Assembly: GCA_043800555.1 (NCBI GenBank)
Contig: JAZDMX010000017.1
Coordinates: 4,068-68,067 of the forward strand
Source of the DNA: Candidatus Omnitrophota bacterium
GTDB taxonomy: Bacteria; Omnitrophota; Gorgyraeia; Gygaellales; Profunditerraquicolaceae
Length of the DNA: 64,000 bases
Reading direction: 5' to 3'
Part shown: piece after piece, positions 1 to 64,000 of the stretch
How positions within the stretch are numbered: the first letter of the stretch is position 1
How the letters are laid out: the number at the start of each line of letters is the position of its first letter
Program-made: the position numbers and the translations under genes
The notes under the pieces: model-generated
The model's input: only the letters and a program-made list of their open reading frames with translations
The model's database searches: none
What the model was told of the DNA's origin: nothing

Positions 1-2739
1 CGTGCCGATGCCGACTTTGGCATTGGCGTAATCGTCGGGATAAAGGTAATAATTGGGGCTGCCGGAATATGTCCAGGGCCCGCCAGTGTAGGAAATATCG
101 GTCCAGGCGCCCACTCCGTTTGCGTCTGAAACCAAAGCATAGGTATTCTGCGCTCCGGTGGGCATCTTAAAACCGGTAGCCTGGATTGTTCCCGTAACAT
201 CCAATTTCTGCGCGGGGCTGGTCGTCCCAATCCCCACATTATAGCCGGTGGAAATCGGATACAATGTGCTTCCGGATAACTTCCAATACCCCTGGGTGCT
301 GCCTCCGGAAGGGGCATAGACGCTACCGGTTACGCGGATGTCTCCGGTAACGTCAAGATCGTAAGCAGGGCTAGTGGTGCCGATGCCGACGTTGCCGCTA
401 CCAGGCCCCACAATAAGCCCGTTATTCCAGGCCCCGGAAACCTCCAGGGCTGCCAGGCCCGTAGCTGCGCCGGCGGTATTTTCGATATATATGCCGTTTT
501 CGGTCACGCCGGAGCCGGAATTCTTTAACGCAAGCATCTTCTGCGTCCCTGTTGTCGTGGAATTGGCCAGGTCCCCGGAGAATAAGCTTATATCCGTCCC
601 GATAGAGGTATCGCTAACCGTATAAGTAGAGTTAAACGGGTAATTTACGGTAAGGTAACGCTGGTTGGCAGTGCCGCCGGAAACATTCCACTGCAAAGCG
701 GCGTTTCCGGAGCCGGAATTCCTCTGAAAGACAACGGCTTTGTAAGTATCCCCTGTTTCGGTAGAGCCGATGGTCCAGGTAGGAGAAGAAGTGGAACCGG
801 TAACGACCGTGCCGGAAATATTATTGGCGTCAACCGTATCGATATAGGCGCTCTTGAAACGATACAGCGCGGTGCCCAGCGAAGCGGTGTTGGTAGTGTA
901 GGAAGTGGTCGGCCGGAATGCGCCGGTTGAATCAAAGACCACTTCGTTATTAAGCCCGGGGTTAAGGCTTAAGAGGTATTTGTTGCCCGAGCCGGCGCTG
1001 GCAGAAGCAACAGATGAAACAGACAAAACAGTATAACCTCCGGTCCCGGAAGTATTATCGGTAAGCGACAGGCTTTCGCCGGTGGTGGACTGGCTATTTC
1101 CGGCGTTGGAAGCCAAAGATTTGGAAAAGAGCGTCCCGGAAGTAAGGGAGTTGTTGGAAAGAGTCAGAGAGTTGCCCGTAGTATTAGAGGCGCTGATATT
1201 GGCTGTGCCGGTAACATCTAATTTTGCCGCAGGCCCGGTTGTTCCGATGCCGACGTTGCCCTGGATAATCGCCCCGTTTTCCGGCGCAGGCGTAGCCCCG
1301 GAATAGCTTGCGCCTACCGCTAGATTGCCCTCGACATCCAGTTTATTGGCCGGGGTAGTGGTGCCGATACCCACATTATAGCTGGTAGAAGTAGGATAAA
1401 GCGAGCTGCCGGTAAGCTTCCAGTAGCCCTGGGTGCTGCCTCCGGAAGGGGCATAGACGTTTCCGGTAGTGCGGATATCTCCGGTAACATCCAGCTCATA
1501 AGCGGGGCTAGTGGTGCCGATGCCGACGTTGCCGGCAAAATACGCCGTGCTGCCGATTCCCAAGGTCCCGGTAACTTGCAAATTATAATCCGGCGCCGTT
1601 GTCCCGATACCGACACGGGAATGCGCGGTATCTAAATCCAGCAAACCCGATTCGATATTCAAGCCGGTAACAGAGGAATCAGCCAGATTTAAGGTAGAGG
1701 CGTTAACCAGGCTTAAAACGGAGGCGTTAACCGTAACCGAGTCGGTTGAGGCATCGCCTAAAGTAGTATTGCCGTCAAGGTAAGCTGCCCCGCCGGATTC
1801 CAATACCCCGGAAACAAATAAATCGCCGTTGGCTAAGGCGTGCGCGGCGCTTGAGGAATCGCCGATTATGGTATATCCGGAAGTAGGCAGAATAGTCAGG
1901 TTTGTCCCGGATACTGTCCGGACAGTATCGGTGTAGAGGTTGCGCCAGGCGGCTGAAGCAGAGCCCAGGCTATAGGTTGAATCCTGGGAAGGAACGATAT
2001 TCCCGCCGACTATCAGGGTGCCGGAATAAGTAATCGTCCCGTCATACGACACGCTGCACCTGCTTGCTCCGCCGACTTGCAAATCCATGAGGTTGCCGGA
2101 AAAAGTGTCCGGGGCATTGAGGGCAAGGAGCGTCCCCAGGGGAGAGCCGTTAAAATGCCCTGAAGTTGAGCCGTCCCAAGCGCCGGAGCCTAAAGAAAGC
2201 AGGCCGTAATTCGCGGAGGCGTCTCCGTTATAAACCTGGAGGCGGCTTGCTCCGCCGACTTGCAAATCCAGAAGCTTATCCGCCAGGCCCGGGGCTGAAG
2301 TTTCGGTAACATCCAGCTTTAATCCAGTGTAATTGCCGGAAACGGCTTTATTGATAGTTGCCCCGAAGTTATAGGCAACTTCGTCTCCGGTAGAAGCGTT
2401 TTTGGTAACCGAGAATACTCCATTGGTAGTTATCGTATCGGAAGCGCTGTCGCCCAAAGTAACATTGCCGTTAGCGGTCAAGGCGCCGGCTACGGTGAGC
2501 AAAGAATCAAGGTAGGTAGCTCCGCTTGACTCTAAAATACCGGTGATAAATAAATCGTTCTGGGTCCTGGCATGATGGTCGGTCCCTGCGCCTACGCCTA
2601 TCTGGGTCTTTCCTCCGGAGCCGGGGGCAATGACCAGGTCTTCGTTATCGGTGGTAGTAATATCCACGGGCACGCCGTCGAATTTCAACTGGCCCGCATA
2701 AGTGAGCCCGCACAGCGCACAGTTCAATATTACCAACAT
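1..2739 (-). CDS. Giant secreted repeat protein, partial (3' end beyond the left edge). It has an N-terminal signal peptide MLVILNCALCGLTYAG and repeated GNVGIGTTSPxxxLDVTG tail-fibre-like motifs.
   Basis: Manual minus-strand translation from the ATG at 2739 stays open all the way to position 1, about 913 codons. The ORF track omits it because there is no stop in the window. Internal ~175-nt DNA repeats occur at about 225-425 and 1355-1550. Confidence 0.6.
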   Translation of the reverse strand, partial: MLVILNCALCGLTYAGQLKFDGVPVDITTTDNEDLVIAPGSGGKTQIGVGAGTDHHARTQNDLFITGILESSGATYLDSLLTVAGALTANGNVTLGDSASDTITTNGVFSVTKNASTGDEVAYNFGATINKAVSGNYTGLKLDVTETSAPGLADKLLDLQVGGASRLQVYNGDASANYGLLSLGSGAWDGSTSGHFNGSPLGTLLALNAPDTFSGNLMDLQVGGASRCSVSYDGTITYSGTLIVGGNIVPSQDSTYSLGSASAAWRNLYTDTVRTVSGTNLTILPTSGYTIIGDSSSAAHALANGDLFVSGVLESGGAAYLDGNTTLGDASTDSVTVNASVLSLVNASTLNLADSSVTGLNIESGLLDLDTAHSRVGIGTTAPDYNLQVTGTLGIGSTAYFAGNVGIGTTSPAYELDVTGDIRTTGNVYAPSGGSTQGYWKLTGSSLYPTSTSYNVGIGTTTPANKLDVEGNLAVGASYSGATPAPENGAIIQGNVGIGTTGPAAKLDVTGTANISASNTTGNSLTLSNNSLTSGTLFSKSLASNAGNSQSTTGESLSLTDNTSGTGGYTVLSVSSVASASAGSGNKYLLSLNPGLNNEVVFDSTGAFRPTTSYTTNTASLGTALYRFKSAYIDTVDANNISGTVVTGSTSSPTWTIGSTETGDTYKAVVFQRNSGSGNAALQWNVSGGTANQRYLTVNYPFNSTYTVSDTSIGTDISLFSGDLANSTTTGTQKMLALKNSGSGVTENGIYIENTAGAATGLAALEVSGAWNNGLIVGPGSGNVGIGTTSPAYDLDVTGDIRVTGSVYAPSGGSTQGYWKLSGSTLYPISTGYNVGIGTTSPAQKLDVTGTIQATGFKMPTGAQNTYALVSDANGVGAWTDISYTGGPWTYSGSPNYYLYPDDYANAKVGIGT

Positions 2740-2754
2740 CAGGAAAAGGGGGAT

Positions 2755-2900
2755 GTTTCTAAAAAAAGGGGACGCGGGAATTGGGGACGTTTCTACTTTT
2801 CCAGAGTTTAAAGCCGGAAAAGTAGAAACGTCCCCAATTCCCGTAGAAACGTCCCCCTTTTCGCAATTTCTAGAAAAGCGGAAACGTCCCTTTTTTTTCG
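2755..2900. repeat. Composite, nested copy of the palindromic REP-like element. It carries extra GGGGACG-cgggaatt units.
   Basis: Contains GGGGACGTTTCTACTTTTC ... GAAAAGTAGAAACGTCCCC plus mirrored flanks. Lies immediately upstream of the start of the giant repeat protein. Confidence 0.85.
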
Positions 2901-2940
2901 TATAATCCGTTATGTTTCCCATATTCTGCTATCGGCTAAA

Positions 2941-3522
2941 TCATTCCGCCCCAAACATAAACGCGGGTTCGTCGGGGATGGCTTCTTCGGAATTCTTAAA
3001 CGCCCCCCTTAAGGTAATTATTCCTCCGCCTCCTCCTAAAACTACTTCTCCGCCTTTCCTTATGTAAAGCGCCTTATCCGTAACATTATCCGGAGCAATC
3101 AATCCGTAAACGAAATTCTCGGCGGTAACCGTTGAATCCGTCCTCCCGCCGGCTGTAAGCGATTTCGCCTTAAAAACTTCAGACACTTTAGAGATAACTA
3201 CGCCGGCCCCCTGCTTGTCGACAACGGCATCATCCGATGAGCCGGGCACTCCTTTGGGGAACCAATTGCCGGCTTTATCCCAGCTTGCCGCGTCGGCCTT
3301 CCCCGACCACTGCTTCGTATCAGCCCGCGCGCCGCTACAAGAAAAAAATAGCACAAAAATGAATAAACTCAAGGAAAATATGAGAGAAAAGGGGGACGAA
3401 AAAAAGGGGGACGTTTCTACTTTTCTGGCGCTAGATTCGGGAAAAGTAGAAACGTCCCCTTTTTTCCCGTTCTCCTTTTCTCCGCTTCTCTTTTCTCTTG
3501 AGACATCCGCATTTTTCTTCAT
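2941..3522 (-). CDS. Secreted hypothetical protein. Its N-terminal region includes a translated REP-like element, followed by a hydrophobic signal-like segment.
   Basis: The 193-aa ORF has its ATG at 3522, overlapping the stop of the upstream gene in an ATGA arrangement. Hydrophobic stretch SLIFSLSLFIFVLFFSCSGARA. Confidence 0.5.
   Translation of the reverse strand: MKKNADVSREKRSGEKENGKKGDVSTFPESSARKVETSPFFSSPFSLIFSLSLFIFVLFFSCSGARADTKQWSGKADAASWDKAGNWFPKGVPGSSDDAVVDKQGAGVVISKVSEVFKAKSLTAGGRTDSTVTAENFVYGLIAPDNVTDKALYIRKGGEVVLGGGGGIITLRGAFKNSEEAIPDEPAFMFGAE
3387..3467. repeat. REP-like palindromic element, copy 2.
   Basis: GGGGGACG aaaaaaa GGGGGACGTTTCTACTTTTC tggcgctagattcgg GAAAAGTAGAAACGTCCCC with a T-run. 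Confidence 0.9.
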
Positions 3523-4832
3523 GGCCTGACAAATAGCGAAGCTCCGCCAATATCCATTTTCTTTACTTCCAAATAAACCTTGCCATCCAGAATTATTTCA
3601 CCCGAGACGTCATTAAAGCCATAATCATACAGGCCATTATACCCCAAACTCAAAAGGTTAAGGCCTAAATCAGCCGCCAGGCGCGGCCGGGCGGAAAAAA
3701 CTTTATTGCCCTCCGGGTATTCTATGGTATAAGTTTCAATAAGCGGCTGGGCCAAACCGGAAATCTTGGAAAATTGGACCTTAAGCACCCAGGAAGAGCC
3801 CCCGCTTTCGGGCTTTGCCTCCAGGATTAAAGAATCTTTATTATCAATACCGCTTAAATTGTCCAGATAGAGCGCCTTGACCTCCCTGGAATCCGGTATA
3901 GGGAACCTCGCCCCTTCCTTCAGCATAAGATTGCCCGAGCGCATCGGCGCGTTACGCAAAGCGACAAAAGTAATGCTTTGGCGCGTACTGCCGTTTTTGC
4001 TTTGCGCGGTAAAAGCGATTTCTATCGCCGTGATTACGGGTATATCGGAAGTTGCTATGGAGCCTTCCGAACCCAATTCGCTATTTGTATTGTCAAAATA
4101 ACGAAATTTAAAATCCGTGATTTTCACCCCGAAAGGATTTTTATAAACCTCTTTCGAACCGTCTTTATCGTCAATAAATACTGCTTGGGCAAGCGGGTCA
4201 TAGCGAAAAGTTACCAGGCAATCGGCGTCTTTTCCATAATCCGGATAAAAAGTAAAACGCAGGTGGCTGCCGGCAGGCACAGCCATATCCAGCTTGAATT
4301 GAGGGTAGTCTTCGGATTTTCCTTTATCGATGAAGGTGACCGGAACAACCTTGTATTCATTGGATTCGGGCAAAAGCGCCTCGGCAATCGGCAGGCTTGC
4401 GCCGGGTTTAATATGTTTATTTAAGGTATAGGTGTTGACCCCGGTATAGACGTCGTGAGTGTCGTCGGTCCAAGGCATAACCGTAACAACTTTTTCAGAA
4501 GTGCCGTCTACCACTTCCAGCGCGTCGCGAAGCCCGTAAGCGCCGGGAAGCCCTTCCACGAGTTCCTCCATAATCCGCGAAGAAGCCTGCTGCAAAAGAA
4601 GCTGATCCTGGGAAATGTCCCAACTTTCCAAGGCAGTCTTCAGGCTGAAATATAACGCGGCTGTGATTAAAGTGGAAATCGCTACGGCGATAACGAGTTC
4701 AATAAGAGTAAACCCCCTGGAAAAGGGGGACGTTCCCGCGGAAAAGGGGGACGTTTCTACTTTTCTGGCGCTAGATTCGGGAAAAGTAGAAACGTCCCCC
4801 TTTTTCAGCTCGCCTTTTCTTCTCATATCCAT
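3519..4832 (-). CDS. Large prepilin-type N-terminal cleavage/methylation domain protein. Possibly a minor pilin or tip-adhesin-like subunit.
   Basis: The motif SRG|FTLIELVIAVAISTLITAALYF is a class III signal with Glu+5. Total length 437 aa. A 40-aa leader includes the translated REP element. Confidence 0.6.
   Translation of the reverse strand: MDMRRKGELKKGDVSTFPESSARKVETSPFSAGTSPFSRGFTLIELVIAVAISTLITAALYFSLKTALESWDISQDQLLLQQASSRIMEELVEGLPGAYGLRDALEVVDGTSEKVVTVMPWTDDTHDVYTGVNTYTLNKHIKPGASLPIAEALLPESNEYKVVPVTFIDKGKSEDYPQFKLDMAVPAGSHLRFTFYPDYGKDADCLVTFRYDPLAQAVFIDDKDGSKEVYKNPFGVKITDFKFRYFDNTNSELGSEGSIATSDIPVITAIEIAFTAQSKNGSTRQSITFVALRNAPMRSGNLMLKEGARFPIPDSREVKALYLDNLSGIDNKDSLILEAKPESGGSSWVLKVQFSKISGLAQPLIETYTIEYPEGNKVFSARPRLAADLGLNLLSLGYNGLYDYGFNDVSGEIILDGKVYLEVKKMDIGGASLFVRP
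4712..4806. repeat. REP-like palindromic element, copy 3, with an extra partial left arm.
   Basis: GGGGGACGttcccgcggaaaaGGGGGACGTTTCTACTTTTC tggcgctagattcgg GAAAAGTAGAAACGTCCCCC. Confidence 0.9.
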
Positions 4833-5326
4833 ATACTGTCCTCGAACAAAGTAGCCACGGAAGCAACCGGCTTCTTAAGGTTATCGCTGCGGTAAACCTC
4901 CACCCTGACCTCCAAAGGGTCCGTATCGGCAAGAACGCGCCGCAAAACCCTCCACTTGGCCTGGTTCATTTCCAAAGGAGGCTCATCCAGTTTTGGCGTC
5001 CAGAGGTCGCCTATTTTTTTAAGGCCGGGCTTGGTAACATTCAAATTCTGGGTCCTTTCCATTTCCCAGCGCGCCAGGTTTACAGCGGTAATCTCTTCTC
5101 CTGAAACCGTAACGGAATAAAGAGCGCTTGAAAAAAGCTGTATCATCGGTATAAAGAGCACGGCGATAACGACAAGCGCGATGAGGATCTCGATAAAAGT
5201 AAATCCCCGGAAAAAAGGGGACGTTTCTACTTTTCCCGGATCTGGCGCCAGAAAAGTAGAAACGTCCCCTTTTTTCCGGGAAAAGTAGAAACGTCCCCCT
5301 TTTTCTTTTTCGATATCAAAACGCAT
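4823..5326 (-). CDS. Minor pseudopilin, GspI/J- or PilV-like, with a prepilin N-terminus.
   Basis: FRG|FTFIEILIALVVIAVLF. The leader contains a translated REP element. Confidence 0.6.
   Translation of the reverse strand: MRFDIEKEKGGRFYFSRKKGDVSTFLAPDPGKVETSPFFRGFTFIEILIALVVIAVLFIPMIQLFSSALYSVTVSGEEITAVNLARWEMERTQNLNVTKPGLKKIGDLWTPKLDEPPLEMNQAKWRVLRRVLADTDPLEVRVEVYRSDNLKKPVASVATLFEDSIWI
5211..5306. repeat. REP-like palindromic element, copy 4 (1.5 copies: one hairpin plus an extra right arm).
   Basis: GGGGACGTTTCTACTTTTC ccggatctggcgccag AAAAGTAGAAACGTCCCC ttttttccggg AAAAGTAGAAACGTCCCCC. Confidence 0.9.
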
Positions 5327-5720
5327 TATACCTCACTTGAACAGCGCGCTTGACGCCGTTACTGTTACCTATAGAAACTATTGTTGATTGCGAATAATCG
5401 TTATACACTTCAAAAACGCCTCCGTTTAATTTCGTGGGAGGGACTATCATATCAAGTTGTTCTTGTTCATCTACAGGCGCTTCCCCTGCCTGGTTCTTAA
5501 GAGCGCTGACTGCCTTGGCGATCCCGGCTTCGGCTAAATATAACGCTCTTGCCCTATCCAGCTCAATCTGGCTTAAGCTCAACACGTTAAAGAACAAAGC
5601 CATAAGGGTCGCCCCTAAAAGAGAAATCGTAAGGATCACAATCAGGACAATCAATAAAATTGCCCCTTTTTCGGCTTGCGGCTTGCGGCGTATGGTTAGC
5701 GCTAAGCGCTCCATTACCAT
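5316..5720 (-). CDS. GspK/PilX-like minor pseudopilin N-terminal domain protein.
   Basis: EKGAILLIVLIVILTISLLGATLMALF followed by ELDRARALYLAEAGI, resembling the GspK/PilX N-terminal helix. It has no Glu+5. Confidence 0.5.
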   Translation of the reverse strand: MVMERLALTIRRKPQAEKGAILLIVLIVILTISLLGATLMALFFNVLSLSQIELDRARALYLAEAGIAKAVSALKNQAGEAPVDEQEQLDMIVPPTKLNGGVFEVYNDYSQSTIVSIGNSNGVKRAVQVRYNAF

Positions 5721-6259
5721 TCAGAAGGCACCTCGCCTTTGTTTTTTCCCCACTTATCGCTCAAAGGCTCGGTTACATTCACTACCACCTTGGCTTTATC
5801 CGTATAATACGCCCAGCCTCCTGCGCCGGACAGATCCTCGTCGCTCTTAAGGTCTACAAAAGAATTGCTGCCTGCTTTGGAAGAAACCATCTCCAGGGGA
5901 AGTTTGGCTAAGTATGGCTGCTTAACGCCCATATCATCGTAGCTCCTGGTCAAGAGATCAGAAAGCGCCACGGGATATTCCCCTTCTTTGGCGCGGAACA
6001 TCGCGATGCGCGTGCGCAGCGTATTTAAATTGGTGAGTGTGGCCGAAACCTTTGCTTCCGTATCAAAACCAATGAAATTAGGAATAATAGTCGCTGCCAA
6101 TATCGCGATGATAGAAATAACAATTAGAAGCTCAAGCAAAGTGAAGCCCTTAGAAAAGGGGGACGTTTCTACTTTTCTGGCACGAGGCTTGCGAAAAGTA
6201 GAAACGTCCCCCTTTTCCGCGCCCCCTTTTTCCTTCCGGAAAGATAATGCTAACCTCAT
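5714..6259 (-). CDS. gspG: GspG/PulG-like major pseudopilin (type II secretion / type IV pilin-like).
   Basis: SKG|FTLLELLIVISIIAILAATIIPNF is a textbook GspG N-terminus. The 38-aa leader includes a translated REP element. Confidence 0.75.
   Translation of the reverse strand: MRLALSFRKEKGGAEKGDVSTFRKPRARKVETSPFSKGFTLLELLIVISIIAILAATIIPNFIGFDTEAKVSATLTNLNTLRTRIAMFRAKEGEYPVALSDLLTRSYDDMGVKQPYLAKLPLEMVSSKAGSNSFVDLKSDEDLSGAGGWAYYTDKAKVVVNVTEPLSDKWGKNKGEVPSEW
6153..6233. repeat. REP-like palindromic element, copy 5.
   Basis: GGGGGACGTTTCTACTTTTC tggcacgaggcttgc GAAAAGTAGAAACGTCCCCC. Confidence 0.9.
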
Positions 6260-6263
6260 TTTC

Positions 6264-7508
6264 CTACCTCCTGATAACGCTGATTAGATTAAAAATAGGC
6301 AATAAAACAGATAGGGCGATAAAAGCCACAATCGAACCCATTACCAAAAGCATTGCCGGCTCAAGCAGGCTGGTAAGGTTACGCACCGTAAATTCGATTT
6401 CCGGCTCATAAAAAGAGGCTATCTGGTCGAACATCTGGTCAAGCCTCCCTGTGCGCTCTCCCGTGTTAATCAACTGTATAACCATAGGCGGGAATAAACC
6501 CGACGCCTGGAAAGGCTCGGTTAAGCTTTGCCCTTGCGAAATAGCTAACCGGGTGTCTTTAATCATCTTTTGCAGGACAACATTAGGAATAGTATTCTCT
6601 ACCACCGAAAGCGCTTCTAACACCGGGACTCCGGATTTGGTAAGGGCGGCTATAGAACGCGATAAGCGGCTGGTTATGACCTTAAGGGTCAGCGGCCCAA
6701 ACAACGGAAGCCGCAGAAGCAAGAAATCAATGCGGTAGCGGCCCGCCGAAGTCCGGTAATAATTCCTTAAAGCGTTTAGGCCAATGATAGCTGCCAGGCC
6801 GATTAACCACCAGAAATTCCTTACGATATAGCTTAAAGAAAGCAGGGTTTTTGTAGGTAAGGGCAACTTGGCCGAAGAGGCTTCAAATATGGCAACGAAT
6901 TTAGGGAGGACCGCGACCAAAACAAAATTCACGATAACAAAAGCTACCAAGCCCAGCACTATAGGATAAACCAATGCCGAACGGATCCGGCTGCGCAGGT
7001 CAATCTCCTGCGTGCTTAATTCCGCCAGCCTGCTCAAGACCTTATCCAGCATGCCTCCGGCTTCCCCCACTTTGATTAAGCTTACATATAAATTCTCGAA
7101 GATACCGGGGTAGCGGGCAAGCGATTCCGAAAAACTCAATCCCTCCTCTAAAGAAGAAATAATATCTTTTATGACCGACTTAAACCTCGAATTTTGCGTC
7201 TGGCCTAAAACATTTTCCAGGCTTGTAATTAACGGGGCGCCGGTAGAAATAAGGGTGCTTAACTGTCGAGTAAATACAAGCAACTCCTGGCGCGAAACTC
7301 TTCTCACCCAGAAAGGGGAGGGCGTTTCCACTTTTCCCGAGCTTGGCGCCGAAAAAGTGGAAACGCCCTCCCCTTTTTCCGCTATGTCAACCGGGCTAAG
7401 GCCGAGTTTCTCTATTGACAAGGCTGCTTTTGTTTCGTCTTCGGCATCAATGACCCCTTGAGCCAAAGCGCCTTGGGCATCTCTTGCTTTATAGCTAAAG
7501 GTTGTCAT
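6264..7508 (-). CDS. pilC: Type II secretion system protein F / type IV pilus platform protein PilC. A 23-codon REP-like element is inserted in-frame.
   Basis: The N-terminus reads MTTFSYKARDAQGALAQGVIDAEDETKAALSIEKLGLSPV, then the insertion GEGVSTFSAPSSGKVETPSPF, then SRQELLVFTRQLSTLISTGAPL and three TM segments. Confidence 0.85.
   Translation of the reverse strand: MTTFSYKARDAQGALAQGVIDAEDETKAALSIEKLGLSPVDIAEKGEGVSTFSAPSSGKVETPSPFWVRRVSRQELLVFTRQLSTLISTGAPLITSLENVLGQTQNSRFKSVIKDIISSLEEGLSFSESLARYPGIFENLYVSLIKVGEAGGMLDKVLSRLAELSTQEIDLRSRIRSALVYPIVLGLVAFVIVNFVLVAVLPKFVAIFEASSAKLPLPTKTLLSLSYIVRNFWWLIGLAAIIGLNALRNYYRTSAGRYRIDFLLLRLPLFGPLTLKVITSRLSRSIAALTKSGVPVLEALSVVENTIPNVVLQKMIKDTRLAISQGQSLTEPFQASGLFPPMVIQLINTGERTGRLDQMFDQIASFYEPEIEFTVRNLTSLLEPAMLLVMGSIVAFIALSVLLPIFNLISVIRR
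7310..7380. repeat. Variant REP-like palindrome (subfamily) lying in-frame inside pilC.
   Basis: GGGGAGGGCGTTTCCACTTTT cccgagcttggcgccg AAAAAGTGGAAACGCCCTCCCC. The arms differ from the main family but remain perfectly complementary to each other. Confidence 0.8.
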
Positions 7509-9027
7509 AGCCCCAATACTCCTTCAACTTCTTTACCTTATCGTCATATATTTCCGTTTCTATGGATTTTTTTTGCGCTGCCTCTTTGGCCAGGCGTGAT
7601 TCTGCCCGGGCCTGCGCGCGGGCTTGTTCCTGGGCTTGCTGCGCCTTTTCTGCCCTATAAGCCTTAATCATTTCTCTCTCTAACTTAGCCCTTCGACGCG
7701 CTTCTTCCAGCAACGCCTGGTTGACAAGGCTCTTCTTATCCTCTTCCAGCGCTCCCTGCAAACGCTCTTTAAGGTCCTCGTCTTCCTGCAGCCGAAGCGC
7801 CTGGGAACTCTCTTCTTTTGTCAAATTCCTGATTTTGGCAAGTTCGGCCTCGGCCTTGCCGCGCGCTACTTTCCTTATGCGCGCGTTAACAGAGTTCCTC
7901 AATTCCACGGCCTTATCCGCGAATTCCGAATCCGGGTACTTTAATAATATCTTCGCGCACATCTCTTTGGCTAAATTCTGTTCGCCTAAATCGCTATATA
8001 AGGCTGCCGCCTGATAAGCGGACTCCGGCGCCTTTGGGCCGTCGGGAAACTGGGTAACGATACACTCATATATGCTTAAAGCCTGGTTCTTGCGCTGCCA
8101 ATCGTCTTTGTAAAAAGATTCTACGCCGGTGTTTTCCTGGAGGTTTTTAGCTTTTTCAAACAGCTTCGCCTGCACATTGAGGTCCGCCGTGCTCATAATG
8201 TTCACATAGGCTTCCTCTTCATAACGCGTCTTGTTTTCAGCGAGCATCTCCGCGCGCGAAAGCAGGATTTTGGGGGTAATGAAAACCGCCAGCTCCGTCT
8301 GGCTCTTATCGCTGCTTCTGCTGCTAAACAAATATTCTATACCCGGGATATAACCTAATATGGGGATGCGCGACCGCGTGCTGCTATCTTCTTGTTTGAT
8401 AAGCCCGCAGATTACAATAGTCTCGCCCTCTTTGACCCTTACAGTTGTGTCTGCTTCGCGCGTAGTAATGCGCGGCCCGGCGTCCAAAAGAGCGCTTACC
8501 GAAGAAACCTCCGGATGTATCGCCAGGGTAATATAACCATCGGCGTTAATAGACGGAGTTACCCGCAAAGTCGTCCCTACATCAATATATTTGGTGGTTT
8601 CAGTTGTGCCGGTAGTAGTCTGGGTCTTCTCCTTATACGGGACCTTCTCTCCGATAATAATGCGGGCCTCCCGGTTATTTAAAACCGCAATGGACGGAGA
8701 CGCCAATAAATGCGCTTTCTGGTCCTGGATTAAGGCGTCTATGGTAGCGGTAGCGGTCAAGCCGTTTAATACCAGGCTATCCAGCTTAAACTGCCCGCCG
8801 GAAAGGCTTGAGGATGTCCCGGCGAGAGTTTGAGTCATCTTAACAACTTTAGAAGAAGCCGATGGGCTCCAATCCGCGGTCCAGGTAACTCCCAGGTTCT
8901 TTAAATCTTTGGAGGTCATATCCACAATCTTGGCTTCAATAAGCACCTGCCGCGGCGGCTGGTCAACATCCTTAAGCAGCGCTTTTAATTTCTCGATACT
9001 GGCAGGATAATCGGTTACCACAAGCAT
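7495..9027 (-). CDS. pilQ: Secretin (GspD/PilQ family) C-terminal part. It contains the secretin domain plus an unusual ~260-aa TPR (YbgF-like) and charged coiled-coil C-terminal extension.
   Basis: PRQVLIEAKIVDM, ASPSIAVLNNREARIIIGEKVPY, SRIPILGYIPGIEYLF and TELAVFITPKIL. The frame stays open 27 codons upstream of the ATG, to a stop at 9103-9105. Confidence 0.75.
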   Translation of the reverse strand: MLVVTDYPASIEKLKALLKDVDQPPRQVLIEAKIVDMTSKDLKNLGVTWTADWSPSASSKVVKMTQTLAGTSSSLSGGQFKLDSLVLNGLTATATIDALIQDQKAHLLASPSIAVLNNREARIIIGEKVPYKEKTQTTTGTTETTKYIDVGTTLRVTPSINADGYITLAIHPEVSSVSALLDAGPRITTREADTTVRVKEGETIVICGLIKQEDSSTRSRIPILGYIPGIEYLFSSRSSDKSQTELAVFITPKILLSRAEMLAENKTRYEEEAYVNIMSTADLNVQAKLFEKAKNLQENTGVESFYKDDWQRKNQALSIYECIVTQFPDGPKAPESAYQAAALYSDLGEQNLAKEMCAKILLKYPDSEFADKAVELRNSVNARIRKVARGKAEAELAKIRNLTKEESSQALRLQEDEDLKERLQGALEEDKKSLVNQALLEEARRRAKLEREMIKAYRAEKAQQAQEQARAQARAESRLAKEAAQKKSIETEIYDDKVKKLKEYWGYDNL

Positions 9028-9047
9028 ATTGGCTACTTCATCAACTT

Positions 9048-9521
9048 TTATATCTCCCTTATTCGAGAGGACTTGCGCACAAGGTTCTGGGCGTCGGCAG
9101 CCTTAATGTATTTCAAGATTATAGGAACGGTGATGACTTGCGCGCCGTCAACTGAACCGGGCGAAATATAAAGCATATTGCCTTTACGGGAATAATTATA
9201 ACCATTGCCGGACAATATCGCCTCCAACGCCTCGCCTATCGATACGTCTTTTAAGGAAACGGTGATTTTTCCTTTAACATCGGAGGAAGTAACTAAGTTT
9301 AATCCGTAGGTATAACTTAGAGAACGCAGGACATCGGCGATATCGACATCTTTGTAATCCACGGAAATCATTTCTTTAAGAGGGTCGGATAGCGCTGCCT
9401 CTTTAGTCCCGGCTTCCGGGCTTATGCCCGCACCGGCAGCAGGCAACGGCGATCCTTGCGCCAAAGGCGCAATAGCCATGAATAGAAAGGACGCGCAAAT
9501 AAACGCTATTTTGTTTTTCAT
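9048..9521 (-). CDS. pilQ: Secretin N-terminal fragment: signal peptide plus N0/N1 domains. It is separated from the secretin body by a frameshift.
   Basis: MKNKIAFICASFLFMAIAPLAQG signal peptide. ISVDYKDVDIADVLRSLSYTYGLNLV is a secretin/TonB-N-terminus short (STN) domain. The fragment ends AQNLVRKSSRIREI*. Confidence 0.65.
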   Translation of the reverse strand: MKNKIAFICASFLFMAIAPLAQGSPLPAAGAGISPEAGTKEAALSDPLKEMISVDYKDVDIADVLRSLSYTYGLNLVTSSDVKGKITVSLKDVSIGEALEAILSGNGYNYSRKGNMLYISPGSVDGAQVITVPIILKYIKAADAQNLVRKSSRIREI

Positions 9522-9559
9522 CTCTTTTTATGCCTAAGCTTCTTATATCGTAATGCCAT

Positions 9560-10456
9560 TTATCTTTCGAGTTTCAATACTTCCTTTTCTGCCCCGCTAT
9601 TAATAACTACGGAATTAGGCAAAATTCTTTCTATCTTTGCCCAGTCAACCTGATCGCCTGCCTTAACTATCAGCCCGTTAATTATCGCAGTTGAGCTAGC
9701 CCCGCTCTCCCGATAGGCTATACCGGTGACCTTTAGTTTCTTTCTTTTGGTTTTATCCACAACAAATTTAGGCGTAAAAGGGCTGCGCTTAAGGACTCCG
9801 TCATCTGCTCCGGGCTCTTTGGCAGACAAAGATAACTGGCCGCGGTTATTTGAAGCGTAACTTAAAAGAGCGCTTAATCTTAAAGAAACGTTAATCGTCG
9901 AAAGCAAATCATTCTTGGACTGGCCCAGCCTCATTTCATCCATCCTGACAAACGGCGAAATAGACTCTATCCTCTTTATATAGGTAACCGCTTTGCCATA
10001 ATCAGAAGAGAACTCCAAATCTATATAAAGCCTGCCAAACCCTTCTTTATCTTCTTTGACATCTTCTTTAACGGATTCCAGGTCCACGCCCAGGCTTTGA
10101 GCGTTCTTTATAACCTCGGCCAATAGATACTGTTCCTGGGAAGCGCCGATTAGCTTTGATTCAATATCGGAAATATGCAACTTTAACTCTTTAATCTCCC
10201 GCCTTATTGCTTCTATCTCCTGGCTGGCTGTAGCCGAAGAAGGAAGCTGGGAATCAAGAAGCCCAAGCTGATTTTGATTCTCCTGCAGTTTTTTTCTCAT
10301 CTTGCTGATATCGTTTAAGGCCGGCTTTAAAAACAAGGCGAAATAAAATGAAGCGGCCAGCACAAAAACAAAAATGAGGAAAAGCCGCTGTTCACCCTTC
10401 TTCAATTTGCCATACCAATTGTTATAGATCACCGCTAGCTGCTTGATAAGCATCAT
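9560..10456 (-). CDS. PilO-like coiled-coil protein fused to a C-terminal PilP-like domain.
   Basis: N-terminal TM segment, a coiled coil, and a C-terminal LKVTGIAYRESGASSTAIINGLIVKAGDQVDWAKIERILPNSVVIN that is PilP-like. Confidence 0.55.
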   Translation of the reverse strand: MMLIKQLAVIYNNWYGKLKKGEQRLFLIFVFVLAASFYFALFLKPALNDISKMRKKLQENQNQLGLLDSQLPSSATASQEIEAIRREIKELKLHISDIESKLIGASQEQYLLAEVIKNAQSLGVDLESVKEDVKEDKEGFGRLYIDLEFSSDYGKAVTYIKRIESISPFVRMDEMRLGQSKNDLLSTINVSLRLSALLSYASNNRGQLSLSAKEPGADDGVLKRSPFTPKFVVDKTKRKKLKVTGIAYRESGASSTAIINGLIVKAGDQVDWAKIERILPNSVVINSGAEKEVLKLER

Positions 10457-11097
10457 TCTTTGGCCTTTTTCGCTGCGCCCAAAGGCGACTTTTTTTGATT
10501 CCAGCCGGGTTCGGTAACAATCTGAAAATTATAAATAACGTGTGAATCTATAACCTGCTTTTCCGTAGAAACAAACCGGGTATTCCTAAAATCCTTGCAG
10601 CCGTCAAGCTTATTCATGAAATCGGCGATCAATTGGCTGTTAATCGTTGACCCGGATACCTGGATTTCATTATCATTCATTATAAGGCGGTTTATCCATA
10701 AATCCTGCGGCAGGAGCCCCGCGATAGAGGCAAGCAGCCCGCAATAGCCCCCGCTTCTTGCCACGGTAGAAGACAACAAGTCCAGGCGTTGTTTAAATAG
10801 CGCCTCTTCTTTGATTAAGCCGGATTTTAACTTCTCGGCTTGAAAATCCCGGGTTTGCAATTTCTTAAATTTAGTTTTTGTATCTTCTATCGCCTGTTTT
10901 GTTAAGCCGATGTTAAGCCTATAGCTATTTACCATAAACGCGGGGCCGGCAATTAATAAAAAAATTGGCAAAAACCCAAAAACGATAAGCCTGCTTAACC
11001 GCCTCTTTTTCCCGCCAAGGGCTTTAAACATTTTAGATAACGGCCTATTAAGGGCGTTTTTGGAAATAAGGTTAACCGGCTTTAATTTCAAAATCAA
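10453..11097 (-). CDS. pilN: PilN-like pilus assembly protein.
   Basis: Single TM segment RLIVFGFLPIFLLIAGPAF followed by a coiled coil. Positioned between pilM and the pilO-like gene. Confidence 0.6.
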   Translation of the reverse strand: MILKLKPVNLISKNALNRPLSKMFKALGGKKRRLSRLIVFGFLPIFLLIAGPAFMVNSYRLNIGLTKQAIEDTKTKFKKLQTRDFQAEKLKSGLIKEEALFKQRLDLLSSTVARSGGYCGLLASIAGLLPQDLWINRLIMNDNEIQVSGSTINSQLIADFMNKLDGCKDFRNTRFVSTEKQVIDSHVIYNFQIVTEPGWNQKKSPLGAAKKAKE

Positions 11098-12160
11098 TAC
11101 CTCCGTTTATAAATTTTGTTGCCAGCCCTAAAGCCCCGGTAAAGGCTATAGAATTCTGCTGGACAACCGGGTTCAACCCGTTCTCGGAGTGAGAAACAAA
11201 AAAAGCCAAAGGATCAAAGACATTAACCGGGATTTCCAATTTGTCAGCCAGGAATTTATCCAGGTTTTTCAATGCCGCCGCCCCGCCGCACAAAATAAGG
11301 CGCTCGATTTCCGGCGCTTTAGATTTTACAAATTTATGGGAGAAATCTTTAATCGCGTGCTCAATATCAATAAGCATATTTTCCATCTGGCTGGAAAGCG
11401 CCGGGCACTCACCCAGGCCTTCCTCTATCTTTAAGGCTTCTGCCTTTTCCCAATCAAACTGATAGTATCCGGCCAAGATTCCGGTAAAACCGTTACCCGA
11501 GGCACCTAACGGCGTTATAAGATAGGGATGGCCCCCGGATACAATAATTATCGAGGAATTGCTTGCTCCTATTCGCAGCACCAAAACAGTTTCCTTTTCT
11601 GATATATTTTTAGATAAAGACAGGGCTTCAATAACTGCGTAAGGCTGGGGCTCAATAGAAACTAAATCTAAGGATAAGCCCTTAAAGAACTTGGCCATAT
11701 CCAAAACTGTTTTCTTGCTAGTTACAAATACTAAAACATAAATATCCTTATTCCCGGCCTCCTGGGGGCTGGCGCAAACATAATCAAACGATATATCATC
11801 AAATTTTACTCCCGGAGGAAGGTTCTGTTTGATTTTCCAGGTAAGGGCGGGTTCAACTTCGCCTGCGGGCATATCCGGCAAGGTATAGCTATAGGTGTTA
11901 ATCCCGCTCAACGGGATCGAAACCGCTACTTCCCCTTTGACCCGATTCTCTTTTACAAGTTTCTCCAAAGAATCTTCCGGGATAATGGAGACAGGGACGC
12001 CTTTATCGCGCCCAAGGCTGGCATAGTCAGCTTTTAGGATTTTATAACTGGATTTGAATTTGGCTAATTGCAATAGCTTAAGCGAACTTGAACCTATTTC
12101 TATTGCAGTAGGGAAATACTCCGGCTTTAATCGCAACACTCTAACCTCCTTTACGGGCAA
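11072..12160 (-). CDS. pilM: Type IV pilus assembly ATPase-fold protein PilM (actin-like).
   Basis: VLRIGASNSSIIIVSGGHPYLITPLGASG and ERLILCGGAAALKNLDKFLADKLEIPVNVFDPLAFF. Confidence 0.8.
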   Translation of the reverse strand: MPVKEVRVLRLKPEYFPTAIEIGSSSLKLLQLAKFKSSYKILKADYASLGRDKGVPVSIIPEDSLEKLVKENRVKGEVAVSIPLSGINTYSYTLPDMPAGEVEPALTWKIKQNLPPGVKFDDISFDYVCASPQEAGNKDIYVLVFVTSKKTVLDMAKFFKGLSLDLVSIEPQPYAVIEALSLSKNISEKETVLVLRIGASNSSIIIVSGGHPYLITPLGASGNGFTGILAGYYQFDWEKAEALKIEEGLGECPALSSQMENMLIDIEHAIKDFSHKFVKSKAPEIERLILCGGAAALKNLDKFLADKLEIPVNVFDPLAFFVSHSENGLNPVVQQNSIAFTGALGLATKFINGGIDFEIKAG

Positions 12161-12187
12161 TTTTTCAATGGCCCTGTAAAATTCAAA

Positions 12188-12406
12188 TTATAAGTGCTGC
12201 GCAATAAGCTTGAGAGAATAACCCTCCTGGCGAAGTTTTCTTATCTTGGAAAAACTTTTGAGAATACCTGATCTGCTATACAACCTCATATTGCCTTTTC
12301 TTCCCTCGGCCCGGAACAGCCCTATGTTAGTGTAATAATTGACTGTGGCCATAGAGATCCCCAACAGGGAAGCGATCTCCTTTGGTGACAAATACTTTCC
12401 ACTCAT
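12188..12406 (-). CDS. Small MerR/excisionase-like helix-turn-helix DNA-binding protein.
   Basis: LSPKEIASLLGISMATVNYYTNIGLF is an HTH. A strong Shine-Dalgarno sequence AAGGAGG precedes the ATG. Confidence 0.5.
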   Translation of the reverse strand: MSGKYLSPKEIASLLGISMATVNYYTNIGLFRAEGRKGNMRLYSRSGILKSFSKIRKLRQEGYSLKLIAQHL

Positions 12407-12487
12407 AACAGCCTCCTTTTTTATGTTATCTTAATACCTGCTTTTCCTAGTATTTATATTGCTTTAACTAACATATATTAACTTTAA

Positions 12488-12522
12488 CTATATATAATAC
12501 AAATACAGGCATTTGTCAAGAG
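12488..12522 (-). promoter_or_regulatory. Sigma70-like promoter for the merR-like gene and the pilMNOPQ operon (minus strand).
   Basis: On the minus strand: TTGACA, 16-17 nt, then TATATA/TATTAT, about 90 nt upstream of the 12406 start. The region also carries direct repeats TTAACTA(A/T)ATATA. Confidence 0.35.
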
Positions 12523-12530
12523 AAATTGGG

Positions 12531-12620
12531 CCCGGAAAAAGGGGGACGTTTCTACTTTTCCGGCGCCAGATCCGGGAAAAGTAGAAACGTCCCCCTTTTT
12601 CCAGGCCCCTTTTTTAACCC
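12531..12620. repeat. REP-like palindromic element, copy 7, immediately 3' of the RAYT gene.
   Basis: GGGGGACGTTTCTACTTTTC cggcgccagatccgg GAAAAGTAGAAACGTCCCCC. Confidence 0.9.
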
Positions 12621-13282
12621 CTCGGCCTTCCTATTTTTTTGTTAAAGTTATTTATTTGATAGAACTCTGATAACCCGCGGACAAACGCCTCGCTGCCGAT
12701 GAAAAACTGTTTAGAAATAACCTCTGAATTCACTATGCTGCTATCTACTACAAATTCTATATATAGTTTCGCTCTAGCCTGGAGAGAGCCGGAAAGGCTG
12801 CAATACGCCGGGCTATCGGAAATTACGGCATTTGGCAAACCAAGCGCATAATAACAGTAGCTGCTGAAGCGATACCTTTCAGGCGCTTTAACCAGCCCGG
12901 ACCTTACCGGATTAAGCTCAATATACTTCCCGCATTGCAAAAGATACGAATCGGTATCAATAATATTGCTTTTATACCTGCCCTGCCAGATATGCCCGCT
13001 GTAACCATAAGTCCTTTTGTAATAATTAAAATATAAGAGATTGAGTTGTTTCATAAACTTGGGCAAGTTACTTGTAGCATCCAGCCAAACAATCAAATGG
13101 CTATGGTTACTCATGATACAATAGTGGAATATACTGATATTATTCTCTTTTCTAAGGTTTTTTAGCAGTTCCCAATAGGCATGCTTGTCTTCATCGCACC
13201 TAAAGATACACTGCTGGTTATTTCCTCTAGTCATAATATGCAAAGCCCCATTCCGGGGGATAAGCCTTCTTGTCCTGGGCAT
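12614..13282 (-). CDS. REP-associated tyrosine transposase (RAYT; IS200/IS605 TnpA-like Y1 HuH transposase).
   Basis: HuH motif CIMSNHSHLIV and catalytic-Tyr motif YIELNPVRSGLV, the RAYT signature Y..NPV.AGLV. AGGAGG Shine-Dalgarno sequence upstream. REP copies flank it on both sides. Confidence 0.8.
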   Translation of the reverse strand: MPRTRRLIPRNGALHIMTRGNNQQCIFRCDEDKHAYWELLKNLRKENNISIFHYCIMSNHSHLIVWLDATSNLPKFMKQLNLLYFNYYKRTYGYSGHIWQGRYKSNIIDTDSYLLQCGKYIELNPVRSGLVKAPERYRFSSYCYYALGLPNAVISDSPAYCSLSGSLQARAKLYIEFVVDSSIVNSEVISKQFFIGSEAFVRGLSEFYQINNFNKKIGRPRG

Positions 13283-13357
13283 AATAATACCTCCTTTCGC
13301 GCTCTTATACTAATTGACGCAAAAGAAGGCAGAATCTAACTAAAAAAGAGGAAAAAA

Positions 13358-13465
13358 TTGGGGACGCGAAATTGGGGACGCGAAATTGGGGACGTTTCTA
13401 CTTTTCTGGCTTTAGGTTCTAGAAAAGTAGAAACGTCCCCAATTTCGCCCAATTCCGCGTCCTAG
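13358..13465. repeat. REP-like element, copy 8. Extended form with two GGGGACG-cgaaatt units, 5' of the RAYT gene.
   Basis: GGGGACGcgaaattGGGGACGcgaaattGGGGACGTTTCTACTTTTC tggctttaggttctag AAAAGTAGAAACGTCCCC aatttcgcccaattccgCGTCC. Confidence 0.9.
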
Positions 13466-13653
13466 TGGGTAACAACGTGAAGATAGGCAGCCGGCTTATC
13501 ATCGGGCTTGGAAGTTATACAATCATCAAGCCTGAAAGTCTCGGCCTCAACCATCTTTGGCTGCAGGTTAATAAAGGTATTTATAACTAACATAATTGCG
13601 ATCAAAAATAATAGAATGTCCCTGATTTCTAATTCTCTCTTAATCATCATCAA
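13462..13653 (-). CDS. Hypothetical small membrane protein with one TM segment. Speculative.
   Basis: The 63-aa ORF contains ILLFLIAIMLVINTFINL and lies between two REP copies. There is no homology evidence. Confidence 0.2.
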   Translation of the reverse strand: MMMIKRELEIRDILLFLIAIMLVINTFINLQPKMVEAETFRLDDCITSKPDDKPAAYLHVVTH

Positions 13654-13682
13654 CCTCCTATTAAAAGAAAAGCGAAGGAGGC

Positions 13683-13752
13683 AAAAAAAGGGGACGTTTC
13701 TACTTCTCTAACAATCAAGCCCGGGAAAAGTAGGAACGTCCCCTTTTTTTGC
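13683..13752. repeat. REP-like palindromic element, copy 9 (slightly degenerate), 3' of pilB.
   Basis: GGGGACGTTTCTACTTcTC taacaatcaagcccgg GAAAAGTAGgAACGTCCCC. Confidence 0.85.
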
Positions 13753-13764
13753 CTCCCCCTTTGC

Positions 13765-15435
13765 TTATCCTTCATGGGTAACCCGCAGGACCTCGGAAAC
13801 ACTGGTAATCCCTTTAAGCAGCTTATCGATACCGTCTTCATACATTGTCTTCATTCCTTTGCGGATGGCAGCATCCCTAATTTCTCCGGCGGAAGACTTT
13901 TTCTCAATCAATCTCTTAATGTCGTCATCCGGCACGAGCATTTCAAAAATCCCTATCCTCCCCGAGTATCCGGAATTCCGGCACTCCTGGCAACCCTTTT
14001 CCCGGTAGAACCTGATAGGGCCGGGCCCTGCCTTGACACTCAACTCATCCAACAACTCCTTGGCGGGAGAATAGGCTTCTTTGCAGCGCGGGCATAATAC
14101 CCTCAACAGGCGCTGCGCGACCACGCAGATTAACGCCGAAGAAACCAAAAACGGCTCGGTCTCCATATCGATTAACCTGGTGGCTGCCGAAGGCGCATCA
14201 TTAGTATGAAGAGTGGAAAAAACCAAATGCCCGGTTAAAGCCGCATGGATGGCAATCTCGGCAGTTTCGTGGTCACGCACCTCGCCAATCATAATTACGT
14301 CGGGGTCCTGCCGGACAAGAGAACGCAGGCCCACGGCAAAAGTAAGGCCGGCCTTGACATTTACCTGCGACTGGCGCACCCGGTCGATCTCATATTCAAT
14401 CGGATCTTCCATGGTAACTATGTTTTGCTCGGTGCTATTAATATCAAGCATAACGGCATAAAGAGTGGTGCTTTTGCCGGAGCCGGTCGGCCCGGTAACC
14501 AAAATAATCCCGTGCGGCTTACGGATTATCTCCTTGAATGCCTCCAATGCCCCATCCGGCATCCCTAAATCTTTCAGCCGGATAAGCGAGCGAGTCTTAT
14601 CCAAAATCCTGATAACCAGGTTTTCGCCATACATCGTAGGAAAGGTTGAAACGCGCAAATCAACGCTCCTTCCCGCCGCAACTGTCTGAATGCGCCCATC
14701 CTGCGGAAGCCGTTTCTCTGAAATATCCATATTAGACATTATCTTGATCCGGGAAATTATTGCCGCTTCGTATCTTTTGGCAAGTTTTGGCATGTCATGA
14801 AGGACCCCGTCCATCCTGAAACGGCAATAAAAATCTTCTTTTTCGGGCTCAAGGTGTATGTCGCTTGCCCCCAATTCAACCGCCTTGGCGATTAAATTAT
14901 CCACAATGCTTACCACCGGAGCAAGGCTGGCAATCTGCACGGAATCCATACCCGTCAAATTGACAACTTCCGCCTCTTTATCCTGCCCCGCCTTAAGCGC
15001 GGAAAAACTTTCTTTACGGTATTCCCTGTTAATATTATCGAAAACTTGCGACGGCCGGGCAAAAACCAGGCGCACCGGCTCCTTAATCGCTTTGCGGATT
15101 TCATCTGTAGATTTTTCATCCAAAGGGCTGGCCAAAGCCACTGTAACAGCGGTAGCGCTCTTAAAAATCGGCAATGCCGAATATTTCCTGATTATCTCTT
15201 CGGGCAACAGCCTAATGACCGCCGGCTCTAACTTGTATCTTGACAGGTCCACGCAGGCAAAACCCAGCTGTTCGCTTAACGCCAGAGTTACCTGCTCCTC
15301 GTTAGCGTAGCCTTTTTTGATCAGGATCTCGCTTAAGCTCCTGCCGGAACTCTCTTGCTCTGCCAAAGCTTCATCAAGCTGGCTGCTTGTGGTGATATTT
15401 TTGGTAACTAATAATTCGCCCATCCTTTTCGTCAT
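13765..15435 (-). CDS. pilB: Type IV pilus / type II secretion assembly ATPase of the GspE/PilB family.
   Basis: N-terminal GspE_N-like domain. Walker A motif GPTGSGKSTT, and a C-terminal tetracysteine CPRC...CQEC. Confidence 0.9.
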   Translation of the reverse strand: MTKRMGELLVTKNITTSSQLDEALAEQESSGRSLSEILIKKGYANEEQVTLALSEQLGFACVDLSRYKLEPAVIRLLPEEIIRKYSALPIFKSATAVTVALASPLDEKSTDEIRKAIKEPVRLVFARPSQVFDNINREYRKESFSALKAGQDKEAEVVNLTGMDSVQIASLAPVVSIVDNLIAKAVELGASDIHLEPEKEDFYCRFRMDGVLHDMPKLAKRYEAAIISRIKIMSNMDISEKRLPQDGRIQTVAAGRSVDLRVSTFPTMYGENLVIRILDKTRSLIRLKDLGMPDGALEAFKEIIRKPHGIILVTGPTGSGKSTTLYAVMLDINSTEQNIVTMEDPIEYEIDRVRQSQVNVKAGLTFAVGLRSLVRQDPDVIMIGEVRDHETAEIAIHAALTGHLVFSTLHTNDAPSAATRLIDMETEPFLVSSALICVVAQRLLRVLCPRCKEAYSPAKELLDELSVKAGPGPIRFYREKGCQECRNSGYSGRIGIFEMLVPDDDIKRLIEKKSSAGEIRDAAIRKGMKTMYEDGIDKLLKGITSVSEVLRVTHEG

Positions 15436-15454
15436 TATATTTTTACCCCCCAGA

Positions 15455-15530
15455 AAAACGGGGAAATCGGGGACGTTTCTACTTTTCGGGGCCCGAAAGC
15501 CGGAAAAAGTAGAAACGTCCCCGATTTCTC
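15455..15530. repeat. REP-like palindromic element, copy 10.
   Basis: GGGGACGTTTCTACTTTT cggggcccgaaagccgg AAAAAGTAGAAACGTCCCC. Confidence 0.9.
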
Positions 15531-15533
15531 TCT

Positions 15534-17879
15534 CTATTTATTCTTCAATTCTCTCCACATAAGCTGATTAATGCCTGTCTTACCTGCCCTGCCAAAAGTG
15601 ATTGCCCCTTTTCTGGTTTTTATCTTATACGATGACGACACCAGGATAGTAACCGTTTCCGCCTCTGAATCGGTTACGGAAAGCGTGATCTTTCCATTGG
15701 TGAATCTGGCGGAAGTAGCTGCCAGCGAAGCGCTGCCGTTATCCGAATCCTCAACCGCCTCTACATTTACCGTCAGGCCGCTCTCCGAAGTAATGACGTT
15801 GCCTTCATCATCCACTATCTGGATAGTGACCTCGCCGGTCCCGACAGGCGAGGTAGTGTCAATTACTTCGATAGTGGCGTTTTTCACCGTAATTTTGGAC
15901 GACTCAACGCTCAAAGAGCCTTTTTGAGACTGGGCAACCACGGTATAACTGCCTGCCTGAGCTGGAACAGCTGAAAATGTATGCGCGCCCGCATCTGCGC
16001 CGGTAAAAGTGTACGGCCCCGGCAGGGCCAATCCAATACCCGAGGACAATTCAACAGCTCCGGGGTAATTCGGTATGGGTCCCCCCAGCGCGTCTAAAAC
16101 TTTCACCACCATCTCAATCGGCTCGCCGATATAGAAGAAATCTCGCTCACTGTTGGCGGGAATTACGCTGATTGACATACTCTTGGGTAAAAATACGATG
16201 TCGGGGCTAATCCCGGATTTTGCCGGATCAACCGAATCTTCGGCCTTAAGTTTTATCGTGCCGTAAAGATTATAAGATACATCTGCTTTGGCAATTCCGC
16301 TAAGGAAACTGCTTGCCGCTATCACGGAAGGAGAAAACGATGCCTTAGGAATACTAAGAGGCGTAACCGCTAACGGCAATAAATTAACAGCGCTATTATA
16401 ATTCGGGGTTATTAAGCCCGCGGCATTTAAAGCGGTAACGCTAACCTTAAATGGATTTGAAACAATTTGCGGGCTCTCGGCCGAAACAATAAAGCTTGCC
16501 GGCAGGAATAAAATCTGGCTGCTTGCGCCTGTTTGATCCGAATCTTCGCTATCGGTTGCCGTAATCGTAACCAGGCCGCAATCAGGATATTTCGCCGTGG
16601 TAACCTTAAGGACGCCCTTGACGAAACCCGACACGTTATCAGGCAATATGGGAAAACTACCCTTAGCCGGAGAAATATAATCTAGCGACAGGTTCACGGC
16701 GCCGCCGTAAGATTCATCGGTATTGGCCTTCTCATCCTTGGCGGTAATTATTATATCAAAACTTTGGCCGGCGACCTGCGGCGTAGCGGCTTCAACGGCA
16801 AAACGCGCAAACTTATTCACTATCTCAAATTCCTGCAGGGCGTCGAGATAACCCCGGTCCGGATACTCCCTTACGTTAATTACGGGCCTGCCGGAAGCGG
16901 TATCTTTATAATAAAAGGTTACCTGTTGGGCTGATTTCGGAATAATAATCTGCTCTTGGCTTACCCAGGGGTCCTTATTCAGAGAAAAACTTCCGCTAGT
17001 GGAAGTAGATTTTAGCTCTAAAGTTATATCTGTCGCCGCTGTCTGGGGCGCGGAATCGGAATCCTGCAGTTGAAGGACAATCGGCCCCGAAACCTGGCCC
17101 TGCATTAACTTCTGGGGCGCGCTAATTATCTGCAAACGGTAAATGTAGCTGACTTCTATATCGTCGACATAAGCATTACTCTGCCCGGAAGCCGAATAAG
17201 TGCCGTAAAACTTAAGGTCGCTTAAAGAATTTATGGTATTATCGATAAATCCCAGGTTGGTTTCCAGCGGGCTAAACCCTATATCCGAATTGGGATCGAC
17301 AAAATAAAGATCGTAGGTATGGTTAATGAAATCGAGTTTCATGGACACATCGTACCACTGCCCGGTTACATAGGTAGCTCCGGTATCCACCCAGGAGGAG
17401 CCGTCAGCAACCAGGACATTGCCGGTGAAATCAAAACAAACAGCCCCGACTCCGGATGAGGGCACGCTGGGGGTTTGATTGGAAATCGAAGGACGGATTT
17501 TAAAACGAATCCAGGTAGGCGTATGCCCGCCATATGCAAAAGGCCGGTCCACCACGGGAACGTTGAGCGCCCCAATGAGCTCCACTGAATTGCCTGTTCC
17601 GCCGGGAGTTACTTTAGACTGCGCGATCGCGTTATTTTCCGAACCGCTAAAAACATTCCAGTAATCTGTGCCGTCAATGGTTGCCCCGTCGATAAAATTG
17701 CTGAAATCCTGGAAATATGTGTCAAGGGTAGCTGACTGCGGCAAGCCGCAAAAAGCCTCCGGCGCCCCGCATATTAAGAAAAATATAATAAGTATTGCGC
17801 GGGATAAAAAAAAGGGGGACGTTTCTACTTTTCTGGAAGCTAAAGCCGGAAAAGTAGAAACGTCCCCCTTTTTTCTCAT
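15534..17879 (-). CDS. Large secreted surface protein with a lectin/LamG-like N-terminal region and Ig-like repeats. Its N-terminus is encoded by a REP element, followed by a signal peptide.
   Basis: The 781-aa protein starts MRKKGDVSTF...KVETSPFF, the REP translation, followed by LSRAILIIFFLICGAPEAFC. The sequence is rich in T/S/V/G beta-strand repeats. Confidence 0.55.
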   Translation of the reverse strand: MRKKGDVSTFPALASRKVETSPFFLSRAILIIFFLICGAPEAFCGLPQSATLDTYFQDFSNFIDGATIDGTDYWNVFSGSENNAIAQSKVTPGGTGNSVELIGALNVPVVDRPFAYGGHTPTWIRFKIRPSISNQTPSVPSSGVGAVCFDFTGNVLVADGSSWVDTGATYVTGQWYDVSMKLDFINHTYDLYFVDPNSDIGFSPLETNLGFIDNTINSLSDLKFYGTYSASGQSNAYVDDIEVSYIYRLQIISAPQKLMQGQVSGPIVLQLQDSDSAPQTAATDITLELKSTSTSGSFSLNKDPWVSQEQIIIPKSAQQVTFYYKDTASGRPVINVREYPDRGYLDALQEFEIVNKFARFAVEAATPQVAGQSFDIIITAKDEKANTDESYGGAVNLSLDYISPAKGSFPILPDNVSGFVKGVLKVTTAKYPDCGLVTITATDSEDSDQTGASSQILFLPASFIVSAESPQIVSNPFKVSVTALNAAGLITPNYNSAVNLLPLAVTPLSIPKASFSPSVIAASSFLSGIAKADVSYNLYGTIKLKAEDSVDPAKSGISPDIVFLPKSMSISVIPANSERDFFYIGEPIEMVVKVLDALGGPIPNYPGAVELSSGIGLALPGPYTFTGADAGAHTFSAVPAQAGSYTVVAQSQKGSLSVESSKITVKNATIEVIDTTSPVGTGEVTIQIVDDEGNVITSESGLTVNVEAVEDSDNGSASLAATSARFTNGKITLSVTDSEAETVTILVSSSYKIKTRKGAITFGRAGKTGINQLMWRELKNK
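17806..17876. repeat. REP-like palindromic element, copy 11. It overlaps the start of the 15534..17879 gene.
   Basis: GGGGGACGTTTCTACTTTTC tggaagctaaagccg GAAAAGTAGAAACGTCCCCC. Confidence 0.9.
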
Positions 17880-18247
17880 TTCTTTGCCGGCTTCGCCGGC
17901 TGTTCTACAATTTTCCCCAATTTATCATCGTAGCGGTAAAGCCCTTTGCGGAATTTCTCTACATCAAGCTTATACTGGTCGGCGAAAACCGCCTCCAAAT
18001 TACGCAGCTTCGCCACTTCTTCGTTAAGTATCTGTTGCAGGATAGCTACCCGTAAATCCTGATTACGCAGGCCATTAATATTAGCGATAAGGACATCTTT
18101 TTCCTGCTTGGCCTTATCTGCCGAAGGAAACTGGTTTCCTTCTTTTGCCGGCTGGTCTTTCGCTAGAAGCAGCGCCGGGCTAGCGCATACAGAAACCAAT
18201 ACCAACGCTACGAGCATCCACTTTTTCATCTCTCCTCCTCTGTGCAA
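17876..18247 (-). CDS. Hypothetical periplasmic protein with a signal peptide.
   Basis: MKKWMLVALVLVSVCASPALLLA signal peptide, then a charged helical protein. Confidence 0.4.
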   Translation of the reverse strand: MHRGGEMKKWMLVALVLVSVCASPALLLAKDQPAKEGNQFPSADKAKQEKDVLIANINGLRNQDLRVAILQQILNEEVAKLRNLEAVFADQYKLDVEKFRKGLYRYDDKLGKIVEQPAKPAKK

Positions 18248-18314
18248 ATTACGGGCATTGGGTTGCAGGGCCCTCCACCCGCAAACCGTATCCCTTAATT
18301 AGTTTTTCTAATGC

Positions 18315-18950
18315 CTATAGGCTTTTAATCCGCGAAGCTATATCTTCCCTGAAGGCGGCTTGGTCCGCGGGAATTAATCCAAGCAGCTCGGTATATTCTT
18401 TCCTGGCCTCTTTAACATCGCCCATCTGCGCGTATACCTGGGCCATCCTTTCCTTGAACAAAAGATTCCGCGGGTCCAGCTGAAACGCGATATTCCACTG
18501 CGCCAAAGATTCTTCAAGCAGGCCCAAATCCAATAACCCCTGGGCATACCTGCCCCTTAAACCCGGCGAGTTAGGCTTTTTCGCTATTTTCTGCTTATAC
18601 AGGGCCACAGCCTCATCCGGCTTATTCGCCCCCACATAAGCCTGCGCTAAAATGTCGGAACTGGCGATGTCATCCGGATTAGCGGCTACCTTCGCTTCTA
18701 ATACGCCGATTGCCGCGTCATAATTCTTAGCCATCATATAAGCGTCAACCAGGCGGGTGGCCAAAATAGAGTCGCCGGGATTTTCTTTTACCAAATCCTC
18801 GTAGATTTCGCTTACCTTGGCCCAATCCCCCAGGCGCACATACCCTTCGGCAATCCCTCTTTGCAAACTTACGCTTGGGGAGCTTTTCGCCGCTACCTCC
18901 AATTTTTCTATTGCCGGGTTGATCCCGTCATTTTTTTGGGGCCAAATCAT
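18315..18950 (-). CDS. TPR-repeat protein. It is probably the C-terminal part of a gene split at a homopolymer frameshift.
   Basis: Multiple TPR-like helices. It has no signal peptide of its own, and its ATG at 18950 sits just after a T7/A7 run. Confidence 0.55.
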   Translation of the reverse strand: MIWPQKNDGINPAIEKLEVAAKSSPSVSLQRGIAEGYVRLGDWAKVSEIYEDLVKENPGDSILATRLVDAYMMAKNYDAAIGVLEAKVAANPDDIASSDILAQAYVGANKPDEAVALYKQKIAKKPNSPGLRGRYAQGLLDLGLLEESLAQWNIAFQLDPRNLLFKERMAQVYAQMGDVKEARKEYTELLGLIPADQAAFREDIASRIKSL

Positions 18951-19182
18951 AGTATTGCCTCACCGCCCAGCCGCTCATATCTTTAAAACTGTCCGAACTG
19001 ATAATCTTAATAAGGAGGTTTACGGCTTCGGTATCGGAATTTGCGGATATGTATGTCTCGACTAATTTACGCGCAGTTGCAGAATCAGCGGGAAGGTCTT
19101 CGGCTGCCGGGCTCTCCCGAAAAAACAAGGGCATTACCGTTAAAATTAAAGTTAACAAAAACACGCGCCGGCTTATCCCCAT
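18928..19182 (-). CDS. Signal-peptide-bearing N-terminal fragment. It is probably the 5' part of the TPR gene that follows.
   Basis: MGISRRVFLLTLILTVMPLFF signal peptide. Shortening the A7 run at 18931-18937 by one base fuses it in-frame to the TPR ORF. Confidence 0.4.
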   Translation of the reverse strand: MGISRRVFLLTLILTVMPLFFRESPAAEDLPADSATARKLVETYISANSDTEAVNLLIKIISSDSFKDMSGWAVRQYYDLAPKK

Positions 19183-19260
19183 CTCCTGCCTCCTTATCTT
19201 CTAAAAAACGCTCCTATTTAAACGAGTTTATCATAGGGCTTTAGAACTTTCAATACATTT

Positions 19261-20838
19261 CTATTTGCCCGCCTGTTTCTTCAACGCCTTTAAGAATATA
19301 TCCGCGATCTCCGGATCAATTGCCTTGCCGGATTCATCCAGCAACTTTTTGGCAACCTCGCCGGGAGCAAGCGGTTTATCCGGGCCAAGCCGTCCGGAAC
19401 AGGCGTCATCATAAACATCCGCCACCTTGATTATCCTTGAGCCCAGGGGGATATGCTTGCCTTCTAAGCCCAACGGATAGCCCGTCCCGTCGTAGCGCTC
19501 ATGGTGGTAAAGGATAATCGGCAATTCCATCTTCATAAATTTGTTCTTAGAGAGCAAATTAACCGTAAGCGCAGGATGCCTCCTCATTATCTCCTGCTCC
19601 CCGGAAGTCAATCCGCCGTTTTTCAATAAAATGCTTTCGCCGATCAAAAGCTTGCCTAAATCATGCACGGCCGCGGCGTTTTCGATGATCTCAATTTCAT
19701 TCTTGGGCAGGTTCATCTCTCTTGTTATCAACCGGACATATTTTAAAACATTCGCGGAGTGCCCGCTAAGAAAAGAATTGTTTTCTTCCCAAGCGGAGAT
19801 TAAATCGCTAATCGCCTCTATATAGCTTCTTTTCGGGTATTCGACTATGCTATAAACCCTTTTTTCAACCGCTAACAAATTTTCCCTATCCGAGGGCTTG
19901 GCCTGCCCGGAAAGCTCTTTGCAGGTAACCGAATTGTTCCTGCCCCTGGCCTTTGCTTCATAGCAAGCCTTATCGGCAAAAGATAGAAAATCTTCCTTAG
20001 TGAAAACCCCGTCTTCCAGAAAAGAGGACAAGCCGATACTAACGGTTAATTTAACCGTTGTCCCTTTATCGCTAAAATCAATCCCCTCTACATATTTCCT
20101 GAACCTCTCGGCGATATTAAAAATAACCGAATAATCGGTATTTATCATCAAAACGATGAATTCGTCCCCTCCGTAGCGCGCCAAGACATCCGAACCCCGG
20201 AAATTCGCTTTTAGGCATTCGCCCAGCTTTTTCAGGACAAAATCCCCGAAGGCGTGGCCGTGACCGTCGTTTACTTGTTTGAAATAGTCAATATCAATCA
20301 TAACGCAGCAGATATTATACTCGCATCTTTTAACGCGGAAAACTTCCATGTTCAAGCATTCCAAAAAATACCTTTTGTTGTGTAACCCGGTTACGCTGTC
20401 TTCCATGGATAAACTTTGCAATACCGGGACCATTTTATTCAACCGGCTGACCTCGTCCCTTAAATGCTTCCTGCGCAAAACCATTTTTAACTTCATAAGC
20501 GCCATCTGCGCGCTGTTTGAGTCAATTATATAATCATCTGCTCCGGCTTCCAGGCAAAAGAGGGCATCGGACTCCTTGGGGCCGGCCAACATCACCACAG
20601 GCGTATATTTTAATGAAGCAACCGACTTTATCCTCTTCACTGCTTCGACGGCAGGCATCTGCGTAAGCCGGCTGCTAAGCAAAACGCAATCTATTTGTTC
20701 CCCGGAAAGGATGCTCAAGGCTTCCTGGCAACTGCTAACAGGCATCAGCAGGTAACCGGAGGCATCCAAACGGCGGATGGACGCTTCCAGGCTGCCGGGG
20801 TTATCGTCAATGACCAATATGGTTATCTTTTCTTTCAT
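19261..20838 (-). CDS. Response-regulator receiver fused to a GGDEF diguanylate cyclase and an HD-GYP phosphodiesterase.
   Basis: ILVIDDNPGSL receiver domain with a conserved Asp region. GGDEF motif RYGGDEFIVLM. HD-GYP motifs HDLGKL and HHERYDGTGYP. Confidence 0.85.
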   Translation of the reverse strand: MKEKITILVIDDNPGSLEASIRRLDASGYLLMPVSSCQEALSILSGEQIDCVLLSSRLTQMPAVEAVKRIKSVASLKYTPVVMLAGPKESDALFCLEAGADDYIIDSNSAQMALMKLKMVLRRKHLRDEVSRLNKMVPVLQSLSMEDSVTGLHNKRYFLECLNMEVFRVKRCEYNICCVMIDIDYFKQVNDGHGHAFGDFVLKKLGECLKANFRGSDVLARYGGDEFIVLMINTDYSVIFNIAERFRKYVEGIDFSDKGTTVKLTVSIGLSSFLEDGVFTKEDFLSFADKACYEAKARGRNNSVTCKELSGQAKPSDRENLLAVEKRVYSIVEYPKRSYIEAISDLISAWEENNSFLSGHSANVLKYVRLITREMNLPKNEIEIIENAAAVHDLGKLLIGESILLKNGGLTSGEQEIMRRHPALTVNLLSKNKFMKMELPIILYHHERYDGTGYPLGLEGKHIPLGSRIIKVADVYDDACSGRLGPDKPLAPGEVAKKLLDESGKAIDPEIADIFLKALKKQAGK

Positions 20839-20924
20839 TCTTCCCCCTGATAAAAAATCCTTAATTTATAAACTTACCGGTTCTGTTTCCGTTAGTATAA
20901 TAATATACCGCCGGTTTGTAAAGC

Positions 20925-22613
20925 CTATTGTTTTTTCTTGAATTCTCCTTCAAAATAATCGGCCTGCGCGAAATCCCCCTGGCTGTAATAAAAAGCAGCC
21001 AGGTTACGATAGGCGTCGGCATAATCCGGGTTTATTGCGATAGTCTCCTTCCACAGCTTTTCCGCTTCTTCCGGCTTGCCCTGGTTATAATATAGTATCC
21101 CCAGGTTAAAACGGACGTCATCGTAATCCGGATTAACCGCCAATTCCATCTTGTATTCTTCTTCCGCGGCTTCAAGCTCGCCCCGGGAGGCGTAAATCAA
21201 CCCTAAATTATTATGCGCCATCGGCTCAAGCGCGTTAAGCTCCAAGGCCTTTTTGTATTCCGGCTCCGCTTTATCCAGTGAGCCTTCAAGATAATACATC
21301 GCCCCCAAGTTACGGTGGGCAAGCGGCGAATGCGGAGAATTCTTTACGGCGTTTAGCCAGAAACTCAACTTGTCTCTGAAATTCCCGGTGTGAAAAAAGG
21401 TTATGGCCGCGAATAAAATTATAACCGCGGATGCAGCCGTAAAATTCCTCTTTAAGCCAAAATCAAGCTTCTTCATTATATCGGTTTCAAGGAGCAAAAT
21501 AAAAAACCCGGCCAGCGGCATATAAACCCTATGCTCTATGAAATCCGCCGCTATCTTCGGATTCGGCCGGATAAACGAGGGCAATAAGAAAAGCAAAAAC
21601 CAGGCTGCGCCGAAAATGACAAATCCGCGGCGGGCATGTTTTGAGAAAAACAAGGCCGGCGTAATTAACGCCAACGCCAAAATACCGTAAACAAATGTCG
21701 TATCTTGTATCAAGGGGAGCACGGACAGATTAAAAGGGAAAATGATCTTGCCGATAAACTGAATTAAAGCCGGCAGATTCAGCAGCATCGACTTAACCAT
21801 ATTCGCTACGGTCATCGGCATGGGATTATCGCTAAGCGCCACCGAACGCATAAAAAACCAAAGGCCGGATACAGCCAGCCATCCCGCCAGCACAAAAAAA
21901 GGGGACGTTTCTACTTTTCTGGCGCCAAGTTCGGGAAAAGTAGAAACGTCCCCTTTTTTCGAAACGCCCCGCTTTTTCCATATAAGCCAATAATATAGGA
22001 TACACACGGGCATAAGCATTAAAGCCGATTCTTTCGTAAAGAGGGCCAGGCAAAAAAAGAAGATATGCGCCAAACAATACCTGATCTTTTTTGTCTCCAG
22101 GAAATCCAAAAAGAAAATAAATGACGCTAAGCCAAAAAGGGCTAGCAGGGAATCGTTTCTTCCCGGTATCCAGCTTACCGCTTGCGCCAATACGGGATGG
22201 ACGCTAAAAAGCAGGGAGAAAAATAACGCCGGCCTAAAGGGATAGCCCAATTTGGAAAAAAACTTAAAGACCAGGCAGGAAGCCGCCAAATGTATGATGA
22301 TATTAGTCAGGTGGTATATGAACGGGTTTGTGCCGCCGAGCTGCGCGTCAAATAATAACGACACAGTCAGCAGCGGCCGATAATAAGCGGCCGAGCTATG
22401 CAGTATGTGAAAAACCTCGTGCCTGAATGCCTCAAGCACATTGGATAAACGGCTCAAGAAATTGTGGTTATTGATGACTAACGCATTATCGTCAAGGTAG
22501 GTAAACCCAAAAAATAGCGACTTAAAATATACCAGGAGCCCGGCGCCGGATATGAAAACGCAGGCCAACGCCCCCCTTAAAGAAACGGATCCGGGACCGC
22601 TTTTCTTCTTCAT
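20925..22613 (-). CDS. Polytopic membrane protein of the PMT/ArnT-like glycosyltransferase superfamily (GT-C fold) with C-terminal TPR repeats. A REP element is inserted in-frame in a loop.
   Basis: N-terminal GFTYLDDNAL (DD motif) followed by multiple TM segments. The C-terminus carries 4-5 TPRs (AEPEYKKALELNALEPMAHNNLGLIY...). The in-frame insertion reads SKKGDVSTFPELGARKVETSPFF. Confidence 0.55.
   Translation of the reverse strand: MKKKSGPGSVSLRGALACVFISGAGLLVYFKSLFFGFTYLDDNALVINNHNFLSRLSNVLEAFRHEVFHILHSSAAYYRPLLTVSLLFDAQLGGTNPFIYHLTNIIIHLAASCLVFKFFSKLGYPFRPALFFSLLFSVHPVLAQAVSWIPGRNDSLLALFGLASFIFFLDFLETKKIRYCLAHIFFFCLALFTKESALMLMPVCILYYWLIWKKRGVSKKGDVSTFPELGARKVETSPFFVLAGWLAVSGLWFFMRSVALSDNPMPMTVANMVKSMLLNLPALIQFIGKIIFPFNLSVLPLIQDTTFVYGILALALITPALFFSKHARRGFVIFGAAWFLLFLLPSFIRPNPKIAADFIEHRVYMPLAGFFILLLETDIMKKLDFGLKRNFTAASAVIILFAAITFFHTGNFRDKLSFWLNAVKNSPHSPLAHRNLGAMYYLEGSLDKAEPEYKKALELNALEPMAHNNLGLIYASRGELEAAEEEYKMELAVNPDYDDVRFNLGILYYNQGKPEEAEKLWKETIAINPDYADAYRNLAAFYYSQGDFAQADYFEGEFKKKQ
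21894..21959. repeat. REP-like palindromic element, copy 12, lying in-frame (66 nt) inside the 20925..22613 CDS.
   Basis: GGGGACGTTTCTACTTTTC tggcgccaagttcgg GAAAAGTAGAAACGTCCCC. Confidence 0.9.
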
Positions 22614-22662
22614 CTGCTTTTATTCCTTTTCGGGCTTGCCGGAAGCGCCCATATTTCCAAGG

Positions 22663-25362
22663 TTAACCTAAAATAACGCTTACGATATTGGAAGAAGCCC
22701 TTTGGAGAAGCCTACGGTTGATCAGAATACGTTTTGAGCCTTTTTCTAATGTCAACTGCTTGGAATTCAAAAAGGCCCTTAAAATCTTATACCTGCCATA
22801 ATCAAGCTTATCGGGGTTGGAAATATTAATTTGAAGCCGGGAGCCGGCAAATGGCCTGCTTAAGCTAACCGTAGATACGCTTGCGAATTGTCCGGCGGTT
22901 AATTTTGGCTCAATTACCAAATTCCCGTCTTCTCCGCGCGCTCCAAAGGCCTGCGTCAAAAGAGTCAAAATAAACCAACTGGCTGAACCGGTCAGGTAAG
23001 AATACATCCCCCTTCCTTCGGCATCAAAATATTCCGGGAGGCAAGGATATATCCTGCTGTTTTTTGAATCGCCGGCTAACATATATAATGAACGCAGCGC
23101 CTTCCATCCTTCTTTCGCAAAACCCCGGTTATATAAGCCATAAGCATACATTACAACCATATGGGCGAAAATCGCCCCGTTCTCTTTGTCGCCGTAAGAA
23201 AAAGAAAATGCCCGGCCAAGATACCGCTCTTCTTCTGCCGCCCCTTGCCTGATCCCCCCTGGCGCTTTAGACGATAAAGGAGAAAAATCAGTGTTCAAAT
23301 GATAACTTTTCAGCCGCCTGTCCCAAAGGTGCCTGTTTACGCTCTTGATTACCTGATTAACCTGCTTTTGGCCGGGGATCCCGGACATAACCGGAAATAC
23401 TTGGGAAGCTAAACACATCCTTATCCGGCCGTTTACCCTTCCTTCAACCCGCCTCTTTTTATTATCATAATAGCCGTTAAAAAATCCCTCCTTAAGCCAT
23501 TCCTTTTCTCTTATGTGCCGGGCCATCCATAAAGATTTTATTTTTAAGCTCCGCGCAAGCGCCTCCGTACCCACCGGCTTCTTCTTTCCCGAAATAGCGC
23601 CCTGGACCTTGGCAAAATAGCTCTCCAGGATTTTGCGTTTTCGGGCCTTATCTTTATAATCAAAGGATTTAAGCAAAATCAGTATTTCTTCGGCAAGCTC
23701 GACTTTCTTCTTACCCGTTTTTAACAATACCTCCGCCAGTAAATTCAGGTTCCGGGCGTACACCGCGCTAAAAGTTACGCTCTCGCCATATTCGCCGGCC
23801 ATGTCCAGGCCATCGTTCCAATCCGCTCCTTCCAGGCGGATATGGTTATGCGGGCCGACATTAAAAAACTGGGCCAGGTTTTGAATAAGCAGGTGCTCGA
23901 ATATAGAGCCGGTATAAATTTTACCCGTAACAGACCTTAATTTATTGCCGCCTTTATCATCCGGGGACCCGGAGAACTTCGATGAACGCCAGCTATGCCG
24001 GTCGCAAAAGTAAGGCGCCTCTGCGAATAAAATATCCAAATCCCCTGTCTCGTTAATGTAAAGGTCCGTGGTAATAAGCGGCCAAACGCCGTGGTCCATC
24101 CAGACGCGGGCGATATTGTTACGGTCGGCTATAAATTCACCCGGCTTCTTCCCGACGATAGTAGCGTTAGAGCCGTCTATCCTTACTCCGGAGAGATTAT
24201 TCAACAAAAGCCGGCGCGCTTGCCCGGGGTCATTCAAGACCAATCCCAGGCAATCCTGCCAAAGGTCGCGCCAACCGCGGCCGCCTTTACCGTAATCAAA
24301 ATCCGGCAGGAAGGAACAACCAAAGGTTCTGCGCAGAAACGGCTGGATGTTCACCCAATTAAGCCAATTGTCAAAAGCGGGTTCGGCGCTGGAAATATTA
24401 ATCGCGCGCGCCTTTTGAATCCAGAAGGCTTTTGTCTGCCGGAACGCTTTCTCGACTTTCGGCGCGGTATTAAATTTGTTCAAAAGCCGGGTTATTTCAT
24501 TAAGGCTTTGGGCAATCCCCATAACAATAATATATACCCGGCTCTGGCCTGGTTTAAGCGCGATATTCCCAAAACGCAAAGCCCCCATCGGCTCTTTGCC
24601 CTGGACCGGCCTTTTATCGGGAAGCAGATTGTTCAGGATCGCCGCCGGCGCCTCTAAATCCCCCGCCTCCCCGCAGAACATTTCCTGCGTCGGATAAATA
24701 TGCCGCGGCGGCCTTGCTTCGGCGTCAACTCCCAAAACGAAATAATAATCCTTATTCGGTTTATGCCCGGTTTCATCGAATAAAAGCGTGGGCTTGGAAA
24801 TAACTCCGTATTTATTTAAAATTACGCGCTGGAGGAGGCTGGTAACATGGCGGTGGTCGCGGATATTATCGGCGCTTCTTGCATACAGGGGAATTGCCGC
24901 GGTAGGGACAAATGCTATTTTCCTGCGGCTAGTATTTGTCAACTTTACCCGCATGATCTCAACGGGTTCTCCGGAAGCGGGGACAAAAGAAGTTGCCTCG
25001 GATTTTAAGCCGATTGATTTATTCTCCCGGCTTACGCGCTGCCAAAGCAAACCGGCTTCAAAATCGAAATGATCGTTTTTAACCTGCCGGAAGTTTTTCG
25101 ATACGCCGCAAGCCGACCAAATTTTATCCTGGTTGATATAAACCCAGAAATTCCTTGAGGAGCGGGAGTTGACCAGGCTGGCCCTTGAGGCGGGCTCAAG
25201 CAGGAATGAGTTTTGGCTGCCTTTAATGTCTCCCCGGAGCTCGGGAGTCAAAGAAGACATTAAGGATTCGTTACAGAGCGGAAAATAAAGGCTTTTAATT
25301 TTATCCGCCGCGGGAGCCGTAAAGCTGCCCAGGCCATCGGTAAACTCCCAGAGCTTTTCCAT
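22663..25362 (-). CDS. Large (alpha/alpha)6-barrel glycoside hydrolase/phosphorylase. Likely a GH94 cellobiose/chitobiose phosphorylase-like enzyme.
   Basis: The 899-aa protein carries an EGADWNDGLDMAG motif resembling the GH94 catalytic DWND region. The family assignment was not verified. Confidence 0.5.
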   Translation of the reverse strand: MEKLWEFTDGLGSFTAPAADKIKSLYFPLCNESLMSSLTPELRGDIKGSQNSFLLEPASRASLVNSRSSRNFWVYINQDKIWSACGVSKNFRQVKNDHFDFEAGLLWQRVSRENKSIGLKSEATSFVPASGEPVEIMRVKLTNTSRRKIAFVPTAAIPLYARSADNIRDHRHVTSLLQRVILNKYGVISKPTLLFDETGHKPNKDYYFVLGVDAEARPPRHIYPTQEMFCGEAGDLEAPAAILNNLLPDKRPVQGKEPMGALRFGNIALKPGQSRVYIIVMGIAQSLNEITRLLNKFNTAPKVEKAFRQTKAFWIQKARAINISSAEPAFDNWLNWVNIQPFLRRTFGCSFLPDFDYGKGGRGWRDLWQDCLGLVLNDPGQARRLLLNNLSGVRIDGSNATIVGKKPGEFIADRNNIARVWMDHGVWPLITTDLYINETGDLDILFAEAPYFCDRHSWRSSKFSGSPDDKGGNKLRSVTGKIYTGSIFEHLLIQNLAQFFNVGPHNHIRLEGADWNDGLDMAGEYGESVTFSAVYARNLNLLAEVLLKTGKKKVELAEEILILLKSFDYKDKARKRKILESYFAKVQGAISGKKKPVGTEALARSLKIKSLWMARHIREKEWLKEGFFNGYYDNKKRRVEGRVNGRIRMCLASQVFPVMSGIPGQKQVNQVIKSVNRHLWDRRLKSYHLNTDFSPLSSKAPGGIRQGAAEEERYLGRAFSFSYGDKENGAIFAHMVVMYAYGLYNRGFAKEGWKALRSLYMLAGDSKNSRIYPCLPEYFDAEGRGMYSYLTGSASWFILTLLTQAFGARGEDGNLVIEPKLTAGQFASVSTVSLSRPFAGSRLQINISNPDKLDYGRYKILRAFLNSKQLTLEKGSKRILINRRLLQRASSNIVSVILG

Positions 25363-25369
25363 AAATCCG

Positions 25370-25786
25370 TCACTCGCCTATTATCTTTATCAAAACCCGC
25401 TTCTTGCGCCGGCCGTCGAATTCTCCGTAAAATACCTGCTCCCACGGCCCAAAGTCGAGCTTGCCGCAGGTAATGGCCGCGACAACCTCCCTGCCCATAA
25501 CAGTCCTTTTAAGATGGGCGTCCCCGTTATCCTCGCCGGAGAGGTTATGTTTATACTTTTCTTTCCCGTAAGGAGCGAGCTTTTCCAGCCAGCCGCTGAA
25601 ATCATCATGCAGCCCCGGCTCATCATCGTTAACAAAAACCGAGCTGGTTATATGCATCGCGTTAACCAGGCAAAGCCCTTCCTTGACTTTGCTTTTCTCA
25701 ACGGCTTCCCGGATCTGGGAAGTTATATTTATAAACTCCTGGCGTTTTTTTGTGTTAAACCATAAATATTGAGTGGAGGTTTTCAT
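25370..25786 (-). CDS. yjbQ: YjbQ/UPF0047 family protein.
   Basis: Full-length similarity to YjbQ, for example [18 protein letters not shown]. Confidence 0.7.
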
Positions 25787-25862
25787 TTATTTTATTATAC
25801 CTTAAATAAAACCCCAAAACAATAAAAAAACCCGCCGGGTTCCTCAAGCGGGCTTTATATAG

Positions 25863-25936
25863 TTGCGGGGGCCCGATTTGAACGGACGACCTCAAGGTTA
25901 TGAGCCTTGCGAGCTACCAGGCTGCTCCACCCCGCG
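25863..25936 (-). tRNA. Initiator tRNA-fMet (anticodon CAT).
   Basis: The reverse complement reads CGCGGGGTGGAGCAGCCTGGTAGCTCGCAAGGCTCATAACCTTGAGGTCGTCCGTTCAAATCGGGCCCCCGCAA. It has a C1:A72 mismatch and three G-C pairs in the anticodon stem. The CCA end is not encoded. Confidence 0.8.
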
Positions 25937-26036
25937 ATCTATTGCTTGACGAGGGCCCCGGGCTTACCGCCGGGCCCTGCCAAACGGAACTTTTTAAGGG
26001 ACAAAATATTATAACACCAAACCACTCTGTCAAAAG

Positions 26037-26321
26037 CTATTTCTTTTGCTTCTGCGGGATAATCTTAATGGGGATCTCTCCCTTCCTAACCACCCCCATC
26101 TTCTCCCGCGCCATCCTCTCCTGGTAAACAGGGTCATTGGCTATTTTCTTTATCTCCTGTTCCAGGAGCGCGTTTTCCATGCTTAGGCGCTTGATCTTAT
26201 CTTCTAAATCCTGGTTTTTCCCCCGCAGGTTTTGCAGCTTGTTGAATCCCGGGAGAAACAAAACCAGGAAAATAACCGCAAATACAAAATACCAGCATGC
26301 CTTCTTTAACGTAGCTAACAT
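26037..26321 (-). CDS. ftsB: Septum formation initiator of the FtsB/DivIC family.
   Basis: N-terminal TM segment, then a leucine-zipper coiled coil LQNLRGKNQDLEDKIKRLSMENALLEQEIKK. Confidence 0.6.
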   Translation of the reverse strand: MLATLKKACWYFVFAVIFLVLFLPGFNKLQNLRGKNQDLEDKIKRLSMENALLEQEIKKIANDPVYQERMAREKMGVVRKGEIPIKIIPQKQKK

Positions 26322-27614
26322 TTATTTGTTCCAAAGAGTCCCCGCGTAAACTGCTTTAGAGCCCAGCTCTTCTTCAATCCTTAAGAGCTCGTTGTATTTA
26401 CAAACCCTGTCGGTGCGGGAAAGCGAACCGGTTTTAATCTGGCCGCAAGAGCAGGCTACGGCTAAATGCGCGATTGTAGTGTCTTCGGTCTCGCCGCTTC
26501 GATGCGATATGATCGCTTTGTATTTATTGCGCCTGGCGATATTTACCGCCTCAATTGTCTCAGAGAGCGAACCAATCTGGTTTACTTTAATCAGTATAGC
26601 ATTGCCTATCTTTTCCGCAATACCTTTCTTGAATATCTTGGGGTTAGTAACGAATATATCGTCTCCCACCAACTGCAGCTTGGGCCCTAACTGCCTGGTC
26701 ATCTCCTGCCACCCGCTCCAATCGTGCTCGCTTAAGCCGTCCTCAATGGAAAGAATGGGATATTTATTTAGCCACGATTCGTAAATCCGGATTAAATCCC
26801 CGGAGGTTTTCTGGGAATTCTCAAAAGTATACCTGCCTTCCGGGCAGCCTTGCCCGCCTTTCCAGAATGAACTGGAAGCGCAATCCAGGGCCAAGCTGAT
26901 ATCTTTTCCGGGCTTATACCCTGATTTTTCGATCGCCTGAATAATTAAATCAAGGGCCTCCTGGTTACTGGTTAAATTCGGGGCAAACCCTCCTTCGTCC
27001 CCAACCGAAGTAGAAAGTTTCTTTGACTTAAGCAGCGCTTTTAAATTATGGAAAACTTCGCTTGCCATACGCAAGGCTTCGCTAAAACGCAACGCGCCTA
27101 TCGGCATAATCATAAACTCCTGTATATCCAGGTTATTATCCGCGTGTAACCCGCCGTTTAGGATATTCATCAAGGGGACCGGCAAAACTTTTGCTTTTTC
27201 TCCGCCCAAGAACCTGTATAAAGGCTCTTTTTTGCTTAGAGCCGCCGCCTTAGCTACCGCCATAGAAACGCCAAGGATGGCGTTAGCGCCAAGATTGGCC
27301 TTATTTTCAGTGCCATCTAATTTAATCAGCAGGGCGTCGGTTTTCTTAAAATCAGGCGCTAAACCCTTTATCTTCGAAGCAATTATGGTATTTACGTTAT
27401 TAACGGCCTTAAGCACTCCTTTGCCCATATACCTGTTTTTGTCGCCATCCCTTAATTCCAAGGCCTCTTTTTCTCCCGTGGAAGCTCCGGAAGGGACTGC
27501 AGCCCTGCCTAAAATACCGTTATCCAGGATTACGTCGACTTCGACTGTAGGGTTCCCGCGGGAATCCAGGATTTCGCGGGCCAAAACTTTCTTGATCTTT
27601 GCCATTTCGGTCAC
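26322..27614 (-). CDS. eno: Enolase (phosphopyruvate hydratase).
   Basis: [25 protein letters not shown] plus full-length enolase features. Confidence 0.95.
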
Positions 27615-27736
27615 CTCTTATTATTTATCGCAACGGGGTTTTGCCCTCCGCTACGCTTGCTTGATCAGCCTTAACGCTAGAGTTTTTATTATACACAGCA
27701 AACTAATCCCGTCAAGTGGAAAAAAGGGCAAAGAGG

Positions 27737-27802
27737 AAAAGGGGGACGTTTCTACTTTTCTGGCAATCCGGCTCAAGAAAAGTAGAAACGTCCCCCTTTT
27801 CC
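27737..27802. repeat. REP-like palindromic element, copy 13, in the divergent eno/ftsH intergenic region.
   Basis: GGGGGACGTTTCTACTTTTC tggcaatccggctcaa GAAAAGTAGAAACGTCCCCC. Confidence 0.9.
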
Positions 27803-27878
27803 TCCTATTTTCCCTTTGACAGACAGGGAAAGTTGTGATACCTTATTGAAGCAATCTTTAAGAAAGGGACGGTAAAAA

Positions 27879-29576
27879 ATGAACAAACGCAAGATAAAGT
27901 TATTCTTCCGGATGCATTGGATCGCCATAAGCGTAAGCGTGCTATGCGCTATAATCGCCATATCCTTTGTCTTCTTCCTGCGCAGCGCTATCGAAGCCTG
28001 GGTCACCTCCGAATCCTATTTCAAAAAAACAGCCCTTGCGCAATACGGGTTATTCTTCTATATATTCCTTGTCTTAAACCTTATAAGCTTGCCATTAAGC
28101 GGGGCGCTCTGGCTCTGGTTAATGCAAGGCGGCCATATGAAATTCAGCCAAATCGGCAAGAAAGCAGTCGAAGGCAAGGATATCCGTATCCGCTGGAATG
28201 ACGTTATCGGGATGGATGAGGCTAAGGAAGAGGCTATGGAGGTTGTCCGGCTAATGACTGACCGCGCGCAATTGCAGCGTATCGGCGGGAAAATCTTAAA
28301 AGGCATCCTGATGATGGGGCCTCCCGGATGCGGAAAAACTTACCTTGCCAAAGCTATTGCTACCGAAGCGAATATGCCTTTCATCGCCATGTCCGGCTCG
28401 GAATTTATCGAGATGTTTGTCGGCGTGGGCGCCAGCCGGATACGCAAGCTTTTTAAACAAGCCCAACAACTGGCCTATGTCGAAGGCGGATGCATAATTT
28501 TTATCGATGAACTTGACGCGGTCGGGGCGCAGCGCGCGGTTGACCGCGGGTTTGGAGGGCAAACCGAATCTAACACCACCTTAAACCAGCTTCTTATCGA
28601 GATGGACGGCCTGAAAGATAAGGAGCATAACGTCGTGATTATCGGGGCGACTAACGCCCCGGAAACTTTTCTCGATCAGGCCCTGCTTAGGCCCGGGAGA
28701 TTCGACCGTAAGATTTATGTCGAGTTGCCCAACCTGGAAGAACGCCAGAAGCTATTTGAATACTATTTGAAAAGCGTCAAATACGATTCGTCGCTGGATA
28801 CAATACGGCTTGCCAGATTAACCGTCTCCAACAGCCCGGCGGATATTTCAAACCTGGTCAGGGAAGCGGCCCTTATCGCGGTGCGCAACCGGAAAGAACT
28901 GATTTCGATGAAAGAAATTTCCGAAGCCTATGACCGGGTGGAAATGGGCGTAAAGCATAAAGTTGTTTCTACCCCGGAAGAAAGAAAGAAAATTGCTTAT
29001 CATGAAGCCGGCCATGCCATCGCAATGTATTTCCTGGCCCCGCATTCCGACGTTTTTAAAGCCACGATACTGGCCCGCGGAGGCGCTTTAGGCTTTGTGA
29101 TGCCTCAACCGCGCGAAGAGATACACGTGCGCACAAAAGAACAATACCTGGGAGACATAAAAGTAAACCTCGGTTCCTATGCTGCCGAGAAACTAAAGCT
29201 CCGCACCACTACTTCCGGAGTAAGCCAGGACTTTAACAACGCGACCTGGTATGCGCATAATATGGTCTGGAAATGGGGCATGGGCTCTTCCGGATTAATC
29301 GGCAATTACAGCCTGATCGAAAACATGCGTGAAGACTATGGCTCCTTTAGGGGAGAAAAATCCTCGCTTCTCTCGGAAAAGATTAAAGAACAATTGAATA
29401 ACGATGTGCAAAACATCCTGAATGAATGCTTAAGAGAGGTTGAAGGCCTGCTTAAACGCGAAGAAGGGCTTTTGGACCGTTTTGCGCAAGAACTCCTCAA
29501 TAAAGACGAGCTTAATTATGACGAAATCGAAACCATCTTTAAAGATTTTGGTAAAGAGCGCCCTTTTATTGGTTAG
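27879..29576 (+). CDS. ftsH: FtsH-family ATP-dependent zinc metalloprotease (AAA+ domain plus M41 peptidase domain).
   Basis: Two N-terminal TM segments. Walker A GPPGCGKT, a second region of homology, and the zinc site HEAGHAI. Confidence 0.8.
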
Positions 29577-30384
29577 CGCAATACCCATTCTTTTATCCGG
29601 ATGTTCAAGCCGCATAGAGCCAACCTATAAAGAAAAAGACATTCCACGCCTGATCAGAAAAATATGCAAAGAGGAATATAAATTGGATGTTAGCGCCCAG
29701 CGCGCCGGTAACACCATCTGGATTTACACGCCGTTAGACAAAATATTAAGCAAAGACTACGGGATAAAAGAAGACAAGGTTTTTGACGAAGAGATACTGG
29801 ATAAGCTAAGGAACATTATTTCCACTATCGGCAGGGTATTGATAAGCTCGGATAACACCCCGGAATTCTTCGTATTCACCGCTTCGGATATAAAGCTCGG
29901 TATCGACTACACCATGATCGGAAGCGTGCTGGATATAAAGAAATCCTACGCGGATTTTATCCCCTGGACAGAAGCTAACCGCAGGTATGTAAACAGGTTC
30001 CGGGTATCTCCCGAAGCTATCGGGGATATTCCCGGGCTTCACTTGACTCCCCACGATATTTCTATGGGCGATTTCCTGGCCGAACAGATTGCCCAAAGGA
30101 TCGGCGGAAGGTTTCAAGACGATGAATTAAAGAAATACTTTAAGGTTGAGAAGTCTGAAGGCAACTTAAACGACGGGGTATTCTCTTTTGAGTATTCAAT
30201 AACCCAGACTGCCAAGCCCAAAAGAAAGATTGACATAAATAATGAAACGCTTAAGATTATTGCCTATTGCCTGAAGACTTACGATTTTAACGATTTTATA
30301 GGAATTTCCCTTACGGATTTAAACACGCAGAATAAAACTATTTTCAACAAAACGGCGATTCTTTCCCGCTCTAACAGCCTGTAA
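29518..30384 (+). CDS. Lipoprotein of unknown function.
   Basis: [29 protein letters not shown] carries a lipobox (LSGC). Its start overlaps the 3' end of ftsH by about 59 nt in another frame. Confidence 0.45.
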   Translation: MTKSKPSLKILVKSALLLVSAIPILLSGCSSRIEPTYKEKDIPRLIRKICKEEYKLDVSAQRAGNTIWIYTPLDKILSKDYGIKEDKVFDEEILDKLRNIISTIGRVLISSDNTPEFFVFTASDIKLGIDYTMIGSVLDIKKSYADFIPWTEANRRYVNRFRVSPEAIGDIPGLHLTPHDISMGDFLAEQIAQRIGGRFQDDELKKYFKVEKSEGNLNDGVFSFEYSITQTAKPKRKIDINNETLKIIAYCLKTYDFNDFIGISLTDLNTQNKTIFNKTAILSRSNSL

Positions 30385-30979
30385 TTATTGCCTTTCTCCC
30401 CCTTAGCTTGACCTTGCCCAACGCAATCAGTTTAATCGCCGCAGGATACAGCAAATGCTCTATTTTGTGGATTTTTGCTTCAAGGGAACTTAATGTGTCG
30501 GCCTCCCTGACCTCAATTCCTTTCTGTAAGATGATCGCCCCGTGGTCCATCTTTTCATCCACAAAATGCACGGTGACTCCGGTCACCTTAACCCCGTAAT
30601 CAAAAACATCCTTTATCGCCTGTGCCCCTTTAAAAGAAGGCAATAGCGACGGGTGAATGTTGATAATACGGTTTTTATAAACCCTCACAAAATAAGGGCT
30701 AAGCATGCGCATAAATCCCGCCATTACGATCAGATCTATACTGTCCTCCTTTAAAAAACGGATTATCTCTTTTTCGAAATCCCCCCTGCGGGCAAAATCC
30801 TCTCTTTGTACCAAAGCTATCTTTATTTTGTATTTCTTTGCCTTTCTTAAAACAGGGGCTTGCGGGTTATCGCAGACAAGCAGCGCCAGCTTAACTTTAA
30901 GCCTCCGGCTTTTTACCGCTTGCGCAATGGCGCTAAAATTCGAACCTCTCCCCGAAGCAAAAACAGCAATGTTTATCAT
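30371..30979 (-). CDS. purN: Phosphoribosylglycinamide formyltransferase PurN.
   Basis: MINIAVFASGRGSNF and HPSLLPSFKG. Start placed at the second in-frame Met. Confidence 0.85.
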   Translation of the reverse strand: MINIAVFASGRGSNFSAIAQAVKSRRLKVKLALLVCDNPQAPVLRKAKKYKIKIALVQREDFARRGDFEKEIIRFLKEDSIDLIVMAGFMRMLSPYFVRVYKNRIINIHPSLLPSFKGAQAIKDVFDYGVKVTGVTVHFVDEKMDHGAIILQKGIEVREADTLSSLEAKIHKIEHLLYPAAIKLIALGKVKLRGRKAIITGC

Positions 30980-31092
30980 CTTTCTCTTTCTTGGGCGCAA
31001 TTTTCAAGCCAGCCCCAAAGCGCCCTGCATAGGGAAGCTTTTGCCTGCCTAGCGGCAATCAGGAAAGAGCCGGCCTTAAGAAGAAACCGCCC

Positions 31093-31545
31093 CTATTCTT
31101 TAAGCAGGGCCTTGATTTCTTCGGCCTTCTTCTTGACCGCATCTATAACTGCCTGCGAAGAAACACTGGCTCCGGTAATTGCCTGCACCGTAGACACGTC
31201 TTTAATATTCCTGAACCGATCGGTGAATTCCGGGGCGGTTACGCGGGAACCAATCCCGGGAGTTTCGTTTTGAGATAAAACTTTAATCGCAGAAATAGCC
31301 CCGTCATTCGACATTCCTACAAGCGTATTAATATCGGAGTAGCTTTTTCCGGTAGCCAGGAAACAGGCTCCTATCAATTTGCCCTCTTTATCTTTAGCCT
31401 TGTAATAAACAACCTCTCCCCCTTTTTCTACCGGGATAAAACTGGCTGCGCCAGGCAAAACTTCTTTTAGGGGAAGATCTTCTGCTTGCGCTCCGGTAGA
31501 AAATAACCCTATCGCTAAAATAAAAACCAACGCTAATCTAACCAT
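31093..31545 (-). CDS. Secreted FMN-binding domain protein (NqrC/RnfG-like FMN_bind).
   Basis: Signal peptide, and an FMN-attachment-like motif GIGSRVTAPEF...TGASVSSQAV. Confidence 0.55.
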   Translation of the reverse strand: MVRLALVFILAIGLFSTGAQAEDLPLKEVLPGAASFIPVEKGGEVVYYKAKDKEGKLIGACFLATGKSYSDINTLVGMSNDGAISAIKVLSQNETPGIGSRVTAPEFTDRFRNIKDVSTVQAITGASVSSQAVIDAVKKKAEEIKALLKE

Positions 31546-31588
31546 GCAATCCGCCGGTTAGTTACAAGGTTAACCGCTCCCAATAAGC

Positions 31589-32800
31589 TTACGATACAGC
31601 CGACAGTGACCAGAATCGACAAATGCGAAATACGCTCGGCCAGAAAACTACTGATAAACATGAACAAGAGAAACCCAGATGCATAACTATTTCCAGCGAG
31701 CTAAAAACCTTCCCCATCATAGCGTTATCGCTTACCTTATGTATTATAGTGTTTGAAGCGATCATAACCGGAGAAATAACCATACCCAGGACAAACGCCA
31801 AAGCCTCGGCAACGATCAAAAACGGATAGTAATGTATGGTAACAGCAAAGATAATAAGCATCGCGCCGCTCAAGACAAGAGCACTAAAAATCATTTTGTA
31901 GTGCGAAATTCTATGCCCGAAACGGCCATAGAAAAGAGAGCCGGCGAATAAACCCAGTCCTAAGAACATAATCAATAAACCTAAATCCTTGGTAGCTGAA
32001 TGCAGGGTGTTCTGCACAAATACGATTACGACAACGTAAACCGAGCCTAAAGCCGCCCACAAGATAAACATTATCCAGGCGGCAAACCGGATATCTTTTT
32101 TCCGGAAAAAATATAATACCCCCTCTTTAATCTCCTGAAAAACGCTTTTTCTGATTAATTCGACTATCCCCTGCCTTGCTTCTTTAAGGCGAAAAGAGGC
32201 GGACTTAAATTTATTCGCAATCAAAAATATCAGCGTCCCGGAAACAAAAAAACTAAAGGCATCCAGATAAAAACCGCTTTTTGCGCCCAGCCACTCTACC
32301 ACGATTCCGCTTACGCCAAAACCGGCTATGGCCGCGATCATCCCGGTGGTATTCACAAGTGAATTTGCCAATAACAGGTCTTTCTTCTCAACCAAATCCG
32401 GGACCAGGGAGAGTTTTGCCGGAACGAAAAACCTTCCCACGGAAAAAGCCAAAAATATAATTACGTATATCAACGCCAGGCTCTTTGCGTAAAACAAGAA
32501 GAAAGGTATGGTAAAAACCAGCGCCGCCCTAAAAAAATCGCAAGCGTACATAGTCCTGCGCCTATCCCACCTATCCACGTATACGCCGGCTATGGGGCCG
32601 ATCAAGAAAACCGGGATAATGGTAAAAGAGAGGATTTTTGCTATCCCCATTGTTGAGCCCTGGGCCCTTTGATACACAAAGTAGATTAAGGCCATCTGAT
32701 TAAGCCTGTCGCCAAGTTGGGAAATGATCTGCCCGAGCCAAAGCAGGAAAAAATTACGGTTTTCTAATACCTCGCGGAAATGGGACATATTATTTAACAA
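31589..32800 (-). CDS. MFS transporter.
   Basis: Twelve predicted TM segments and an MFS-like motif pattern. Confidence 0.75.
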   Translation of the reverse strand: MLNNMSHFREVLENRNFFLLWLGQIISQLGDRLNQMALIYFVYQRAQGSTMGIAKILSFTIIPVFLIGPIAGVYVDRWDRRRTMYACDFFRAALVFTIPFFLFYAKSLALIYVIIFLAFSVGRFFVPAKLSLVPDLVEKKDLLLANSLVNTTGMIAAIAGFGVSGIVVEWLGAKSGFYLDAFSFFVSGTLIFLIANKFKSASFRLKEARQGIVELIRKSVFQEIKEGVLYFFRKKDIRFAAWIMFILWAALGSVYVVVIVFVQNTLHSATKDLGLLIMFLGLGLFAGSLFYGRFGHRISHYKMIFSALVLSGAMLIIFAVTIHYYPFLIVAEALAFVLGMVISPVMIASNTIIHKVSDNAMMGKVFSSLEIVMHLGFSCSCLSVVFWPSVFRICRFWSLSAVS

Positions 32801-32803
32801 TAA

Positions 32804-32876
32804 AGCTGGCGAGAGGAATTGAACCTCCGGCCCGCGCTTTACGAAAGCGCTGCTCTGCCAACTGAGCTACGCCAGC
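32804..32876 (-). tRNA. tRNA-Thr (anticodon CGT).
   Basis: The reverse complement reads GCTGGCGTAGCTCAGTTGGCAGAGCAGCGCTTTCGTAAAGCGCGGGCCGGAGGTTCAATTCCTCTCGCCAGCT. Confidence 0.8.
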
Positions 32877-33010
32877 AAAAATTTACCTTATATTTATGGT
32901 CTTGCTCCCTGCCTGACGCCCGCCAGGAAAACCCGGCGCCAACCGGCTGCATCGACATATCGGGCATACCAAGTTCAGTAATTATACCAGCAATTTAGAT
33001 ATTAGTCCAA

Positions 33011-33083
33011 GAAAAAAAGGGGGACGTTTCTACTTTTCTCGGCTTTAGGCTCAAGAAAAGTAGAAACGTCCCCCTTTTTTTTG
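33011..33083. repeat. REP-like palindromic element, copy 14.
   Basis: GGGGGACGTTTCTACTTTTC tcggctttaggctcaa GAAAAGTAGAAACGTCCCCC. Confidence 0.9.
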
Positions 33084-33333
33084 CTCCAAGCGATGAAAAA
33101 ACATTTGACAAAACTAAGAAAAATGCTAAATTATTAGTATCATTAACGTTGCAAGGAGAAGTTAACATCTTTCAAGAAATAGGCAAAACCGTAAAGCAGG
33201 AATAAACAAAAATATGCTTTGCGGTTTTTTTATACACAAGGCCCCTGGCAGCAAACCGCTAAACGACAAACTGCCCGGGACCAATTTCCCGGTCGGATAA
33301 AATCGGGAAATTTGAGGAGGTGAAAAGAAACAG

Positions 33334-33534
33334 ATGGCAAAAGGCAAAGTGAAATGGTTCTCAAACCAAAAGGGATACGGGTTTATCACCACTGAAGACG
33401 GTAAAGACGTGTTCGTCCATTACAGCGCCCTTAAAAGCGACGGCTACAAGAGCCTCGAAGAAGGCCAAGAGGTAGATTTCGAAGTTACTCAAGGGCCAAA
33501 AGGCGATCAAGCAATTAACGTTACAAAGTTATAA
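33334..33534 (+). CDS. cspA: Cold-shock protein (CspA family).
   Basis: [40 protein letters not shown] Shine-Dalgarno sequence and a long 5' UTR. Confidence 0.9.
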
Positions 33535-33640
33535 AGGTTTGGAGGGATTAATACTAAAGCGGGCAGATTGGCCATTTGCATCTTGCAAGAATGGCTTTCT
33601 GGCTGCGGACGTATAAATAGAATAACACTGAAGTTTTTGC

Positions 33641-33685
33641 TCAAAACAAAAACCCCCGGGGCCTATCGGGGGTTTTTGTTTTGAG
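33641..33685. terminator. Bidirectional intrinsic terminator between cspA (+) and lipA (-).
   Basis: aaaacaaaaa CCCCCGGG gcctatc GGGGG tttttgtttt. Confidence 0.5.
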
Positions 33686-33705
33686 GGCGGATCTACCGCA
33701 CGCCG

Positions 33706-34548
33706 CTAGGCCATCGATAAATACCTCCCGGCTGAATATGAACTGCGCACATATGGAGCGCTTTCAATATGCAAAAATCCTAATTTTTCGCCTTTTTCTT
33801 TATAAAAACTAAATTTCTCCGGGGCAATATATTCTTTCACCGGATAATGGCGCTGGCCGGGAGAAAGATACTGCCCGATACTTAGGAAATCGCATTCTAC
33901 CAAACGTAAATCTTTCATTACCGAGAAAACCTCTTCTTCGCTCTCTCCCAGGCCCAACATAATGCCTGATTTCGTCTTAACCAGCGGAGATATTTTTTTA
34001 ATTATCCGCAGCACCTCCAGCGAACGTAAATAACTCGATCCTTGACGCACTTCTTTATAGAGTGACGGGACAGTTTCCACATTATGCGCGATAATATCCG
34101 GAAATACCCCTGCCACAATAGCCAGCGCCCCTAAAGAGAGCCTGAAATCCGGAATCAAAACCTCAATTGCCGCCTTAGGCGACTTTTGACGGATGCTTAG
34201 GACCGTATCGGCAAAAACTCCTGCTCCTCCATCGGGAAGATCATCCCGGGTAACGCTGGTTATGACCACATGCTTTAAAGAAAGCATCTCTACCGCCTCC
34301 GCGACCCGCCCGGGTTCATCCAGGTCCGGAGCAAGAGGGCTGCCTTTTTCAATATTGCAAAAAGCGCACATACGCGTGCAATACCGGCCGAGTATCAAAA
34401 AAGTAGCTTCATTGCGGGAAAAACACTCTCCCATGTTCGGGCACATCGCTTGTTCGCAAACCGTATTAACCCGCAAGCCTTTCAATAGCTGCTTCACTTT
34501 TAAACAATCCTTGAGGTTTATTTTCTTATCCAGCCAGGGCGGCCTCAT
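33706..34548 (-). CDS. lipA: Lipoyl synthase LipA.
   Basis: CPNMGEC and CTRMCAFCNI radical-SAM / auxiliary cluster motifs. Start placed at MRPPWLDKK. Confidence 0.9.
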   Translation of the reverse strand: MRPPWLDKKINLKDCLKVKQLLKGLRVNTVCEQAMCPNMGECFSRNEATFLILGRYCTRMCAFCNIEKGSPLAPDLDEPGRVAEAVEMLSLKHVVITSVTRDDLPDGGAGVFADTVLSIRQKSPKAAIEVLIPDFRLSLGALAIVAGVFPDIIAHNVETVPSLYKEVRQGSSYLRSLEVLRIIKKISPLVKTKSGIMLGLGESEEEVFSVMKDLRLVECDFLSIGQYLSPGQRHYPVKEYIAPEKFSFYKEKGEKLGFLHIESAPYVRSSYSAGRYLSMA

Positions 34549-35272
34549 ATAAAGACTCTTTCTCTTGCATAAAACAGGCCCCAAAAGAGCAGGCAAAGGC
34601 ATCAATAAGTTTTTCTTCCAGTTTAACTTTATCCGGAACCGCTGCCAGCTCTTCGCCAAGAGCGGTTACGCTTAAAGATATATCTTCGGGCAATGACTTT
34701 AGGTAGCGGCGCGCATAGCCCCAATCGATGCTACAGGGGATAGAACCATGCTGGAATATAACCCTCCTTCTACGCTTCTGCGCGTTCCCTCCGATTTTCC
34801 TGCCATTAATGACAATATCGTATTTTTCGTAAGACGCGCTGCAAAGCTCGTGCGGGACGCACCTATCCTGGAAACCTGCCGACTCAAGCGCAAAATTTGC
34901 CTGAAGGCCCAAAGATTCATAAAACCGGATAAGAAACGCGCATATCCGCTTATAAGAAACGAGCACTTCCTGCGGTTCTCCCACATCCCGCTTATCGCAA
35001 ACAAAACTATAGGTTATTTCATCATGATGAAAGAGTATCCCTCCGCCGGTAATCCTCTTAACTACCTCAACCCCGTCAGATATACAGCGCTTGGAATCAA
35101 TCTCCCGCCCGGGCTGCTGCGAAACCCCGTAAGTAAAAGAAGGCGCTTTCCAACGGTACAGGCGAAATACCGGTATGCCATCTTCGAGATAACGGTTGAA
35201 TATTTTCTCATCCAGGGCCATATTATAAACGCCGGTTTCCGGATGCGTTCGGATAAGCCTGAATTTTCTCAT
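34526..35272 (-). CDS. Octanoyl/lipoyl transferase of the LplA/LipM family.
   Basis: KRITGGGILFHHDEITYSF and GRKIGGNAQKRRR, a BPL_LplA_LipB catalytic domain. Confidence 0.65.
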   Translation of the reverse strand: MRKFRLIRTHPETGVYNMALDEKIFNRYLEDGIPVFRLYRWKAPSFTYGVSQQPGREIDSKRCISDGVEVVKRITGGGILFHHDEITYSFVCDKRDVGEPQEVLVSYKRICAFLIRFYESLGLQANFALESAGFQDRCVPHELCSASYEKYDIVINGRKIGGNAQKRRRRVIFQHGSIPCSIDWGYARRYLKSLPEDISLSVTALGEELAAVPDKVKLEEKLIDAFACSFGACFMQEKESLYEAALAG

Positions 35273-35286
35273 ATTTTTATTAGCTC

Positions 35287-36735
35287 TTAGGGTTGCCAGC
35301 GCAGGCGCGGTTCGCGCGCGGCTTTTGTCTCATCCAGGCGTTTAACCGGCGTATGAACCGGGGCCCGCGTAACACAGGAGGGGTCTTCTTCGGCGAGGCG
35401 GGCAATTTCAATCATAACTTCAATAAACTCATCCAGCGTTTCTTTTGATTCGGTTTCCGTCGGCTCAATCATAAGCGCTTCTTTGACTATCAAAGGAAAG
35501 TATATTGTCGGAGGATGATACCCTTTATCGATAAGGAATTTGGCAATATCCAACGCGTGGACTCCGTTTTTCGCCTGGCGGGAAGCCGAGAAAACACACT
35601 CATGCATGCAGGCCTTATCAAAAGCGGGCTCGTAATATCCTTTTAGCCTTACCCGGCAATAGTTAGCGTTTAGCACCGCTATTTCGGCTGCCCTAATTAA
35701 TCCGGCTTTGCCTAAACATAACATATAAGCGTAAGCTTTGAGGATTACGCCAAAATTCCCATAAAAAGGCGCTACATAGCCAATCGACTTATGCCGATTA
35801 TAATCCAGGGCCAAGGTCCCGTCTGACCTGCGGATAACCCGCGAAATAGGGAGGAAATCAACTAACTTTTCGCTTACGCCAACTGGCCCTGCGCCCGGCC
35901 CGCCGCCGCCGTGCGGAGTGGCAAATGTTTTATGCAGATTTATATGCACAACGTCAAAACCAAGGTCCCCGGGGCGGGCTTTGCCCAGAAGCGCGTTAAG
36001 ATTAGCGCCATCATAATACATTAAAGCCCCTGCCGCATGCGCCATGTCGGCGATTTTCTTGATATCCGGATTAAAAATACCCAGGGTATCCGGGCAAGTG
36101 AGCATAACTGCCGCGACTTCATCATTTAACTTCTTTTTATACTCTCCTAAATCCATATATCCTTCTTTATCCGTAGGAATCACAATTACCTGATACCCGG
36201 CAATGGCCGCGCTCGCAGGATTTGTCCCATGAGATGAATCCGGGACAATAACATATTTCCTGCGCGAGCCCTTATCTTTATGATAAGCGGCAATAAGCAT
36301 TATACCAGTCAGCTCGCCATGGGCGCCGGCCAAAGGCTGCATGGTAAAAGCGCTCATACCGCTAATCTCGGCAAGAAGTTTTTCCGTTTCATATAATACT
36401 TCCAGCGAGCCCTGGGCAAGCATCCCTCCCCCGGAAAGCTGCGGGAGCAAAGGATGCACTTGCTGAAAGCCCTCGAAAGACGCAACGCGCTCGGTAAATT
36501 TCGGGTTATACTTCATCGTGCATGAACCAAGCGGGTAGAAATTTGTATCCACGGAATAATTAAGCCGGGAAAGATTAGTATAATGCCGCACCACGTCTAA
36601 TTCGCTCAAGGAAGGTAAAAGCGCGCCGCTTAAGCGGCAGTATTTCTTTGCCAAAGGTTTTATTCCGTCAACATCCGCTTTAGCGTATGAAAAACCGCTC
36701 CTGCCTTCTTTGTGTTTTTCGAAAATAAGTCTCAT
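35287..36735 (-). CDS. gcvPB: Glycine dehydrogenase (decarboxylating) subunit 2, GcvPB.
   Basis: MRLIFEKHKEGRSGFS N-terminus and the NLHKTF PLP lysine. The ATG overlaps the gcvPA stop in an ATGA arrangement. Confidence 0.9.
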   Translation of the reverse strand: MRLIFEKHKEGRSGFSYAKADVDGIKPLAKKYCRLSGALLPSLSELDVVRHYTNLSRLNYSVDTNFYPLGSCTMKYNPKFTERVASFEGFQQVHPLLPQLSGGGMLAQGSLEVLYETEKLLAEISGMSAFTMQPLAGAHGELTGIMLIAAYHKDKGSRRKYVIVPDSSHGTNPASAAIAGYQVIVIPTDKEGYMDLGEYKKKLNDEVAAVMLTCPDTLGIFNPDIKKIADMAHAAGALMYYDGANLNALLGKARPGDLGFDVVHINLHKTFATPHGGGGPGAGPVGVSEKLVDFLPISRVIRRSDGTLALDYNRHKSIGYVAPFYGNFGVILKAYAYMLCLGKAGLIRAAEIAVLNANYCRVRLKGYYEPAFDKACMHECVFSASRQAKNGVHALDIAKFLIDKGYHPPTIYFPLIVKEALMIEPTETESKETLDEFIEVMIEIARLAEEDPSCVTRAPVHTPVKRLDETKAAREPRLRWQP

Positions 36736-38066
36736 TGTAAAACCGCCTCCAGGCTGTCGGCGAACAGGCAAATCTCCTCTTTTGTCCTTTTTTCGGTAAC
36801 GGCGACCAAGAGGTAATTGTCCATACCTTTATAAAACCTTCCCAAAGGGAAACCGCAGGCAAAACCCTTATCGATCATGCGGTAGACAACCTCATCCGCA
36901 TGCCGTTTAAGGCAAATCGTGAATTCATTGAATGTGGGAGAGCTGGACTTCACCTCCACATCGGGAATACGCGATAAAACTTTCTTGGCAAATTCTGCTT
37001 TCTGATAGTTATGCTCGGCCAATTCTTTTAGCCCATCCCTGCCCAAAAGCGCGGCAAATACCACCGCGCGCAGGGCGCAGAGCGCCTCATTGGAACATAT
37101 ATTGGAGGTGGCTTTTTCGCGGCGGATATGCTGCTCGCGCGTCTGGAGCGTTAAGACAAAACCGCGCTTGCCGTCGCTATCAACCGTCTCCCCGACAATC
37201 CTGCCGGGCATCGAACGCACTATTTCTTTTTTCACGGACATAAAGCCCAGGTATGGCCCGCCAAAAGAAAGAGGGATACCTAAGCTTTGGCCTTCTCCGG
37301 TAGCGATATCAAAACCCATTTCTCCCGGCGGCTTTAACATGCCGAGAGAAACCGGATACACCGAGGCAATTGCCAGGGCCCCGGACTTACGCACGCGCTC
37401 GACAACATCGCTATAGTCGTCAATAGCTCCAAAAAAATTAGGGTTTTGCAGGATCACCGCCGCAGTCTTATCGTCAAGATGTTTAAAAAGCTCCTCCCGC
37501 GAACTCTGGCCGTGCACAACCGGGATCTCTACGAATTCAACGGAAAGATTGGAAGTATAAGTATAAAGCATGGTGCGATAAATCAGGTTCACTCCGCTAT
37601 CCACAATGATTTTATTGCGGCGGGTAAGCCTTACCGCCATCATCGCCGCTTCATAAAGGGCCGTACCGCCGTCATATAATGAAGCGTTGGCAACGTCAAG
37701 GCCCGTAAGCTCGCAAATAACCGTCTGGTATTCGTAGATCGCCTGCAGCCACCCCTGGGAGCATTCCGGTTGATACGGCGTGTAAGCGGTGTAAAATTCC
37801 GGGCGGCCGGCGATCGCCTCCACTGCCGCGGGAATAAAATGGTCATAGAATCCGGCGCCGACAAAATTAGTCAGGTGCGTGGCGTTCTTCGCGGAGAGCT
37901 TGCGTAAATGCTGGGTTACCTCAAACTCCGATTTTGCCGCCGGGATATTGAATGATTTCGGTTTGAGCTCAATAGGGATATCTTTAAAAAGGTCATCGAT
38001 GCTAGCGGCACCAATTACCTTAAGCATTTGCCGGATATCATCCTGCGTATGCGGAATATAACTCAT
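36732..38066 (-). CDS. gcvPA: Glycine dehydrogenase subunit 1, GcvPA.
   Basis: Full-length GcvPA-like sequence. Confidence 0.9.
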   Translation of the reverse strand: MSYIPHTQDDIRQMLKVIGAASIDDLFKDIPIELKPKSFNIPAAKSEFEVTQHLRKLSAKNATHLTNFVGAGFYDHFIPAAVEAIAGRPEFYTAYTPYQPECSQGWLQAIYEYQTVICELTGLDVANASLYDGGTALYEAAMMAVRLTRRNKIIVDSGVNLIYRTMLYTYTSNLSVEFVEIPVVHGQSSREELFKHLDDKTAAVILQNPNFFGAIDDYSDVVERVRKSGALAIASVYPVSLGMLKPPGEMGFDIATGEGQSLGIPLSFGGPYLGFMSVKKEIVRSMPGRIVGETVDSDGKRGFVLTLQTREQHIRREKATSNICSNEALCALRAVVFAALLGRDGLKELAEHNYQKAEFAKKVLSRIPDVEVKSSSPTFNEFTICLKRHADEVVYRMIDKGFACGFPLGRFYKGMDNYLLVAVTEKRTKEEICLFADSLEAVLQ

Positions 38067-38455
38067 TTAGAAAGGCCCTCGACATAATTACGATACTTTA
38101 CCGCATCCATAAGGCTTGACTTCTCCGCTTCATCGGTAATTTCCATTACTAAAAAATAACCCTCTTTATACGCGGATTGGTTAACCAACTCCGGGTGGTT
38201 GGCCAACTCCGGGTTAATCGAAATGACCTTTCCTGAAAAAGGCGAATATACATCCGAAGCAGCTTTAACCGATTCAACCGTAGCGCAAAATTCCGCCTGT
38301 TTCAGGGAATCTCCGATTTTAGGCAAATCAACAAAGGTTATATCGCCTAACAAAGACTGGGCGTAATCGGTAATGCCAATGTAAGCGGCCTTTCCTTCGA
38401 CGCGCGCCCATTCATGCTCCTTAGTGTAAAAAAGACCCTCTGGTATGTTCATCAA
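38063..38455 (-). CDS. gcvH: Glycine cleavage system H protein.
   Basis: MMNIPEGLFYTKEHEWARVEG. Lipoyl-lysine motif ESVKAASD. Confidence 0.9.
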   Translation of the reverse strand: MMNIPEGLFYTKEHEWARVEGKAAYIGITDYAQSLLGDITFVDLPKIGDSLKQAEFCATVESVKAASDVYSPFSGKVISINPELANHPELVNQSAYKEGYFLVMEITDEAEKSSLMDAVKYRNYVEGLSK

Positions 38456-38467
38456 AGCTCCTCTCCT

Positions 38468-39559
38468 TTAAGATTGCGCTTTATTATAAAAAGGCTTCTT
38501 AACAATAGTTACCGGGATTTCTGCTCCCAAAGGCCCAACCATAAGCTGTGCGCCAACCCCGTAATTACCGCAAATATAGCCCATGCCTATACCGGCCAAA
38601 AGGCTGGGAGAAAAAGAACCGCTGGTTACTTCACCTATACGCTTGCCTTCACTAGATATGGCAAAGCCATGGCGCGGGGCACGCCGGGAATCTGCTTTAA
38701 AACAAACCAGGCGTTCTTTCGGCCCGCCTGCCTTCTCCTTCAGCAAAGCGCCTTTTCCGATAAAATCCTTGGAGAAATCAACAAATCTCTCTAGGCTAGC
38801 GGCTAGCGGAGTATGATTGGCATCAATATCCTGGCCGTAAAGCGGATATGCCATTTCCAGGCGTAAGGTATCGCGGCAGCCTAAACCCGCGGGCTTGACC
38901 CGTTTATCTTTAAGCAAGGTTTCCCATAAATCTTTTAGCCGGCCGGTAGAGATATATATTTCGTATCCGAGCTCTCCGGTATAACCGGTGCGGCTGATTA
39001 TACAACTTTCTTGGCCAAAAGAAAACTCGGCAAAAGTATAATAATTAAGCCTGCCTACAGCCTCCCCGAAAATAATTTTAAGCGCTTCCTTTGATTGCGG
39101 GCCCTGCACATCAAGTTTCCCCAGGGAGCTGGAAACATTTTGCAGGTTATCGCATTTTAAAAGATTCTTCCTTAAATGCCCCAGGTCGCTAGCAATAGTT
39201 GCGGCGTTAACCACCAGCATCCAGGAGCTTTTATTAAGACGATACACTATAAGATCATCAAGTATGCCTCCGGATTCATTGAGCATAAAACCGTAACGGC
39301 AGGAACCTGTTGGCGTAGAAATTATATTCTGGGTAACAATACGGTCAAGCCCGCTTGAAACAGCATCATCCTCCAGCCTGAACTCGCCCATATGGCAAAT
39401 ATCGAATACGGAAACCGAATTACGCGTATGCGCATGTTCAGCCAGAATCCCCTCATATTGAATAGGCATCAGCCATCCGCCAAAAGGAGCCATCTTGGCG
39501 CCAAGAGAAAGATGTGATGCGTAAAGCGGAGTTTTGAGCAAAGTATCGGAGGTATCCAT
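38468..39559 (-). CDS. gcvT: Aminomethyltransferase GcvT.
   Basis: Full-length GcvT-like sequence. Confidence 0.9.
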   Translation of the reverse strand: MDTSDTLLKTPLYASHLSLGAKMAPFGGWLMPIQYEGILAEHAHTRNSVSVFDICHMGEFRLEDDAVSSGLDRIVTQNIISTPTGSCRYGFMLNESGGILDDLIVYRLNKSSWMLVVNAATIASDLGHLRKNLLKCDNLQNVSSSLGKLDVQGPQSKEALKIIFGEAVGRLNYYTFAEFSFGQESCIISRTGYTGELGYEIYISTGRLKDLWETLLKDKRVKPAGLGCRDTLRLEMAYPLYGQDIDANHTPLAASLERFVDFSKDFIGKGALLKEKAGGPKERLVCFKADSRRAPRHGFAISSEGKRIGEVTSGSFSPSLLAGIGMGYICGNYGVGAQLMVGPLGAEIPVTIVKKPFYNKAQS

Positions 39560-39565
39560 AAAACC

Positions 39566-39916
39566 TTAGGCTTGTTCTATCTCGATTGATTCAATAATAA
39601 ACTCTTCGTTATTCAGAAGTTCAAAATCGCTAGCCCCGCAGGCCGGGCAGCTGGCGACAGGAGCGGCAATCTCCGCGGCTTTATGGCATTTATTGCATTT
39701 TATCCCGGGCTTGTTCTTGCGGATATCCAAAAGCACGTTCTTAAAGCCTTCATTTTCATTTAACAGTGTAAACGCCGAACGCAGGCTCTCCGGGGTTACG
39801 TGGGTAAAAGGCCCCAGAATAATATTAACCTTAACGCCTTTGCAATCTTGTTTATTTCCGATTTTTTCTTTTAATAAAACGGCTATCCTGCTGGCAAAAT
39901 GCATATCGTGCATCAA
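39566..39916 (-). CDS. hypA: HypA-like [NiFe]-hydrogenase nickel-insertion zinc-finger protein.
   Basis: MHDMH N-terminus, CNKCHK ... CPACG zinc finger, and a C-terminal IESIEIE resembling HypA. Confidence 0.6.
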   Translation of the reverse strand: MMHDMHFASRIAVLLKEKIGNKQDCKGVKVNIILGPFTHVTPESLRSAFTLLNENEGFKNVLLDIRKNKPGIKCNKCHKAAEIAAPVASCPACGASDFELLNNEEFIIESIEIEQA

Positions 39917-39930
39917 CCCACCTCATCAGA

Positions 39931-40893
39931 CTATAAATACGCCTTATCCTTTAAATACAGGCTATACTCCTTAATAGCTTCCCTTAAGGGCATAAACTCA
40001 TGCCGACAGCCTGCCGCCCTTACCTTCTCCATTTTGGCTTGAGTAAAATATTGGTATTTCGGTTTTATCTCTTGCGGCATTTCGATGTATTCAATTTTTG
40101 GCTCCCGGCCTAAAGCGGAAAAACAAGCCTGGGCCAGCTCATTCCATGTCTGGGGCTTTCCTGCCCCTAAATTAAAGATACCTCTTTTATCGGGTTTAGT
40201 AAAGAAAAAATACATTATTTCGACCGCGTCCTTAACGTAAATAAAATCCCTTTTTTGGGCTCCGTCTTTATAGCCAGGATGGCCTGACTTAAAAAGGCGC
40301 ATTGGCTTGCCGGATCTAACTTCATCAAAACGCTTGCAGATAACGCTCATCATTTCAGCCTTATGGTATTCATTGGGGCCGAAAACATTGAAAAATTTGA
40401 AGCCAACTGATTTCTTTAGAAGCCCGCTTTTTAGCATCCACAGGTCAAACAGATGCTTTGTATACCCGTAGATATTAAGCGGCTTGAGGCTATTAAGCTT
40501 GCTTTCGGCGTCGTCATAGCCATTACTGCCGTCGCCATACGTAGCCGCTGAAGAAGCGTAAATAAACCTTACGCTATGGGCGTTAGCCCACTGCGCAAGG
40601 CGTTTGGAGTATTCGTAATTATTTTTTAGAAGATAAGCGGCGTCGTTTAGAAGGGTTGAACTGCAGGCGCCTAAATGAACGATTGCCTTAATGCGGGGAA
40701 ACTTCCCGGATTCCAGGATATCCAAAAAATCATCTTTTTGAATATAATCACGGAATTTCTTGCCGACGAGGTTTCTCCACTTGCAGCTGTCAGTAAGGTT
40801 ATCGACAACAATTACATCATCTATGCCTTCTTGATTAAGCCTCCATAAGAAGCAGCTACCGATAAAACCGGCGCCGCCGGTCAGAATAATCAC
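39931..40893 (-). CDS. hldD: ADP-L-glycero-D-manno-heptose 6-epimerase.
   Basis: MIILTGGAGFIGS, IVHLGACSST, NNYEYSK and YASSAATYGDG, matching HldD/RfaD along its full length. Confidence 0.8.
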   Translation of the reverse strand: MIILTGGAGFIGSCFLWRLNQEGIDDVIVVDNLTDSCKWRNLVGKKFRDYIQKDDFLDILESGKFPRIKAIVHLGACSSTLLNDAAYLLKNNYEYSKRLAQWANAHSVRFIYASSAATYGDGSNGYDDAESKLNSLKPLNIYGYTKHLFDLWMLKSGLLKKSVGFKFFNVFGPNEYHKAEMMSVICKRFDEVRSGKPMRLFKSGHPGYKDGAQKRDFIYVKDAVEIMYFFFTKPDKRGIFNLGAGKPQTWNELAQACFSALGREPKIEYIEMPQEIKPKYQYFTQAKMEKVRAAGCRHEFMPLREAIKEYSLYLKDKAYL

Positions 40894-40900
40894 CGTAAAA

Positions 40901-41233
40901 TCATTCTTTCTTGCTTAAGAGCTTACCGATTAACAAAACCACGCCAACAGTAACCAAAACACCGATTACAGCTGAAACTATATACGCAACACTTAAGCCG
41001 CCCAACCCTTTTTCCTCCCACCCTTTAAAAGCATAATCCGGAATAGGCGCGCTCCAGAGCCCAGAGAGTTTCTCAAGCCCTTGCGGGATATACCCGACCA
41101 GTTCTTTAATTCCGTCGGTTCCCCACTCTCCCCAGGCATCCCCGGCTTTAAAACGCTCAGGGAGCAATAAACCTAAAGGAGAGAGAATTATTAAAATTCC
41201 CATACCGATCCATAACTTAGTAATGAGTTTCAT
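40901..41233 (-). CDS. PDGLE-domain small membrane protein, a CbiN/NikN-like component of a Ni/Co ECF-type uptake system.
   Basis: Two TM segments flank a periplasmic loop. It sits immediately downstream of the CbiM/NikM gene and overlaps it by 4 nt. Confidence 0.5.
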   Translation of the reverse strand: MKLITKLWIGMGILIILSPLGLLLPERFKAGDAWGEWGTDGIKELVGYIPQGLEKLSGLWSAPIPDYAFKGWEEKGLGGLSVAYIVSAVIGVLVTVGVVLLIGKLLSKKE

Positions 41234-41916
41234 CCGGACACCCCCCCTTCTTCTATAAGCTCAGGAGATTGTTTTTGTAAATATTTAACTACCAATGCGG
41301 TAACAACAGCCTCTACCCAGCCAAATATCAACAAATGTTCACCTGCCATAGCAGGCACGGCGATATTAAACCCATAAGGGCAGTATAAAGCTTGCCCGGC
41401 GGCAGTATGATACAATAAAGGCTGTAAACCGAATTCTGCGCCGGCTAAAAGGGCGGCTGCATTAATACCTATATACCCGGCTATCCCGGCTGCTATTACT
41501 CTTCTGTTTGAGCCTATTGGCGCATTATAGCTAATTGCCCTATAGACATAATACCCTACAAACGGCAATACAAAAGCCATATTAAAGCAATTTGCGCCGA
41601 GAGCGGTGATGCCGCCGTCGCCAAATAACAACGCCTGGACAACCAAAGCGACTGTTATGGCAATACAGGCGGCCCAAGGCCCTAAAAGTATTGCCACCAA
41701 AACTCCTCCTACGGCGTGGCCGGTTGAACCTCCGGGAATAGGCACGTTGAACATCATAATCACAAAACTAAAAGCTGCTCCTATCGCCAAAACCGGCGCT
41801 TGCCTTGCTTTTAAAGTCTTCTTGACGATCTTTGAAGCAATTGCCCATATCGGCAGAATAACCGCGTAAGAAATCCCGCAGGTTGCCGGCCCTAAATAAC
41901 CATCCGGTATATGCAT
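41230..41916 (-). CDS. nikM: CbiM/NikM family cobalt/nickel transporter substrate-capture subunit.
   Basis: MHIPDGYL hallmark N-terminus, with multiple TM segments. Confidence 0.8.
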   Translation of the reverse strand: MHIPDGYLGPATCGISYAVILPIWAIASKIVKKTLKARQAPVLAIGAAFSFVIMMFNVPIPGGSTGHAVGGVLVAILLGPWAACIAITVALVVQALLFGDGGITALGANCFNMAFVLPFVGYYVYRAISYNAPIGSNRRVIAAGIAGYIGINAAALLAGAEFGLQPLLYHTAAGQALYCPYGFNIAVPAMAGEHLLIFGWVEAVVTALVVKYLQKQSPELIEEGGVSG

Positions 41917-41942
41917 GGTTCCTCCCTCCTTTTTATTATAAA

Positions 41943-43310
41943 TTAGAAATCCACCTGCGCCCTCATCCCGCCGACAAATATAGGAGCGGTATCCCCGGCA
42001 ACATCCTTGCCAAATGGATTCCAGATATACTGGAAGTCGGGGCTGATGGACAAGTGATCATTCACCTGTATTCTGTAATACGCCTCAAGGTGCCCTTCGG
42101 TTTTGGCCAAATAGCTGCTATTGGATTTCCTGTAATCATCCGAAGGGATTACTTGGCCAGCTGCAAAAGCAAACACATCTTTCTGCCTTCCCCAGGGCTT
42201 TCCTTCCACCTGAAAACCAGCGCTCCAGGATTGTTCAAGCGAATAGCTTGAGCCATCCGTCGCCGTTAATTCAGGATTATACACCTTCGGGTTTTGCCAG
42301 CCATAACGGAAAAACAGGGTCACAATATCATTGGCTTTCTGGTCAAAGCTCAAACCAAATCCATAAGCTGTTTCTTTGGCCTTTTCCGCATCAAGCCATT
42401 TAGTATGATTAGCGTTATTAGCCCAGCCATAGAAGCGGTAATTACCGGGAAGGTCCAGAAAATTAGTCTTAAGGCTGACCTGTCCGATATTAAAGAGGTT
42501 ATCTCCTATCTTCTCCCAGCTGCCTTTAGCGTTGAATAATCCATAGCCTAATTCCAGCCACTCTGCCGGAAGATAAGCAACCCGGATACCGGCGTTATTG
42601 TCGGGAAATTCGACCGTGGGCGCGTTACGAAAAATCCTCCCCAAAAACTGGGTAGTTTCGTCATTGGCAACTTCATTCTGGTCAAAATAAGCAGTAGGGT
42701 CAAGCTTACCGAAAGTCAAAGCTACCTTATTTTTGAATAAGTTCTGTTCATACCAAAGTTCAGTTACCTCAACTTTGGCCTCGCTCTCACCGGCGTCGCG
42801 GTTAACATTACTATATAAGGTAAGGTTGTCCTCTAAGCCTGCGCCCTGGCCGGCTTCTAAGTGCAGGAACGCCCTGCTGTTTACTGCCTTGAATTCCTTC
42901 GCTAGAATGATATCCGCCGAATATGAGCCATCGGTACGGTTCTGCTTCAGCGTTGAGCCGTCGCCATTATAATTAACATTGTTGGCCCCCTGGAGAATAA
43001 AAGTTGCTCCTGCGCCAAGCTCAAGCCCTTCCATAAGCTGCATAGGTTCAGACGGAACGCGCTTAAGCTTTTCTTCAAATTGGGACAGCCTGGATTCATA
43101 GCCGGTAATCGCTTGCTGTTGCGCCTGGGCCTTTGAATCCTGCGCGGCTATATACCTTTCCTGGTCCGAAACTTTCTTCTCTAAGATAGCGACGCGCTCC
43201 TTAAGCTGGTTGATCTCATCTCTTACGAATCCTGCATCGGCAAATACCGGCGCAAAGCAAAGAAAAGAGAAGACTGCCGAACACAATGCTGCTTTCTTAA
43301 AAACTGCCAT
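41943..43310 (-). CDS. Outer-membrane beta-barrel porin (OprB-like) with an N-terminal coiled coil.
   Basis: Signal peptide MAVFKKAALCSAVFSFLCFAPVFA, a coiled coil, an aromatic/Gly-rich barrel, and a C-terminal F. Start chosen at the internal Met. Confidence 0.5.
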   Translation of the reverse strand: MAVFKKAALCSAVFSFLCFAPVFADAGFVRDEINQLKERVAILEKKVSDQERYIAAQDSKAQAQQQAITGYESRLSQFEEKLKRVPSEPMQLMEGLELGAGATFILQGANNVNYNGDGSTLKQNRTDGSYSADIILAKEFKAVNSRAFLHLEAGQGAGLEDNLTLYSNVNRDAGESEAKVEVTELWYEQNLFKNKVALTFGKLDPTAYFDQNEVANDETTQFLGRIFRNAPTVEFPDNNAGIRVAYLPAEWLELGYGLFNAKGSWEKIGDNLFNIGQVSLKTNFLDLPGNYRFYGWANNANHTKWLDAEKAKETAYGFGLSFDQKANDIVTLFFRYGWQNPKVYNPELTATDGSSYSLEQSWSAGFQVEGKPWGRQKDVFAFAAGQVIPSDDYRKSNSSYLAKTEGHLEAYYRIQVNDHLSISPDFQYIWNPFGKDVAGDTAPIFVGGMRAQVDF

Positions 43311-43504
43311 AAATATACCCCCTTTTTTTATCTGTTGTTTGCTCCAGCTCAAAGCTGTGGTATACTTATGGCTGGGCTTGGTTGTTTAATGTTCTTCGCC
43401 AGGTACCGCGCCCCGCCGGAATCTTTTGCGAGAGGATGGCGGGGTGTTATTTCATGATACTTTTATATATTTCGTGCTACTATGAACCAAAAAAATAATA
43501 CCCT

Positions 43505-43918
43505 TTAAATATCGCTCCCTGTGCTTGACATACTTAGAGTAGCGTTTTTTACCCATTTTACCGCCTTAAGCGTATCGGCAAGCTCCTGCGCCTGGCCGGG
43601 CTTTCCTTTAACCGCAATTATTTCCAGGCAGTTGTGATGGTCTAAATGAATATGCTGGGTAGAAATAATAACTTTGCTAAAGTTATGCTGTATATCCATT
43701 AATTTGTTGACAAGCTCGCGCTTATGATGGCCGTAAACCATCGTGATAGTCCCGACTATCTGCCGATCTCCCTGCCATTGCTTCTTTATCAGGTCTTCCC
43801 GGATAAGGTCGCGTATGGCTTCAGAACGGTTGGTATATTTTTTCTCTTGAAGGTGAGAATCAAAACTAGCAAGCAAATCTCTCTCTAAAGACACCCCGAA
43901 CCTGACTAAGCGAGTCAT
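43505..43918 (-). CDS. nikR: Nickel-responsive transcriptional regulator NikR.
   Basis: Ribbon-helix-helix N-terminus (NRSEAIRDLIRE) and a C-terminal metal-binding domain HIHLDHHNCLE. Confidence 0.8.
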   Translation of the reverse strand: MTRLVRFGVSLERDLLASFDSHLQEKKYTNRSEAIRDLIREDLIKKQWQGDRQIVGTITMVYGHHKRELVNKLMDIQHNFSKVIISTQHIHLDHHNCLEIIAVKGKPGQAQELADTLKAVKWVKNATLSMSSTGSDI

Positions 43919-43996
43919 TTATGGCTCCCGGTAAATTGTATTACGATTTTTATAATGATAACACATAGCCCAATCTTGTCAAGGAAATAATTATCC

Positions 43997-44068
43997 AAAA
44001 AAAGGGGGACGTTTCTACTTTTCTAGAACTAAACCCGGAAAAGTAGAAACGTCCCCCTTTTTTTTTAC
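43997..44068. repeat. REP-like palindromic element, copy 15, overlapping the stop of the bla-like gene.
   Basis: GGGGGACGTTTCTACTTTTC tagaactaaacccg GAAAAGTAGAAACGTCCCCC. Confidence 0.9.
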
Positions 44069-44979
44069 TGGAAATAACTATATACGGCCAGCGCTACGCC
44101 TGATATAAATTTCTTGGCCCTGGCGGCAGTCTTGTCTTGGTGTTTAACCAATACGCAAATCAGGAAATTCCCGTTATCGGTATAGACGATTCCGACATCG
44201 TGGCAGACATATTTCTCCAGGCCCGTCTTATGCATCACAAACGTCCCGGAGGGAAGCTTCCTGGGGATCCGGTCGTTTATTTTCTGCTCCCCCAATAAAC
44301 GCAGGCATTTCAAAGAAATATCCGTATTCAGAAAATTACCATAATAGAGCTTCTCCAGCATAAACGCCATATCGCCGGCCGTTGTGTAATTCTCTTTCCC
44401 TTCTCTTCGCTCGGAAAAATCCATCATCTTGCGGACGATGTTAGTGTCCTTTAGCCCTATCCTCTTAAAATAGGAATTTAATGCGTCGAATCCTAAATAA
44501 TCTATAAGCACGTTGGCCGCGGCATTATCGCTTTGCGTAATCATAGGTTCGAATAACTCTTCTACCGTAAAGGCCGCGCCAACCGGTTCTGCCCCTAAAA
44601 CCCTTGACCCGGAGACTATGTCGGAAGGCTTGATACGGATGGTATCTTGTAAACTGATTTTCTTGTCCTGATCGGCATAAAAACATGCAAGCATAATAGG
44701 GAGCTTAACCAGGCTTGCGGAAGGAACCGGCGCATCCTTGTTAAAAGCGATTTCCCAGCCTTTATCCAGGTCCTTAACCACTAACCCGACTCTCCCCTTA
44801 AAGCCATTCACCTTATTTGCCAGGGCCTCCTTTAAACGCAGCCAATCCTCTCTCCTCTTCTCCAGGATGGCCTGCTGCTTTCTATAATCCTTATATTTTA
44901 TTATTATTTTGGGGGAAAGGAATACGGTTAGCGCAAAGGCTACAAATAAAATTATAGAGTAAATGGTTTTTTTATTCAT
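44065..44979 (-). CDS. Class A beta-lactamase-like / penicillin-binding serine hydrolase.
   Basis: SxxK motif (SASLVK), SDN motif (QSDNAAAN) and KTG motif (HKTG). N-terminal signal/TM segment. Start chosen at MNKKTIYSIILF. Confidence 0.6.
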   Translation of the reverse strand: MNKKTIYSIILFVAFALTVFLSPKIIIKYKDYRKQQAILEKRREDWLRLKEALANKVNGFKGRVGLVVKDLDKGWEIAFNKDAPVPSASLVKLPIMLACFYADQDKKISLQDTIRIKPSDIVSGSRVLGAEPVGAAFTVEELFEPMITQSDNAAANVLIDYLGFDALNSYFKRIGLKDTNIVRKMMDFSERREGKENYTTAGDMAFMLEKLYYGNFLNTDISLKCLRLLGEQKINDRIPRKLPSGTFVMHKTGLEKYVCHDVGIVYTDNGNFLICVLVKHQDKTAARAKKFISGVALAVYSYFQ

Positions 44980-45223
44980 TTTGGCGGTTAAACGCTTCGA
45001 GGTTAAATACAGCAGAAAAGCGGAGTTGTTAAAAACTCCGCTTTTATATGGCGCCCTTAGCCTAAAAAACGCCAAACTTATACCTGCCAACAATTCGGCT
45101 CAGTTTACCGCCTAGGATTAACGCCCAGGCGTAGCCGGAGCATAAAACATTTTCCATTTAGATTACTACAACCATAACCATAAGTCAACGAAATCTTAAG
45201 GCGGATAGCGCCTTAAGGCTCCT

Positions 45224-45676
45224 TTACCAGCTTAATATTTTAAGCTTCAGCCCGTTCTGATCCGGATTGTTTACCTTATATTCGGGGGCCATCAAAGGCT
45301 TATCATAAGGGGGAAACCCGCAGGTAGCAACATCCACTATTCCCGCGGCCTCCCGCTTAACCCCCGTAACCAACCCTTTGCCTAAGCCGATGGTCAAGCC
45401 GAGAAAAAGATTGCTATCCTGAGTTTCCTCGCTAATGCCCCTTGGGATATCTACCCAGGCTGATACCGCGTTAAGGGTGCCGTCTCCGGCCTTACTAACC
45501 GGAGAATTGGCGTAAGCATCCTGATCGTTATTAAGCGAATCTAAGAATGTGGAGGTTCCGGCGTTTATGTTAATCGGCGGCGCGGTATAAACAATCGGCA
45601 CCTCTAGGGCTTGCGCCCAGGCGCAGAAAACCAAACTTAAGAAAATTAACATGGCTATCAAGGCTGTATTTTTCAT
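45224..45676 (-). CDS. Hypothetical secreted protein.
   Basis: MKNTALIAMLIFLSLVFCAWAQA signal peptide. No recognisable family. Confidence 0.4.
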   Translation of the reverse strand: MKNTALIAMLIFLSLVFCAWAQALEVPIVYTAPPININAGTSTFLDSLNNDQDAYANSPVSKAGDGTLNAVSAWVDIPRGISEETQDSNLFLGLTIGLGKGLVTGVKREAAGIVDVATCGFPPYDKPLMAPEYKVNNPDQNGLKLKILSW

Positions 45677-45715
45677 CTCGTCCTCCTTTTTCCGCCAATT
45701 TGACGATATGCCCCC

Positions 45716-45754
45716 ATAAAACAAAAAAGCCCTTAAAAAGGCTTAAGGGCTTAT
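45716..45754 (-). terminator. Intrinsic terminator hairpin on the minus strand, about 40 nt upstream of the 45676 gene start.
   Basis: AAGCCCTTAAgcctttTTAAGGGCTTTTTTGTTTT when read on the minus strand. Confidence 0.5.
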
Positions 45755-45982
45755 AGAATTCTTCCCTCTTTGGTAACGCAGCCTCTCCGTTATTAAACGG
45801 AGACTGTCGCTTTGCGTCCCAAGGTTACCCTTGGTTTGCCTTTATCAGTAGGTGCTCAAAATGTCAAACGCCCGGCTTAAACCGCAATAGGCATTAAAAC
45901 CAAGCCGGTACATCAAACTCCTTGCTTCATAATGAAGTATAACATATTTCTTGCTAATTTGCCAAGACCAAACGGAATAAAA

Positions 45983-46003
45983 AGGAACGGTTCTACTTTC
46001 CTG
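45983..46003. repeat. Degenerate single-arm remnant of a REP-like element.
   Basis: GGAACGGTTCTACTTTCC compared with GGGGACGTTTCTACTTTTC. No matching right arm is present. Confidence 0.3.
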
Positions 46004-46237
46004 CCTTGGGGGGCTTCCCCTATTTGCTTACCTGTTCTTTATCGCATAATACCCTTGCAGCTTGTTGGCAAAACCTTGACTGCCCGTGCATAAAAAATAT
46101 AAGCGTTCTCTTTATTGATAACTCCGGTAATTACGCCTAAATACAGCAAGAAAGAGAGGTTGCGAAAACCTCTCTTTCTTAGATGGTGCCGATGGTTCGG
46201 CTGCGCTCACCATTCGGGAAAACCACTTAAAATTAAA

Positions 46238-46309
46238 TGCCGAGAGAGAGAATCGGACTCCCCACGCCGGCCTTTTCAGGGCCGCGCTCTACCACTGAGC
46301 TATCTCGGC
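46238..46309 (-). tRNA. tRNA-Phe (anticodon GAA).
   Basis: The reverse complement reads GCCGAGATAGCTCAGTGGTAGAGCGCGGCCCTGAAAAGGCCGGCGTGGGGAGTCCGATTCTCTCTCTCGGCA. The T-loop is slightly atypical. Confidence 0.7.
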
Positions 46310-46498
46310 GGAAATTAAGCTATTTAACCTTTTTACCATAAATAGCGGAAAAATCAAGCAGATTAAGCAAAAGGCCGCCCCGAAAACAAGGCTTGCCTCA
46401 ATTAACCTTTTTCTTGGAAAGAATCCGGATAAAGCAAAATATAAGAATGCCGATAATCAAACCCCAGGAAGTAGCCAAAAATAACCATCCGGTTACGC

Positions 46499-48064
46499 TC
46501 ATATTATCCTTTGCGCCTTTTTGCCCTTGTTTCTCCAGGCGATCTTGACCAGCGCCGCTAAAATCAGGAATAACGCGAACAGCCCGATCCGGGTTGCCAG
46601 TATAAACGGCTGATTTATCGCGGGGACATTCTTCATAAAGATAACCGGCAGCCACTCCTGCGCAAACCACATCCCGAAGATAATAAAGAGAAAGGCCGGA
46701 GTAATATATTTAATTATAAACTTGTAGGCTTTAGGCACCCGCATATCCGCGCCTTTGTGTATCTGGCTCCAAGCTTCATCCATGCCGAAAACCCAGGCAA
46801 ATAATATTACCTCTATCGTGGCAAAGAGAACCAAAAAGAATGTCCCGCCCCAGAAATCCAGCTCATCCACGACCCCCCGGCCAAGGAAAAATATCACCGG
46901 CTGGCAAAGCAAGAATGAAACCGCCCCCAATATGGACACCGCCTTCTTGCGGTTGATGCCAAACTCGTCTTCCAGAAAAGCCACAGCCGGCTGAGCCAGG
47001 GAAATTGACGATGTAATTCCCGCTAAAAACAAAAGGAAAAACCATAAGAAACCCAATATATTTGAAAACGGCATCTTGTTAAGTATCAGCGGCATCGTCA
47101 CGAAACCAAGATTAAAAACTCCGGAGCGGGCAATATCGCCTATTTGCGTTGGCCCGAAGAATACAAATGCCGCGGTAATTACAATGCTTCCGCCGATAAT
47201 CACTTCTGCGAATTCATTCATCATAGAAGCAGTCAGCCCGGAAAGGACCACGTCATCCCCCTTCTTCAAATAACTGGCGTAGGTAAGGATTACGCCGATA
47301 CCGACGCTAAGGGTAAAGAAAATCTGGCCGGCTGCATCCAGCCAGATTTTAGCGGATTTTAAGGCGCTAAAATCGGGGTTCCAGAGAAACCCCATTCCAT
47401 TAGTTACGCTCCAGGCCGGATGAAGAGAGCTGGGGGCCCCCAGCGTCAATACGCGCGCCATCAGCACAAAACCGAAAATAAGAAGCGTGCCCAGGGCCCA
47501 TTTGCATATCTTCTCAATTCCACCGCGGATGCCAAAATAAATTACCCAGATATTAACCGTAAAAGCAATTAAGAAGAATACGTACGCCGGGGCCAGGCCC
47601 TGAAAATAGGAATTGTGTTCCAGGCCCTGGAAACCCCTCAAGAAAGACTGCATATCTGCTTGAGTGGCAACAGCGCTATATTTGCCCAAGAGCGCGAAAA
47701 AACTGTAAGCCAACGCCCAGCATTCGATGTAGCTGTAATATATAAAAATAACCAGCGGCCCAAAAATCCCGATTACCCCAAAGTATTTAATAAACTTGTT
47801 CTTCCTCCATAGGCTATGGAATATACCCGGGGCTGTCCCGTGCTCAAAGCCGCCGCCGTAACGGCCAAGCGTCCACTCAACCCACATCAAAGGTATGCCT
47901 AATAAGAAAAGGGAGACAAAATAAGGGATCATAAAGGCCCCGCCGCCATTGGAAGCCGCCTTAGCCGGGAACCTTAAGAAATTCCCCAGGCCTACGGCTG
48001 AACCGGCGACTGCCATGATGATGCCTAAACGCGACCCCCAACTCTCTCTAGCCTTAGCCATCAA
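46499..48064 (-). CDS. Neurotransmitter:sodium symporter (NSS/SNF) family transporter.
   Basis: GSAVGLGNFLRFP N-terminal NSS motif and about 12 TM segments. Confidence 0.85.
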   Translation of the reverse strand: MMAKARESWGSRLGIIMAVAGSAVGLGNFLRFPAKAASNGGGAFMIPYFVSLFLLGIPLMWVEWTLGRYGGGFEHGTAPGIFHSLWRKNKFIKYFGVIGIFGPLVIFIYYSYIECWALAYSFFALLGKYSAVATQADMQSFLRGFQGLEHNSYFQGLAPAYVFFLIAFTVNIWVIYFGIRGGIEKICKWALGTLLIFGFVLMARVLTLGAPSSLHPAWSVTNGMGFLWNPDFSALKSAKIWLDAAGQIFFTLSVGIGVILTYASYLKKGDDVVLSGLTASMMNEFAEVIIGGSIVITAAFVFFGPTQIGDIARSGVFNLGFVTMPLILNKMPFSNILGFLWFFLLFLAGITSSISLAQPAVAFLEDEFGINRKKAVSILGAVSFLLCQPVIFFLGRGVVDELDFWGGTFFLVLFATIEVILFAWVFGMDEAWSQIHKGADMRVPKAYKFIIKYITPAFLFIIFGMWFAQEWLPVIFMKNVPAINQPFILATRIGLFALFLILAALVKIAWRNKGKKAQRII

Positions 48065-48536
48065 GGAACCATCTTTCTAGTTTTCTCAGGGTTTTAGAAA
48101 CCTGCGGGCTCAATTTGTCCCCAAACACCAATACTTCGGGCTGGATAGCCAGAATGATTATATCCGTATTTTTCAAACTGTTTTTCAAATAATTAATCGA
48201 TAAATTTATCGAAGCATCGTGGGTTGAGAAAAAATTGACCGTCTGGAGATCTTGCGCTTCTAAAACCCGGAATTCACCGGACTCCCCCCCAAAATCAACG
48301 GCATCGATAAGTAAAATAGTATCGGGGTTATCTCCGATAACCTTACCTAAGAAGTTTTCGGGGGCTAAGCCCGTGTCGTAGACTATGCCAGCGACTTTAT
48401 CCTGAATACGGCTGGCTAGTATTGAACCTACGCCGTCGTCACTACGCAAAGTATTGCCGATGCCTAAGATTACGGATTTACCGGATAAGCGCAACTTAAG
48501 ATTGCCAAGGATATCGAGGCTAAAATTTTTTTCCAT
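48054..48536 (-). CDS. [NiFe]-hydrogenase maturation endopeptidase (HycI/HybD family).
   Basis: LGIGNTLRSDDGVG signature motif. Start chosen at MEKNFSL. Confidence 0.7.
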   Translation of the reverse strand: MEKNFSLDILGNLKLRLSGKSVILGIGNTLRSDDGVGSILASRIQDKVAGIVYDTGLAPENFLGKVIGDNPDTILLIDAVDFGGESGEFRVLEAQDLQTVNFFSTHDASINLSINYLKNSLKNTDIIILAIQPEVLVFGDKLSPQVSKTLRKLERWFLDG

Positions 48537-48834
48537 GCCTGTAAGGACGGCCTTTATTATATTCCATTTTCTTAGACAAGGCTTTCTCCAAATCAATTTT
48601 CCTTGCCCCGCAATAGTCAAAGATGCGAATGCAGCAATCCGCCAGTTCCTCGGCCAGTTCTTCTTTCCTGCCGTGGTTACGCATCGCCTCAAGCGCCTCG
48701 GATAATTCGGAATGCATCAGGGCGATGAGCTCTCCGTCATTACGCTCATCCTCCCACCATCCCTTGGATTTAGCTATACGGTTACATTCCTTTATGAGAT
48801 CACTTATGCTTTGTTTTGATTTTAACCGCATCAA
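48520..48834 (-). CDS. MazG-like all-alpha nucleotide pyrophosphohydrolase domain protein.
   Basis: ELIALMHSELSEALEAMR and EELADCCIRIFDYC, EExxE-type metal-binding helices. Confidence 0.4.
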   Translation of the reverse strand: MMRLKSKQSISDLIKECNRIAKSKGWWEDERNDGELIALMHSELSEALEAMRNHGRKEELAEELADCCIRIFDYCGARKIDLEKALSKKMEYNKGRPYRHGKKF

Positions 48835-49291
48835 GCTGTCCTTTCTCTGCCGGTTTTATTACGCCCGTAATTAAAGCGTCAAAAACGGTACCGGATATTT
48901 TCTCTTTCCCGTAAGTGCTGGGGCTGGAAACCTCTATAAGCGTCTCCCTTTTATTCAGCTGCGTAAAGAATAGCCCCACCGGAGTAGTATCTTCTTCGGA
49001 GACATATACCGCGATCATATCTTTACGCAAATCATCGGCGTAAATATAAGAACCGGTATCTTTTAATATTGACCTGACTTTATTATGGCAGGTAATCAAA
49101 TCAAGGTTAAATTCTTTCTTTATGGCATCTTTCCTGCCATCCTCCAGGACTTTTGTCGAAACTCCCAGAAAACCCCGGTAAGCTTCTTTGGGGCTTACGC
49201 AACCGGAAAGCAAGACCGCTAGAGGCAAAAAAACATATAATAGTATGCAATATTTAGCATACCGGAAACGCTGTTTATCAAATTTTATCAT
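48800..49291 (-). CDS. Lipoprotein of unknown function.
   Basis: LAVLLSGC lipobox. Confidence 0.4.
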   Translation of the reverse strand: MIKFDKQRFRYAKYCILLYVFLPLAVLLSGCVSPKEAYRGFLGVSTKVLEDGRKDAIKKEFNLDLITCHNKVRSILKDTGSYIYADDLRKDMIAVYVSEEDTTPVGLFFTQLNKRETLIEVSSPSTYGKEKISGTVFDALITGVIKPAEKGQLDAVKIKTKHK

Positions 49292-49300
49292 AATCCCTCC

Positions 49301-51316
49301 TCATTCATTTACCAGTTGCTTTATTTTATCCAGATTCTTGCGCGCTTCTATCTCTCCCCTTTCGGCGAATTCAGATGCCCTGTGCAATTCAAGCCAGTAC
49401 ATTCCGGAGGTATCCGGATGCAAAACTATATCCGCCAATAAACCTTCCCTTTGGGCCACTTCAGATTGCAATATTTCAACACTACTGAAAATAATGTCAA
49501 GTATATTTGTCTTGCAAATATCCCGGAAGTACCTCCCCAAATCAAACCATGACTTTTTTTTGATAACCTCTGATATGTCGGTCTTTAAATTTGCCTTGAT
49601 TTTCTCATACTGGTTTAACACATCCTGCCGCGAAGGCGTAACATTAACCGCGATAATTTTCTTTACCCCCATCTTAAAAAGCGGTTCAGTCGGCAAAGGG
49701 TTGATTATCCCGCCGTCGAAAAGCAGCTCTTCTTTGAACTTAAAAGGGGCGAAGACCCCCGGCATAGCGCAGCTGGCCATAATCGCATCCTTTAATAAGC
49801 CTTTATCCAAAACGCGCGGCTCCTTTCTTTTTACGTCGCTGGCCATAATCTTCAAAGGAAGGCGGGTATCGTAAAATGTTTTATCTCCCAGGCATTTATC
49901 CAGGAATTTATACAATTTGTTCCCTTTGATAAAACCTAAGTGCGGGATAGTCAGGTCAATCAGGCCCCAGATGTGTTTCGGCTCCTTAAAATCCCTGGTA
50001 ATCTCTAAAATCTCGGAGCTTGACTTTCCTATCGCCCAAAGGCTGGCAATGAGGGCGCCCATACTGGAGCCGACAATGATATCTACCGGGATATTTTCTC
50101 TTTCGATTACCCTCAATACTCCCACATGGCAAAATCCGTAGGCTACGCCAACCCCCAAAACCAGCCCTACCATGCTTTCGCTGACATAACGCGAGATGCG
50201 CCTGACTGCTTTGGCATATTCGCTCTCCGGCTTATTCAAAACCAGCATATCGGTTATGCCGGGTTCAATTTTAGGCAAGGTGGCAAATATTTTTCCCCCC
50301 AGGATCTGCTCCTGTCCGGCAGGCATAATCTCGGTCAGCTTATAGCCGTTAATGATGATTTTTATCTTCTCTTGCTGGAAATTAAATTCACTTTTAAGCT
50401 CCTGCGTAAGCGCGCGAGTCTTCTTCAGCTCATTTTCTTCCGGGCCGGTTAGAAGATGGATAAAATCAGATTGATTAAGAATGCTAAAAATATTTTTATC
50501 CAATAAGGAGGGCAAATCGAGGATTATAAAATGATAGCTGTTCACCAGTTCGCTCAAAAAACCCAACAGGCGCCTCACGCAAAGATCATCCTGCGGGCTG
50601 TAATAGAAACAAATAAGGTCTACGCCAAACCCGCTCTTTAAAATGTAGTCTTTGGCCAAAGATGGGTTTTCCGGCGCGCTTTGGCAAAGATCAAAAACCT
50701 TTTCTTTTTCCAGACCAAGCCTGCGGGGAAGGCTGTGCTTTTCATCGGTTGAAAGGATATCCAGGATAATCACGGATTTAGGCGTTTCCTTCTTCAGGCT
50801 CAGGCTTAAGTTTAAGGCATAAATTGTCTTTCCGGCCTTGGAATACGAACTAAAAACCGAAATAACCGTGCTTTCGAATATTGACTTCTGGGCAATGTCT
50901 TTACGCCTTAACCTCCTTGAAAGCATCCGGCTTAAATCGATCGCAAGGCGCGGAATCTTATTAATCACCAAATCAAAATCTTCTTTATTCACCACCAAAA
51001 TCACGCAGTCATTAGTCGCCTGGGCGGTTACCGAATGAGGCTCGCCTGTTAATAAAGAGATAACGCCAAAATATTTTCCCCGGTGCAAATACTCAAGCAC
51101 TTTCCGGTTCCCCTGGATATCCCGGCTATAAACTACGGCCCTGCCCAGGGCAAGGCAGTAAAAACCGCTCTTATCCGAGCCTTCCTTATAGATAATATCC
51201 CCCTTCTTAAAAGAAAGAAGGGACGAATGCTTCTTGATTATATTGCGCTCTCTCGAGGAGAGATCAGAAAATAGAGGGAACTCCCGGATTATTAAATCTT
51301 TTTCGATAGTGTCCAT
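49301..51316 (-). CDS. NTE-like protein with an N-terminal cyclic-nucleotide-binding domain, a central P-loop-like region, and a C-terminal patatin-like phospholipase.
   Basis: cNMP-binding fold (FKKGDIIYKEGS...YFGVISLL). KAGKT P-loop-like motif. Patatin motifs GVGVAYGF, GSSMGA (GxSxG) and DGG. Confidence 0.7.
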   Translation of the reverse strand: MDTIEKDLIIREFPLFSDLSSRERNIIKKHSSLLSFKKGDIIYKEGSDKSGFYCLALGRAVVYSRDIQGNRKVLEYLHRGKYFGVISLLTGEPHSVTAQATNDCVILVVNKEDFDLVINKIPRLAIDLSRMLSRRLRRKDIAQKSIFESTVISVFSSYSKAGKTIYALNLSLSLKKETPKSVIILDILSTDEKHSLPRRLGLEKEKVFDLCQSAPENPSLAKDYILKSGFGVDLICFYYSPQDDLCVRRLLGFLSELVNSYHFIILDLPSLLDKNIFSILNQSDFIHLLTGPEENELKKTRALTQELKSEFNFQQEKIKIIINGYKLTEIMPAGQEQILGGKIFATLPKIEPGITDMLVLNKPESEYAKAVRRISRYVSESMVGLVLGVGVAYGFCHVGVLRVIERENIPVDIIVGSSMGALIASLWAIGKSSSEILEITRDFKEPKHIWGLIDLTIPHLGFIKGNKLYKFLDKCLGDKTFYDTRLPLKIMASDVKRKEPRVLDKGLLKDAIMASCAMPGVFAPFKFKEELLFDGGIINPLPTEPLFKMGVKKIIAVNVTPSRQDVLNQYEKIKANLKTDISEVIKKKSWFDLGRYFRDICKTNILDIIFSSVEILQSEVAQREGLLADIVLHPDTSGMYWLELHRASEFAERGEIEARKNLDKIKQLVNE

Positions 51317-51319
51317 AGC

Positions 51320-52069
51320 TTACAATTTGCCGTATTTACAGACTTCGGAGAATTTACGCGCGCTTTCCCTGACCGTGCGCTTATAATTATCATAATCAAC
51401 CTCGATAAGCCCGAAACGCGGGCCAAATCCTTTATCCCACTCGTAATTATCGAGCAAAGACCAATACAGGTAACCCATAACCTCAACGCCGCTATCAATC
51501 GCCTTTTTTACGCTCTTAAGGTGCTCGGATATATAATCCCACCTCAAGGCGTCATTATCGGTGCAAATACCGTTCTCCAAAATGAAAACCGGCAGGCCAT
51601 ATTTTTTCAAACCTACCAACAGATCGTAGAGCCCCTGCGGATAGATATCCCAACCCATTGAATTCTTCCTTAAACGCCGGTGGTTCTTTTTACAGACATC
51701 CGAGGCAAAATTGTTTATTCCCCAGCCTTCCAGCTCTACCCAGCTTGGGCTATAATAATTCATCCCGATAAAATCAAGCGCGCGCTCCGCAGCCAGCCTT
51801 TCGATGAACCCAATATTGTAATGTTTATGCCTTAGGTAGGCGGCAAATTTATTCCTTAAAGTAGCTACGCAAGGGACAAATGCCTGCATATTCTGGGCAA
51901 TGCTTATTTTAGGGTATTCCAAGCCATTGTCCTTATAGATACTCCGGATTAAATGATAAGCCCTGATGTGGGCGTCAAGTAAGTTACCGGTCACCTGCCT
52001 TGCGTGCAACAAAGACTTGTCTTGAGGAGGCCAAGTGCCCAAAAGATAAGAAAAATAAGCATAAACCAT
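51320..52069 (-). CDS. GH1 beta-glucosidase C-terminal fragment (frameshifted gene).
   Basis: FILENG (nucleophile Glu) and NYEW motifs. Confidence 0.7.
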   Translation of the reverse strand: MVYAYFSYLLGTWPPQDKSLLHARQVTGNLLDAHIRAYHLIRSIYKDNGLEYPKISIAQNMQAFVPCVATLRNKFAAYLRHKHYNIGFIERLAAERALDFIGMNYYSPSWVELEGWGINNFASDVCKKNHRRLRKNSMGWDIYPQGLYDLLVGLKKYGLPVFILENGICTDNDALRWDYISEHLKSVKKAIDSGVEVMGYLYWSLLDNYEWDKGFGPRFGLIEVDYDNYKRTVRESARKFSEVCKYGKL

Positions 52070-52083
52070 CGGTTCGTTTATGG

Positions 52084-52611
52084 TTACCCAAAAGGAACAT
52101 CCGGGGCAAGCAGAGTGACGATTTGCTCGACATAACGCAGGAAGAGCTTAACCGCGCCTTTATTGCGCCAAGCGCCTATCTTGGCAAACCAGATGGGGTT
52201 GGTAAAATGGTGCAGAGTGACTACCGGCACAAGCGAGCGCTCTTTTAAGGCCGCGATCACCTGCTTGTAATGTTCTAACTCTTTTGGGGAGAATTTGCCT
52301 TCTTCAGGCTCAATGCGCGCCCATTCGATTGATAAGCGGTGGCAATTATGGTTTAATTCTTTGGCAAGGCTAAAATCTTGGGCAAAAAACTCGTAGTGGC
52401 GGGCCGCTCTTCCGGAAACGTGCCTGGTGTTCAGGCGCTTCTCCCAATCCCACCAGTCGCTAAACGAATTGTCCCCCTCGACTTGATAAGCGGAAGTAGC
52501 CGCGCCCCAAAAAAAATCCTTAGGGAATTCTATCATTAAATGAACGCATAACTTACGGTTTGCCGAAGGCAAAAAGTAAGTTACTGCGCGAATTAACCCC
52601 GCAGCCGGCAA
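52084..52611 (-). CDS. GH1 beta-glucosidase N-terminal fragment (frameshifted gene).
   Basis: FFWGAATSAYQVEG and LHHFTNPIW. The fragment ends DVPFG* at an A4 run, and the TINEP motif continues in the -1 frame. Confidence 0.7.
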   Translation of the reverse strand: MPAAGLIRAVTYFLPSANRKLCVHLMIEFPKDFFWGAATSAYQVEGDNSFSDWWDWEKRLNTRHVSGRAARHYEFFAQDFSLAKELNHNCHRLSIEWARIEPEEGKFSPKELEHYKQVIAALKERSLVPVVTLHHFTNPIWFAKIGAWRNKGAVKLFLRYVEQIVTLLAPDVPFG

Positions 52612-52747
52612 TAACAGTTTGCTTAACTTTTTCTGAATGCGGGGTAAGCCCGGGCATATAAGTTGTACGCCTTATCTAAAACAATAACGCCAGGACTAGT
52701 TTATTTGCTTATTATAACATTAAAAACCAGAAAAAAAGAGCGGTTTC

Positions 52748-52835
52748 CTGAAAAAGGGGGACGTTTCTACTTTTCCTGAACTTGATGCTAGAAAAGCAGA
52801 AACGCCCCCTTTTTTTCAGGAACGTCCTTCTTTTT
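52748..52835. repeat. REP-like palindromic element, copy 16 (slightly divergent, with extended TCCTGAAAAA / TTTTTCAGGA flanks).
   Basis: GGGGGACGTTTCTACTTTTC ctgaacttgatgcta GAAAAGcAGAAACGcCCCC. Confidence 0.85.
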
Positions 52836-52865
52836 CACCTTTTTCAATAACCAAACCTCTTAAAT

Positions 52866-53336
52866 TTATCTTGCGCTGGAAGCTTGCGGCTGTGTAAGAT
52901 ATTTACTTAACGCGTTCCAAGTCTTAGGGCCCACCTTTCCATCGGCCGTCAAAGAATTGGCTTTCTGGAATTCCGTTATCGCCTTTTTTGTTTTTGCCCC
53001 GATTTTTCCGTCAACTACTCCGGTATAAAAACCCGCGCTCTTAAGCGCTGCCTGGATCTCTGCGGCTGCCGGCTTATATGGCCCGGACGGAGGAAGCGGC
53101 TCTAGTTTTACCGCTTTGCTGACAACAGGAATACCCACATCCACCTTAGCCTCGGGGGCTTTAGTTTCTGCTTTAGCTTCCGGAGAGAGCGGAGCCGGGG
53201 CAGCCATAGACATGGTGCTTAAGGTCTCCATAGACATCGGCTGCTGCATCTCTTCCAATGTTTGCTGTTTTTTCCCGCACCCAACAAGATATGCCCCAAC
53301 CGCAAATACTAAAACAATAAATACATATTTCTTCAT
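52866..53336 (-). CDS. Lipoprotein with a C-terminal peptidoglycan-binding domain (PG_binding_1).
   Basis: LVGCGKK lipobox. IQAALKSAGFYTGVVDGKIGAKTKKAITEFQKANSLTADGKVGPKTW. Confidence 0.6.
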   Translation of the reverse strand: MKKYVFIVLVFAVGAYLVGCGKKQQTLEEMQQPMSMETLSTMSMAAPAPLSPEAKAETKAPEAKVDVGIPVVSKAVKLEPLPPSGPYKPAAAEIQAALKSAGFYTGVVDGKIGAKTKKAITEFQKANSLTADGKVGPKTWNALSKYLTQPQASSAR

Positions 53337-53405
53337 TTGTTCACCTCCTTCATGGTTTGTCTAATTTTATCAAATTATCCCAAAAATGCAAATGAAATAC
53401 GTTTA

Positions 53406-54650
53406 CTAGATTTCCCTTATCCCGGGGTATAGAATATTAACCGTAACGAAGAAAGCAGCGCAGATTACTCCGCCGCAGGTAACCGCAAAAGACACACCCA
53501 ATCCCTGCGCAAGGCTTCCGGCAATCAAGTTGCCGAAAGGCATAAAACCCGCGAAAGTAACCATAAATACGCTCATTACCCTGCCCCTGAATTTATCTTC
53601 TACTTTTATCTGTAAAAGCGTATTCACTAAAGCGATGGAAGTTACGCTCGCGCCTCCCACGAAAAATATGGCCGCAAGCGACAACCAATAGGTTTTAGAT
53701 AAACCAAAAATAATCAGGGAAATAGAAAATAACAGGGTTGAAAAAGATAAAAACCTTCCCTTTTTCCTGAAATCTCCGAGCCGCGCCAGAATTAAGGCCC
53801 CGAGTAAAGCCCCTAGGCCCGAAACAGACATTAAAACCCCTAACCCCTTGACTCCTACCTTTAAAATATCATTAGCGAGTATAGGCATCAGTATAATGTG
53901 GGCGACGCCAAAAAGGCTGACTACCGCCACAAAAGACATTAAAGCCAGTATCAGGCGGTGGCTCTTAATAAAGATAAGGCCTTCTTTTAAATCTTCTAAA
54001 GCGCCTTTGGGCCTAGCGTAGTTCTCTCCCCGGTTGACCTTGATAGCCAGGAGCGCGACAATTACCGCCAAAAAACTTACGGCGTTGATATAGAAACAAC
54101 CGCTCATCCCTATTGTCGCAACCAAAATAGCGGCAAACGCAGGCCCGATTATACGCGAAGAATTAAAAGCCACGGAATTTAAGGCGATGGCGTTAAATAA
54201 ATGGGTTTTGCCGACTAACTCCACTATTACCGACTGGCGGGCAGGCGCGTCAAATGCCATAACTACGCCGTTAAGCAAGGCAATAAACATGACCTGGGCA
54301 GGAGTAATGAGTTTTATCTGGGTAAGAAAGCCCAACGCAAACGCCAATAACATAAAAATACTTTGCGTCAGGATAAGGATATTCCTTTTATTCAAACGGT
54401 CGGCTAAAACCCCTCCGAACAACGAAAGTAAGAATATGGGTATGGAACTCAAAAACCCGACCACGCCTAGAAGGAAGGCCGAATTAGTAAGCTGAAAGAC
54501 CAGCCAACTCTGGGCTACCTGTTGAATCCAGGTGCCGATAAGCGAGACAAACGCGCCAAACCAATAAATACGGAAGTTTCTGACTTTTAACGATGAGAAC
54601 ATTTTAACAAAGGGGCGGTCCTGCCCGTATAAGCGTAAGCATAAAACCAT
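53406..54650 (-). CDS. MFS transporter.
   Basis: Twelve TM segments with an MFS pattern. Confidence 0.75.
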   Translation of the reverse strand: MVLCLRLYGQDRPFVKMFSSLKVRNFRIYWFGAFVSLIGTWIQQVAQSWLVFQLTNSAFLLGVVGFLSSIPIFLLSLFGGVLADRLNKRNILILTQSIFMLLAFALGFLTQIKLITPAQVMFIALLNGVVMAFDAPARQSVIVELVGKTHLFNAIALNSVAFNSSRIIGPAFAAILVATIGMSGCFYINAVSFLAVIVALLAIKVNRGENYARPKGALEDLKEGLIFIKSHRLILALMSFVAVVSLFGVAHIILMPILANDILKVGVKGLGVLMSVSGLGALLGALILARLGDFRKKGRFLSFSTLLFSISLIIFGLSKTYWLSLAAIFFVGGASVTSIALVNTLLQIKVEDKFRGRVMSVFMVTFAGFMPFGNLIAGSLAQGLGVSFAVTCGGVICAAFFVTVNILYPGIREI

Positions 54651-54660
54651 CCCTGTTATA

Positions 54661-55275
54661 TTATGATCTTAAAACTGCCTCGCGCCGGCAACTCGGGCAA
54701 AGGACCTTTAAGCGCGTAGAACGATTAATTTCCGCAGGCTTATTACCGGGATTAACTTTCTCCTTCAAGGCGAGGCCAACGTTCCTTAAATAAAATAATA
54801 ATAACGACGCGTTGGTAAAGGAGAGCAGCCCTAATCTTTTAGCTACCCACGCATACTGGTCCCGGGGCACAATCGGATCGCCGCAACACTCGCAGATAAC
54901 GAATTCTTTTTCTATCGCCTGTTTTAAGTCCTCTCTTCTTCCCGTAGTGGCAAAATCAAACTCCTGCGAAAGCATAATACCCTTAGAGGTCAGGCAATTC
55001 GCCTGGCACTGCCCGCAAAATATGCAAATGTCCCAATGCACGGTTAATTTCCTTTTAGCAATGCCCCCCTTTATTTCATCCACCACTTCTATTGCTTTAG
55101 CCGGGCATACCTGAGCGCAAGCACCGCAACCCGTGCAATCCTCTTCATGAAAATAAGGCCTCCCGCGAAACCGCTCAAAAGGCTTATGCGGCTTACGCGG
55201 AAAATCGTTTGTATAAGCGGGGCTAAACAATGACCTGAACGCTTCTTTTAATTCTCTTAGCTTTGGCCTGCGCAT
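54661..55275 (-). CDS. Ech hydrogenase subunit F / NuoI-like 2x[4Fe-4S] ferredoxin subunit.
   Basis: CTGCGACAQVCP and CIFCGQCQANC. Confidence 0.7.
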   Translation of the reverse strand: MRRPKLRELKEAFRSLFSPAYTNDFPRKPHKPFERFRGRPYFHEEDCTGCGACAQVCPAKAIEVVDEIKGGIAKRKLTVHWDICIFCGQCQANCLTSKGIMLSQEFDFATTGRREDLKQAIEKEFVICECCGDPIVPRDQYAWVAKRLGLLSFTNASLLLFYLRNVGLALKEKVNPGNKPAEINRSTRLKVLCPSCRREAVLRS

Positions 55276-55277
55276 TT

Positions 55278-57041
55278 TTATTTATTTCTCCCAAAAATCC
55301 ATCTTAAACTAAAAATAAAAATTAATCCTTCCGGTATTTTATTCAATATATTATAAATATCAAACTTTTCGTTCTTTAAAAACCGGTAAAAAATAGCCAA
55401 TAAGGGAAGATTTTCTATTGTTTTATAAAACTCTGTAGCCGGAAAATCAGGCGCGTCATAACCCAGCTCTCCGCCGGAGAAATAGGTGTCTTTCCTTACC
55501 TTTCTTTTCAAGCCTGTCGCCATCCACAGAACAAAACCCAAGGACAGGGCAATACCCAAAAACAGTAAAACAGATATACTGTTCCATGTGCCGGCGTAAT
55601 TTAAAACAAAGGAAAAATCCGGAGCCAGAAAGCCTTTAATAAAGGAATCGGAAAATACCCCAAGCAAAACGCAGAGCCCGGACAAAACCAGTAAAGGCGT
55701 AAGCATCTTCCAAGAAACCCCGGCAGGTTCTTTCTTGCGAGCATTATTCTCCTGCCCTAAAAAGATGGCGTGAATAAACTTAATAAAACTTGCTAAGGTA
55801 AGAGCGCTGCCAAACATTGCTGAAATCAAAGCAAAGGCGTAAATAAAACGCAAAAGAGCCCCGGAAGACGCGGTCAACCCTAAAAACGCGCCCTGATAAA
55901 TCATCCATTTAGAACTAAAACCGTTAAAAGGAGGGACTCCGGAAATAGACAAGCTCAAAATCAAAGCGCTGATAAAGGTAAGCGGCATATAGCGGGCCAA
56001 ACCTCCTAATTTATCAAGATCAAATGTCCCCTTTTTCTTTTCTACCACGCCGCCCACAAGAAATAATCCGTTTTTATATATCGCGTTATTGAACATGTGG
56101 AATATTGCTCCGATTATCCCTATAGGATTTCCGGTGCCTAATCCTAACACCATATATCCTGCCTGGCTTACGGCATGATAAGAAAGAAGCTTTCTCAAGT
56201 CATGCTGGATAAGCGCCATTAAAACCGCAAAAATTATTGTAAGGCTGCCGATAATCAATAAAATACCGATCACAAAATCATTCAAAACAAAAAAATCAAG
56301 GCAAAGGCGCGATAATATATACACGCCGAGTAATTTATCAAAAGACGCCGGCAATATCGCCATAACCGGGATAGGGGCGCTCTCTGCGGCAGTCGGTATC
56401 CAGGTATGAAAAGGGCCCGAACCTACTTTTGCCAAAGCCCCGATGAGCATAAGGCAAAAGGCAAGCCAGGAAACCGGCCGGGCTAAAACCATGCTCCCGG
56501 AGCCAAACATAGCCATTGAACCGCTAACCTTAAAATAGATAACGGATCCGGCGATAAAACAAACCCACGAAAAACCCAGTATGGTCGCGGCTTTTTTCGC
56601 GCTAAGCTTAGAACCCAAATTAAGCAAGGCATAAAGGGTAAGGATCGAACCGGCCCAGGCTGTTGAGAATACAAGAAAATCCGCCGCTAAGATTTCCAGA
56701 TTGGTAAAAGCCATCAATAACAAAAGCCAGGAAAAATACCCGCGCTTATCCTGCATATAATCCTTGGAATAAAGGCAGATTAAAACGCCGAAAAGATTGG
56801 CGAAAATAAGAATAAGCCGGCTAAGCTTATCCAACCCAAGGGTTAAGGTATAGCTGTTAAACAAATAACTATGCCAGGAAGCTTGCGGCTTCAGAAAAAG
56901 GAATACGGAAAACGCGAAAATCAAGAAAAACACGCCTAAGCTTAAGTTTTTCCTTAAATTACCGTAATTCCCCGGTAAAAATAAGATTAGCCCGGCGGCA
57001 AAAGGAAGGGCAAATATGAAAAACAGGCTTACATCCATCAT
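55278..57041 (-). CDS. Ech hydrogenase subunit A / NuoL-like antiporter-type membrane subunit.
   Basis: A 587-aa polytopic protein with the NuoL/HyfB/EchA pattern. Confidence 0.7.
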   Translation of the reverse strand: MMDVSLFFIFALPFAAGLILFLPGNYGNLRKNLSLGVFFLIFAFSVFLFLKPQASWHSYLFNSYTLTLGLDKLSRLILIFANLFGVLICLYSKDYMQDKRGYFSWLLLLMAFTNLEILAADFLVFSTAWAGSILTLYALLNLGSKLSAKKAATILGFSWVCFIAGSVIYFKVSGSMAMFGSGSMVLARPVSWLAFCLMLIGALAKVGSGPFHTWIPTAAESAPIPVMAILPASFDKLLGVYILSRLCLDFFVLNDFVIGILLIIGSLTIIFAVLMALIQHDLRKLLSYHAVSQAGYMVLGLGTGNPIGIIGAIFHMFNNAIYKNGLFLVGGVVEKKKGTFDLDKLGGLARYMPLTFISALILSLSISGVPPFNGFSSKWMIYQGAFLGLTASSGALLRFIYAFALISAMFGSALTLASFIKFIHAIFLGQENNARKKEPAGVSWKMLTPLLVLSGLCVLLGVFSDSFIKGFLAPDFSFVLNYAGTWNSISVLLFLGIALSLGFVLWMATGLKRKVRKDTYFSGGELGYDAPDFPATEFYKTIENLPLLAIFYRFLKNEKFDIYNILNKIPEGLIFIFSLRWIFGRNK

Positions 57042-57655
57042 TTTATCTGAAGAAGGCTCTTAGCAATTTTCTTAATATGGTAATAGACCGCGGCCGTAAA
57101 ATCCAGCATATTCAAAAACATGTTGCATCCCAAAGGGGTGCATTCGCCGGCAAACATCCTTTGATTGTGATTATGGCGGTACTGATCAACGAGGCTATCG
57201 ATATGTTCTTCTTTCCTTAATACTTCTTTAATCAAAGACGGATTATCTTTCTCCAGAACAAAAACCACCTCTTCCAGCGCCCCTTTTGTTTTATTATAAA
57301 GGTCCTTATATTCCTCCACCGCCTCTTCGCTAAAAAGGAGCTTCTCTTCTATTTTTATCTGGATCCTTTCTAAGATATCCTTGCAGTAGTCCCCGATTAG
57401 TTCGAAATCCCCGGCGATATTGGCATAAACCATAACCTCGGATTTCTCCTTAGGAGTAAAATCAACGCCCGCCTTGCCGATGATTTCCTTATTAATCTCC
57501 TCCTCCAGGGCATTTAATTTGTTCTCCTCTTCAAGCGCCTTGGTGATCAGGTTCACGTCGTGCTCGATAAAAGCGCTGTAAGTAAGCTGCCACATAGTTG
57601 AAGCGCATATACTCATACGGTTGATTTTTTCCTTAATGCTATCCAGCTCTACCAT
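57038..57655 (-). CDS. PhoU-domain-like helical protein embedded in the hydrogenase operon.
   Basis: Two helical repeats with acidic E/D pattern positions. Weak assignment. Confidence 0.3.
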   Translation of the reverse strand: MVELDSIKEKINRMSICASTMWQLTYSAFIEHDVNLITKALEEENKLNALEEEINKEIIGKAGVDFTPKEKSEVMVYANIAGDFELIGDYCKDILERIQIKIEEKLLFSEEAVEEYKDLYNKTKGALEEVVFVLEKDNPSLIKEVLRKEEHIDSLVDQYRHNHNQRMFAGECTPLGCNMFLNMLDFTAAVYYHIKKIAKSLLQIK

Positions 57656-57750
57656 AAGGGCCCTCCTATCAGATTAGACAAAGGCACAAATTAAAGAAAC
57701 GCTACCGGCTTTTCTTACTGCGCCTTTTGCTCCTGTCATCTAGCGGATAA

Positions 57751-58950
57751 TCAACCTCGCTTCTCTTGCCTTAACTTAAGGGTTTTTTCTTGTGAAAGCT
57801 TGATCAGGTCCCAGCCATTCATCACCTTACGGTTATCAATTTTATTGATGACTGCCACCCTCTCTGTGCAACAATAACAGGGGTCAACCGCCGCAAGCGT
57901 CAGCGTGGCGTCGGAAATCGTCCCTCCCACGGCAGAAACCTTATCAGAAGCAACATTCATAAAGCTAGGCGAGCGGATCTTATGCCTTAGGGGGCGGTTT
58001 GTCCCGTCGCTCTTTATATAGTGGAAACATTCCCCCCGGGGGGCTTCAACCCTGCCGATACCTTCTCCGGAAGGGATGTCCTTGACTTCGGCGTCAATGA
58101 ATGCGCTCTTGGGTATTTTGTTCAAAGACTGCCTGATAATACTGATGCTTTCATATAACTCCAGGATCCTAACCACTGTTTTACAAAAGATATCGCCGTC
58201 TTTCTCCAGGATAACGTTCCAATCCAGCCGGTCAATAGCCCCGTAAGGCTCATCCCTGCGGATATCAATGTTTACCCCTGAAGCGCGGGCAGTCGGGCCG
58301 ATGACACACCAGTCGATCACCTGTTGACGGCTTAATAGCCCAACGTCCTTTAGCCTTGATTTTATTACCGGGTCATCCATGATCGCGCCACGGAATAAAT
58401 CCACAGCCGGAATTAATTCATCCAGCATCTTTTTTAAAACGGGGATATCCTCATCTTTTATGTCCCGCCTTAGCCCGCCGATCTTAAACATAGCGTAGTT
58501 GTTACGGTTACCGGTAACCATTTCAAAACAATCCAAAACCGGCTCGCGGTATTTCCAAGCCCACATCCAAATAGTATTGTAACCGATAAAATGCCCAACC
58601 AGGCCCAGCCACAAAAGATGGCTATGGATCCTCTGTAGCTCATCAATTATCGTGCGGATATAAAGCGCCCTCTCCGGGACAACCGTTGCTTCTCCGCCTA
58701 AGATATTCTCCACCGCCAAGCAATAAGCGTAGGGATGGCTCGATGAACAGATCCCGCAAATACGCTCAACCAAATAAGGGATCTGGTCAAAATGCTTGGA
58801 TTCGGAAAGTTTTTCTATGCCGCGGTGGTTATAGCCGATAATAATATCTATATCCACCACTCGCTCGCCATCGACATAAAGCTGGAAATATTCCGGCTCT
58901 TCCTGTAACGGATGGTATGGCCCTATCGGGACGATGATTTTATGGCTCAT
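57751..58950 (-). CDS. Group 4 [NiFe]-hydrogenase large subunit (EchE/HycE/NuoD-like).
   Basis: GPYHPLQEEPEYFQLYVDGERVVD...IGYNHRGIEK, RICGICSSSHP (L1 motif) and a C-terminal DPCYCCTER motif followed by a ~35-aa tail. Confidence 0.85.
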   Translation of the reverse strand: MSHKIIVPIGPYHPLQEEPEYFQLYVDGERVVDIDIIIGYNHRGIEKLSESKHFDQIPYLVERICGICSSSHPYAYCLAVENILGGEATVVPERALYIRTIIDELQRIHSHLLWLGLVGHFIGYNTIWMWAWKYREPVLDCFEMVTGNRNNYAMFKIGGLRRDIKDEDIPVLKKMLDELIPAVDLFRGAIMDDPVIKSRLKDVGLLSRQQVIDWCVIGPTARASGVNIDIRRDEPYGAIDRLDWNVILEKDGDIFCKTVVRILELYESISIIRQSLNKIPKSAFIDAEVKDIPSGEGIGRVEAPRGECFHYIKSDGTNRPLRHKIRSPSFMNVASDKVSAVGGTISDATLTLAAVDPCYCCTERVAVINKIDNRKVMNGWDLIKLSQEKTLKLRQEKRG

Positions 58951-59375
58951 TTATTGTTCCTCAATGGGAATTCATTTTCCGGCCAGTCTTCGCTAAGCAA
59001 GAGCCTCTTCAAATTCGGATGCCCTTTAAAATTAATCCCCAGCATCTCCCAGATTTCCCGCTCCATCCACCCGGCCCCGGCAAACAACGGAGTTATCGAC
59101 TGGACTTCCGGATTAAGTTTATCTTCCAATAAAACGCGGACAGAAAATATTGTGCCTGCGGGATCATTGCTGAAATGATAAAGGACCTCAAAACAATCCG
59201 GCAAATCCGTGCCTGTTGCGGCAATAAACCTCAACTCCAGCTCTTTAAAACAAACCTGTGCCGCTTTGAAGATATCATCTTTATCTACCCTGAAATATAC
59301 CCTCTTGACGGACTTCTCCTGCCAATCCTTTATCTTATCCCGGAGCCTTTCTTTTATCCTATCGCGCATATCCAT
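58947..59375 (-). CDS. NuoC/EchD-like hydrogenase subunit (complex I 30-kDa family).
   Basis: Family-level similarity and its position in the operon. Confidence 0.7.
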   Translation of the reverse strand: MDMRDRIKERLRDKIKDWQEKSVKRVYFRVDKDDIFKAAQVCFKELELRFIAATGTDLPDCFEVLYHFSNDPAGTIFSVRVLLEDKLNPEVQSITPLFAGAGWMEREIWEMLGINFKGHPNLKRLLLSEDWPENEFPLRNNK

Positions 59376-59378
59376 GGC

Positions 59379-59804
59379 TTATTTACCCTTCTTTACTTTA
59401 TTCACCAATTTCACGATGCCATCAATGATTGCCTCGGGTTTTGGCGGGCATCCCGGAATGTATAAATCCACCGGTAATATCTTATCCAAAGGCCCAACGA
59501 CATTATAGCTATCCCTGAACATATGCTGCGAAAGCGCGCAAGTCCCGCAGGCAATCACCACGCAAGGCTTAGGCGCCTGCTCGTAGACCTTTTTCATCCT
59601 CACAACTGCCTTTCTATTCATCGCTCCGGTGATTAAAAACGCGTCGGCATGCCGGGCTGAACCGATAAGCTGTATGCCAAAACGCTCAAGGTCATGGCGG
59701 GGAGTAAAACAATCCAAGATTTCGATATCACAGTTATTGCAGGAGCCTACGCTCATATGGAATACCCAGATTGATTTAGTAAAAGCTCTCTTGATTATGT
59801 TCAT
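59379..59804 (-). CDS. NuoB/EchC-like [NiFe]-hydrogenase small subunit.
   Basis: CGTCALSQHMF ... YIPGCPPKPEAIIDGI. Confidence 0.85.
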   Translation of the reverse strand: MNIIKRAFTKSIWVFHMSVGSCNNCDIEILDCFTPRHDLERFGIQLIGSARHADAFLITGAMNRKAVVRMKKVYEQAPKPCVVIACGTCALSQHMFRDSYNVVGPLDKILPVDLYIPGCPPKPEAIIDGIVKLVNKVKKGK

Positions 59805-59903
59805 ATTTAGAATTTATGAATTAATTTGGCCGCAAATTACCAGATAGAACCGCTATCCGGGAGCCTCTAAATTTACAGTTCTCTTTGATCCTGCTGTTTC
59901 TCC

Positions 59904-60815
59904 TTATTTCCCCAATAATGCTAATATAAGCGCTATTACCCCTATTATCGTCGGCACTCTCCAGAAAAACCTCAAAACCTGGTCGATGCGTAAACGCGGG
60001 TTGGTGTTCTTGATTAATATGATTATAATTAACAGCATTAAATATTTGGCAACCAAGAATACCGGGCTTAGGTCTTTGCCCAAAAACAAAATTATGACAA
60101 AAAGCAAAACAGCATAAAGCATCACCGCTTTAGTCAGCTTAAATACCGCTAGCGGCAGCCCGGAGTATTCGATTAAAGTCCCGCCCATAATCTCCTGATC
60201 GGCTTCGGCGACATCAAAAAGGCCCATTCCTAATTTAGCCTGCGCGCAGAAGACGGCAACGAGAAAAGCCAAAGCGCCTGAAAATGAAAATACATTTGAA
60301 CCGGAGATCGCTTGCTGTTGAATGATTTGGCCAATTTGCAACGCGCCCTTGCTTTTAATCACCACAGTAATTATGGATAAAATTAAAGGCAACTCATAGG
60401 CTAAAAGCAATTTAATCTCTCTGGATACTCCCACGGAAGCAAGGGGGTTTCTCGAAGAAGAACCGCCGATCATCAAAGCTATTGCCGGTATTGCTAAAAG
60501 GTAGAAGATCACGATTAAATCCCCGCAAAAGCTTTCTAATGGCAGGATTATATTCCTGCCTAAATTTGCGCTTACCAATACGGCGCTGATTAACCCCAGA
60601 TACGGAGAAAATAAAAACGTGAACCTGGCTCCTTCGGGGACAATTACCTCTTTGCCTAATAATTTTATGATATCGGTAAAATTCTGGTGCCAGGGAGGCC
60701 CGTGCCTCCATTGCAAGCGCGCAGTAAGCTTTCTTTCCACCCAACCGGATAAAAGACCGATTGAGGCGCTAAATAAAAAACCCGGGAATATTAAATAGTT
60801 AAATAGTACGCTCAT
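59904..60815 (-). CDS. NuoH/EchB-like membrane subunit.
   Basis: Eight TM segments with the NuoH/HycD pattern. Confidence 0.75.
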   Translation of the reverse strand: MSVLFNYLIFPGFLFSASIGLLSGWVERKLTARLQWRHGPPWHQNFTDIIKLLGKEVIVPEGARFTFLFSPYLGLISAVLVSANLGRNIILPLESFCGDLIVIFYLLAIPAIALMIGGSSSRNPLASVGVSREIKLLLAYELPLILSIITVVIKSKGALQIGQIIQQQAISGSNVFSFSGALAFLVAVFCAQAKLGMGLFDVAEADQEIMGGTLIEYSGLPLAVFKLTKAVMLYAVLLFVIILFLGKDLSPVFLVAKYLMLLIIIILIKNTNPRLRIDQVLRFFWRVPTIIGVIALILALLGK

Positions 60816-60938
60816 TTAATTAAATTTTATCGGGTTCCGGACTCCAGATAAATCCCGCCATCCAATGTTTGAATAACCCGACGCCTTGTGGCCGGTAAAT
60901 TGATCGCCGGTTATGGAATTTGGTGCTTGGCTGTTCAT

Positions 60939-61433
60939 TTATTTCTTCCTTGGAGGCTGCACGTCTTCTCTGGACCATTTGCGCGAATGCACCGCCAAAT
61001 GCTCTCCTACAAAATAGATATCCTGTTCAAGGCTCTCTTGCGCATCCCTGATTTCTATGGCTTTCTCCGGGCAGCTAGATACGCATTTAGGGGGCCTTGC
61101 GCTTTTACCTACGCAATAATCGCACTTGGAATCCAGGTATGGTATAAAATCCTGGAAAATAATCCCGAAGGGGCAGGCCACAGAACAAGACTTACAACTT
61201 GTGCAACGCATCTTATAACGCTTGATATGCCCGTCGCTGGCCCGCTCCAGCGCATTATGGTAACAAGAATTTACGCAAGGCGCTTCTTCGCAATGCCGGC
61301 AGATAGTGGCAAAGGTGGCATATTCGCGCAAAGAGACAATCCCGTTATTCTGCGGGTGATAGAAATAACCGCAGGCGACCTTGCATTCTTTGCACTTATC
61401 GCAAATATCCAAATCTATAAATAATCTTTTCAT
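60939..61433 (-). CDS. HycB/HydN-like poly-[4Fe-4S] ferredoxin electron-transfer subunit.
   Basis: Four Cys-cluster motifs: CDKCKECKVAC, CRHCEEAPCVNSC, CTSCKSCSVACP and CDYC...CVSSCP. Confidence 0.7.
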   Translation of the reverse strand: MKRLFIDLDICDKCKECKVACGYFYHPQNNGIVSLREYATFATICRHCEEAPCVNSCYHNALERASDGHIKRYKMRCTSCKSCSVACPFGIIFQDFIPYLDSKCDYCVGKSARPPKCVSSCPEKAIEIRDAQESLEQDIYFVGEHLAVHSRKWSREDVQPPRKK

Positions 61434-61482
61434 CTACGCCTTTGCCCGCAGGCCATAACAATAGAGCCCGGGGTGGGCTCTC

Positions 61483-62301
61483 TTAGTCCCATATATCGTG
61501 TATATCCTTTAACTGTCCGTAGGCAAAAACCGGGCCGTCTTTACAAGCGTAGTATTTGCCGATACGGCAATGCCCGCATTTACCCAAACCGCAGGACATG
61601 CTTTTCTCCATAGATAAATATATATCCTCCGGCTTAATCCCTAAATCCAGCAACTTTAATGTAACGAATTTCATCATAATCGGAGGGCCGCACACTATTC
61701 CCAAAGTATTCGCAAAATCTACGGGGGCGTTACCTAATATCGTAGTGACTAACCCCACGTTTCCCTGCCATTGAGGGTCTCCTACATCAACGCTGGCCAG
61801 AACATCCACTTTATCTTTTTTAGACCATTCGGGTATAAGGCTCTTATAAACAATGTCTTTTGACGAACGAGAACCGTAACGCAAAACTACTTTATTGTAT
61901 TTGTCGATTGTGGCAAAAAGGCTAAATAGGAGCGAACGTAAAGGCGCCAGCCCTACTCCTCCGCCTACAATTAGAATATCTTTTCCTTTAAATTTGTCCA
62001 AAGGGTAGCCCTTGCCGTAGGGGCCGCGGATACCCACCACATCTCCCTGGCGCATAGAATGTAATTTCGAGGTAACCTCGCCGGCATTCATAATAGTAAG
62101 CTCCAGTTCCCCGTTAATTCCGGGATCCGAGGAAGGGGTAAAAGGCGCTTCTCCTGCCCCGGGAACAGTTAATTCGATGAATTGGCCGGTTGAAAATGTA
62201 AAAACTCCTTCGGGCTTAAGCCTGAAGGTTTTTATCGTAGGCGTTTCCTCGATGACCTCTTCGATAACGGCCTTAAGCGGCTGGTATATGTTTTTCTTCA
62301 T
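61483..62301 (-). CDS. AsrB/HydG/PyrK-like FAD/NAD(P)-binding oxidoreductase subunit with a C-terminal [2Fe-2S] cluster.
   Basis: FAD-binding region, ILIVGGGVGLAPL NAD(P)-binding region, and CGLGKCGHCRIGKYYAC. Confidence 0.75.
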   Translation of the reverse strand: MKKNIYQPLKAVIEEVIEETPTIKTFRLKPEGVFTFSTGQFIELTVPGAGEAPFTPSSDPGINGELELTIMNAGEVTSKLHSMRQGDVVGIRGPYGKGYPLDKFKGKDILIVGGGVGLAPLRSLLFSLFATIDKYNKVVLRYGSRSSKDIVYKSLIPEWSKKDKVDVLASVDVGDPQWQGNVGLVTTILGNAPVDFANTLGIVCGPPIMMKFVTLKLLDLGIKPEDIYLSMEKSMSCGLGKCGHCRIGKYYACKDGPVFAYGQLKDIHDIWD

Positions 62302-63373
62302 ATAATTTCCTTAGTATCCGGCGGATATCAATCTTGCCGGGGCAGACTTCAATGCATCTGCCGCATCCGCAACAAGCCTGATACCCCAGGTTAGAAACAA
62401 AAAAATCGAATTTCTTTAAATAACGGTTGCGCAGCCTCATATAGCGCATCTTTAACGCGTTGCCCCCTCCGGCGACCTTGGTGAAATTCTTCAAAAGGCA
62501 ACCGTCCCAAAGCCGAAGGCGCTTGGCTAGGCCCGAAGAAGGAGTATCCGAGAGCAAGAAACAATGGCAGGTATCGCACATAAATACGCAAGCGTTGCAT
62601 TCAACGCAAGTGCGCATTTCTTCCTGCCAGATCCCGGAATTATAACCCGATAAGACTATATCCTGCAAAGTTTCCTTCTTGGGGATCTTGTAGCGGGCAA
62701 GATGCTCATCCATCCGTATATTTACCGACTCTCTTTTTGCCCCCCTGCCTGAAAGCTGGCCCAAAGTAGCCGGAACCAATAGATTCTTGACGGAAACAGC
62801 TATTATTTTAGCTTTCTGCGTTGCAATATCAAGAAGATAGCCGTTATTAAGCGGAGAAAGATTAAAATCGAAGGCTTCTGTGGGGTAAGGATTGATGCCA
62901 AATGCCCGGCAGAAACAAGCTTCCTTGAAATGCGGGCAGTCGCTAGCGACGATCAAGGCGCTCTCTCTCCTTGATTTATAAAGAGGGTCGGCTTCATCGC
63001 CTCCTAAAAACACAAAATCCTGCACCTTTAATGAAAATAAATCGCAATTCTTTATCCCGCAAAGAGCAACCGGCCTCTCCCTTCTTTCTTTTGCCTTTGG
63101 TTCCTCAAAATATCCGCATGCCTCTTCTTTGTAATGGGTGAAAAATGCGCGGACAGGCTCAACTGCCCGGTAATCGCTGAAAACTATATCTTCTTTTTTA
63201 AGTTGAGAGAATTTTTTTAAGGAATAATCATCGGTAGGCAAGCCCTCCCGGCAGCTACACTCGTCTCTCTTGAGAGGAGACCTTTCAACCGTAGGGACAT
63301 ATAGCTCATACTCTTGAGCTAAACGCTCGTAGAATTTCAGCAAATCGTCGTTTTTTATAAAATACGTTTCCAT
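62273..63373 (-). CDS. AsrA/HydB-like iron-sulfur subunit (anaerobic sulfite reductase A / sulfhydrogenase beta family).
   Basis: Several Cys clusters: CGIKNCDLF, CVECNACVFMCDTCHC and CCGCGRCIEVCP. Confidence 0.65.
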   Translation of the reverse strand: METYFIKNDDLLKFYERLAQEYELYVPTVERSPLKRDECSCREGLPTDDYSLKKFSQLKKEDIVFSDYRAVEPVRAFFTHYKEEACGYFEEPKAKERRERPVALCGIKNCDLFSLKVQDFVFLGGDEADPLYKSRRESALIVASDCPHFKEACFCRAFGINPYPTEAFDFNLSPLNNGYLLDIATQKAKIIAVSVKNLLVPATLGQLSGRGAKRESVNIRMDEHLARYKIPKKETLQDIVLSGYNSGIWQEEMRTCVECNACVFMCDTCHCFLLSDTPSSGLAKRLRLWDGCLLKNFTKVAGGGNALKMRYMRLRNRYLKKFDFFVSNLGYQACCGCGRCIEVCPGKIDIRRILRKLYEEKHIPAA

Positions 63374-63380
63374 AGATTGG

Positions 63381-63830
63381 TTACCCGGACGAAAGCCTTG
63401 CCCTTACCAAATCGCTGACTAATTTACCGTCTGCCTGGCCAGCGATCCTGGCGTTTACCTCTTTCATAACCCTACCCATATCTTTCATGCCACAAGCTCC
63501 CAGGGCCCGGGCTACCTCTTCGACTATCTTCTCAATATCCTCAGCGGGAAGCTCGACAGGAAGATATGTTCTTAAGATTTCCAGCTCCTTCTTCTCCTTA
63601 TCGGCCATTTCCAGCCGCTCTCCCCTGGTAAACTGCTCGATAGAATCCTGATGCTGTTTTATCTGTTTCTTGATAACGGCAATTGCCTCAGCGTCATCAA
63701 GGCCGGTTTTCTTTTTGGCAACCGCAACATTCATCATATCAGCCCGTAAAAAACTTAAAACCGAACTCTTTAATTTATCCCCGGACTTCATTGCTTCTTT
63801 ATAATCATTAAGAATCTTCTCTTCCAGCAT
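63381..63830 (-). CDS. GatB/YqeY domain protein.
   Basis: Full-length YqeY-like sequence. Confidence 0.8.
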   Translation of the reverse strand: MLEEKILNDYKEAMKSGDKLKSSVLSFLRADMMNVAVAKKKTGLDDAEAIAVIKKQIKQHQDSIEQFTRGERLEMADKEKKELEILRTYLPVELPAEDIEKIVEEVARALGACGMKDMGRVMKEVNARIAGQADGKLVSDLVRARLSSG

Positions 63831-63842
63831 AAACCCTCCTTT

Positions 63843-64000
63843 AAAACAACACGCATCTCTTGAATCCGGCTAGCCTTCTATTCAAATCTCCCATAGTAAG
63901 CTTAGAGGTCCTTTCCAAGCCAAAATCTTCGATATTAAATGACGCGGCTATAGTGCCAAACGCAAGCGCGTTTCTGATATTCCGCATATTTAACGCTTGG
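63843..64000 (-). CDS. C-terminal fragment of an unidentified protein, possibly a PfkB-type sugar kinase. Its 5' end lies beyond the right edge.
   Basis: The minus-strand frame is open from the window edge and ends GFKRCVLF*. Confidence 0.25.

What the first reader, a model, noticed from the sequence alone, without database searches (positions are those of the whole stretch)
21894..21959. A second in-frame REP insertion, in a GT-C/TPR membrane glycosyltransferase-like protein
A 66-nt palindrome (22 codons, SKKGDVSTFPELGARKVETSPFF) sits between TM helices of the 562-aa protein without breaking the frame. PilC, the three prepilins and the N-termini of two secreted proteins carry the element in the same translated frame (KGDVSTF...KVETSPF). 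That frame is one of only two without stop codons, which implies selection: only frame-preserving insertions survived.
Basis: seen in the sequence. Interest (0 to 1): 0.65.

Follow-up and report, generated by a model that had tools for sequence, protein, structure and literature searches.

The report
In-frame REP hairpin inside a glycosyltransferase gene
A 66-base palindromic repeat, belonging to a family that sits next to its own transposase-like gene, lies in frame inside a membrane glycosyltransferase gene and adds a floppy 22-residue loop; this kind of event is already known from Rickettsia and other bacteria, but this Omnitrophota family appears to be undescribed.

Summary
Window 21894-21959 is a perfect 25+25-nt palindrome with a 15-nt loop. 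It spans exactly 22 codons of an intact 562-aa PMT_2/TPR (GT-C-like) gene and forms a low-confidence coil between two helices.

It is one of 16 copies in the window (0.02 expected by chance). Eight copies lie in coding sequence, and all eight are read in the same phase (KGDVSTF..KVETSPF). The prepilin leaders have no alternative start codon after the element, so it must be translated there.

The family is REP/REPIN-like. A Y1 HUH transposase at 12614-13282 has REP-associated tyrosine transposase as its only NCBIfam match and is flanked by copies. The same arrangement occurs in three other genomes.

Relatives give empty sites, relics and filled sites. At least 18 species-level MAGs, mostly Omnitrophota, carry the family. 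There it also sits in frame in PriA, another TPR membrane protein, prepilin leaders and signal peptides.

The translated phase follows loop length. One stop-free phase (GRFYF) is never found in validated translated copies, so stop avoidance alone does not explain the bias.

In-frame REP/RPE insertions were described in 2000 and 2013. This is a new member of a known kind, of moderate interest.

The parts
21894..21959 (.). The 66-nt REP hairpin of the finding: A-run, 19-nt arm, 15-nt loop, 19-nt arm, T-run. It is read as 22 codons (aa 219-240) of the minus-strand gene.
21960..21977 (-). Partial older left arm (gene strand AAAAAGCGGGGCGTTTCG, read as KKRGVS) directly upstream of the full copy. 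A partial arm occupies the same position in L001 and L005.
20925..22613 (-). Host gene: 562-aa PMT_2 (GT-C-like) membrane domain plus TPR repeats. It is intact on both sides of the element.
12614..13282 (-). RAYT-like Y1 (HUH) transposase, 222 aa, with an HSH motif and a WQGRY tyrosine motif. It is flanked by REP copies.
12542..12594 (.). REP copy about 20 nt downstream of the RAYT stop codon (intergenic).
13388..13440 (.). REP copy about 106 nt upstream of the RAYT start, followed by tandem CGTCCCCAATTT arm ends (intergenic).
13690..13743 (.). REP copy, 16-nt loop, intergenic.
15469..15522 (.). REP copy, 16-nt loop, intergenic, between PilB and the DUF6701 protein gene.
17815..17867 (.). REP copy read in phase A as residues 5-22 of the 781-aa secreted DUF6701 protein. 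It forms the n-region of the signal peptide; the next possible start codon lies beyond the hydrophobic core.
7312..7376 (.). Diverged REP copy in PilC (aa 45-66, EKGEGVSTFSAPSSGKVETPSPF). Both arms changed in concert: CCAC/GTGG, and a 3-nt insertion in each arm.
6159..6211 (.). REP copy in phase A inside the leader of the GspG-like prepilin (ORF 5714-6259). An AGGAGG ribosome-binding site precedes the ATG at 6259.
5217..5298 (.). One and a half REP copies in the leader of the FTFIE prepilin (ORF 4823-5326). The full copy is in phase A. The extra arm (5280-5298) is read in phase C.
4747..4799 (.). REP copy in phase A inside the leader of the 437-aa prepilin (ORF 3519-4832), next to an older right-arm relic that L008 also carries.
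3407..3459 (.). REP copy in phase A in the n-region of the signal peptide of the 193-aa secreted protein (ORF 2941-3522).
2783..2835 (.). REP copy in phase A in the N-terminus of a large secreted protein whose ORF runs off the window start. Partial arms lie on both sides (for example 2873-2891). Translation is likely but not certain.
27742..27795 (.). REP copy, intergenic, between divergent genes.
33020..33073 (.). REP copy, intergenic.
44005..44056 (.). REP copy, 14-nt loop, intergenic.
52757..52809 (.). REP copy with a slightly diverged right arm, intergenic.

Best explanation
The 66-nt palindrome is one copy of a REP/REPIN-type hairpin repeat. The family is associated with a single RAYT-like Y1 (HUH) transposase encoded 9 kb away at 12614-13282.

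Inferred: the transposase, or homology-driven copying between copies, spreads and refreshes the hairpin through single-stranded DNA. No target-site duplication is left.

Shown or inferred in part: copies land both between and inside genes, and selection then filters the genic ones. A genic copy persists only if three conditions hold. It must add a multiple of three bases. It must be read in a stop-free phase that encodes a tolerated peptide. It must sit in a dispensable segment. Such segments here are cleaved prepilin leaders, signal-peptide n-regions, and linkers between helices or domains.

In the GT-C/TPR gene the copy lies in a Lys-rich, length-variable loop between two helices. There it is translated as a disordered 22-residue loop.

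The insertion is old. It is shared as a shortened relic with two sister lineages. In this lineage the arms have stayed identical to the family consensus, which implies constraint or concerted evolution acting on the arms.
For: Shown:
- 16 copies in 64 kb against 0.02 expected.
- Y1_Tnp E = 1e-13; the only NCBIfam match is REP_Tyr_transpos.
- The transposase gene is flanked by copies in the window, L007, L144 and L133.
- No target-site duplication.
- The element is in frame and the host gene is intact.
- The element-encoded loop has pLDDT below 50 between two helices.
- The site is empty in L006 and in distant homologues. L001 and L005 carry a shortened relic of about 42 nt at the same site.
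- Prepilin leaders have no start codon between the element and the G|FTLIE motif. L008 and L007 have empty sites or relics at the same positions.
- In-frame copies in other genomes lie in PriA, a TPR membrane protein, a prepilin leader and signal peptides.
- Genic copies all have the 15-nt loop, against 3 of 8 intergenic copies (p = 0.019).
- Phase C is found in 0 of about 19 validated translated copies, although it is open in 36% of open phase/strand combinations.
- Orthologous copies in the window and L007 keep 36/36 arm bases while 4-fold degenerate sites are 59-63% identical.
- 11 of 16 copies lie within 15 kb around the RAYT gene (p = 1.6e-4).

Known precedent: intragenic REPs and RPEs (PMC3733652; PMC10969869, citing Ogata 2000).
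Against: - Mobilisation by this transposase is inferred from adjacency only.
- The NCBIfam score (66 bits) is below the equivalog cut-off of 80.
- The GTAG lies inside the stem, not as an unpaired 5' tag as in classical REPs.
- Each arm is not itself a palindrome.
- The arms stay perfect at orthologous sites, and the PilC copy shows compensatory changes. Both fit selection on each hairpin, or gene conversion, better than simple selfish copy-and-decay.
- The bias against phase C could come from an unknown target preference rather than from peptide-level selection.
- The validated translated copies are not all independent. Several come from paralogous signal peptides in one MAG.
Confidence: 0.8

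Rival explanations
1. The hairpin is mainly a host cis-acting element. Candidates are an RNA hairpin plus U-run acting as attenuator, terminator or mRNA stabiliser, or a protein-binding site. On this view selection keeps it at each site, and the coding copies are regulatory elements embedded in 5' coding regions of surface-protein genes.
For: - Arms are 36/36 identical at orthologous sites while neutral sites are about 60% identical and the loops are unrelated.
- The PilC copy keeps 90% complementarity through paired substitutions and paired 3-nt insertions.
- The same 18-nt arms occur in at least 18 species-level MAGs.
- The window lineage differs from the public family by one compensated pair, CTAC/GTAG against CTAT/ATAG.
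- The RNA hairpin is very stable, with A- and U-runs on both sides.
- 24 of 32 ORF-embedded copies lie within 60 codons of the start.
Against: - Presence and absence vary between sister genomes at the same gene junctions.
- In L007 an unrelated repeat family occupies the same leader positions.
- L008, L001 and L005 show relics and half copies.
- No Rfam family matches the element.
- Association with a RAYT-like gene and local clustering around it point to a mobile origin.
- This rival is not exclusive of the best explanation.
Confidence: 0.2
2. The single translated phase comes from the insertion mechanism. For example, the element might target A-rich Lys codons (AAA AAG G) in one register, so that peptide-level selection plays no part.
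For: - All copies carry an A-run on the left and a T-run on the right.
- Genic copies sit in Lys-rich segments: MRKK at 17815, WKKRGVSKK in GT-C, and KG|F in prepilin leaders.
- The empty FTFIE site in L008 reads GAAAAAGG|TTTT.
Against: - The A-run and G-run lengths differ between copies that share a phase: AAAAAA+GGGG at 21901 against AAAAA+GGGGG at 4747. The register relative to the A/G boundary is therefore not fixed.
- A-run/G motifs in long window ORFs show no strong phase bias, though counts are small.
- Partial arms next to full copies are read in phase C (5280-5298, 2873-2891 and L008:3721), so that phase can arise.
Confidence: 0.15
3. The 562-aa ORF is an artefact. Either two genes or a pseudogene are joined because the element happens to be open in this phase, or the N-terminal copies are really intergenic and the ORFs are over-extended.
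For: - The ORF list is purely mechanical.
- Di Nocera et al. warn that many N-terminal REPs are misannotated (PMC3733652).
- Translation of copy 2783 is not certain.
Against: - Homologues are single proteins of 540-570 aa that align across the site, with invariant residues on both sides.
- The AlphaFold2 model is confident on both sides of the element.
- In three prepilins no ATG, GTG or TTG lies between the element and the cleavage motif. In the secreted proteins the hydrophobic core starts before the next possible start codon.
Confidence: 0.03
4. The repeat is a DNA-uptake-sequence-like motif, enriched by biased uptake and recombination. The neighbouring type IV pilus genes suggest this idea.
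For: - High density of a conserved motif of about 19 nt.
- The motif is conserved across species.
- It lies within a T4P-like cluster.
Against: - The arms occur almost only as inverted pairs with a fixed spacing of 14-16 nt. Only two or three single arms were seen.
- The repeats flank a Y1 transposase gene in four genomes.
- The arms are much longer than known uptake sequences.
Confidence: 0.02

Closest known systems
REP/REPIN-RAYT systems (Nunvar 2010, PMC2817692; Bertels and Rainey 2011, PMC3116915; Di Nocera 2013, PMC3733652)
   Same: - A short, high-copy palindromic repeat formed by two inverted arms around a spacer.
- Single arms occur as remnants.
- A Y1 HUH transposase gene is flanked by copies and sits at a conserved chromosomal position (between PilB and MerR-PilM in both the window and L007).
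- There is no target-site duplication.
- The family is mostly extragenic (81% of copies).
- A GTAG is present.
- Di Nocera et al. already list REPs wholly inside ORFs that encode 20-30 residues, with an excess at N-termini and in DNA replication and repair genes. PriA carries a copy here.
   Different: - The arms are not individually palindromic.
- The GTAG is base-paired inside a 25-bp stem rather than being an unpaired tag.
- Most public copies have ATAG instead of GTAG.
- The transposase scores below the NCBIfam RAYT cut-off.
- Half of the window's copies are coding, concentrated in prepilin leaders and signal peptides.
- The same 18-nt arms are shared by at least 18 species-level MAGs.
Rickettsia palindromic elements (RPE; Ogata et al. 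2000 and 2002, as cited in PMC10969869 and PMC3733652)
   Same: - Palindromic selfish repeats inserted in frame into functional protein-coding genes.
- They add a peptide segment compatible with the protein's fold.
- They are also found at N-termini.
   Different: - RPEs are about 100-150 bp, belong to other sequence families and occur in Rickettsia.
- No dedicated transposase is known for them.
- The element here is 66 nt and is linked to a RAYT-like gene.
Bacterial MITEs with in-frame ORF fusions (ERIC, Correia/NEMIS; review PMC10969869)
   Same: Small non-autonomous repeats that can form hairpins and sometimes fuse in frame with host ORFs.
   Different: MITEs have terminal inverted repeats around an internal segment and leave target-site duplications. 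No duplication was found here, and the whole element is a single hairpin.

Membership tests
REP/REPIN-RAYT system | Short palindromic repeat present in many dispersed copies | tested here: met
   16 copies in 64 kb against 0.02 expected. More than 200 copies in public contigs.
REP/REPIN-RAYT system | Associated Y1 HUH transposase of the IS200-like/RAYT type | tested here: inconclusive
   Pfam Y1_Tnp scores 51.9 bits (cut-off 23). The only NCBIfam match is REP_Tyr_transpos, at 66.3 bits, below the equivalog cut-off of 80. HSH and WQGRY motifs are visible in the sequence. No PDB sequence match.
REP/REPIN-RAYT system | Transposase gene flanked by copies of the repeat | tested here: met
   Window: copies 20 nt downstream and 106 nt upstream. 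L007, L144 and L133: copies within 15-160 nt.
REP/REPIN-RAYT system | Conserved GT[A/G]G tetranucleotide as an unpaired 5' tag of each REP | tested here: not met
   GTAG is present but base-paired with CTAC inside the stem. 215 of 218 public copies have ATAG instead.
REP/REPIN-RAYT system | Two inverted REP units around a spacer forming one long hairpin (REPIN), with single units as remnants | tested here: met
   19-25-nt arms with a 14-16-nt spacer. Single arms at 2873-2891 and 5280-5298, and as relics in L008.
REP/REPIN-RAYT system | Predominantly extragenic location | tested here: inconclusive
   Family-wide, 133 of 165 copies in low-GC loci lie outside ORFs of at least 100 aa. In the window 8 of 16 copies are coding.
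REP/REPIN-RAYT system | Single-copy, vertically inherited transposase | not testable with these tools
   There is one copy in the window, at the same syntenic position in L007. The rest of the source genome is not available.
REP/REPIN-RAYT system | Binding and cleavage of the hairpin by the transposase; mobility | not testable with these tools
   Needs biochemistry or population sequencing.
Rickettsia palindromic elements (RPE) | In-frame insertion into functional ORFs | tested here: met
   GT-C, PilC and prepilins in the window. PriA and a TPR membrane protein in other genomes.
Rickettsia palindromic elements (RPE) | Membership of an RPE sequence family (about 100-150 bp, Rickettsia) | tested here: not met
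   The element is 66 nt and occurs in Omnitrophota MAGs. Sequence comparison with RPE consensus sequences was not run.
MITE | Target-site duplication flanking terminal inverted repeats | tested here: not met
   No direct flanking repeats above the permutation null for k = 3-6.
DNA uptake sequences | Short motif occurring mostly singly, in either orientation | tested here: not met
   30 of 33 arm matches form inverted pairs at a fixed spacing.
Rfam RNA families | Match to a curated covariance model | tested here: not met
   No family reaches its gathering score at any copy.

The most novel reading that the evidence does not exclude
The hairpin arms are actively kept identical at orthologous coding and non-coding sites. 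Either RAYT-dependent or homology-driven concerted evolution does this, or each copy has a host function. On this reading, the copies in the 5' coding regions of pilin and surface-protein genes and in the GT-C loop are dual-constraint elements: nucleic-acid hairpin and peptide at once. They could tune expression of the T4P-like operon rather than being tolerated junk.
Probability: 0.15. Interest if true: 0.65.

Novelty: new member of a known kind. Interest (0 to 1): 0.4.

Why it matters
It extends protein-coding palindromes (RPE, intragenic REP) to Omnitrophota, and here a candidate transposase sits beside the repeats. It shows which protein segments absorb 22 foreign residues: cleaved prepilin leaders, signal-peptide n-regions, and loops between helices or domains. 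It also gives a natural comparison set of empty, relic and filled orthologous sites, with two different repeat families occupying the same leader positions in sister genomes. That set could be used to separate insertion bias, peptide-level selection and hairpin-level constraint. For annotation, it warns that long prepilin leaders and odd N-termini in these MAGs are built from repeats.

Tried and rejected
- Exact scans of genome contigs and metagenome contigs with the window's own arms gave 0 hits. This was later explained: 215 of 218 public copies are the CTAT/ATAG variant.
- A profile of the eight phase-A peptides against 1.84 billion representatives gave only 2 weak hits. One is an unrelated repeat protein and one is a 77-aa ORF over a diverged copy. 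The query is too short, and clustering at 50% identity hides lineage-specific insertions.
- Calling loop orientation to look for a strand bias failed because the loops are too variable and are partly palindromic themselves.
- The terminator scan cannot see the element because it caps loops at 8 nt.
- The A-run/G motif phase in window ORFs was tested as a target-phase idea, but counts were too small to decide.
- The raw ORF-context classes in GC-rich contigs contain spurious ORFs. Only Pfam-validated or start-codon-validated cases were used.
- Extended palindromic flanks seen in several window copies are not a family property. Complementarity is at chance beyond 7 nt.
- The RAYT-like protein has no PDB sequence match.
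Full report
**1. What is in the sequence**

Window 21895-21919 and 21935-21959 are perfectly complementary 25-nt arms: AAAAAAGGGGACGTTTCTACTTTTC and GAAAAGTAGAAACGTCCCCTTTTTT. A 15-nt loop separates them. With one extra A at 21894 the element is 66 nt long.

It lies inside the minus-strand ORF 20925-22613 (562 aa). A codon starts at 21959, so the element is exactly 22 codons: KKGDVSTFPELGARKVETSPFF, residues 219-240. As RNA it folds at -44.6 kcal/mol (z = -6.7). As DNA it folds at -28 kcal/mol (z = -7.5).

**2. The host gene is real and intact**

- Pfam finds PMT_2 at residues 91-215 and TPR repeats at about 435-555.
- An identical protein is annotated in a Candidatus Omnitrophota MAG, on a contig of 115,498 bp.
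- Homologues of 540-570 aa align over the whole length, with invariant residues on both sides of the element.
- An AlphaFold2 model (mean pLDDT 80.6) shows residues 217-236 as a coil with pLDDT below 50. The coil lies between helices 195-217 and 239-260.

**3. It is a repeat family, and half of the window's copies are coding**

The 19-nt arm matches 33 times in the window against 0.02 expected. This corresponds to 16 hairpin copies plus a few single arms.

Eight copies lie in ORFs on the minus strand, and all eight are read in the same phase (GDVSTF ... KVETSP):
- the GT-C gene;
- PilC/GspF (a diverged copy);
- three prepilins;
- two secreted proteins;
- a third large secreted protein whose ORF runs off the window start.

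These are not over-extended ORFs. In the three prepilins no ATG, GTG or TTG lies between the element and the G|FT(L/F)(I/L)E cleavage motif. In the secreted proteins the hydrophobic core of the signal peptide begins before the next possible start codon. Translation of copy 2783 is likely but less certain.

**4. The frame arithmetic**

The left arm is open in all three phases. The right arm contains TAG in one phase.

With the 15-nt loop, two phases are stop-free:
- phase A: GDVSTF..KVETSP;
- phase C: GRFYF..KSRNVP.

For copies 3407 and 4747 a CTAG in the loop also closes phase C on the gene strand. For the other five canonical genic copies both phases are open, yet all five use phase A.

All seven canonical genic copies have the 15-nt loop. 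Only 3 of 8 intergenic copies do; the others have 14 or 16 nt (Fisher one-sided p = 0.019).

**5. What the family is**

ORF 12614-13282 (minus strand, 222 aa) is a Y1 (IS200-like) HUH transposase:
- Pfam Y1_Tnp gives E = 1e-13.
- Its only NCBIfam match is REP-associated tyrosine transposase, at 66 bits. This is below the equivalog cut-off of 80.
- HSH and WQGRY motifs are visible in the sequence.

REP copies flank it, 20 nt after its stop codon and 106 nt before its start. Homologues at 76%, 63% and 57% identity in three other genomes (L007, L133, L144) are flanked by copies in the same way. No target-site duplication is detectable. Eleven of the 16 window copies lie within 15 kb around this gene (binomial p = 1.6e-4).

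This is the anatomy of a REP/REPIN-RAYT system. Three departures should be noted:
- The GTAG is paired inside the stem instead of being an unpaired tag.
- Each arm is not itself a palindrome.
- The transposase is only RAYT-like by score.

No Rfam family matches the element.

**6. Comparison with relatives shows insertion, age and turnover**

*GT-C site.* P0004 (L006, 69-71% identity) and more distant homologues have a short, Lys-rich loop of 12-15 residues at this position. The window has 31 residues. The two closest homologues are P0002 (L005) and P0003 (L001), at about 75% identity. They carry a shortened, decayed hairpin of about 42 nt at the same place, for example ...ATAGAAACATCCCTCTTTTT. 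A partial left arm precedes it, and the window has that partial arm too (21960-21977). The insertion therefore predates the split of these three lineages. It has decayed in two of them and is identical to the consensus in the window.

*PilC site.* Most orthologues are 404-405 aa. L008 is an empty site. L007 carries a clean copy (KKGDVSIF..KIETSPFF). The window carries a diverged copy. The element replaced about 13 linker codons rather than simply being added. The window's PilC copy changed in both arms together: CCAC/GTGG, and a 3-nt insertion in each arm. It remains 90% complementary.

*Prepilin leaders.* L008 has one empty site (MPSKLEKAEKG|FTFIE) and two right-arm relics in phase A (MKTSPFFKG|FTLLE and MDIETSPFFKG|FTLIE). 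L007 has none of this element at these positions. Instead it carries an unrelated repeat built from GGTTAGC-type heptamers, in frame in the same leaders.

*Constraint on the arms.* Orthologous copies in the window and L007 lie 5' of the large secreted protein and beside the RAYT gene. They keep 36/36 arm bases, while their loops are unrelated. Four-fold degenerate sites of PilC and PilB are only 59-63% identical. The arms are therefore under constraint or are homogenised. They are not merely young.

**7. Family-wide view**

The genome contigs come from at least 18 species-level MAGs. Most are Omnitrophota; a few are labelled Planctomycetales or Aminicenantes.

Of the public copies, 215 of 218 are the CTAT/ATAG variant. 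The window's CTAC/GTAG is a compensated pair change. This explains the zero hits of my first exact scans. The palindrome extends about 7 nt beyond the GGGG, as an A-run on one side and a T-run on the other.

In low-GC loci the 165 copies divide as follows:

| Location | Copies |
|---|---|
| Outside ORFs of at least 100 aa | 133 |
| Within 60 codons of an ORF start | 24 |
| Internal to an ORF | 6 |
| Near an ORF 3' end | 2 |

Pfam validates these internal in-frame copies:
- PriA in two genomes, between the 3'-DNA-binding domain and the helicase domain;
- another TPR membrane protein, between hydrophobic segments;
- a prepilin leader.

The N-terminal copies that abut signal-peptide cores are shown.

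The translated phase tracks loop length. Loops equivalent to the window's give phase A. The commonest public loop length gives phase B (GTFLFF..KNRNVP). Phase C (GRFYF) appears in 0 of about 19 validated translated copies, although it accounts for 36% of the open phase/strand combinations. The nominal probability is about 2e-4. It is about 5e-3 if paralogous signal peptides from one MAG are collapsed. So there is a bias beyond stop avoidance. Whether its cause is peptide tolerance or target choice is not resolved.

**8. Relation to what is known**

- In-frame palindromic insertions in functional genes were described for Rickettsia RPEs (Ogata 2000, cited in PMC10969869 and PMC3733652).
- Di Nocera et al. 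2013 (PMC3733652) catalogued REPs lying wholly within ORFs in many species. Most were in Opitutus terrae and R. conorii. These REPs encode 20-30 residues, show an excess at N-termini, and are found in DNA replication and repair genes.
- REPIN-RAYT systems are known to be single-copy and vertically inherited (PMC5581495; bioRxiv 10.1101/2021.07.10.451892).
- I found no paper in the held library that links Omnitrophota with RAYTs or palindromic repeats.

The finding is therefore a new member of a known kind. Its specific points of interest are colonisation of prepilin leaders and signal peptides, the phase bias, conservation of the arms across many species, and recurrent occupation of the same sites.

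**9. Verdict**

- Shown: the hairpin, the family, adjacency to a RAYT-like gene, in-frame translation in dispensable segments, empty and relic orthologous sites, and the length and phase bias.
- Inferred: mobilisation by the RAYT-like protein, and selection as the filter.
- Not tested: the frequency of genes broken by out-of-frame copies in the full genome.

Noticed in passing
L007:461-525, 2250-2291, 11251-11287, 13992-14053; leaders of genes at L007:11748, 12193, 12699, 13988, 14383: The sister genome carries a second, unrelated palindromic repeat built from GGTTAGC/GGTTTAC heptamers. It is read in frame (for example VSGYRLAVSANRSPLTAHR) inside the leaders of the same prepilin and secreted-protein genes that hold the REP in the window.
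   Followed up: partly
window 45768-45849 (-): Match to the c-di-GMP-I-GGC riboswitch aptamer: 62.3 bits against a gathering score of 59. It lies upstream of ORF 45224-45724.
   Followed up: no
L001:16253-16311 and L005:3395-3453: Another perfect palindrome, TTTACGTATCGCGAAT-N27-ATTCGCGATACGTAAA, is shared by two related Omnitrophota contigs. It may be a different repeat family.
   Followed up: no
window 12542-13743 and L007:2540-3500: Next to the RAYT-like gene, the REP copies are followed by tandem repeats of the arm end (CGTCCCCAATTTCG x3 in the window; a similar run in L007). In L007 the loop of one copy contains arm fragments.
   Followed up: partly
window 2783-17867: Eleven of the 16 copies cluster in the 15 kb around the RAYT-like gene, inside the T4P-like operon (binomial p = 1.6e-4). 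This suggests local, cis-biased spread.
   Followed up: partly
L129-L209 (genome-contig hits): Identical 18-nt arms occur in MAGs labelled Planctomycetales (CAZRVK01, CAYJXI01, CAYPRG01) and Aminicenantes (CAWJKR01, CAWECI01) as well as Omnitrophota. This could reflect mis-binning or mislabelling, or horizontal spread.
   Followed up: no
L007:13988-14422: A gene with 23S_rRNA_IVP / bAvd-like Pfam hits sits inside the sister genome's pilin operon. The window has no counterpart at that position.
   Followed up: no
window 2836-2922 and 2700-2782: The first 66 or so residues of the large secreted protein are assembled from about 2.5-3 REP pieces read in different phases (KKKGRFRFSR, EKGDVSTG, the full copy, IPASPFF, RNIPLF). 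The N-terminus appears to be built almost entirely from repeat DNA.
   Followed up: partly

What the first reader, a model, noticed from the sequence alone, without database searches (positions are those of the whole stretch)
54661..63373. Ech-type group 4 [NiFe] hydrogenase next to an AsrA/AsrB (HydB/HydG)-like NAD(P)H module
The contiguous minus-strand genes are: an AsrA-like FeS protein, an AsrB-like FAD/NAD/[2Fe-2S] protein, a HycB-like polyferredoxin, NuoH-like, NuoB-like, NuoC-like, NiFe large subunit, a PhoU-like insert, NuoL-like and NuoI-like. The large subunit has group 4 hallmarks (GPYHP...IGYNHRG, RICGICSSSHP, DPCYCCTER). AsrAB/HydBG-type subunits are normally partners of cytosolic group 3b sulfhydrogenases, not of membrane-bound energy-converting hydrogenases. 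The arrangement therefore suggests an NAD(P)H-linked, ion-translocating hydrogenase or sulfur/sulfite reductase complex of uncertain type. A PhoU-like gene inside the operon is also unusual.
Basis: partly seen in the sequence, partly recalled or inferred. Interest (0 to 1): 0.6.

Follow-up and report, generated by a model that had tools for sequence, protein, structure and literature searches.

The report
Trimmed NAD(P)H-linked membrane-bound hydrogenase operon
This is a real ten-gene operon from an uncultured Omnitrophota bacterium that encodes a membrane-bound nickel-iron hydrogenase with an NAD(P)H-type electron module; the enzyme family is already known from genome surveys, but this copy has lost most of its ion-pumping arm and keeps a conserved PhoU-like protein whose role is unknown.

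Summary
All ten minus-strand genes (54661-63373) have the stated domains, order and [NiFe] motifs.

The large subunit is group 4; its best solved relative is P. furiosus MbhL. It belongs to a widespread Omnitrophota family that the literature labels "Group 4g, Mrp-linked Mbh". By descent it is therefore not an Ech.

The AsrA/AsrB-like + HycB-like module is a fixed feature of this family. By ORF assignment it is present in 53 of 54 related loci that extend far enough, across at least four phyla. Similar modules next to group 4 hydrogenases were reported in 2019 and 2026.

Two things are particular to this window's clade (window plus about 9 MAGs):
- Seven Mrp-type membrane genes have been lost, leaving only a NuoH-like and one antiporter-like subunit. 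This matches the subunit composition of E. coli FHL-1 and Ech.
- An Omnitrophota-specific PhoU-fold gene follows the large subunit.

All ten genes are under strong purifying selection (dN/dS 0.04-0.12).

My best reading is an FHL-type electron wire: NAD(P)H/FAD, then Fe-S relay, then [NiFe], coupled to ion translocation. The direction of operation is unresolved.

Verdict: new variant of a known, biochemically uncharacterised kind. Interest is moderate.

The parts
62273..63373 (-). HydB/ShyB/AsrA-like iron-sulfur subunit (366 aa), predicted to carry three [4Fe-4S] clusters. It starts 7 nt after the stop of the upstream YqeY gene.
   Evidence: Pfam Fer4_22 1.4e-25. NCBIfam ShyB 154 bits, HydB 126 and AsrA 117, all below the equivalog cut-offs. 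PDB SHI beta 9nez_B E 3.9e-27 over residues 52-357. Cys motifs at 105/110/146/153/155, 256-271 and 334-344. Present upstream in the related loci.
61483..62301 (-). HydG/ShyC/AsrB-like FAD + NAD(P)-binding + [2Fe-2S] subunit (272 aa). This is the proposed NAD(P)(H) site.
   Evidence: Pfam FAD_binding_6, NAD_binding_1 and DHODB_Fe-S_bind. PDB SHI gamma 9nez_C E 4.6e-56 with a near full-length alignment that keeps GGVGLAPLRS, CGPP and CGLGKCGHC. AsrB equivalog 225 bits against a cut-off of 288.6. dN/dS 0.06.
60939..61433 (-). HycB/CooF-like polyferredoxin (164 aa, 16 Cys in four cluster motifs). Proposed connector between the NAD(P)H module and the hydrogenase module.
   Evidence: Pfam Fer4_11 1.4e-12. 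Best PDB hit is E. coli formate hydrogenlyase subunit HycB 7z0s_B, E 2e-14. Cys positions. Always located between the AsrB-like and NuoH-like genes in relatives.
59904..60815 (-). NuoH/MbhM/HycD-like membrane anchor subunit (303 aa, about 8 TM segments).
   Evidence: Pfam NADHdh 6.7e-61. Hydropathy analysis.
59379..59804 (-). NuoB/MbhJ/HycG-like small subunit (141 aa) with four Cys for the proximal [4Fe-4S] cluster.
   Evidence: Pfam Oxidored_q6 6.9e-29. NCBIfam NuoB family 145 bits. Cys 22, 25, 89 and 119.
58947..59375 (-). NuoC/MbhK-like subunit (142 aa).
   Evidence: Pfam Complex1_30kDa 2.5e-28.
57751..58950 (-). Group 4 [NiFe]-hydrogenase large subunit (399 aa). Ni-Fe ligands are C65/C68 (RICGICSSSHP) and C358/C361 (DPCYCCTER). 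It has a 35-aa HycE-like C-terminal extension, presumably removed by the HycI-type protease.
   Evidence: Pfam Complex1_49kDa 4.4e-65 + NiFeSe_Hases 6.5e-14. PDB MbhL 6cfw_L 290 bits, ahead of HycE 7z0s_E at 246 bits. Thousands of Omnitrophota homologues at 79-88% identity. dN/dS 0.03-0.06.
57038..57655 (-). PhoU-fold six-helix-bundle protein (205 aa), soluble. An Omnitrophota-specific accessory of this hydrogenase family, with invariant Asp/Glu/His and three invariant Cys.
   Evidence: Pfam PhoU 2.9e-19. TIGR02135 45 bits against a cut-off of 130. AlphaFold model pLDDT 92.5. Foldseek TM 0.8-0.89 to PhoU crystal structures at 16-19% identity. Invariant D83xELIGDYCKDxLER97, H151, D153, D157, C172, C177, D185 and H193. 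About 370 homologues; every source name shown for the listed hits is Omnitrophota/Omnitrophica. dN/dS 0.05-0.06.
55278..57041 (-). The single NuoL/MrpA/MbhH-type antiporter-like membrane subunit (587 aa, about 14 TM segments plus a roughly 70-aa amphipathic C-terminal tail).
   Evidence: Pfam Proton_antipo_M 1.8e-43. PDB MrpA 6z16_A and MbhH 6cfw_H, E about 1e-35. TM7 Lys, TM8 Asp-Lys and TM12 Lys are kept; TM5 Glu is replaced (WA/WG) in the whole family. Closest to the second antiporter of the three-antiporter relatives, 48-56% identity. dN/dS 0.12.
54661..55275 (-). NuoI/HycF/MbhN-like 2x[4Fe-4S] subunit (204 aa) with a Cys-rich C-terminal extension.
   Evidence: Pfam Fer4_7/Fer4. NCBIfam 'formate hydrogenlyase complex iron-sulfur subunit' 89 bits. 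PDB HycF 7z0s_F E 8e-16 and MbhN 6cfw_N E 3e-11. Cys positions.
48054..48692 (-). HycI-type hydrogenase maturation endopeptidase, about 6 kb downstream. Likely processes the C-terminal extension of the large subunit.
   Evidence: Pfam HycI 2.1e-13. Same relative position in L003.

Best explanation
[quoted passage not shown] Its electron-input enzyme is an NAD(P)(H)-binding flavoprotein pair homologous to the beta/gamma subunits of soluble sulfhydrogenase.

The inferred wire is: NAD(P)H <-> FAD and [2Fe-2S] (AsrB/HydG-like) <-> three [4Fe-4S] (AsrA/HydB-like) <-> up to four [4Fe-4S] (HycB-like) <-> two [4Fe-4S] (NuoI/HycF-like) <-> one [4Fe-4S] (NuoB-like) <-> [NiFe] site <-> 2H+/H2. This is the architecture of E. 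coli FHL-1 with formate dehydrogenase FdhF replaced by a HydBG-type NAD(P)H module.

Redox turnover would be coupled to ion movement through the NuoH-like and antiporter-like membrane subunits. NAD(P)H (-320 mV) is a weaker reductant than H2 (-414 mV) under standard conditions. The complex should therefore do one of two things. It could conserve energy while oxidising H2 to make NAD(P)H. Or it could use the ion gradient, or very low H2, to vent NAD(P)H electrons as H2. I cannot decide the direction.

In this window's lineage the ancestral Mrp-type sodium/proton module (seven genes) was deleted. That left a minimal two-subunit membrane arm like those of FHL-1 and Ech. The PhoU-fold protein is a conserved, probably metal-binding accessory or regulatory subunit of unknown role.

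Shown: gene content, cofactor motifs, homologies, conserved synteny, secondary loss and purifying selection. Inferred: physical assembly into one complex, NAD(P)H as the substrate, ion coupling and direction.
For: - Domain and motif content of all ten genes.
- The large subunit is group 4 and closest to MbhL and HycE.
- The AsrA/AsrB-like proteins match SHI beta and gamma, the NADPH-oxidising pair, over nearly their full length with cofactor motifs intact.
- The connector's best solved relative is FHL HycB, and the NuoI-like protein matches HycF.
- The AsrA-AsrB-HycB-NuoH-NuoB-NuoC-LSU order is kept in 53 of 54 loci with room upstream. These have 60-93% LSU identity and come from Omnitrophota, Auribacterota (Ca. 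Tritonobacter), Ca. Mcinerneyibacterium, FCPU426 and Bacteroidales. Median intergenic gaps are -4 to 5 nt.
- No Fdh-like or other catalytic partner lies upstream in the ten deep loci checked.
- A Rex-type NADH-sensing repressor lies directly upstream of AsrA in two loci from two phyla, L022 and L064.
- All ten genes have dN/dS 0.03-0.13 within the Mrp-less clade.
- The antiporter-like subunit keeps the family's conserved Lys/His/Asp residues.
- A HycI protease is in the window, and the large subunit has a HycE-like cleavage site.
- The Mrp-less clade nests inside Mrp-bearing relatives.
- Two-subunit membrane arms are functional in characterised enzymes: FHL-1 structure 7z0s, and purified T. 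kivui Ech translocates H+ (title of PMC9356269).
Against: - No biochemical or expression data exist for any member of the family.
- All published genome papers assume ferredoxin as the donor (PMC8542988, PMC9324843, PMC10066038).
- The HycB-like or NuoI-like clusters could also accept electrons from ferredoxin, so NAD(P)H may be a second partner rather than the only one.
- The AsrA/AsrB-like proteins fall below every NCBIfam equivalog cut-off, so substrate specificity is extrapolated.
- Assembly into one complex could not be modelled, because only single chains can be predicted here.
- The first antiporter-like subunit lacks the canonical TM5 glutamate throughout the family. The window type also lacks NuoJ/K-like subunits, so ion coupling in the trimmed form is uncertain.
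- The window has unusually long gaps inside the operon (123, 99 and 95 nt) and a weak hairpin after the AsrB-like gene.
Confidence: 0.55

Rival explanations
1. This is an ordinary ferredoxin-dependent, H2-evolving Mbh/Ech-type hydrogenase. The AsrA/AsrB/HycB-like genes encode a separate soluble NAD(P)H:ferredoxin (or NAD(P)H:acceptor) oxidoreductase that is merely co-transcribed because it feeds the same redox pool.
For: The published interpretation of this family is ferredoxin-coupled 'Group 4g Mbh' (PMC8542988, PMC9324843, PMC10066038). MbhN and EchF accept ferredoxin electrons directly in characterised enzymes (established knowledge). In the window there are a 49-nt gap with a weak hairpin after the AsrB-like gene and a 123-nt gap after the HycB-like gene.
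Against: The order AsrA-AsrB-HycB-NuoH is invariant across at least four phyla, with median gaps of 5 nt or less and frequent start/stop overlaps. In the only solved structure with a HycB subunit next to a group 4 core (7z0s), HycB is a fixed subunit that bridges the input enzyme to HycF, and it is the best PDB match here. The promoter and terminator scans are at chance level.
Confidence: 0.25
2. The complex has three redox ends and works by electron confurcation/bifurcation, or as an Rnf-like ferredoxin:NAD(P)+ oxidoreductase with a hydrogenase valve. Ferredoxin enters at the HycB/NuoI clusters, and electrons leave to H+ at [NiFe] and/or to NAD(P)+ at the flavoprotein.
For: A 2026 in-silico study proposes bifurcation for Group 4b clusters that carry SHI beta/gamma homologues (PMC13582414). 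The large number of Fe-S clusters in the HycB-like and AsrA-like proteins would allow a branched path. This reading also removes the thermodynamic problem of making H2 from NAD(P)H alone (established redox potentials).
Against: There is no third catalytic protein in the operon, and no Fdh-like gene upstream in the ten loci checked. The homologous SHI gamma FAD is not known to bifurcate (my own knowledge, not tested). Nothing in the sequence marks a bifurcating flavin.
Confidence: 0.15
3. The trimmed operon in this window is a decaying, non-functional remnant left after deletion of the Mrp module.
For: Seven membrane genes present in close relatives are missing. The operon has three unusually long internal gaps. 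A neighbouring GH1 gene is frameshifted in this genome. One member of the clade, L011, has substitutions at the conserved antiporter Lys positions.
Against: All ten ORFs are intact. All metal ligands are retained. dN/dS is 0.04-0.12 at dS about 0.8-1.4 against the nearest relative. The same architecture is kept in about nine independent MAGs that have diverged to 83% LSU identity.
Confidence: 0.04

Closest known systems
Omnitrophota / Auribacterota 'Group 4g, Mrp-linked Mbh' hydrogenases, described from MAGs (Williams et al. 2021 PMC8542988; Williams et al. 2022 PMC9324843; Seymour et al. 2023 PMC10066038)
   Same: Same protein family. The window LSU is 63% identical to that of Ca. Tritonobacter lacicola MAG 3300035698_867 (L064) and 79-93% identical to many Omnitrophota LSUs. 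The upstream AsrA-AsrB-HycB-NuoH-NuoB-NuoC-LSU block is the same, and the flanking genes (YqeY, MFS_3, PG_binding, GH1, patatin) match those of L001.
   Different: The window clade lacks the MbhD/E, MnhB, NuoK-like, second antiporter, MnhE, MrpF and MrpG genes. In the passages I read (keyword searches, not the full texts), these papers assume ferredoxin as donor and do not mention the AsrAB-like module or the PhoU-like gene.
'Enigmatic' group 4 Mrp-Mbh hydrogenase of Saganbacteria with cooF-like, asrA-like and asrB-like genes (Matheus Carnevali et al. 2019, PMC6349859, main text and Supplementary Note 5)
   Same: A CooF/HycB-like + AsrA-like + AsrB-like 'oxidoreductase module' sits next to a group 4 hydrogenase. 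The authors state that the nearest relatives are in Zixibacteria and Omnitrophica.
   Different: The Saganbacteria clusters also carry a molybdopterin Fdh-like protein and Mrp subunits. The window has neither, and it has a PhoU-like gene that is not mentioned there.
E. coli formate hydrogenlyase FHL-1 (HycBCDEFG + FdhF; PDB 7z0s; HydDB group 4a)
   Same: Same modular logic and the same membrane-arm composition: one antiporter-like subunit (HycC) and one NuoH-like subunit (HycD). It has a HycB connector, HycF, HycG, a large subunit with a C-terminal extension, and a HycI protease.
   Different: The input enzyme is a HydBG-type NAD(P)H flavoprotein pair instead of FdhF. NuoC and the large subunit are separate genes. 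The LSU is closer to MbhL than to HycE. A PhoU-like subunit is present.
Pyrococcus furiosus membrane-bound hydrogenase MBH (PDB 6cfw; group 4d)
   Same: The best solved relatives of the LSU (290 bits) and, after Mrp MrpA (6z16_A), of the antiporter-like subunit. Ancestral relatives of the window enzyme carry an Mrp module like that of MBH.
   Different: MBH takes electrons from ferredoxin directly and has no HycB or HydBG module. The window enzyme lacks the Mrp Na+ module. Relatives have two or three antiporter-like subunits, more like MBS (6u8y_X is matched at 112 bits).
Pyrococcus furiosus soluble sulfhydrogenase I (group 3b; PDB 9nez), beta and gamma subunits
   Same: The AsrA-like and AsrB-like proteins are homologous over nearly their full length, with FAD/NAD(P)/[2Fe-2S] and [4Fe-4S] motifs conserved.
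   Different: Here they are partnered with a group 4 membrane-bound core through a HycB-like protein, not with group 3b alpha/delta subunits. Scores are far below the HydB/HydG and ShyB/ShyC equivalog cut-offs.
Ech hydrogenase (EchABCDEF; group 4e)
   Same: The six-subunit core composition matches: NuoL-, NuoH-, NuoB-, NuoC-, NuoD- and NuoI-like.
   Different: By descent the window enzyme is a trimmed Mrp-Mbh. It has three extra redox subunits, a PhoU-like protein, and a cleavable LSU C-terminus. No Ech reference sequence could be compared directly with these tools.

Membership tests
Group 4 (membrane-bound, complex I-related) [NiFe] hydrogenases | Large subunit homologous to NuoD / 49-kDa, with N-terminal CxxC and C-terminal CxxC Ni-Fe ligands | tested here: met
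   PF00346 4.4e-65 + PF00374. C65/C68 in RICGICSSSHP and C358/C361 in DPCYCCTER. MbhL and HycE are the best PDB hits.
Group 4 (membrane-bound, complex I-related) [NiFe] hydrogenases | NuoB-like small subunit with one [4Fe-4S] cluster, plus NuoC-, NuoI-, NuoH- and NuoL-like partners in the same cluster | tested here: met
   Pfam assignments. NuoB-like Cys 22/25/89/119.
Group 3b sulfhydrogenase (this would refute the finding) | Large subunit of the HydA/ShyA type with a group 3 small subunit | tested here: not met
   ShyA 43 bits against a cut-off of 700; HydA 18.5 bits against 880. Group 3 structures score 51 bits or less.
HydDB Group 4g (Mrp-linked Mbh of candidate phyla) | Large subunit clusters with sequences that HydDB assigns to 4g | tested here: inconclusive
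   HydDB itself could not be run. Indirect evidence: 63% identity and shared synteny with the Ca. Tritonobacter lacicola cluster (L064). The paper on that MAG reports a Group 4g Mbh with Mrp in one gene cluster, and L064 fits that description (PMC9324843). Identity is 79-93% to Omnitrophota LSUs, a phylum whose membrane-bound hydrogenases are reported as 4g (PMC8542988, PMC10066038). Group 4g is reported to be polyphyletic (PMC13582414).
HydDB Group 4g (Mrp-linked Mbh of candidate phyla) | Mrp-type antiporter module (MbhA-G / MnhB,E,F,G-like genes) in the cluster | tested here: not met
   No MbhD/E, MnhB, NuoK-like, MnhE, MrpF or MrpG between the LSU and NuoI genes in the window. They are present in L001 and most relatives.
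Ech-type hydrogenase (Group 4e) | Six-subunit EchA-F composition with only two membrane subunits | tested here: met
   The window has exactly one antiporter-like and one NuoH-like membrane gene, plus NuoB/C/D/I-like genes.
Ech-type hydrogenase (Group 4e) | Phylogenetic placement of the large subunit with characterised EchE sequences | not testable with these tools
   No EchE reference was available. The tree of related loci shows descent from Mrp-bearing enzymes, and the nearest solved relative is MbhL, which argues against membership.
Anaerobic sulfite reductase AsrABC | AsrA and AsrB equivalogs together with the siroheme subunit AsrC | tested here: not met
   TIGR02910 117 bits against a cut-off of 323; TIGR02911 225 bits against 288.6. 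There is no AsrC-like gene in the cluster or its flanks.
Sulfhydrogenase beta/gamma (HydB/HydG, ShyB/ShyC) | Equivalog-level similarity to the P. furiosus subunits | tested here: not met
   ShyB 154 against 690; HydB 126 against 750; HydG 194 against 650; ShyC 188 against 600. Homology and cofactor motifs are nevertheless clear. These are homologues in a distinct subfamily.
Formate hydrogenlyase-type architecture (input enzyme - HycB - HycF - HycG - HycE + HycC/HycD) | HycB-like four-cluster connector, HycF-like subunit, LSU with a cleavable C-terminus, and a HycI protease | tested here: met
   7z0s_B and 7z0s_F hits. A 35-aa extension after DPCYCCTER. HycI at 48054-48692.
Formate hydrogenlyase-type architecture (input enzyme - HycB - HycF - HycG - HycE + HycC/HycD) | Formate dehydrogenase as the electron-input enzyme | tested here: not met
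   No molybdopterin or Fdh-like gene lies in the cluster or upstream in the window or in the ten deep relatives checked.
PhoU (phosphate signalling complex protein) | PhoU-domain six-helix bundle | tested here: met
   PF01895 2.9e-19 with two repeats. Model pLDDT 92.5. TM 0.8-0.89 to PhoU crystal structures.
PhoU (phosphate signalling complex protein) | Equivalog-level similarity to PhoU and a pst operon context | tested here: not met
   TIGR02135 45 bits against a cut-off of 130. It always lies inside the hydrogenase operon. It has extra invariant Cys/His residues.

The most novel reading that the evidence does not exclude
This family could be a true 'NAD(P)H hydrogenlyase': an ion-translocating NAD(P)H:H+ oxidoreductase in which a HydBG-type flavoprotein module, unrelated to NuoEFG, has been plugged onto a group 4 hydrogenase. 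That would be an independent, living analogue of the step that turned a membrane hydrogenase into NADH-oxidising complex I. On this reading the window's clade is a natural minimal version, with two membrane subunits, that still couples. It would also carry a new PhoU-fold, Cys/His/Asp-rich metal-binding subunit that gates or matures the complex.
Probability: 0.35. Interest if true: 0.75.

Novelty: new variant of a known kind. Interest (0 to 1): 0.45.

Why it matters
The enzyme family is abundant in Omnitrophota and several other uncultured phyla: 7,981 of 8,000 scored candidates passed E <= 1e-10 for the large subunit. Metabolic reconstructions routinely describe it as a ferredoxin-driven H2-evolving Mbh.

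If the invariant HydBG-like module really wires it to NAD(P)H, those energy and redox budgets change. H2 uptake would make NAD(P)H with energy conservation, or NAD(P)H would be vented as H2 at an energetic cost.

The family would also be a natural parallel to the origin of complex I's NADH module.

The window's lineage adds a clean natural experiment. The catalytic core stays 83-84% identical to Mrp-bearing relatives while the membrane arm shrinks from nine subunits to two. This bears on what the minimal coupling unit of these machines is.

Finally, a conserved PhoU-fold subunit in a hydrogenase has no described precedent that I could find.

Tried and rejected
1. Separate transcription of the AsrAB-like genes. 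The sigma-70 promoter and intrinsic terminator scans of 52500-64000 were at chance (19 found against 19.2 expected; 18 against 15.5). The only hairpin in the AsrB-HycB gap (61481-61463) lacks a U-tract. This gives no support for a separate unit, though the tool is weak for this phylum.

2. Repeat or mobile-element origin of the three long intra-operon gaps (123, 99 and 95 nt). I read them directly and saw no obvious similarity among them or any known motif. I did not pursue this further.

3. Rex operator search near the cluster, prompted by Rex genes upstream of AsrA in L022 and L064. There were two window matches with 3 mismatches, neither near the operon, which is chance level.

4. Fdh-like partner, as in Saganbacteria and Group 4b. 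Pfam scans of the genes upstream of AsrA in ten deep relatives found none. They found H+-PPase, a hydrolase, a NIL-ferredoxin, Rex, a Crp-type regulator and a GGDEF protein.

5. Sulfite or sulfur reductase reading. Rejected because there is no AsrC, the scores are below cut-off, and the Ni-Fe ligands are intact, unlike in MBS.

6. Literature search for PhoU in membrane-bound hydrogenase or Mrp clusters. Nothing relevant was found.

7. Direct HydDB classification and comparison with EchE references were not possible with the tools.

8. I did not use the metagenome scan, the representative-protein search or the second structure job, because the 80 genome loci already answered the synteny question.

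Full report
**Observation**

The window carries ten contiguous minus-strand ORFs that span exactly 54661-63373. Pfam and NCBIfam scans give the following order:
- a Fer4_22 protein most like ShyB/HydB/AsrA (366 aa)
- an FAD_binding_6 + NAD_binding_1 + DHODB_Fe-S_bind protein most like HydG/AsrB (272 aa)
- a Fer4_11 polyferredoxin (164 aa)
- NuoH-like (303 aa)
- NuoB-like (141 aa)
- NuoC-like (142 aa)
- a Complex1_49kDa + NiFeSe_Hases large subunit (399 aa)
- a PhoU-domain protein (205 aa)
- a Proton_antipo_M protein (587 aa)
- a NuoI/HycF-like 2x[4Fe-4S] protein (204 aa)

So are the four Ni-Fe cysteines, C65/C68 and C358/C361.

**Organism and family**

The large subunit has thousands of homologues at 79-88% identity, and nearly all the named ones are from Candidatus Omnitrophota MAGs. 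A scan of one genome per species returned 80 loci with 60-93% LSU identity. Most are Omnitrophota. Others are Ca. Tritonobacter lacicola (Auribacterota), Ca. Mcinerneyibacterium aminivorans, FCPU426, WOR-3 and Bacteroidales MAGs. The PhoU-like protein has a 100% identical database entry from an NCBI Omnitrophota MAG with a 115-kb contig.

**Which group the hydrogenase belongs to**

Against solved structures the large subunit scores best with:
- P. furiosus MbhL (6cfw_L, 290 bits)
- E. coli HycE (246 bits)
- complex I NuoD (about 140-210 bits)

Group 3 large subunits score 51 bits or less.

HydDB itself could not be run. Three papers assign the membrane-bound hydrogenases of Omnitrophota and of Ca. 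Tritonobacter lacicola to 'Group 4g, Mrp-linked Mbh' (PMC8542988, PMC9324843, PMC10066038). Locus L064 comes from the same Tritonobacter MAG and is the only fetched locus that fits that paper's description of a hydrogenase with Mrp in one gene cluster. It shares 63% LSU identity and the same gene order with the window. A 2026 paper notes that 4g is polyphyletic (PMC13582414).

**The AsrA/AsrB-like module is a family feature**

Synteny was analysed by tblastn and by ORF assignment. The block AsrA-like, AsrB-like, HycB-like, NuoH, NuoB, NuoC, LSU is present in 53 of 54 loci that have room upstream. The one exception, L076, still shows AsrB by tblastn. Median intergenic distances are -4 nt (AsrA-AsrB), 5 nt (AsrB-HycB) and -4 nt (HycB-NuoH). 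This conservation across at least four phyla is the strongest available evidence that the three redox proteins work with the hydrogenase.

The pair is homologous to the NADPH-oxidising beta and gamma subunits of P. furiosus sulfhydrogenase I. 9nez_B matches at E 4e-27 and 9nez_C at E 5e-56, with GGxGxAPLRS, CGPP and the [2Fe-2S] CGxGKCGHC motif conserved. It scores below every HydB/HydG, ShyB/ShyC and AsrA/AsrB equivalog cut-off, so it is a distinct subfamily. No AsrC and no Fdh-like gene accompany it.

The connector's best solved relative is HycB of E. coli formate hydrogenlyase (7z0s_B). The NuoI-like protein matches HycF.

**Prior knowledge**

The link between AsrA/AsrB/CooF-like genes and group 4 hydrogenases is already in the literature.
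- Matheus Carnevali et al. 2019 describe an 'enigmatic' Mrp-Mbh hydrogenase in Saganbacteria with cooF-, asrA- and asrB-like genes forming an 'oxidoreductase module'. They name Zixibacteria and Omnitrophica sequences as the closest relatives (PMC6349859, main text and Supplementary Note 5).
- A 2026 study reports SHI beta/gamma homologues in Group 4b clusters and proposes NADPH-linked bifurcation (PMC13582414).
- In the passages I read from the Omnitrophota papers, the authors assume ferredoxin as donor and do not mention the module.

It is neither unique to this locus nor unreported, and it remains biochemically untested.

**What is particular to this window**

In most relatives the genes between the LSU and NuoI encode a full Mrp-type arm:
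- a first antiporter-like subunit
- MbhD/E
- MnhB
- a NuoK-like subunit
- a second antiporter-like subunit
- MnhE
- MrpF
- MrpG

Locus L001 is an example and has the same flanking genes as the window. Some relatives have three antiporter-like subunits (L015, L021, L024, L031, L045, L048, L052).

The window and L003-L011 have only PhoU plus one antiporter-like gene. L027 has PhoU plus two antiporter-like genes and no Mrp.

A neighbour-joining tree of NuoH+NuoB+NuoC+LSU groups the window with L003-L010. It nests that group among Mrp-bearing Omnitrophota, next to L026 and L011. The two-subunit arm is therefore a secondary loss and not an ancestral Ech.

The retained antiporter-like protein is 48-56% identical to the second antiporter of the three-antiporter type, and only about 43% identical to the first antiporter of the two-antiporter type. 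The membrane arm has thus also been reshuffled.

The trimmed composition equals that of E. coli FHL-1 (HycC + HycD) and of Ech.

**Is the trimmed operon functional?**

- All ORFs are intact and all cofactor ligands are present.
- Against the nearest relative L004 (dS 0.8-1.4), dN/dS is 0.04-0.12 for every gene. PhoU is at 0.06 and the antiporter-like gene at 0.12.
- The antiporter-like subunit keeps the TM7 Lys, TM8 Asp-Lys, TM12 Lys and His residues that are conserved across the family. The canonical TM5 Glu is replaced by Gly or Ala in the first antiporter of the whole family, not only here.
- The LSU ends with DPCYCCTER followed by 35 residues, as in HycE. A HycI-type protease lies 6 kb downstream, at 48054-48692. 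L003 has the same arrangement.

**The PhoU-like gene**

It is present directly after the LSU gene in 37 related loci, with or without Mrp. The median distance is -17 nt, which suggests translational coupling. In a deeper Omnitrophota clade it sits between MrpG and NuoI (L062, L067, L071, L072, L075, L076). It was not found in the non-Omnitrophota loci.

It has only about 370 database relatives at E <= 1e-5.

The AlphaFold model is confident (pLDDT 92.5). It superposes on PhoU crystal structures with TM 0.8-0.89 at 16-19% identity.

Thirty-one family members share these invariant residues: D83xELIGDYCKDxLER97, H151, D153, D157, C172, C177, D185 and H193. The E/DxxxD motifs of canonical PhoU bind metal clusters in crystal structures (my own knowledge). 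The extra invariant Cys and His suggest a metal site. This is inference, and the function is unknown. My guess is an accessory or regulatory subunit that docks on the cytoplasmic face of the complex.

**Mechanism**

The best-supported reading is an FHL-type wire: NAD(P)H, FAD/[2Fe-2S], AsrA-like clusters, HycB-like clusters, NuoI-like, NuoB-like, [NiFe], coupled to ion movement through the NuoH-like and antiporter-like pair.

From standard potentials (NAD(P)H -320 mV; H2 -414 mV), H2 evolution from NAD(P)H is uphill unless H2 is kept very low or the ion gradient is consumed. H2-dependent NAD(P)+ reduction could conserve energy. I cannot resolve the direction.

A Rex-type NADH-sensing repressor directly upstream of AsrA in L022 and L064 is compatible with an NAD(H) link, but it is not specific.

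The rivals are:
- a ferredoxin-only hydrogenase with a merely co-transcribed soluble oxidoreductase
- a three-ended confurcating, or Rnf-like, complex
- a decaying remnant

The last is disfavoured by the selection data.

**Operon structure in the window**

Internal gaps are 7 (YqeY-AsrA), -29, 49, 123, 99, 3, -4, 95, -4, 2 and 10 nt. The three long gaps are unusual for the family, and I saw no recognisable element in them. Promoter-like and terminator-like matches are at the level of shuffled sequence. Co-transcription therefore cannot be proved or refuted here. The family-wide tight spacing argues for a single unit.

**Verdict**

The finding is a correct and careful reading of the genes. Its 'Ech-type' label and its sense of uniqueness need correcting. 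This is a trimmed, PhoU-bearing variant of a widespread HydBG-linked Mrp-Mbh ('4g') family that has been noticed before but never characterised. I rate it a new variant of a known kind, with moderate interest.

Noticed in passing
window 51320-52611 (-): The glycosyl hydrolase family 1 gene downstream of the operon is split into two ORFs in different frames (175 aa N-terminal part, 249 aa C-terminal part). Relatives L001 and L003 have one ORF of 403-412 aa. This is a frameshift, meaning either a pseudogene or an assembly error.
   Followed up: partly
L015, L021, L024, L031, L045, L048, L052 (between LSU/PhoU and MbhDE); L027: Some Omnitrophota relatives carry three antiporter-like subunits (464 aa, about 630 aa, and about 492 aa inside the Mrp block). 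L027 has the first two but no Mrp genes. The membrane arm of this family is strikingly modular: the number of antiporter-like subunits ranges from 1 to 3, with or without Mrp.
   Followed up: partly
L022:3196-3828; L064:4375-5097: A Rex-type redox-sensing repressor gene (PF06971 + PF02629 in L064; Rex-like sequence in L022) lies immediately upstream of the AsrA-like gene in two loci from different phyla. No Rex box was found near the operon in the window.
   Followed up: partly
window 55278-57041 and all first antiporter-like subunits in L001-L083: The canonical TM5 glutamate of NuoL/M/N/MrpA/MbhH-type subunits is replaced by Gly (Ala in the window) in the first antiporter-like subunit of the entire family. 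The TM7, TM8 and TM12 lysines are conserved. The consequence for proton transfer is unknown.
   Followed up: partly
window 57751-58950; JGI names: Many homologues of this hydrogenase large subunit are annotated 'NADH-quinone oxidoreductase subunit D'. One Omnitrophota survey used PF00346 as its marker for respiratory complex I (PMC10066038). The trimmed operons could therefore be miscounted as complex I in metabolic reconstructions.
   Followed up: no
window 41230-41916 (-): A CbiM/NikM-type Co/Ni uptake membrane component lies about 13 kb downstream of the operon. It may supply nickel for the hydrogenase. Neighbouring transporter genes were not examined.
   Followed up: no
L009:about 1-1100, roughly 4 kb upstream of YqeY: L009 carries a second, distant hydrogenase-like pair close to the operon: an LSU-like fragment at 26% identity and a NuoB/small-subunit-like gene at 42%. 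This suggests another [NiFe] hydrogenase nearby in that genome.
   Followed up: no
window 57656-57750, 59805-59903, 60816-60938: There are three unusually long non-coding gaps (95, 99 and 123 nt) inside the operon, where most relatives have overlaps or gaps under 20 nt. The closest relative, L004, also has long gaps (74-195 nt). I saw no repeat or known motif.
   Followed up: partly
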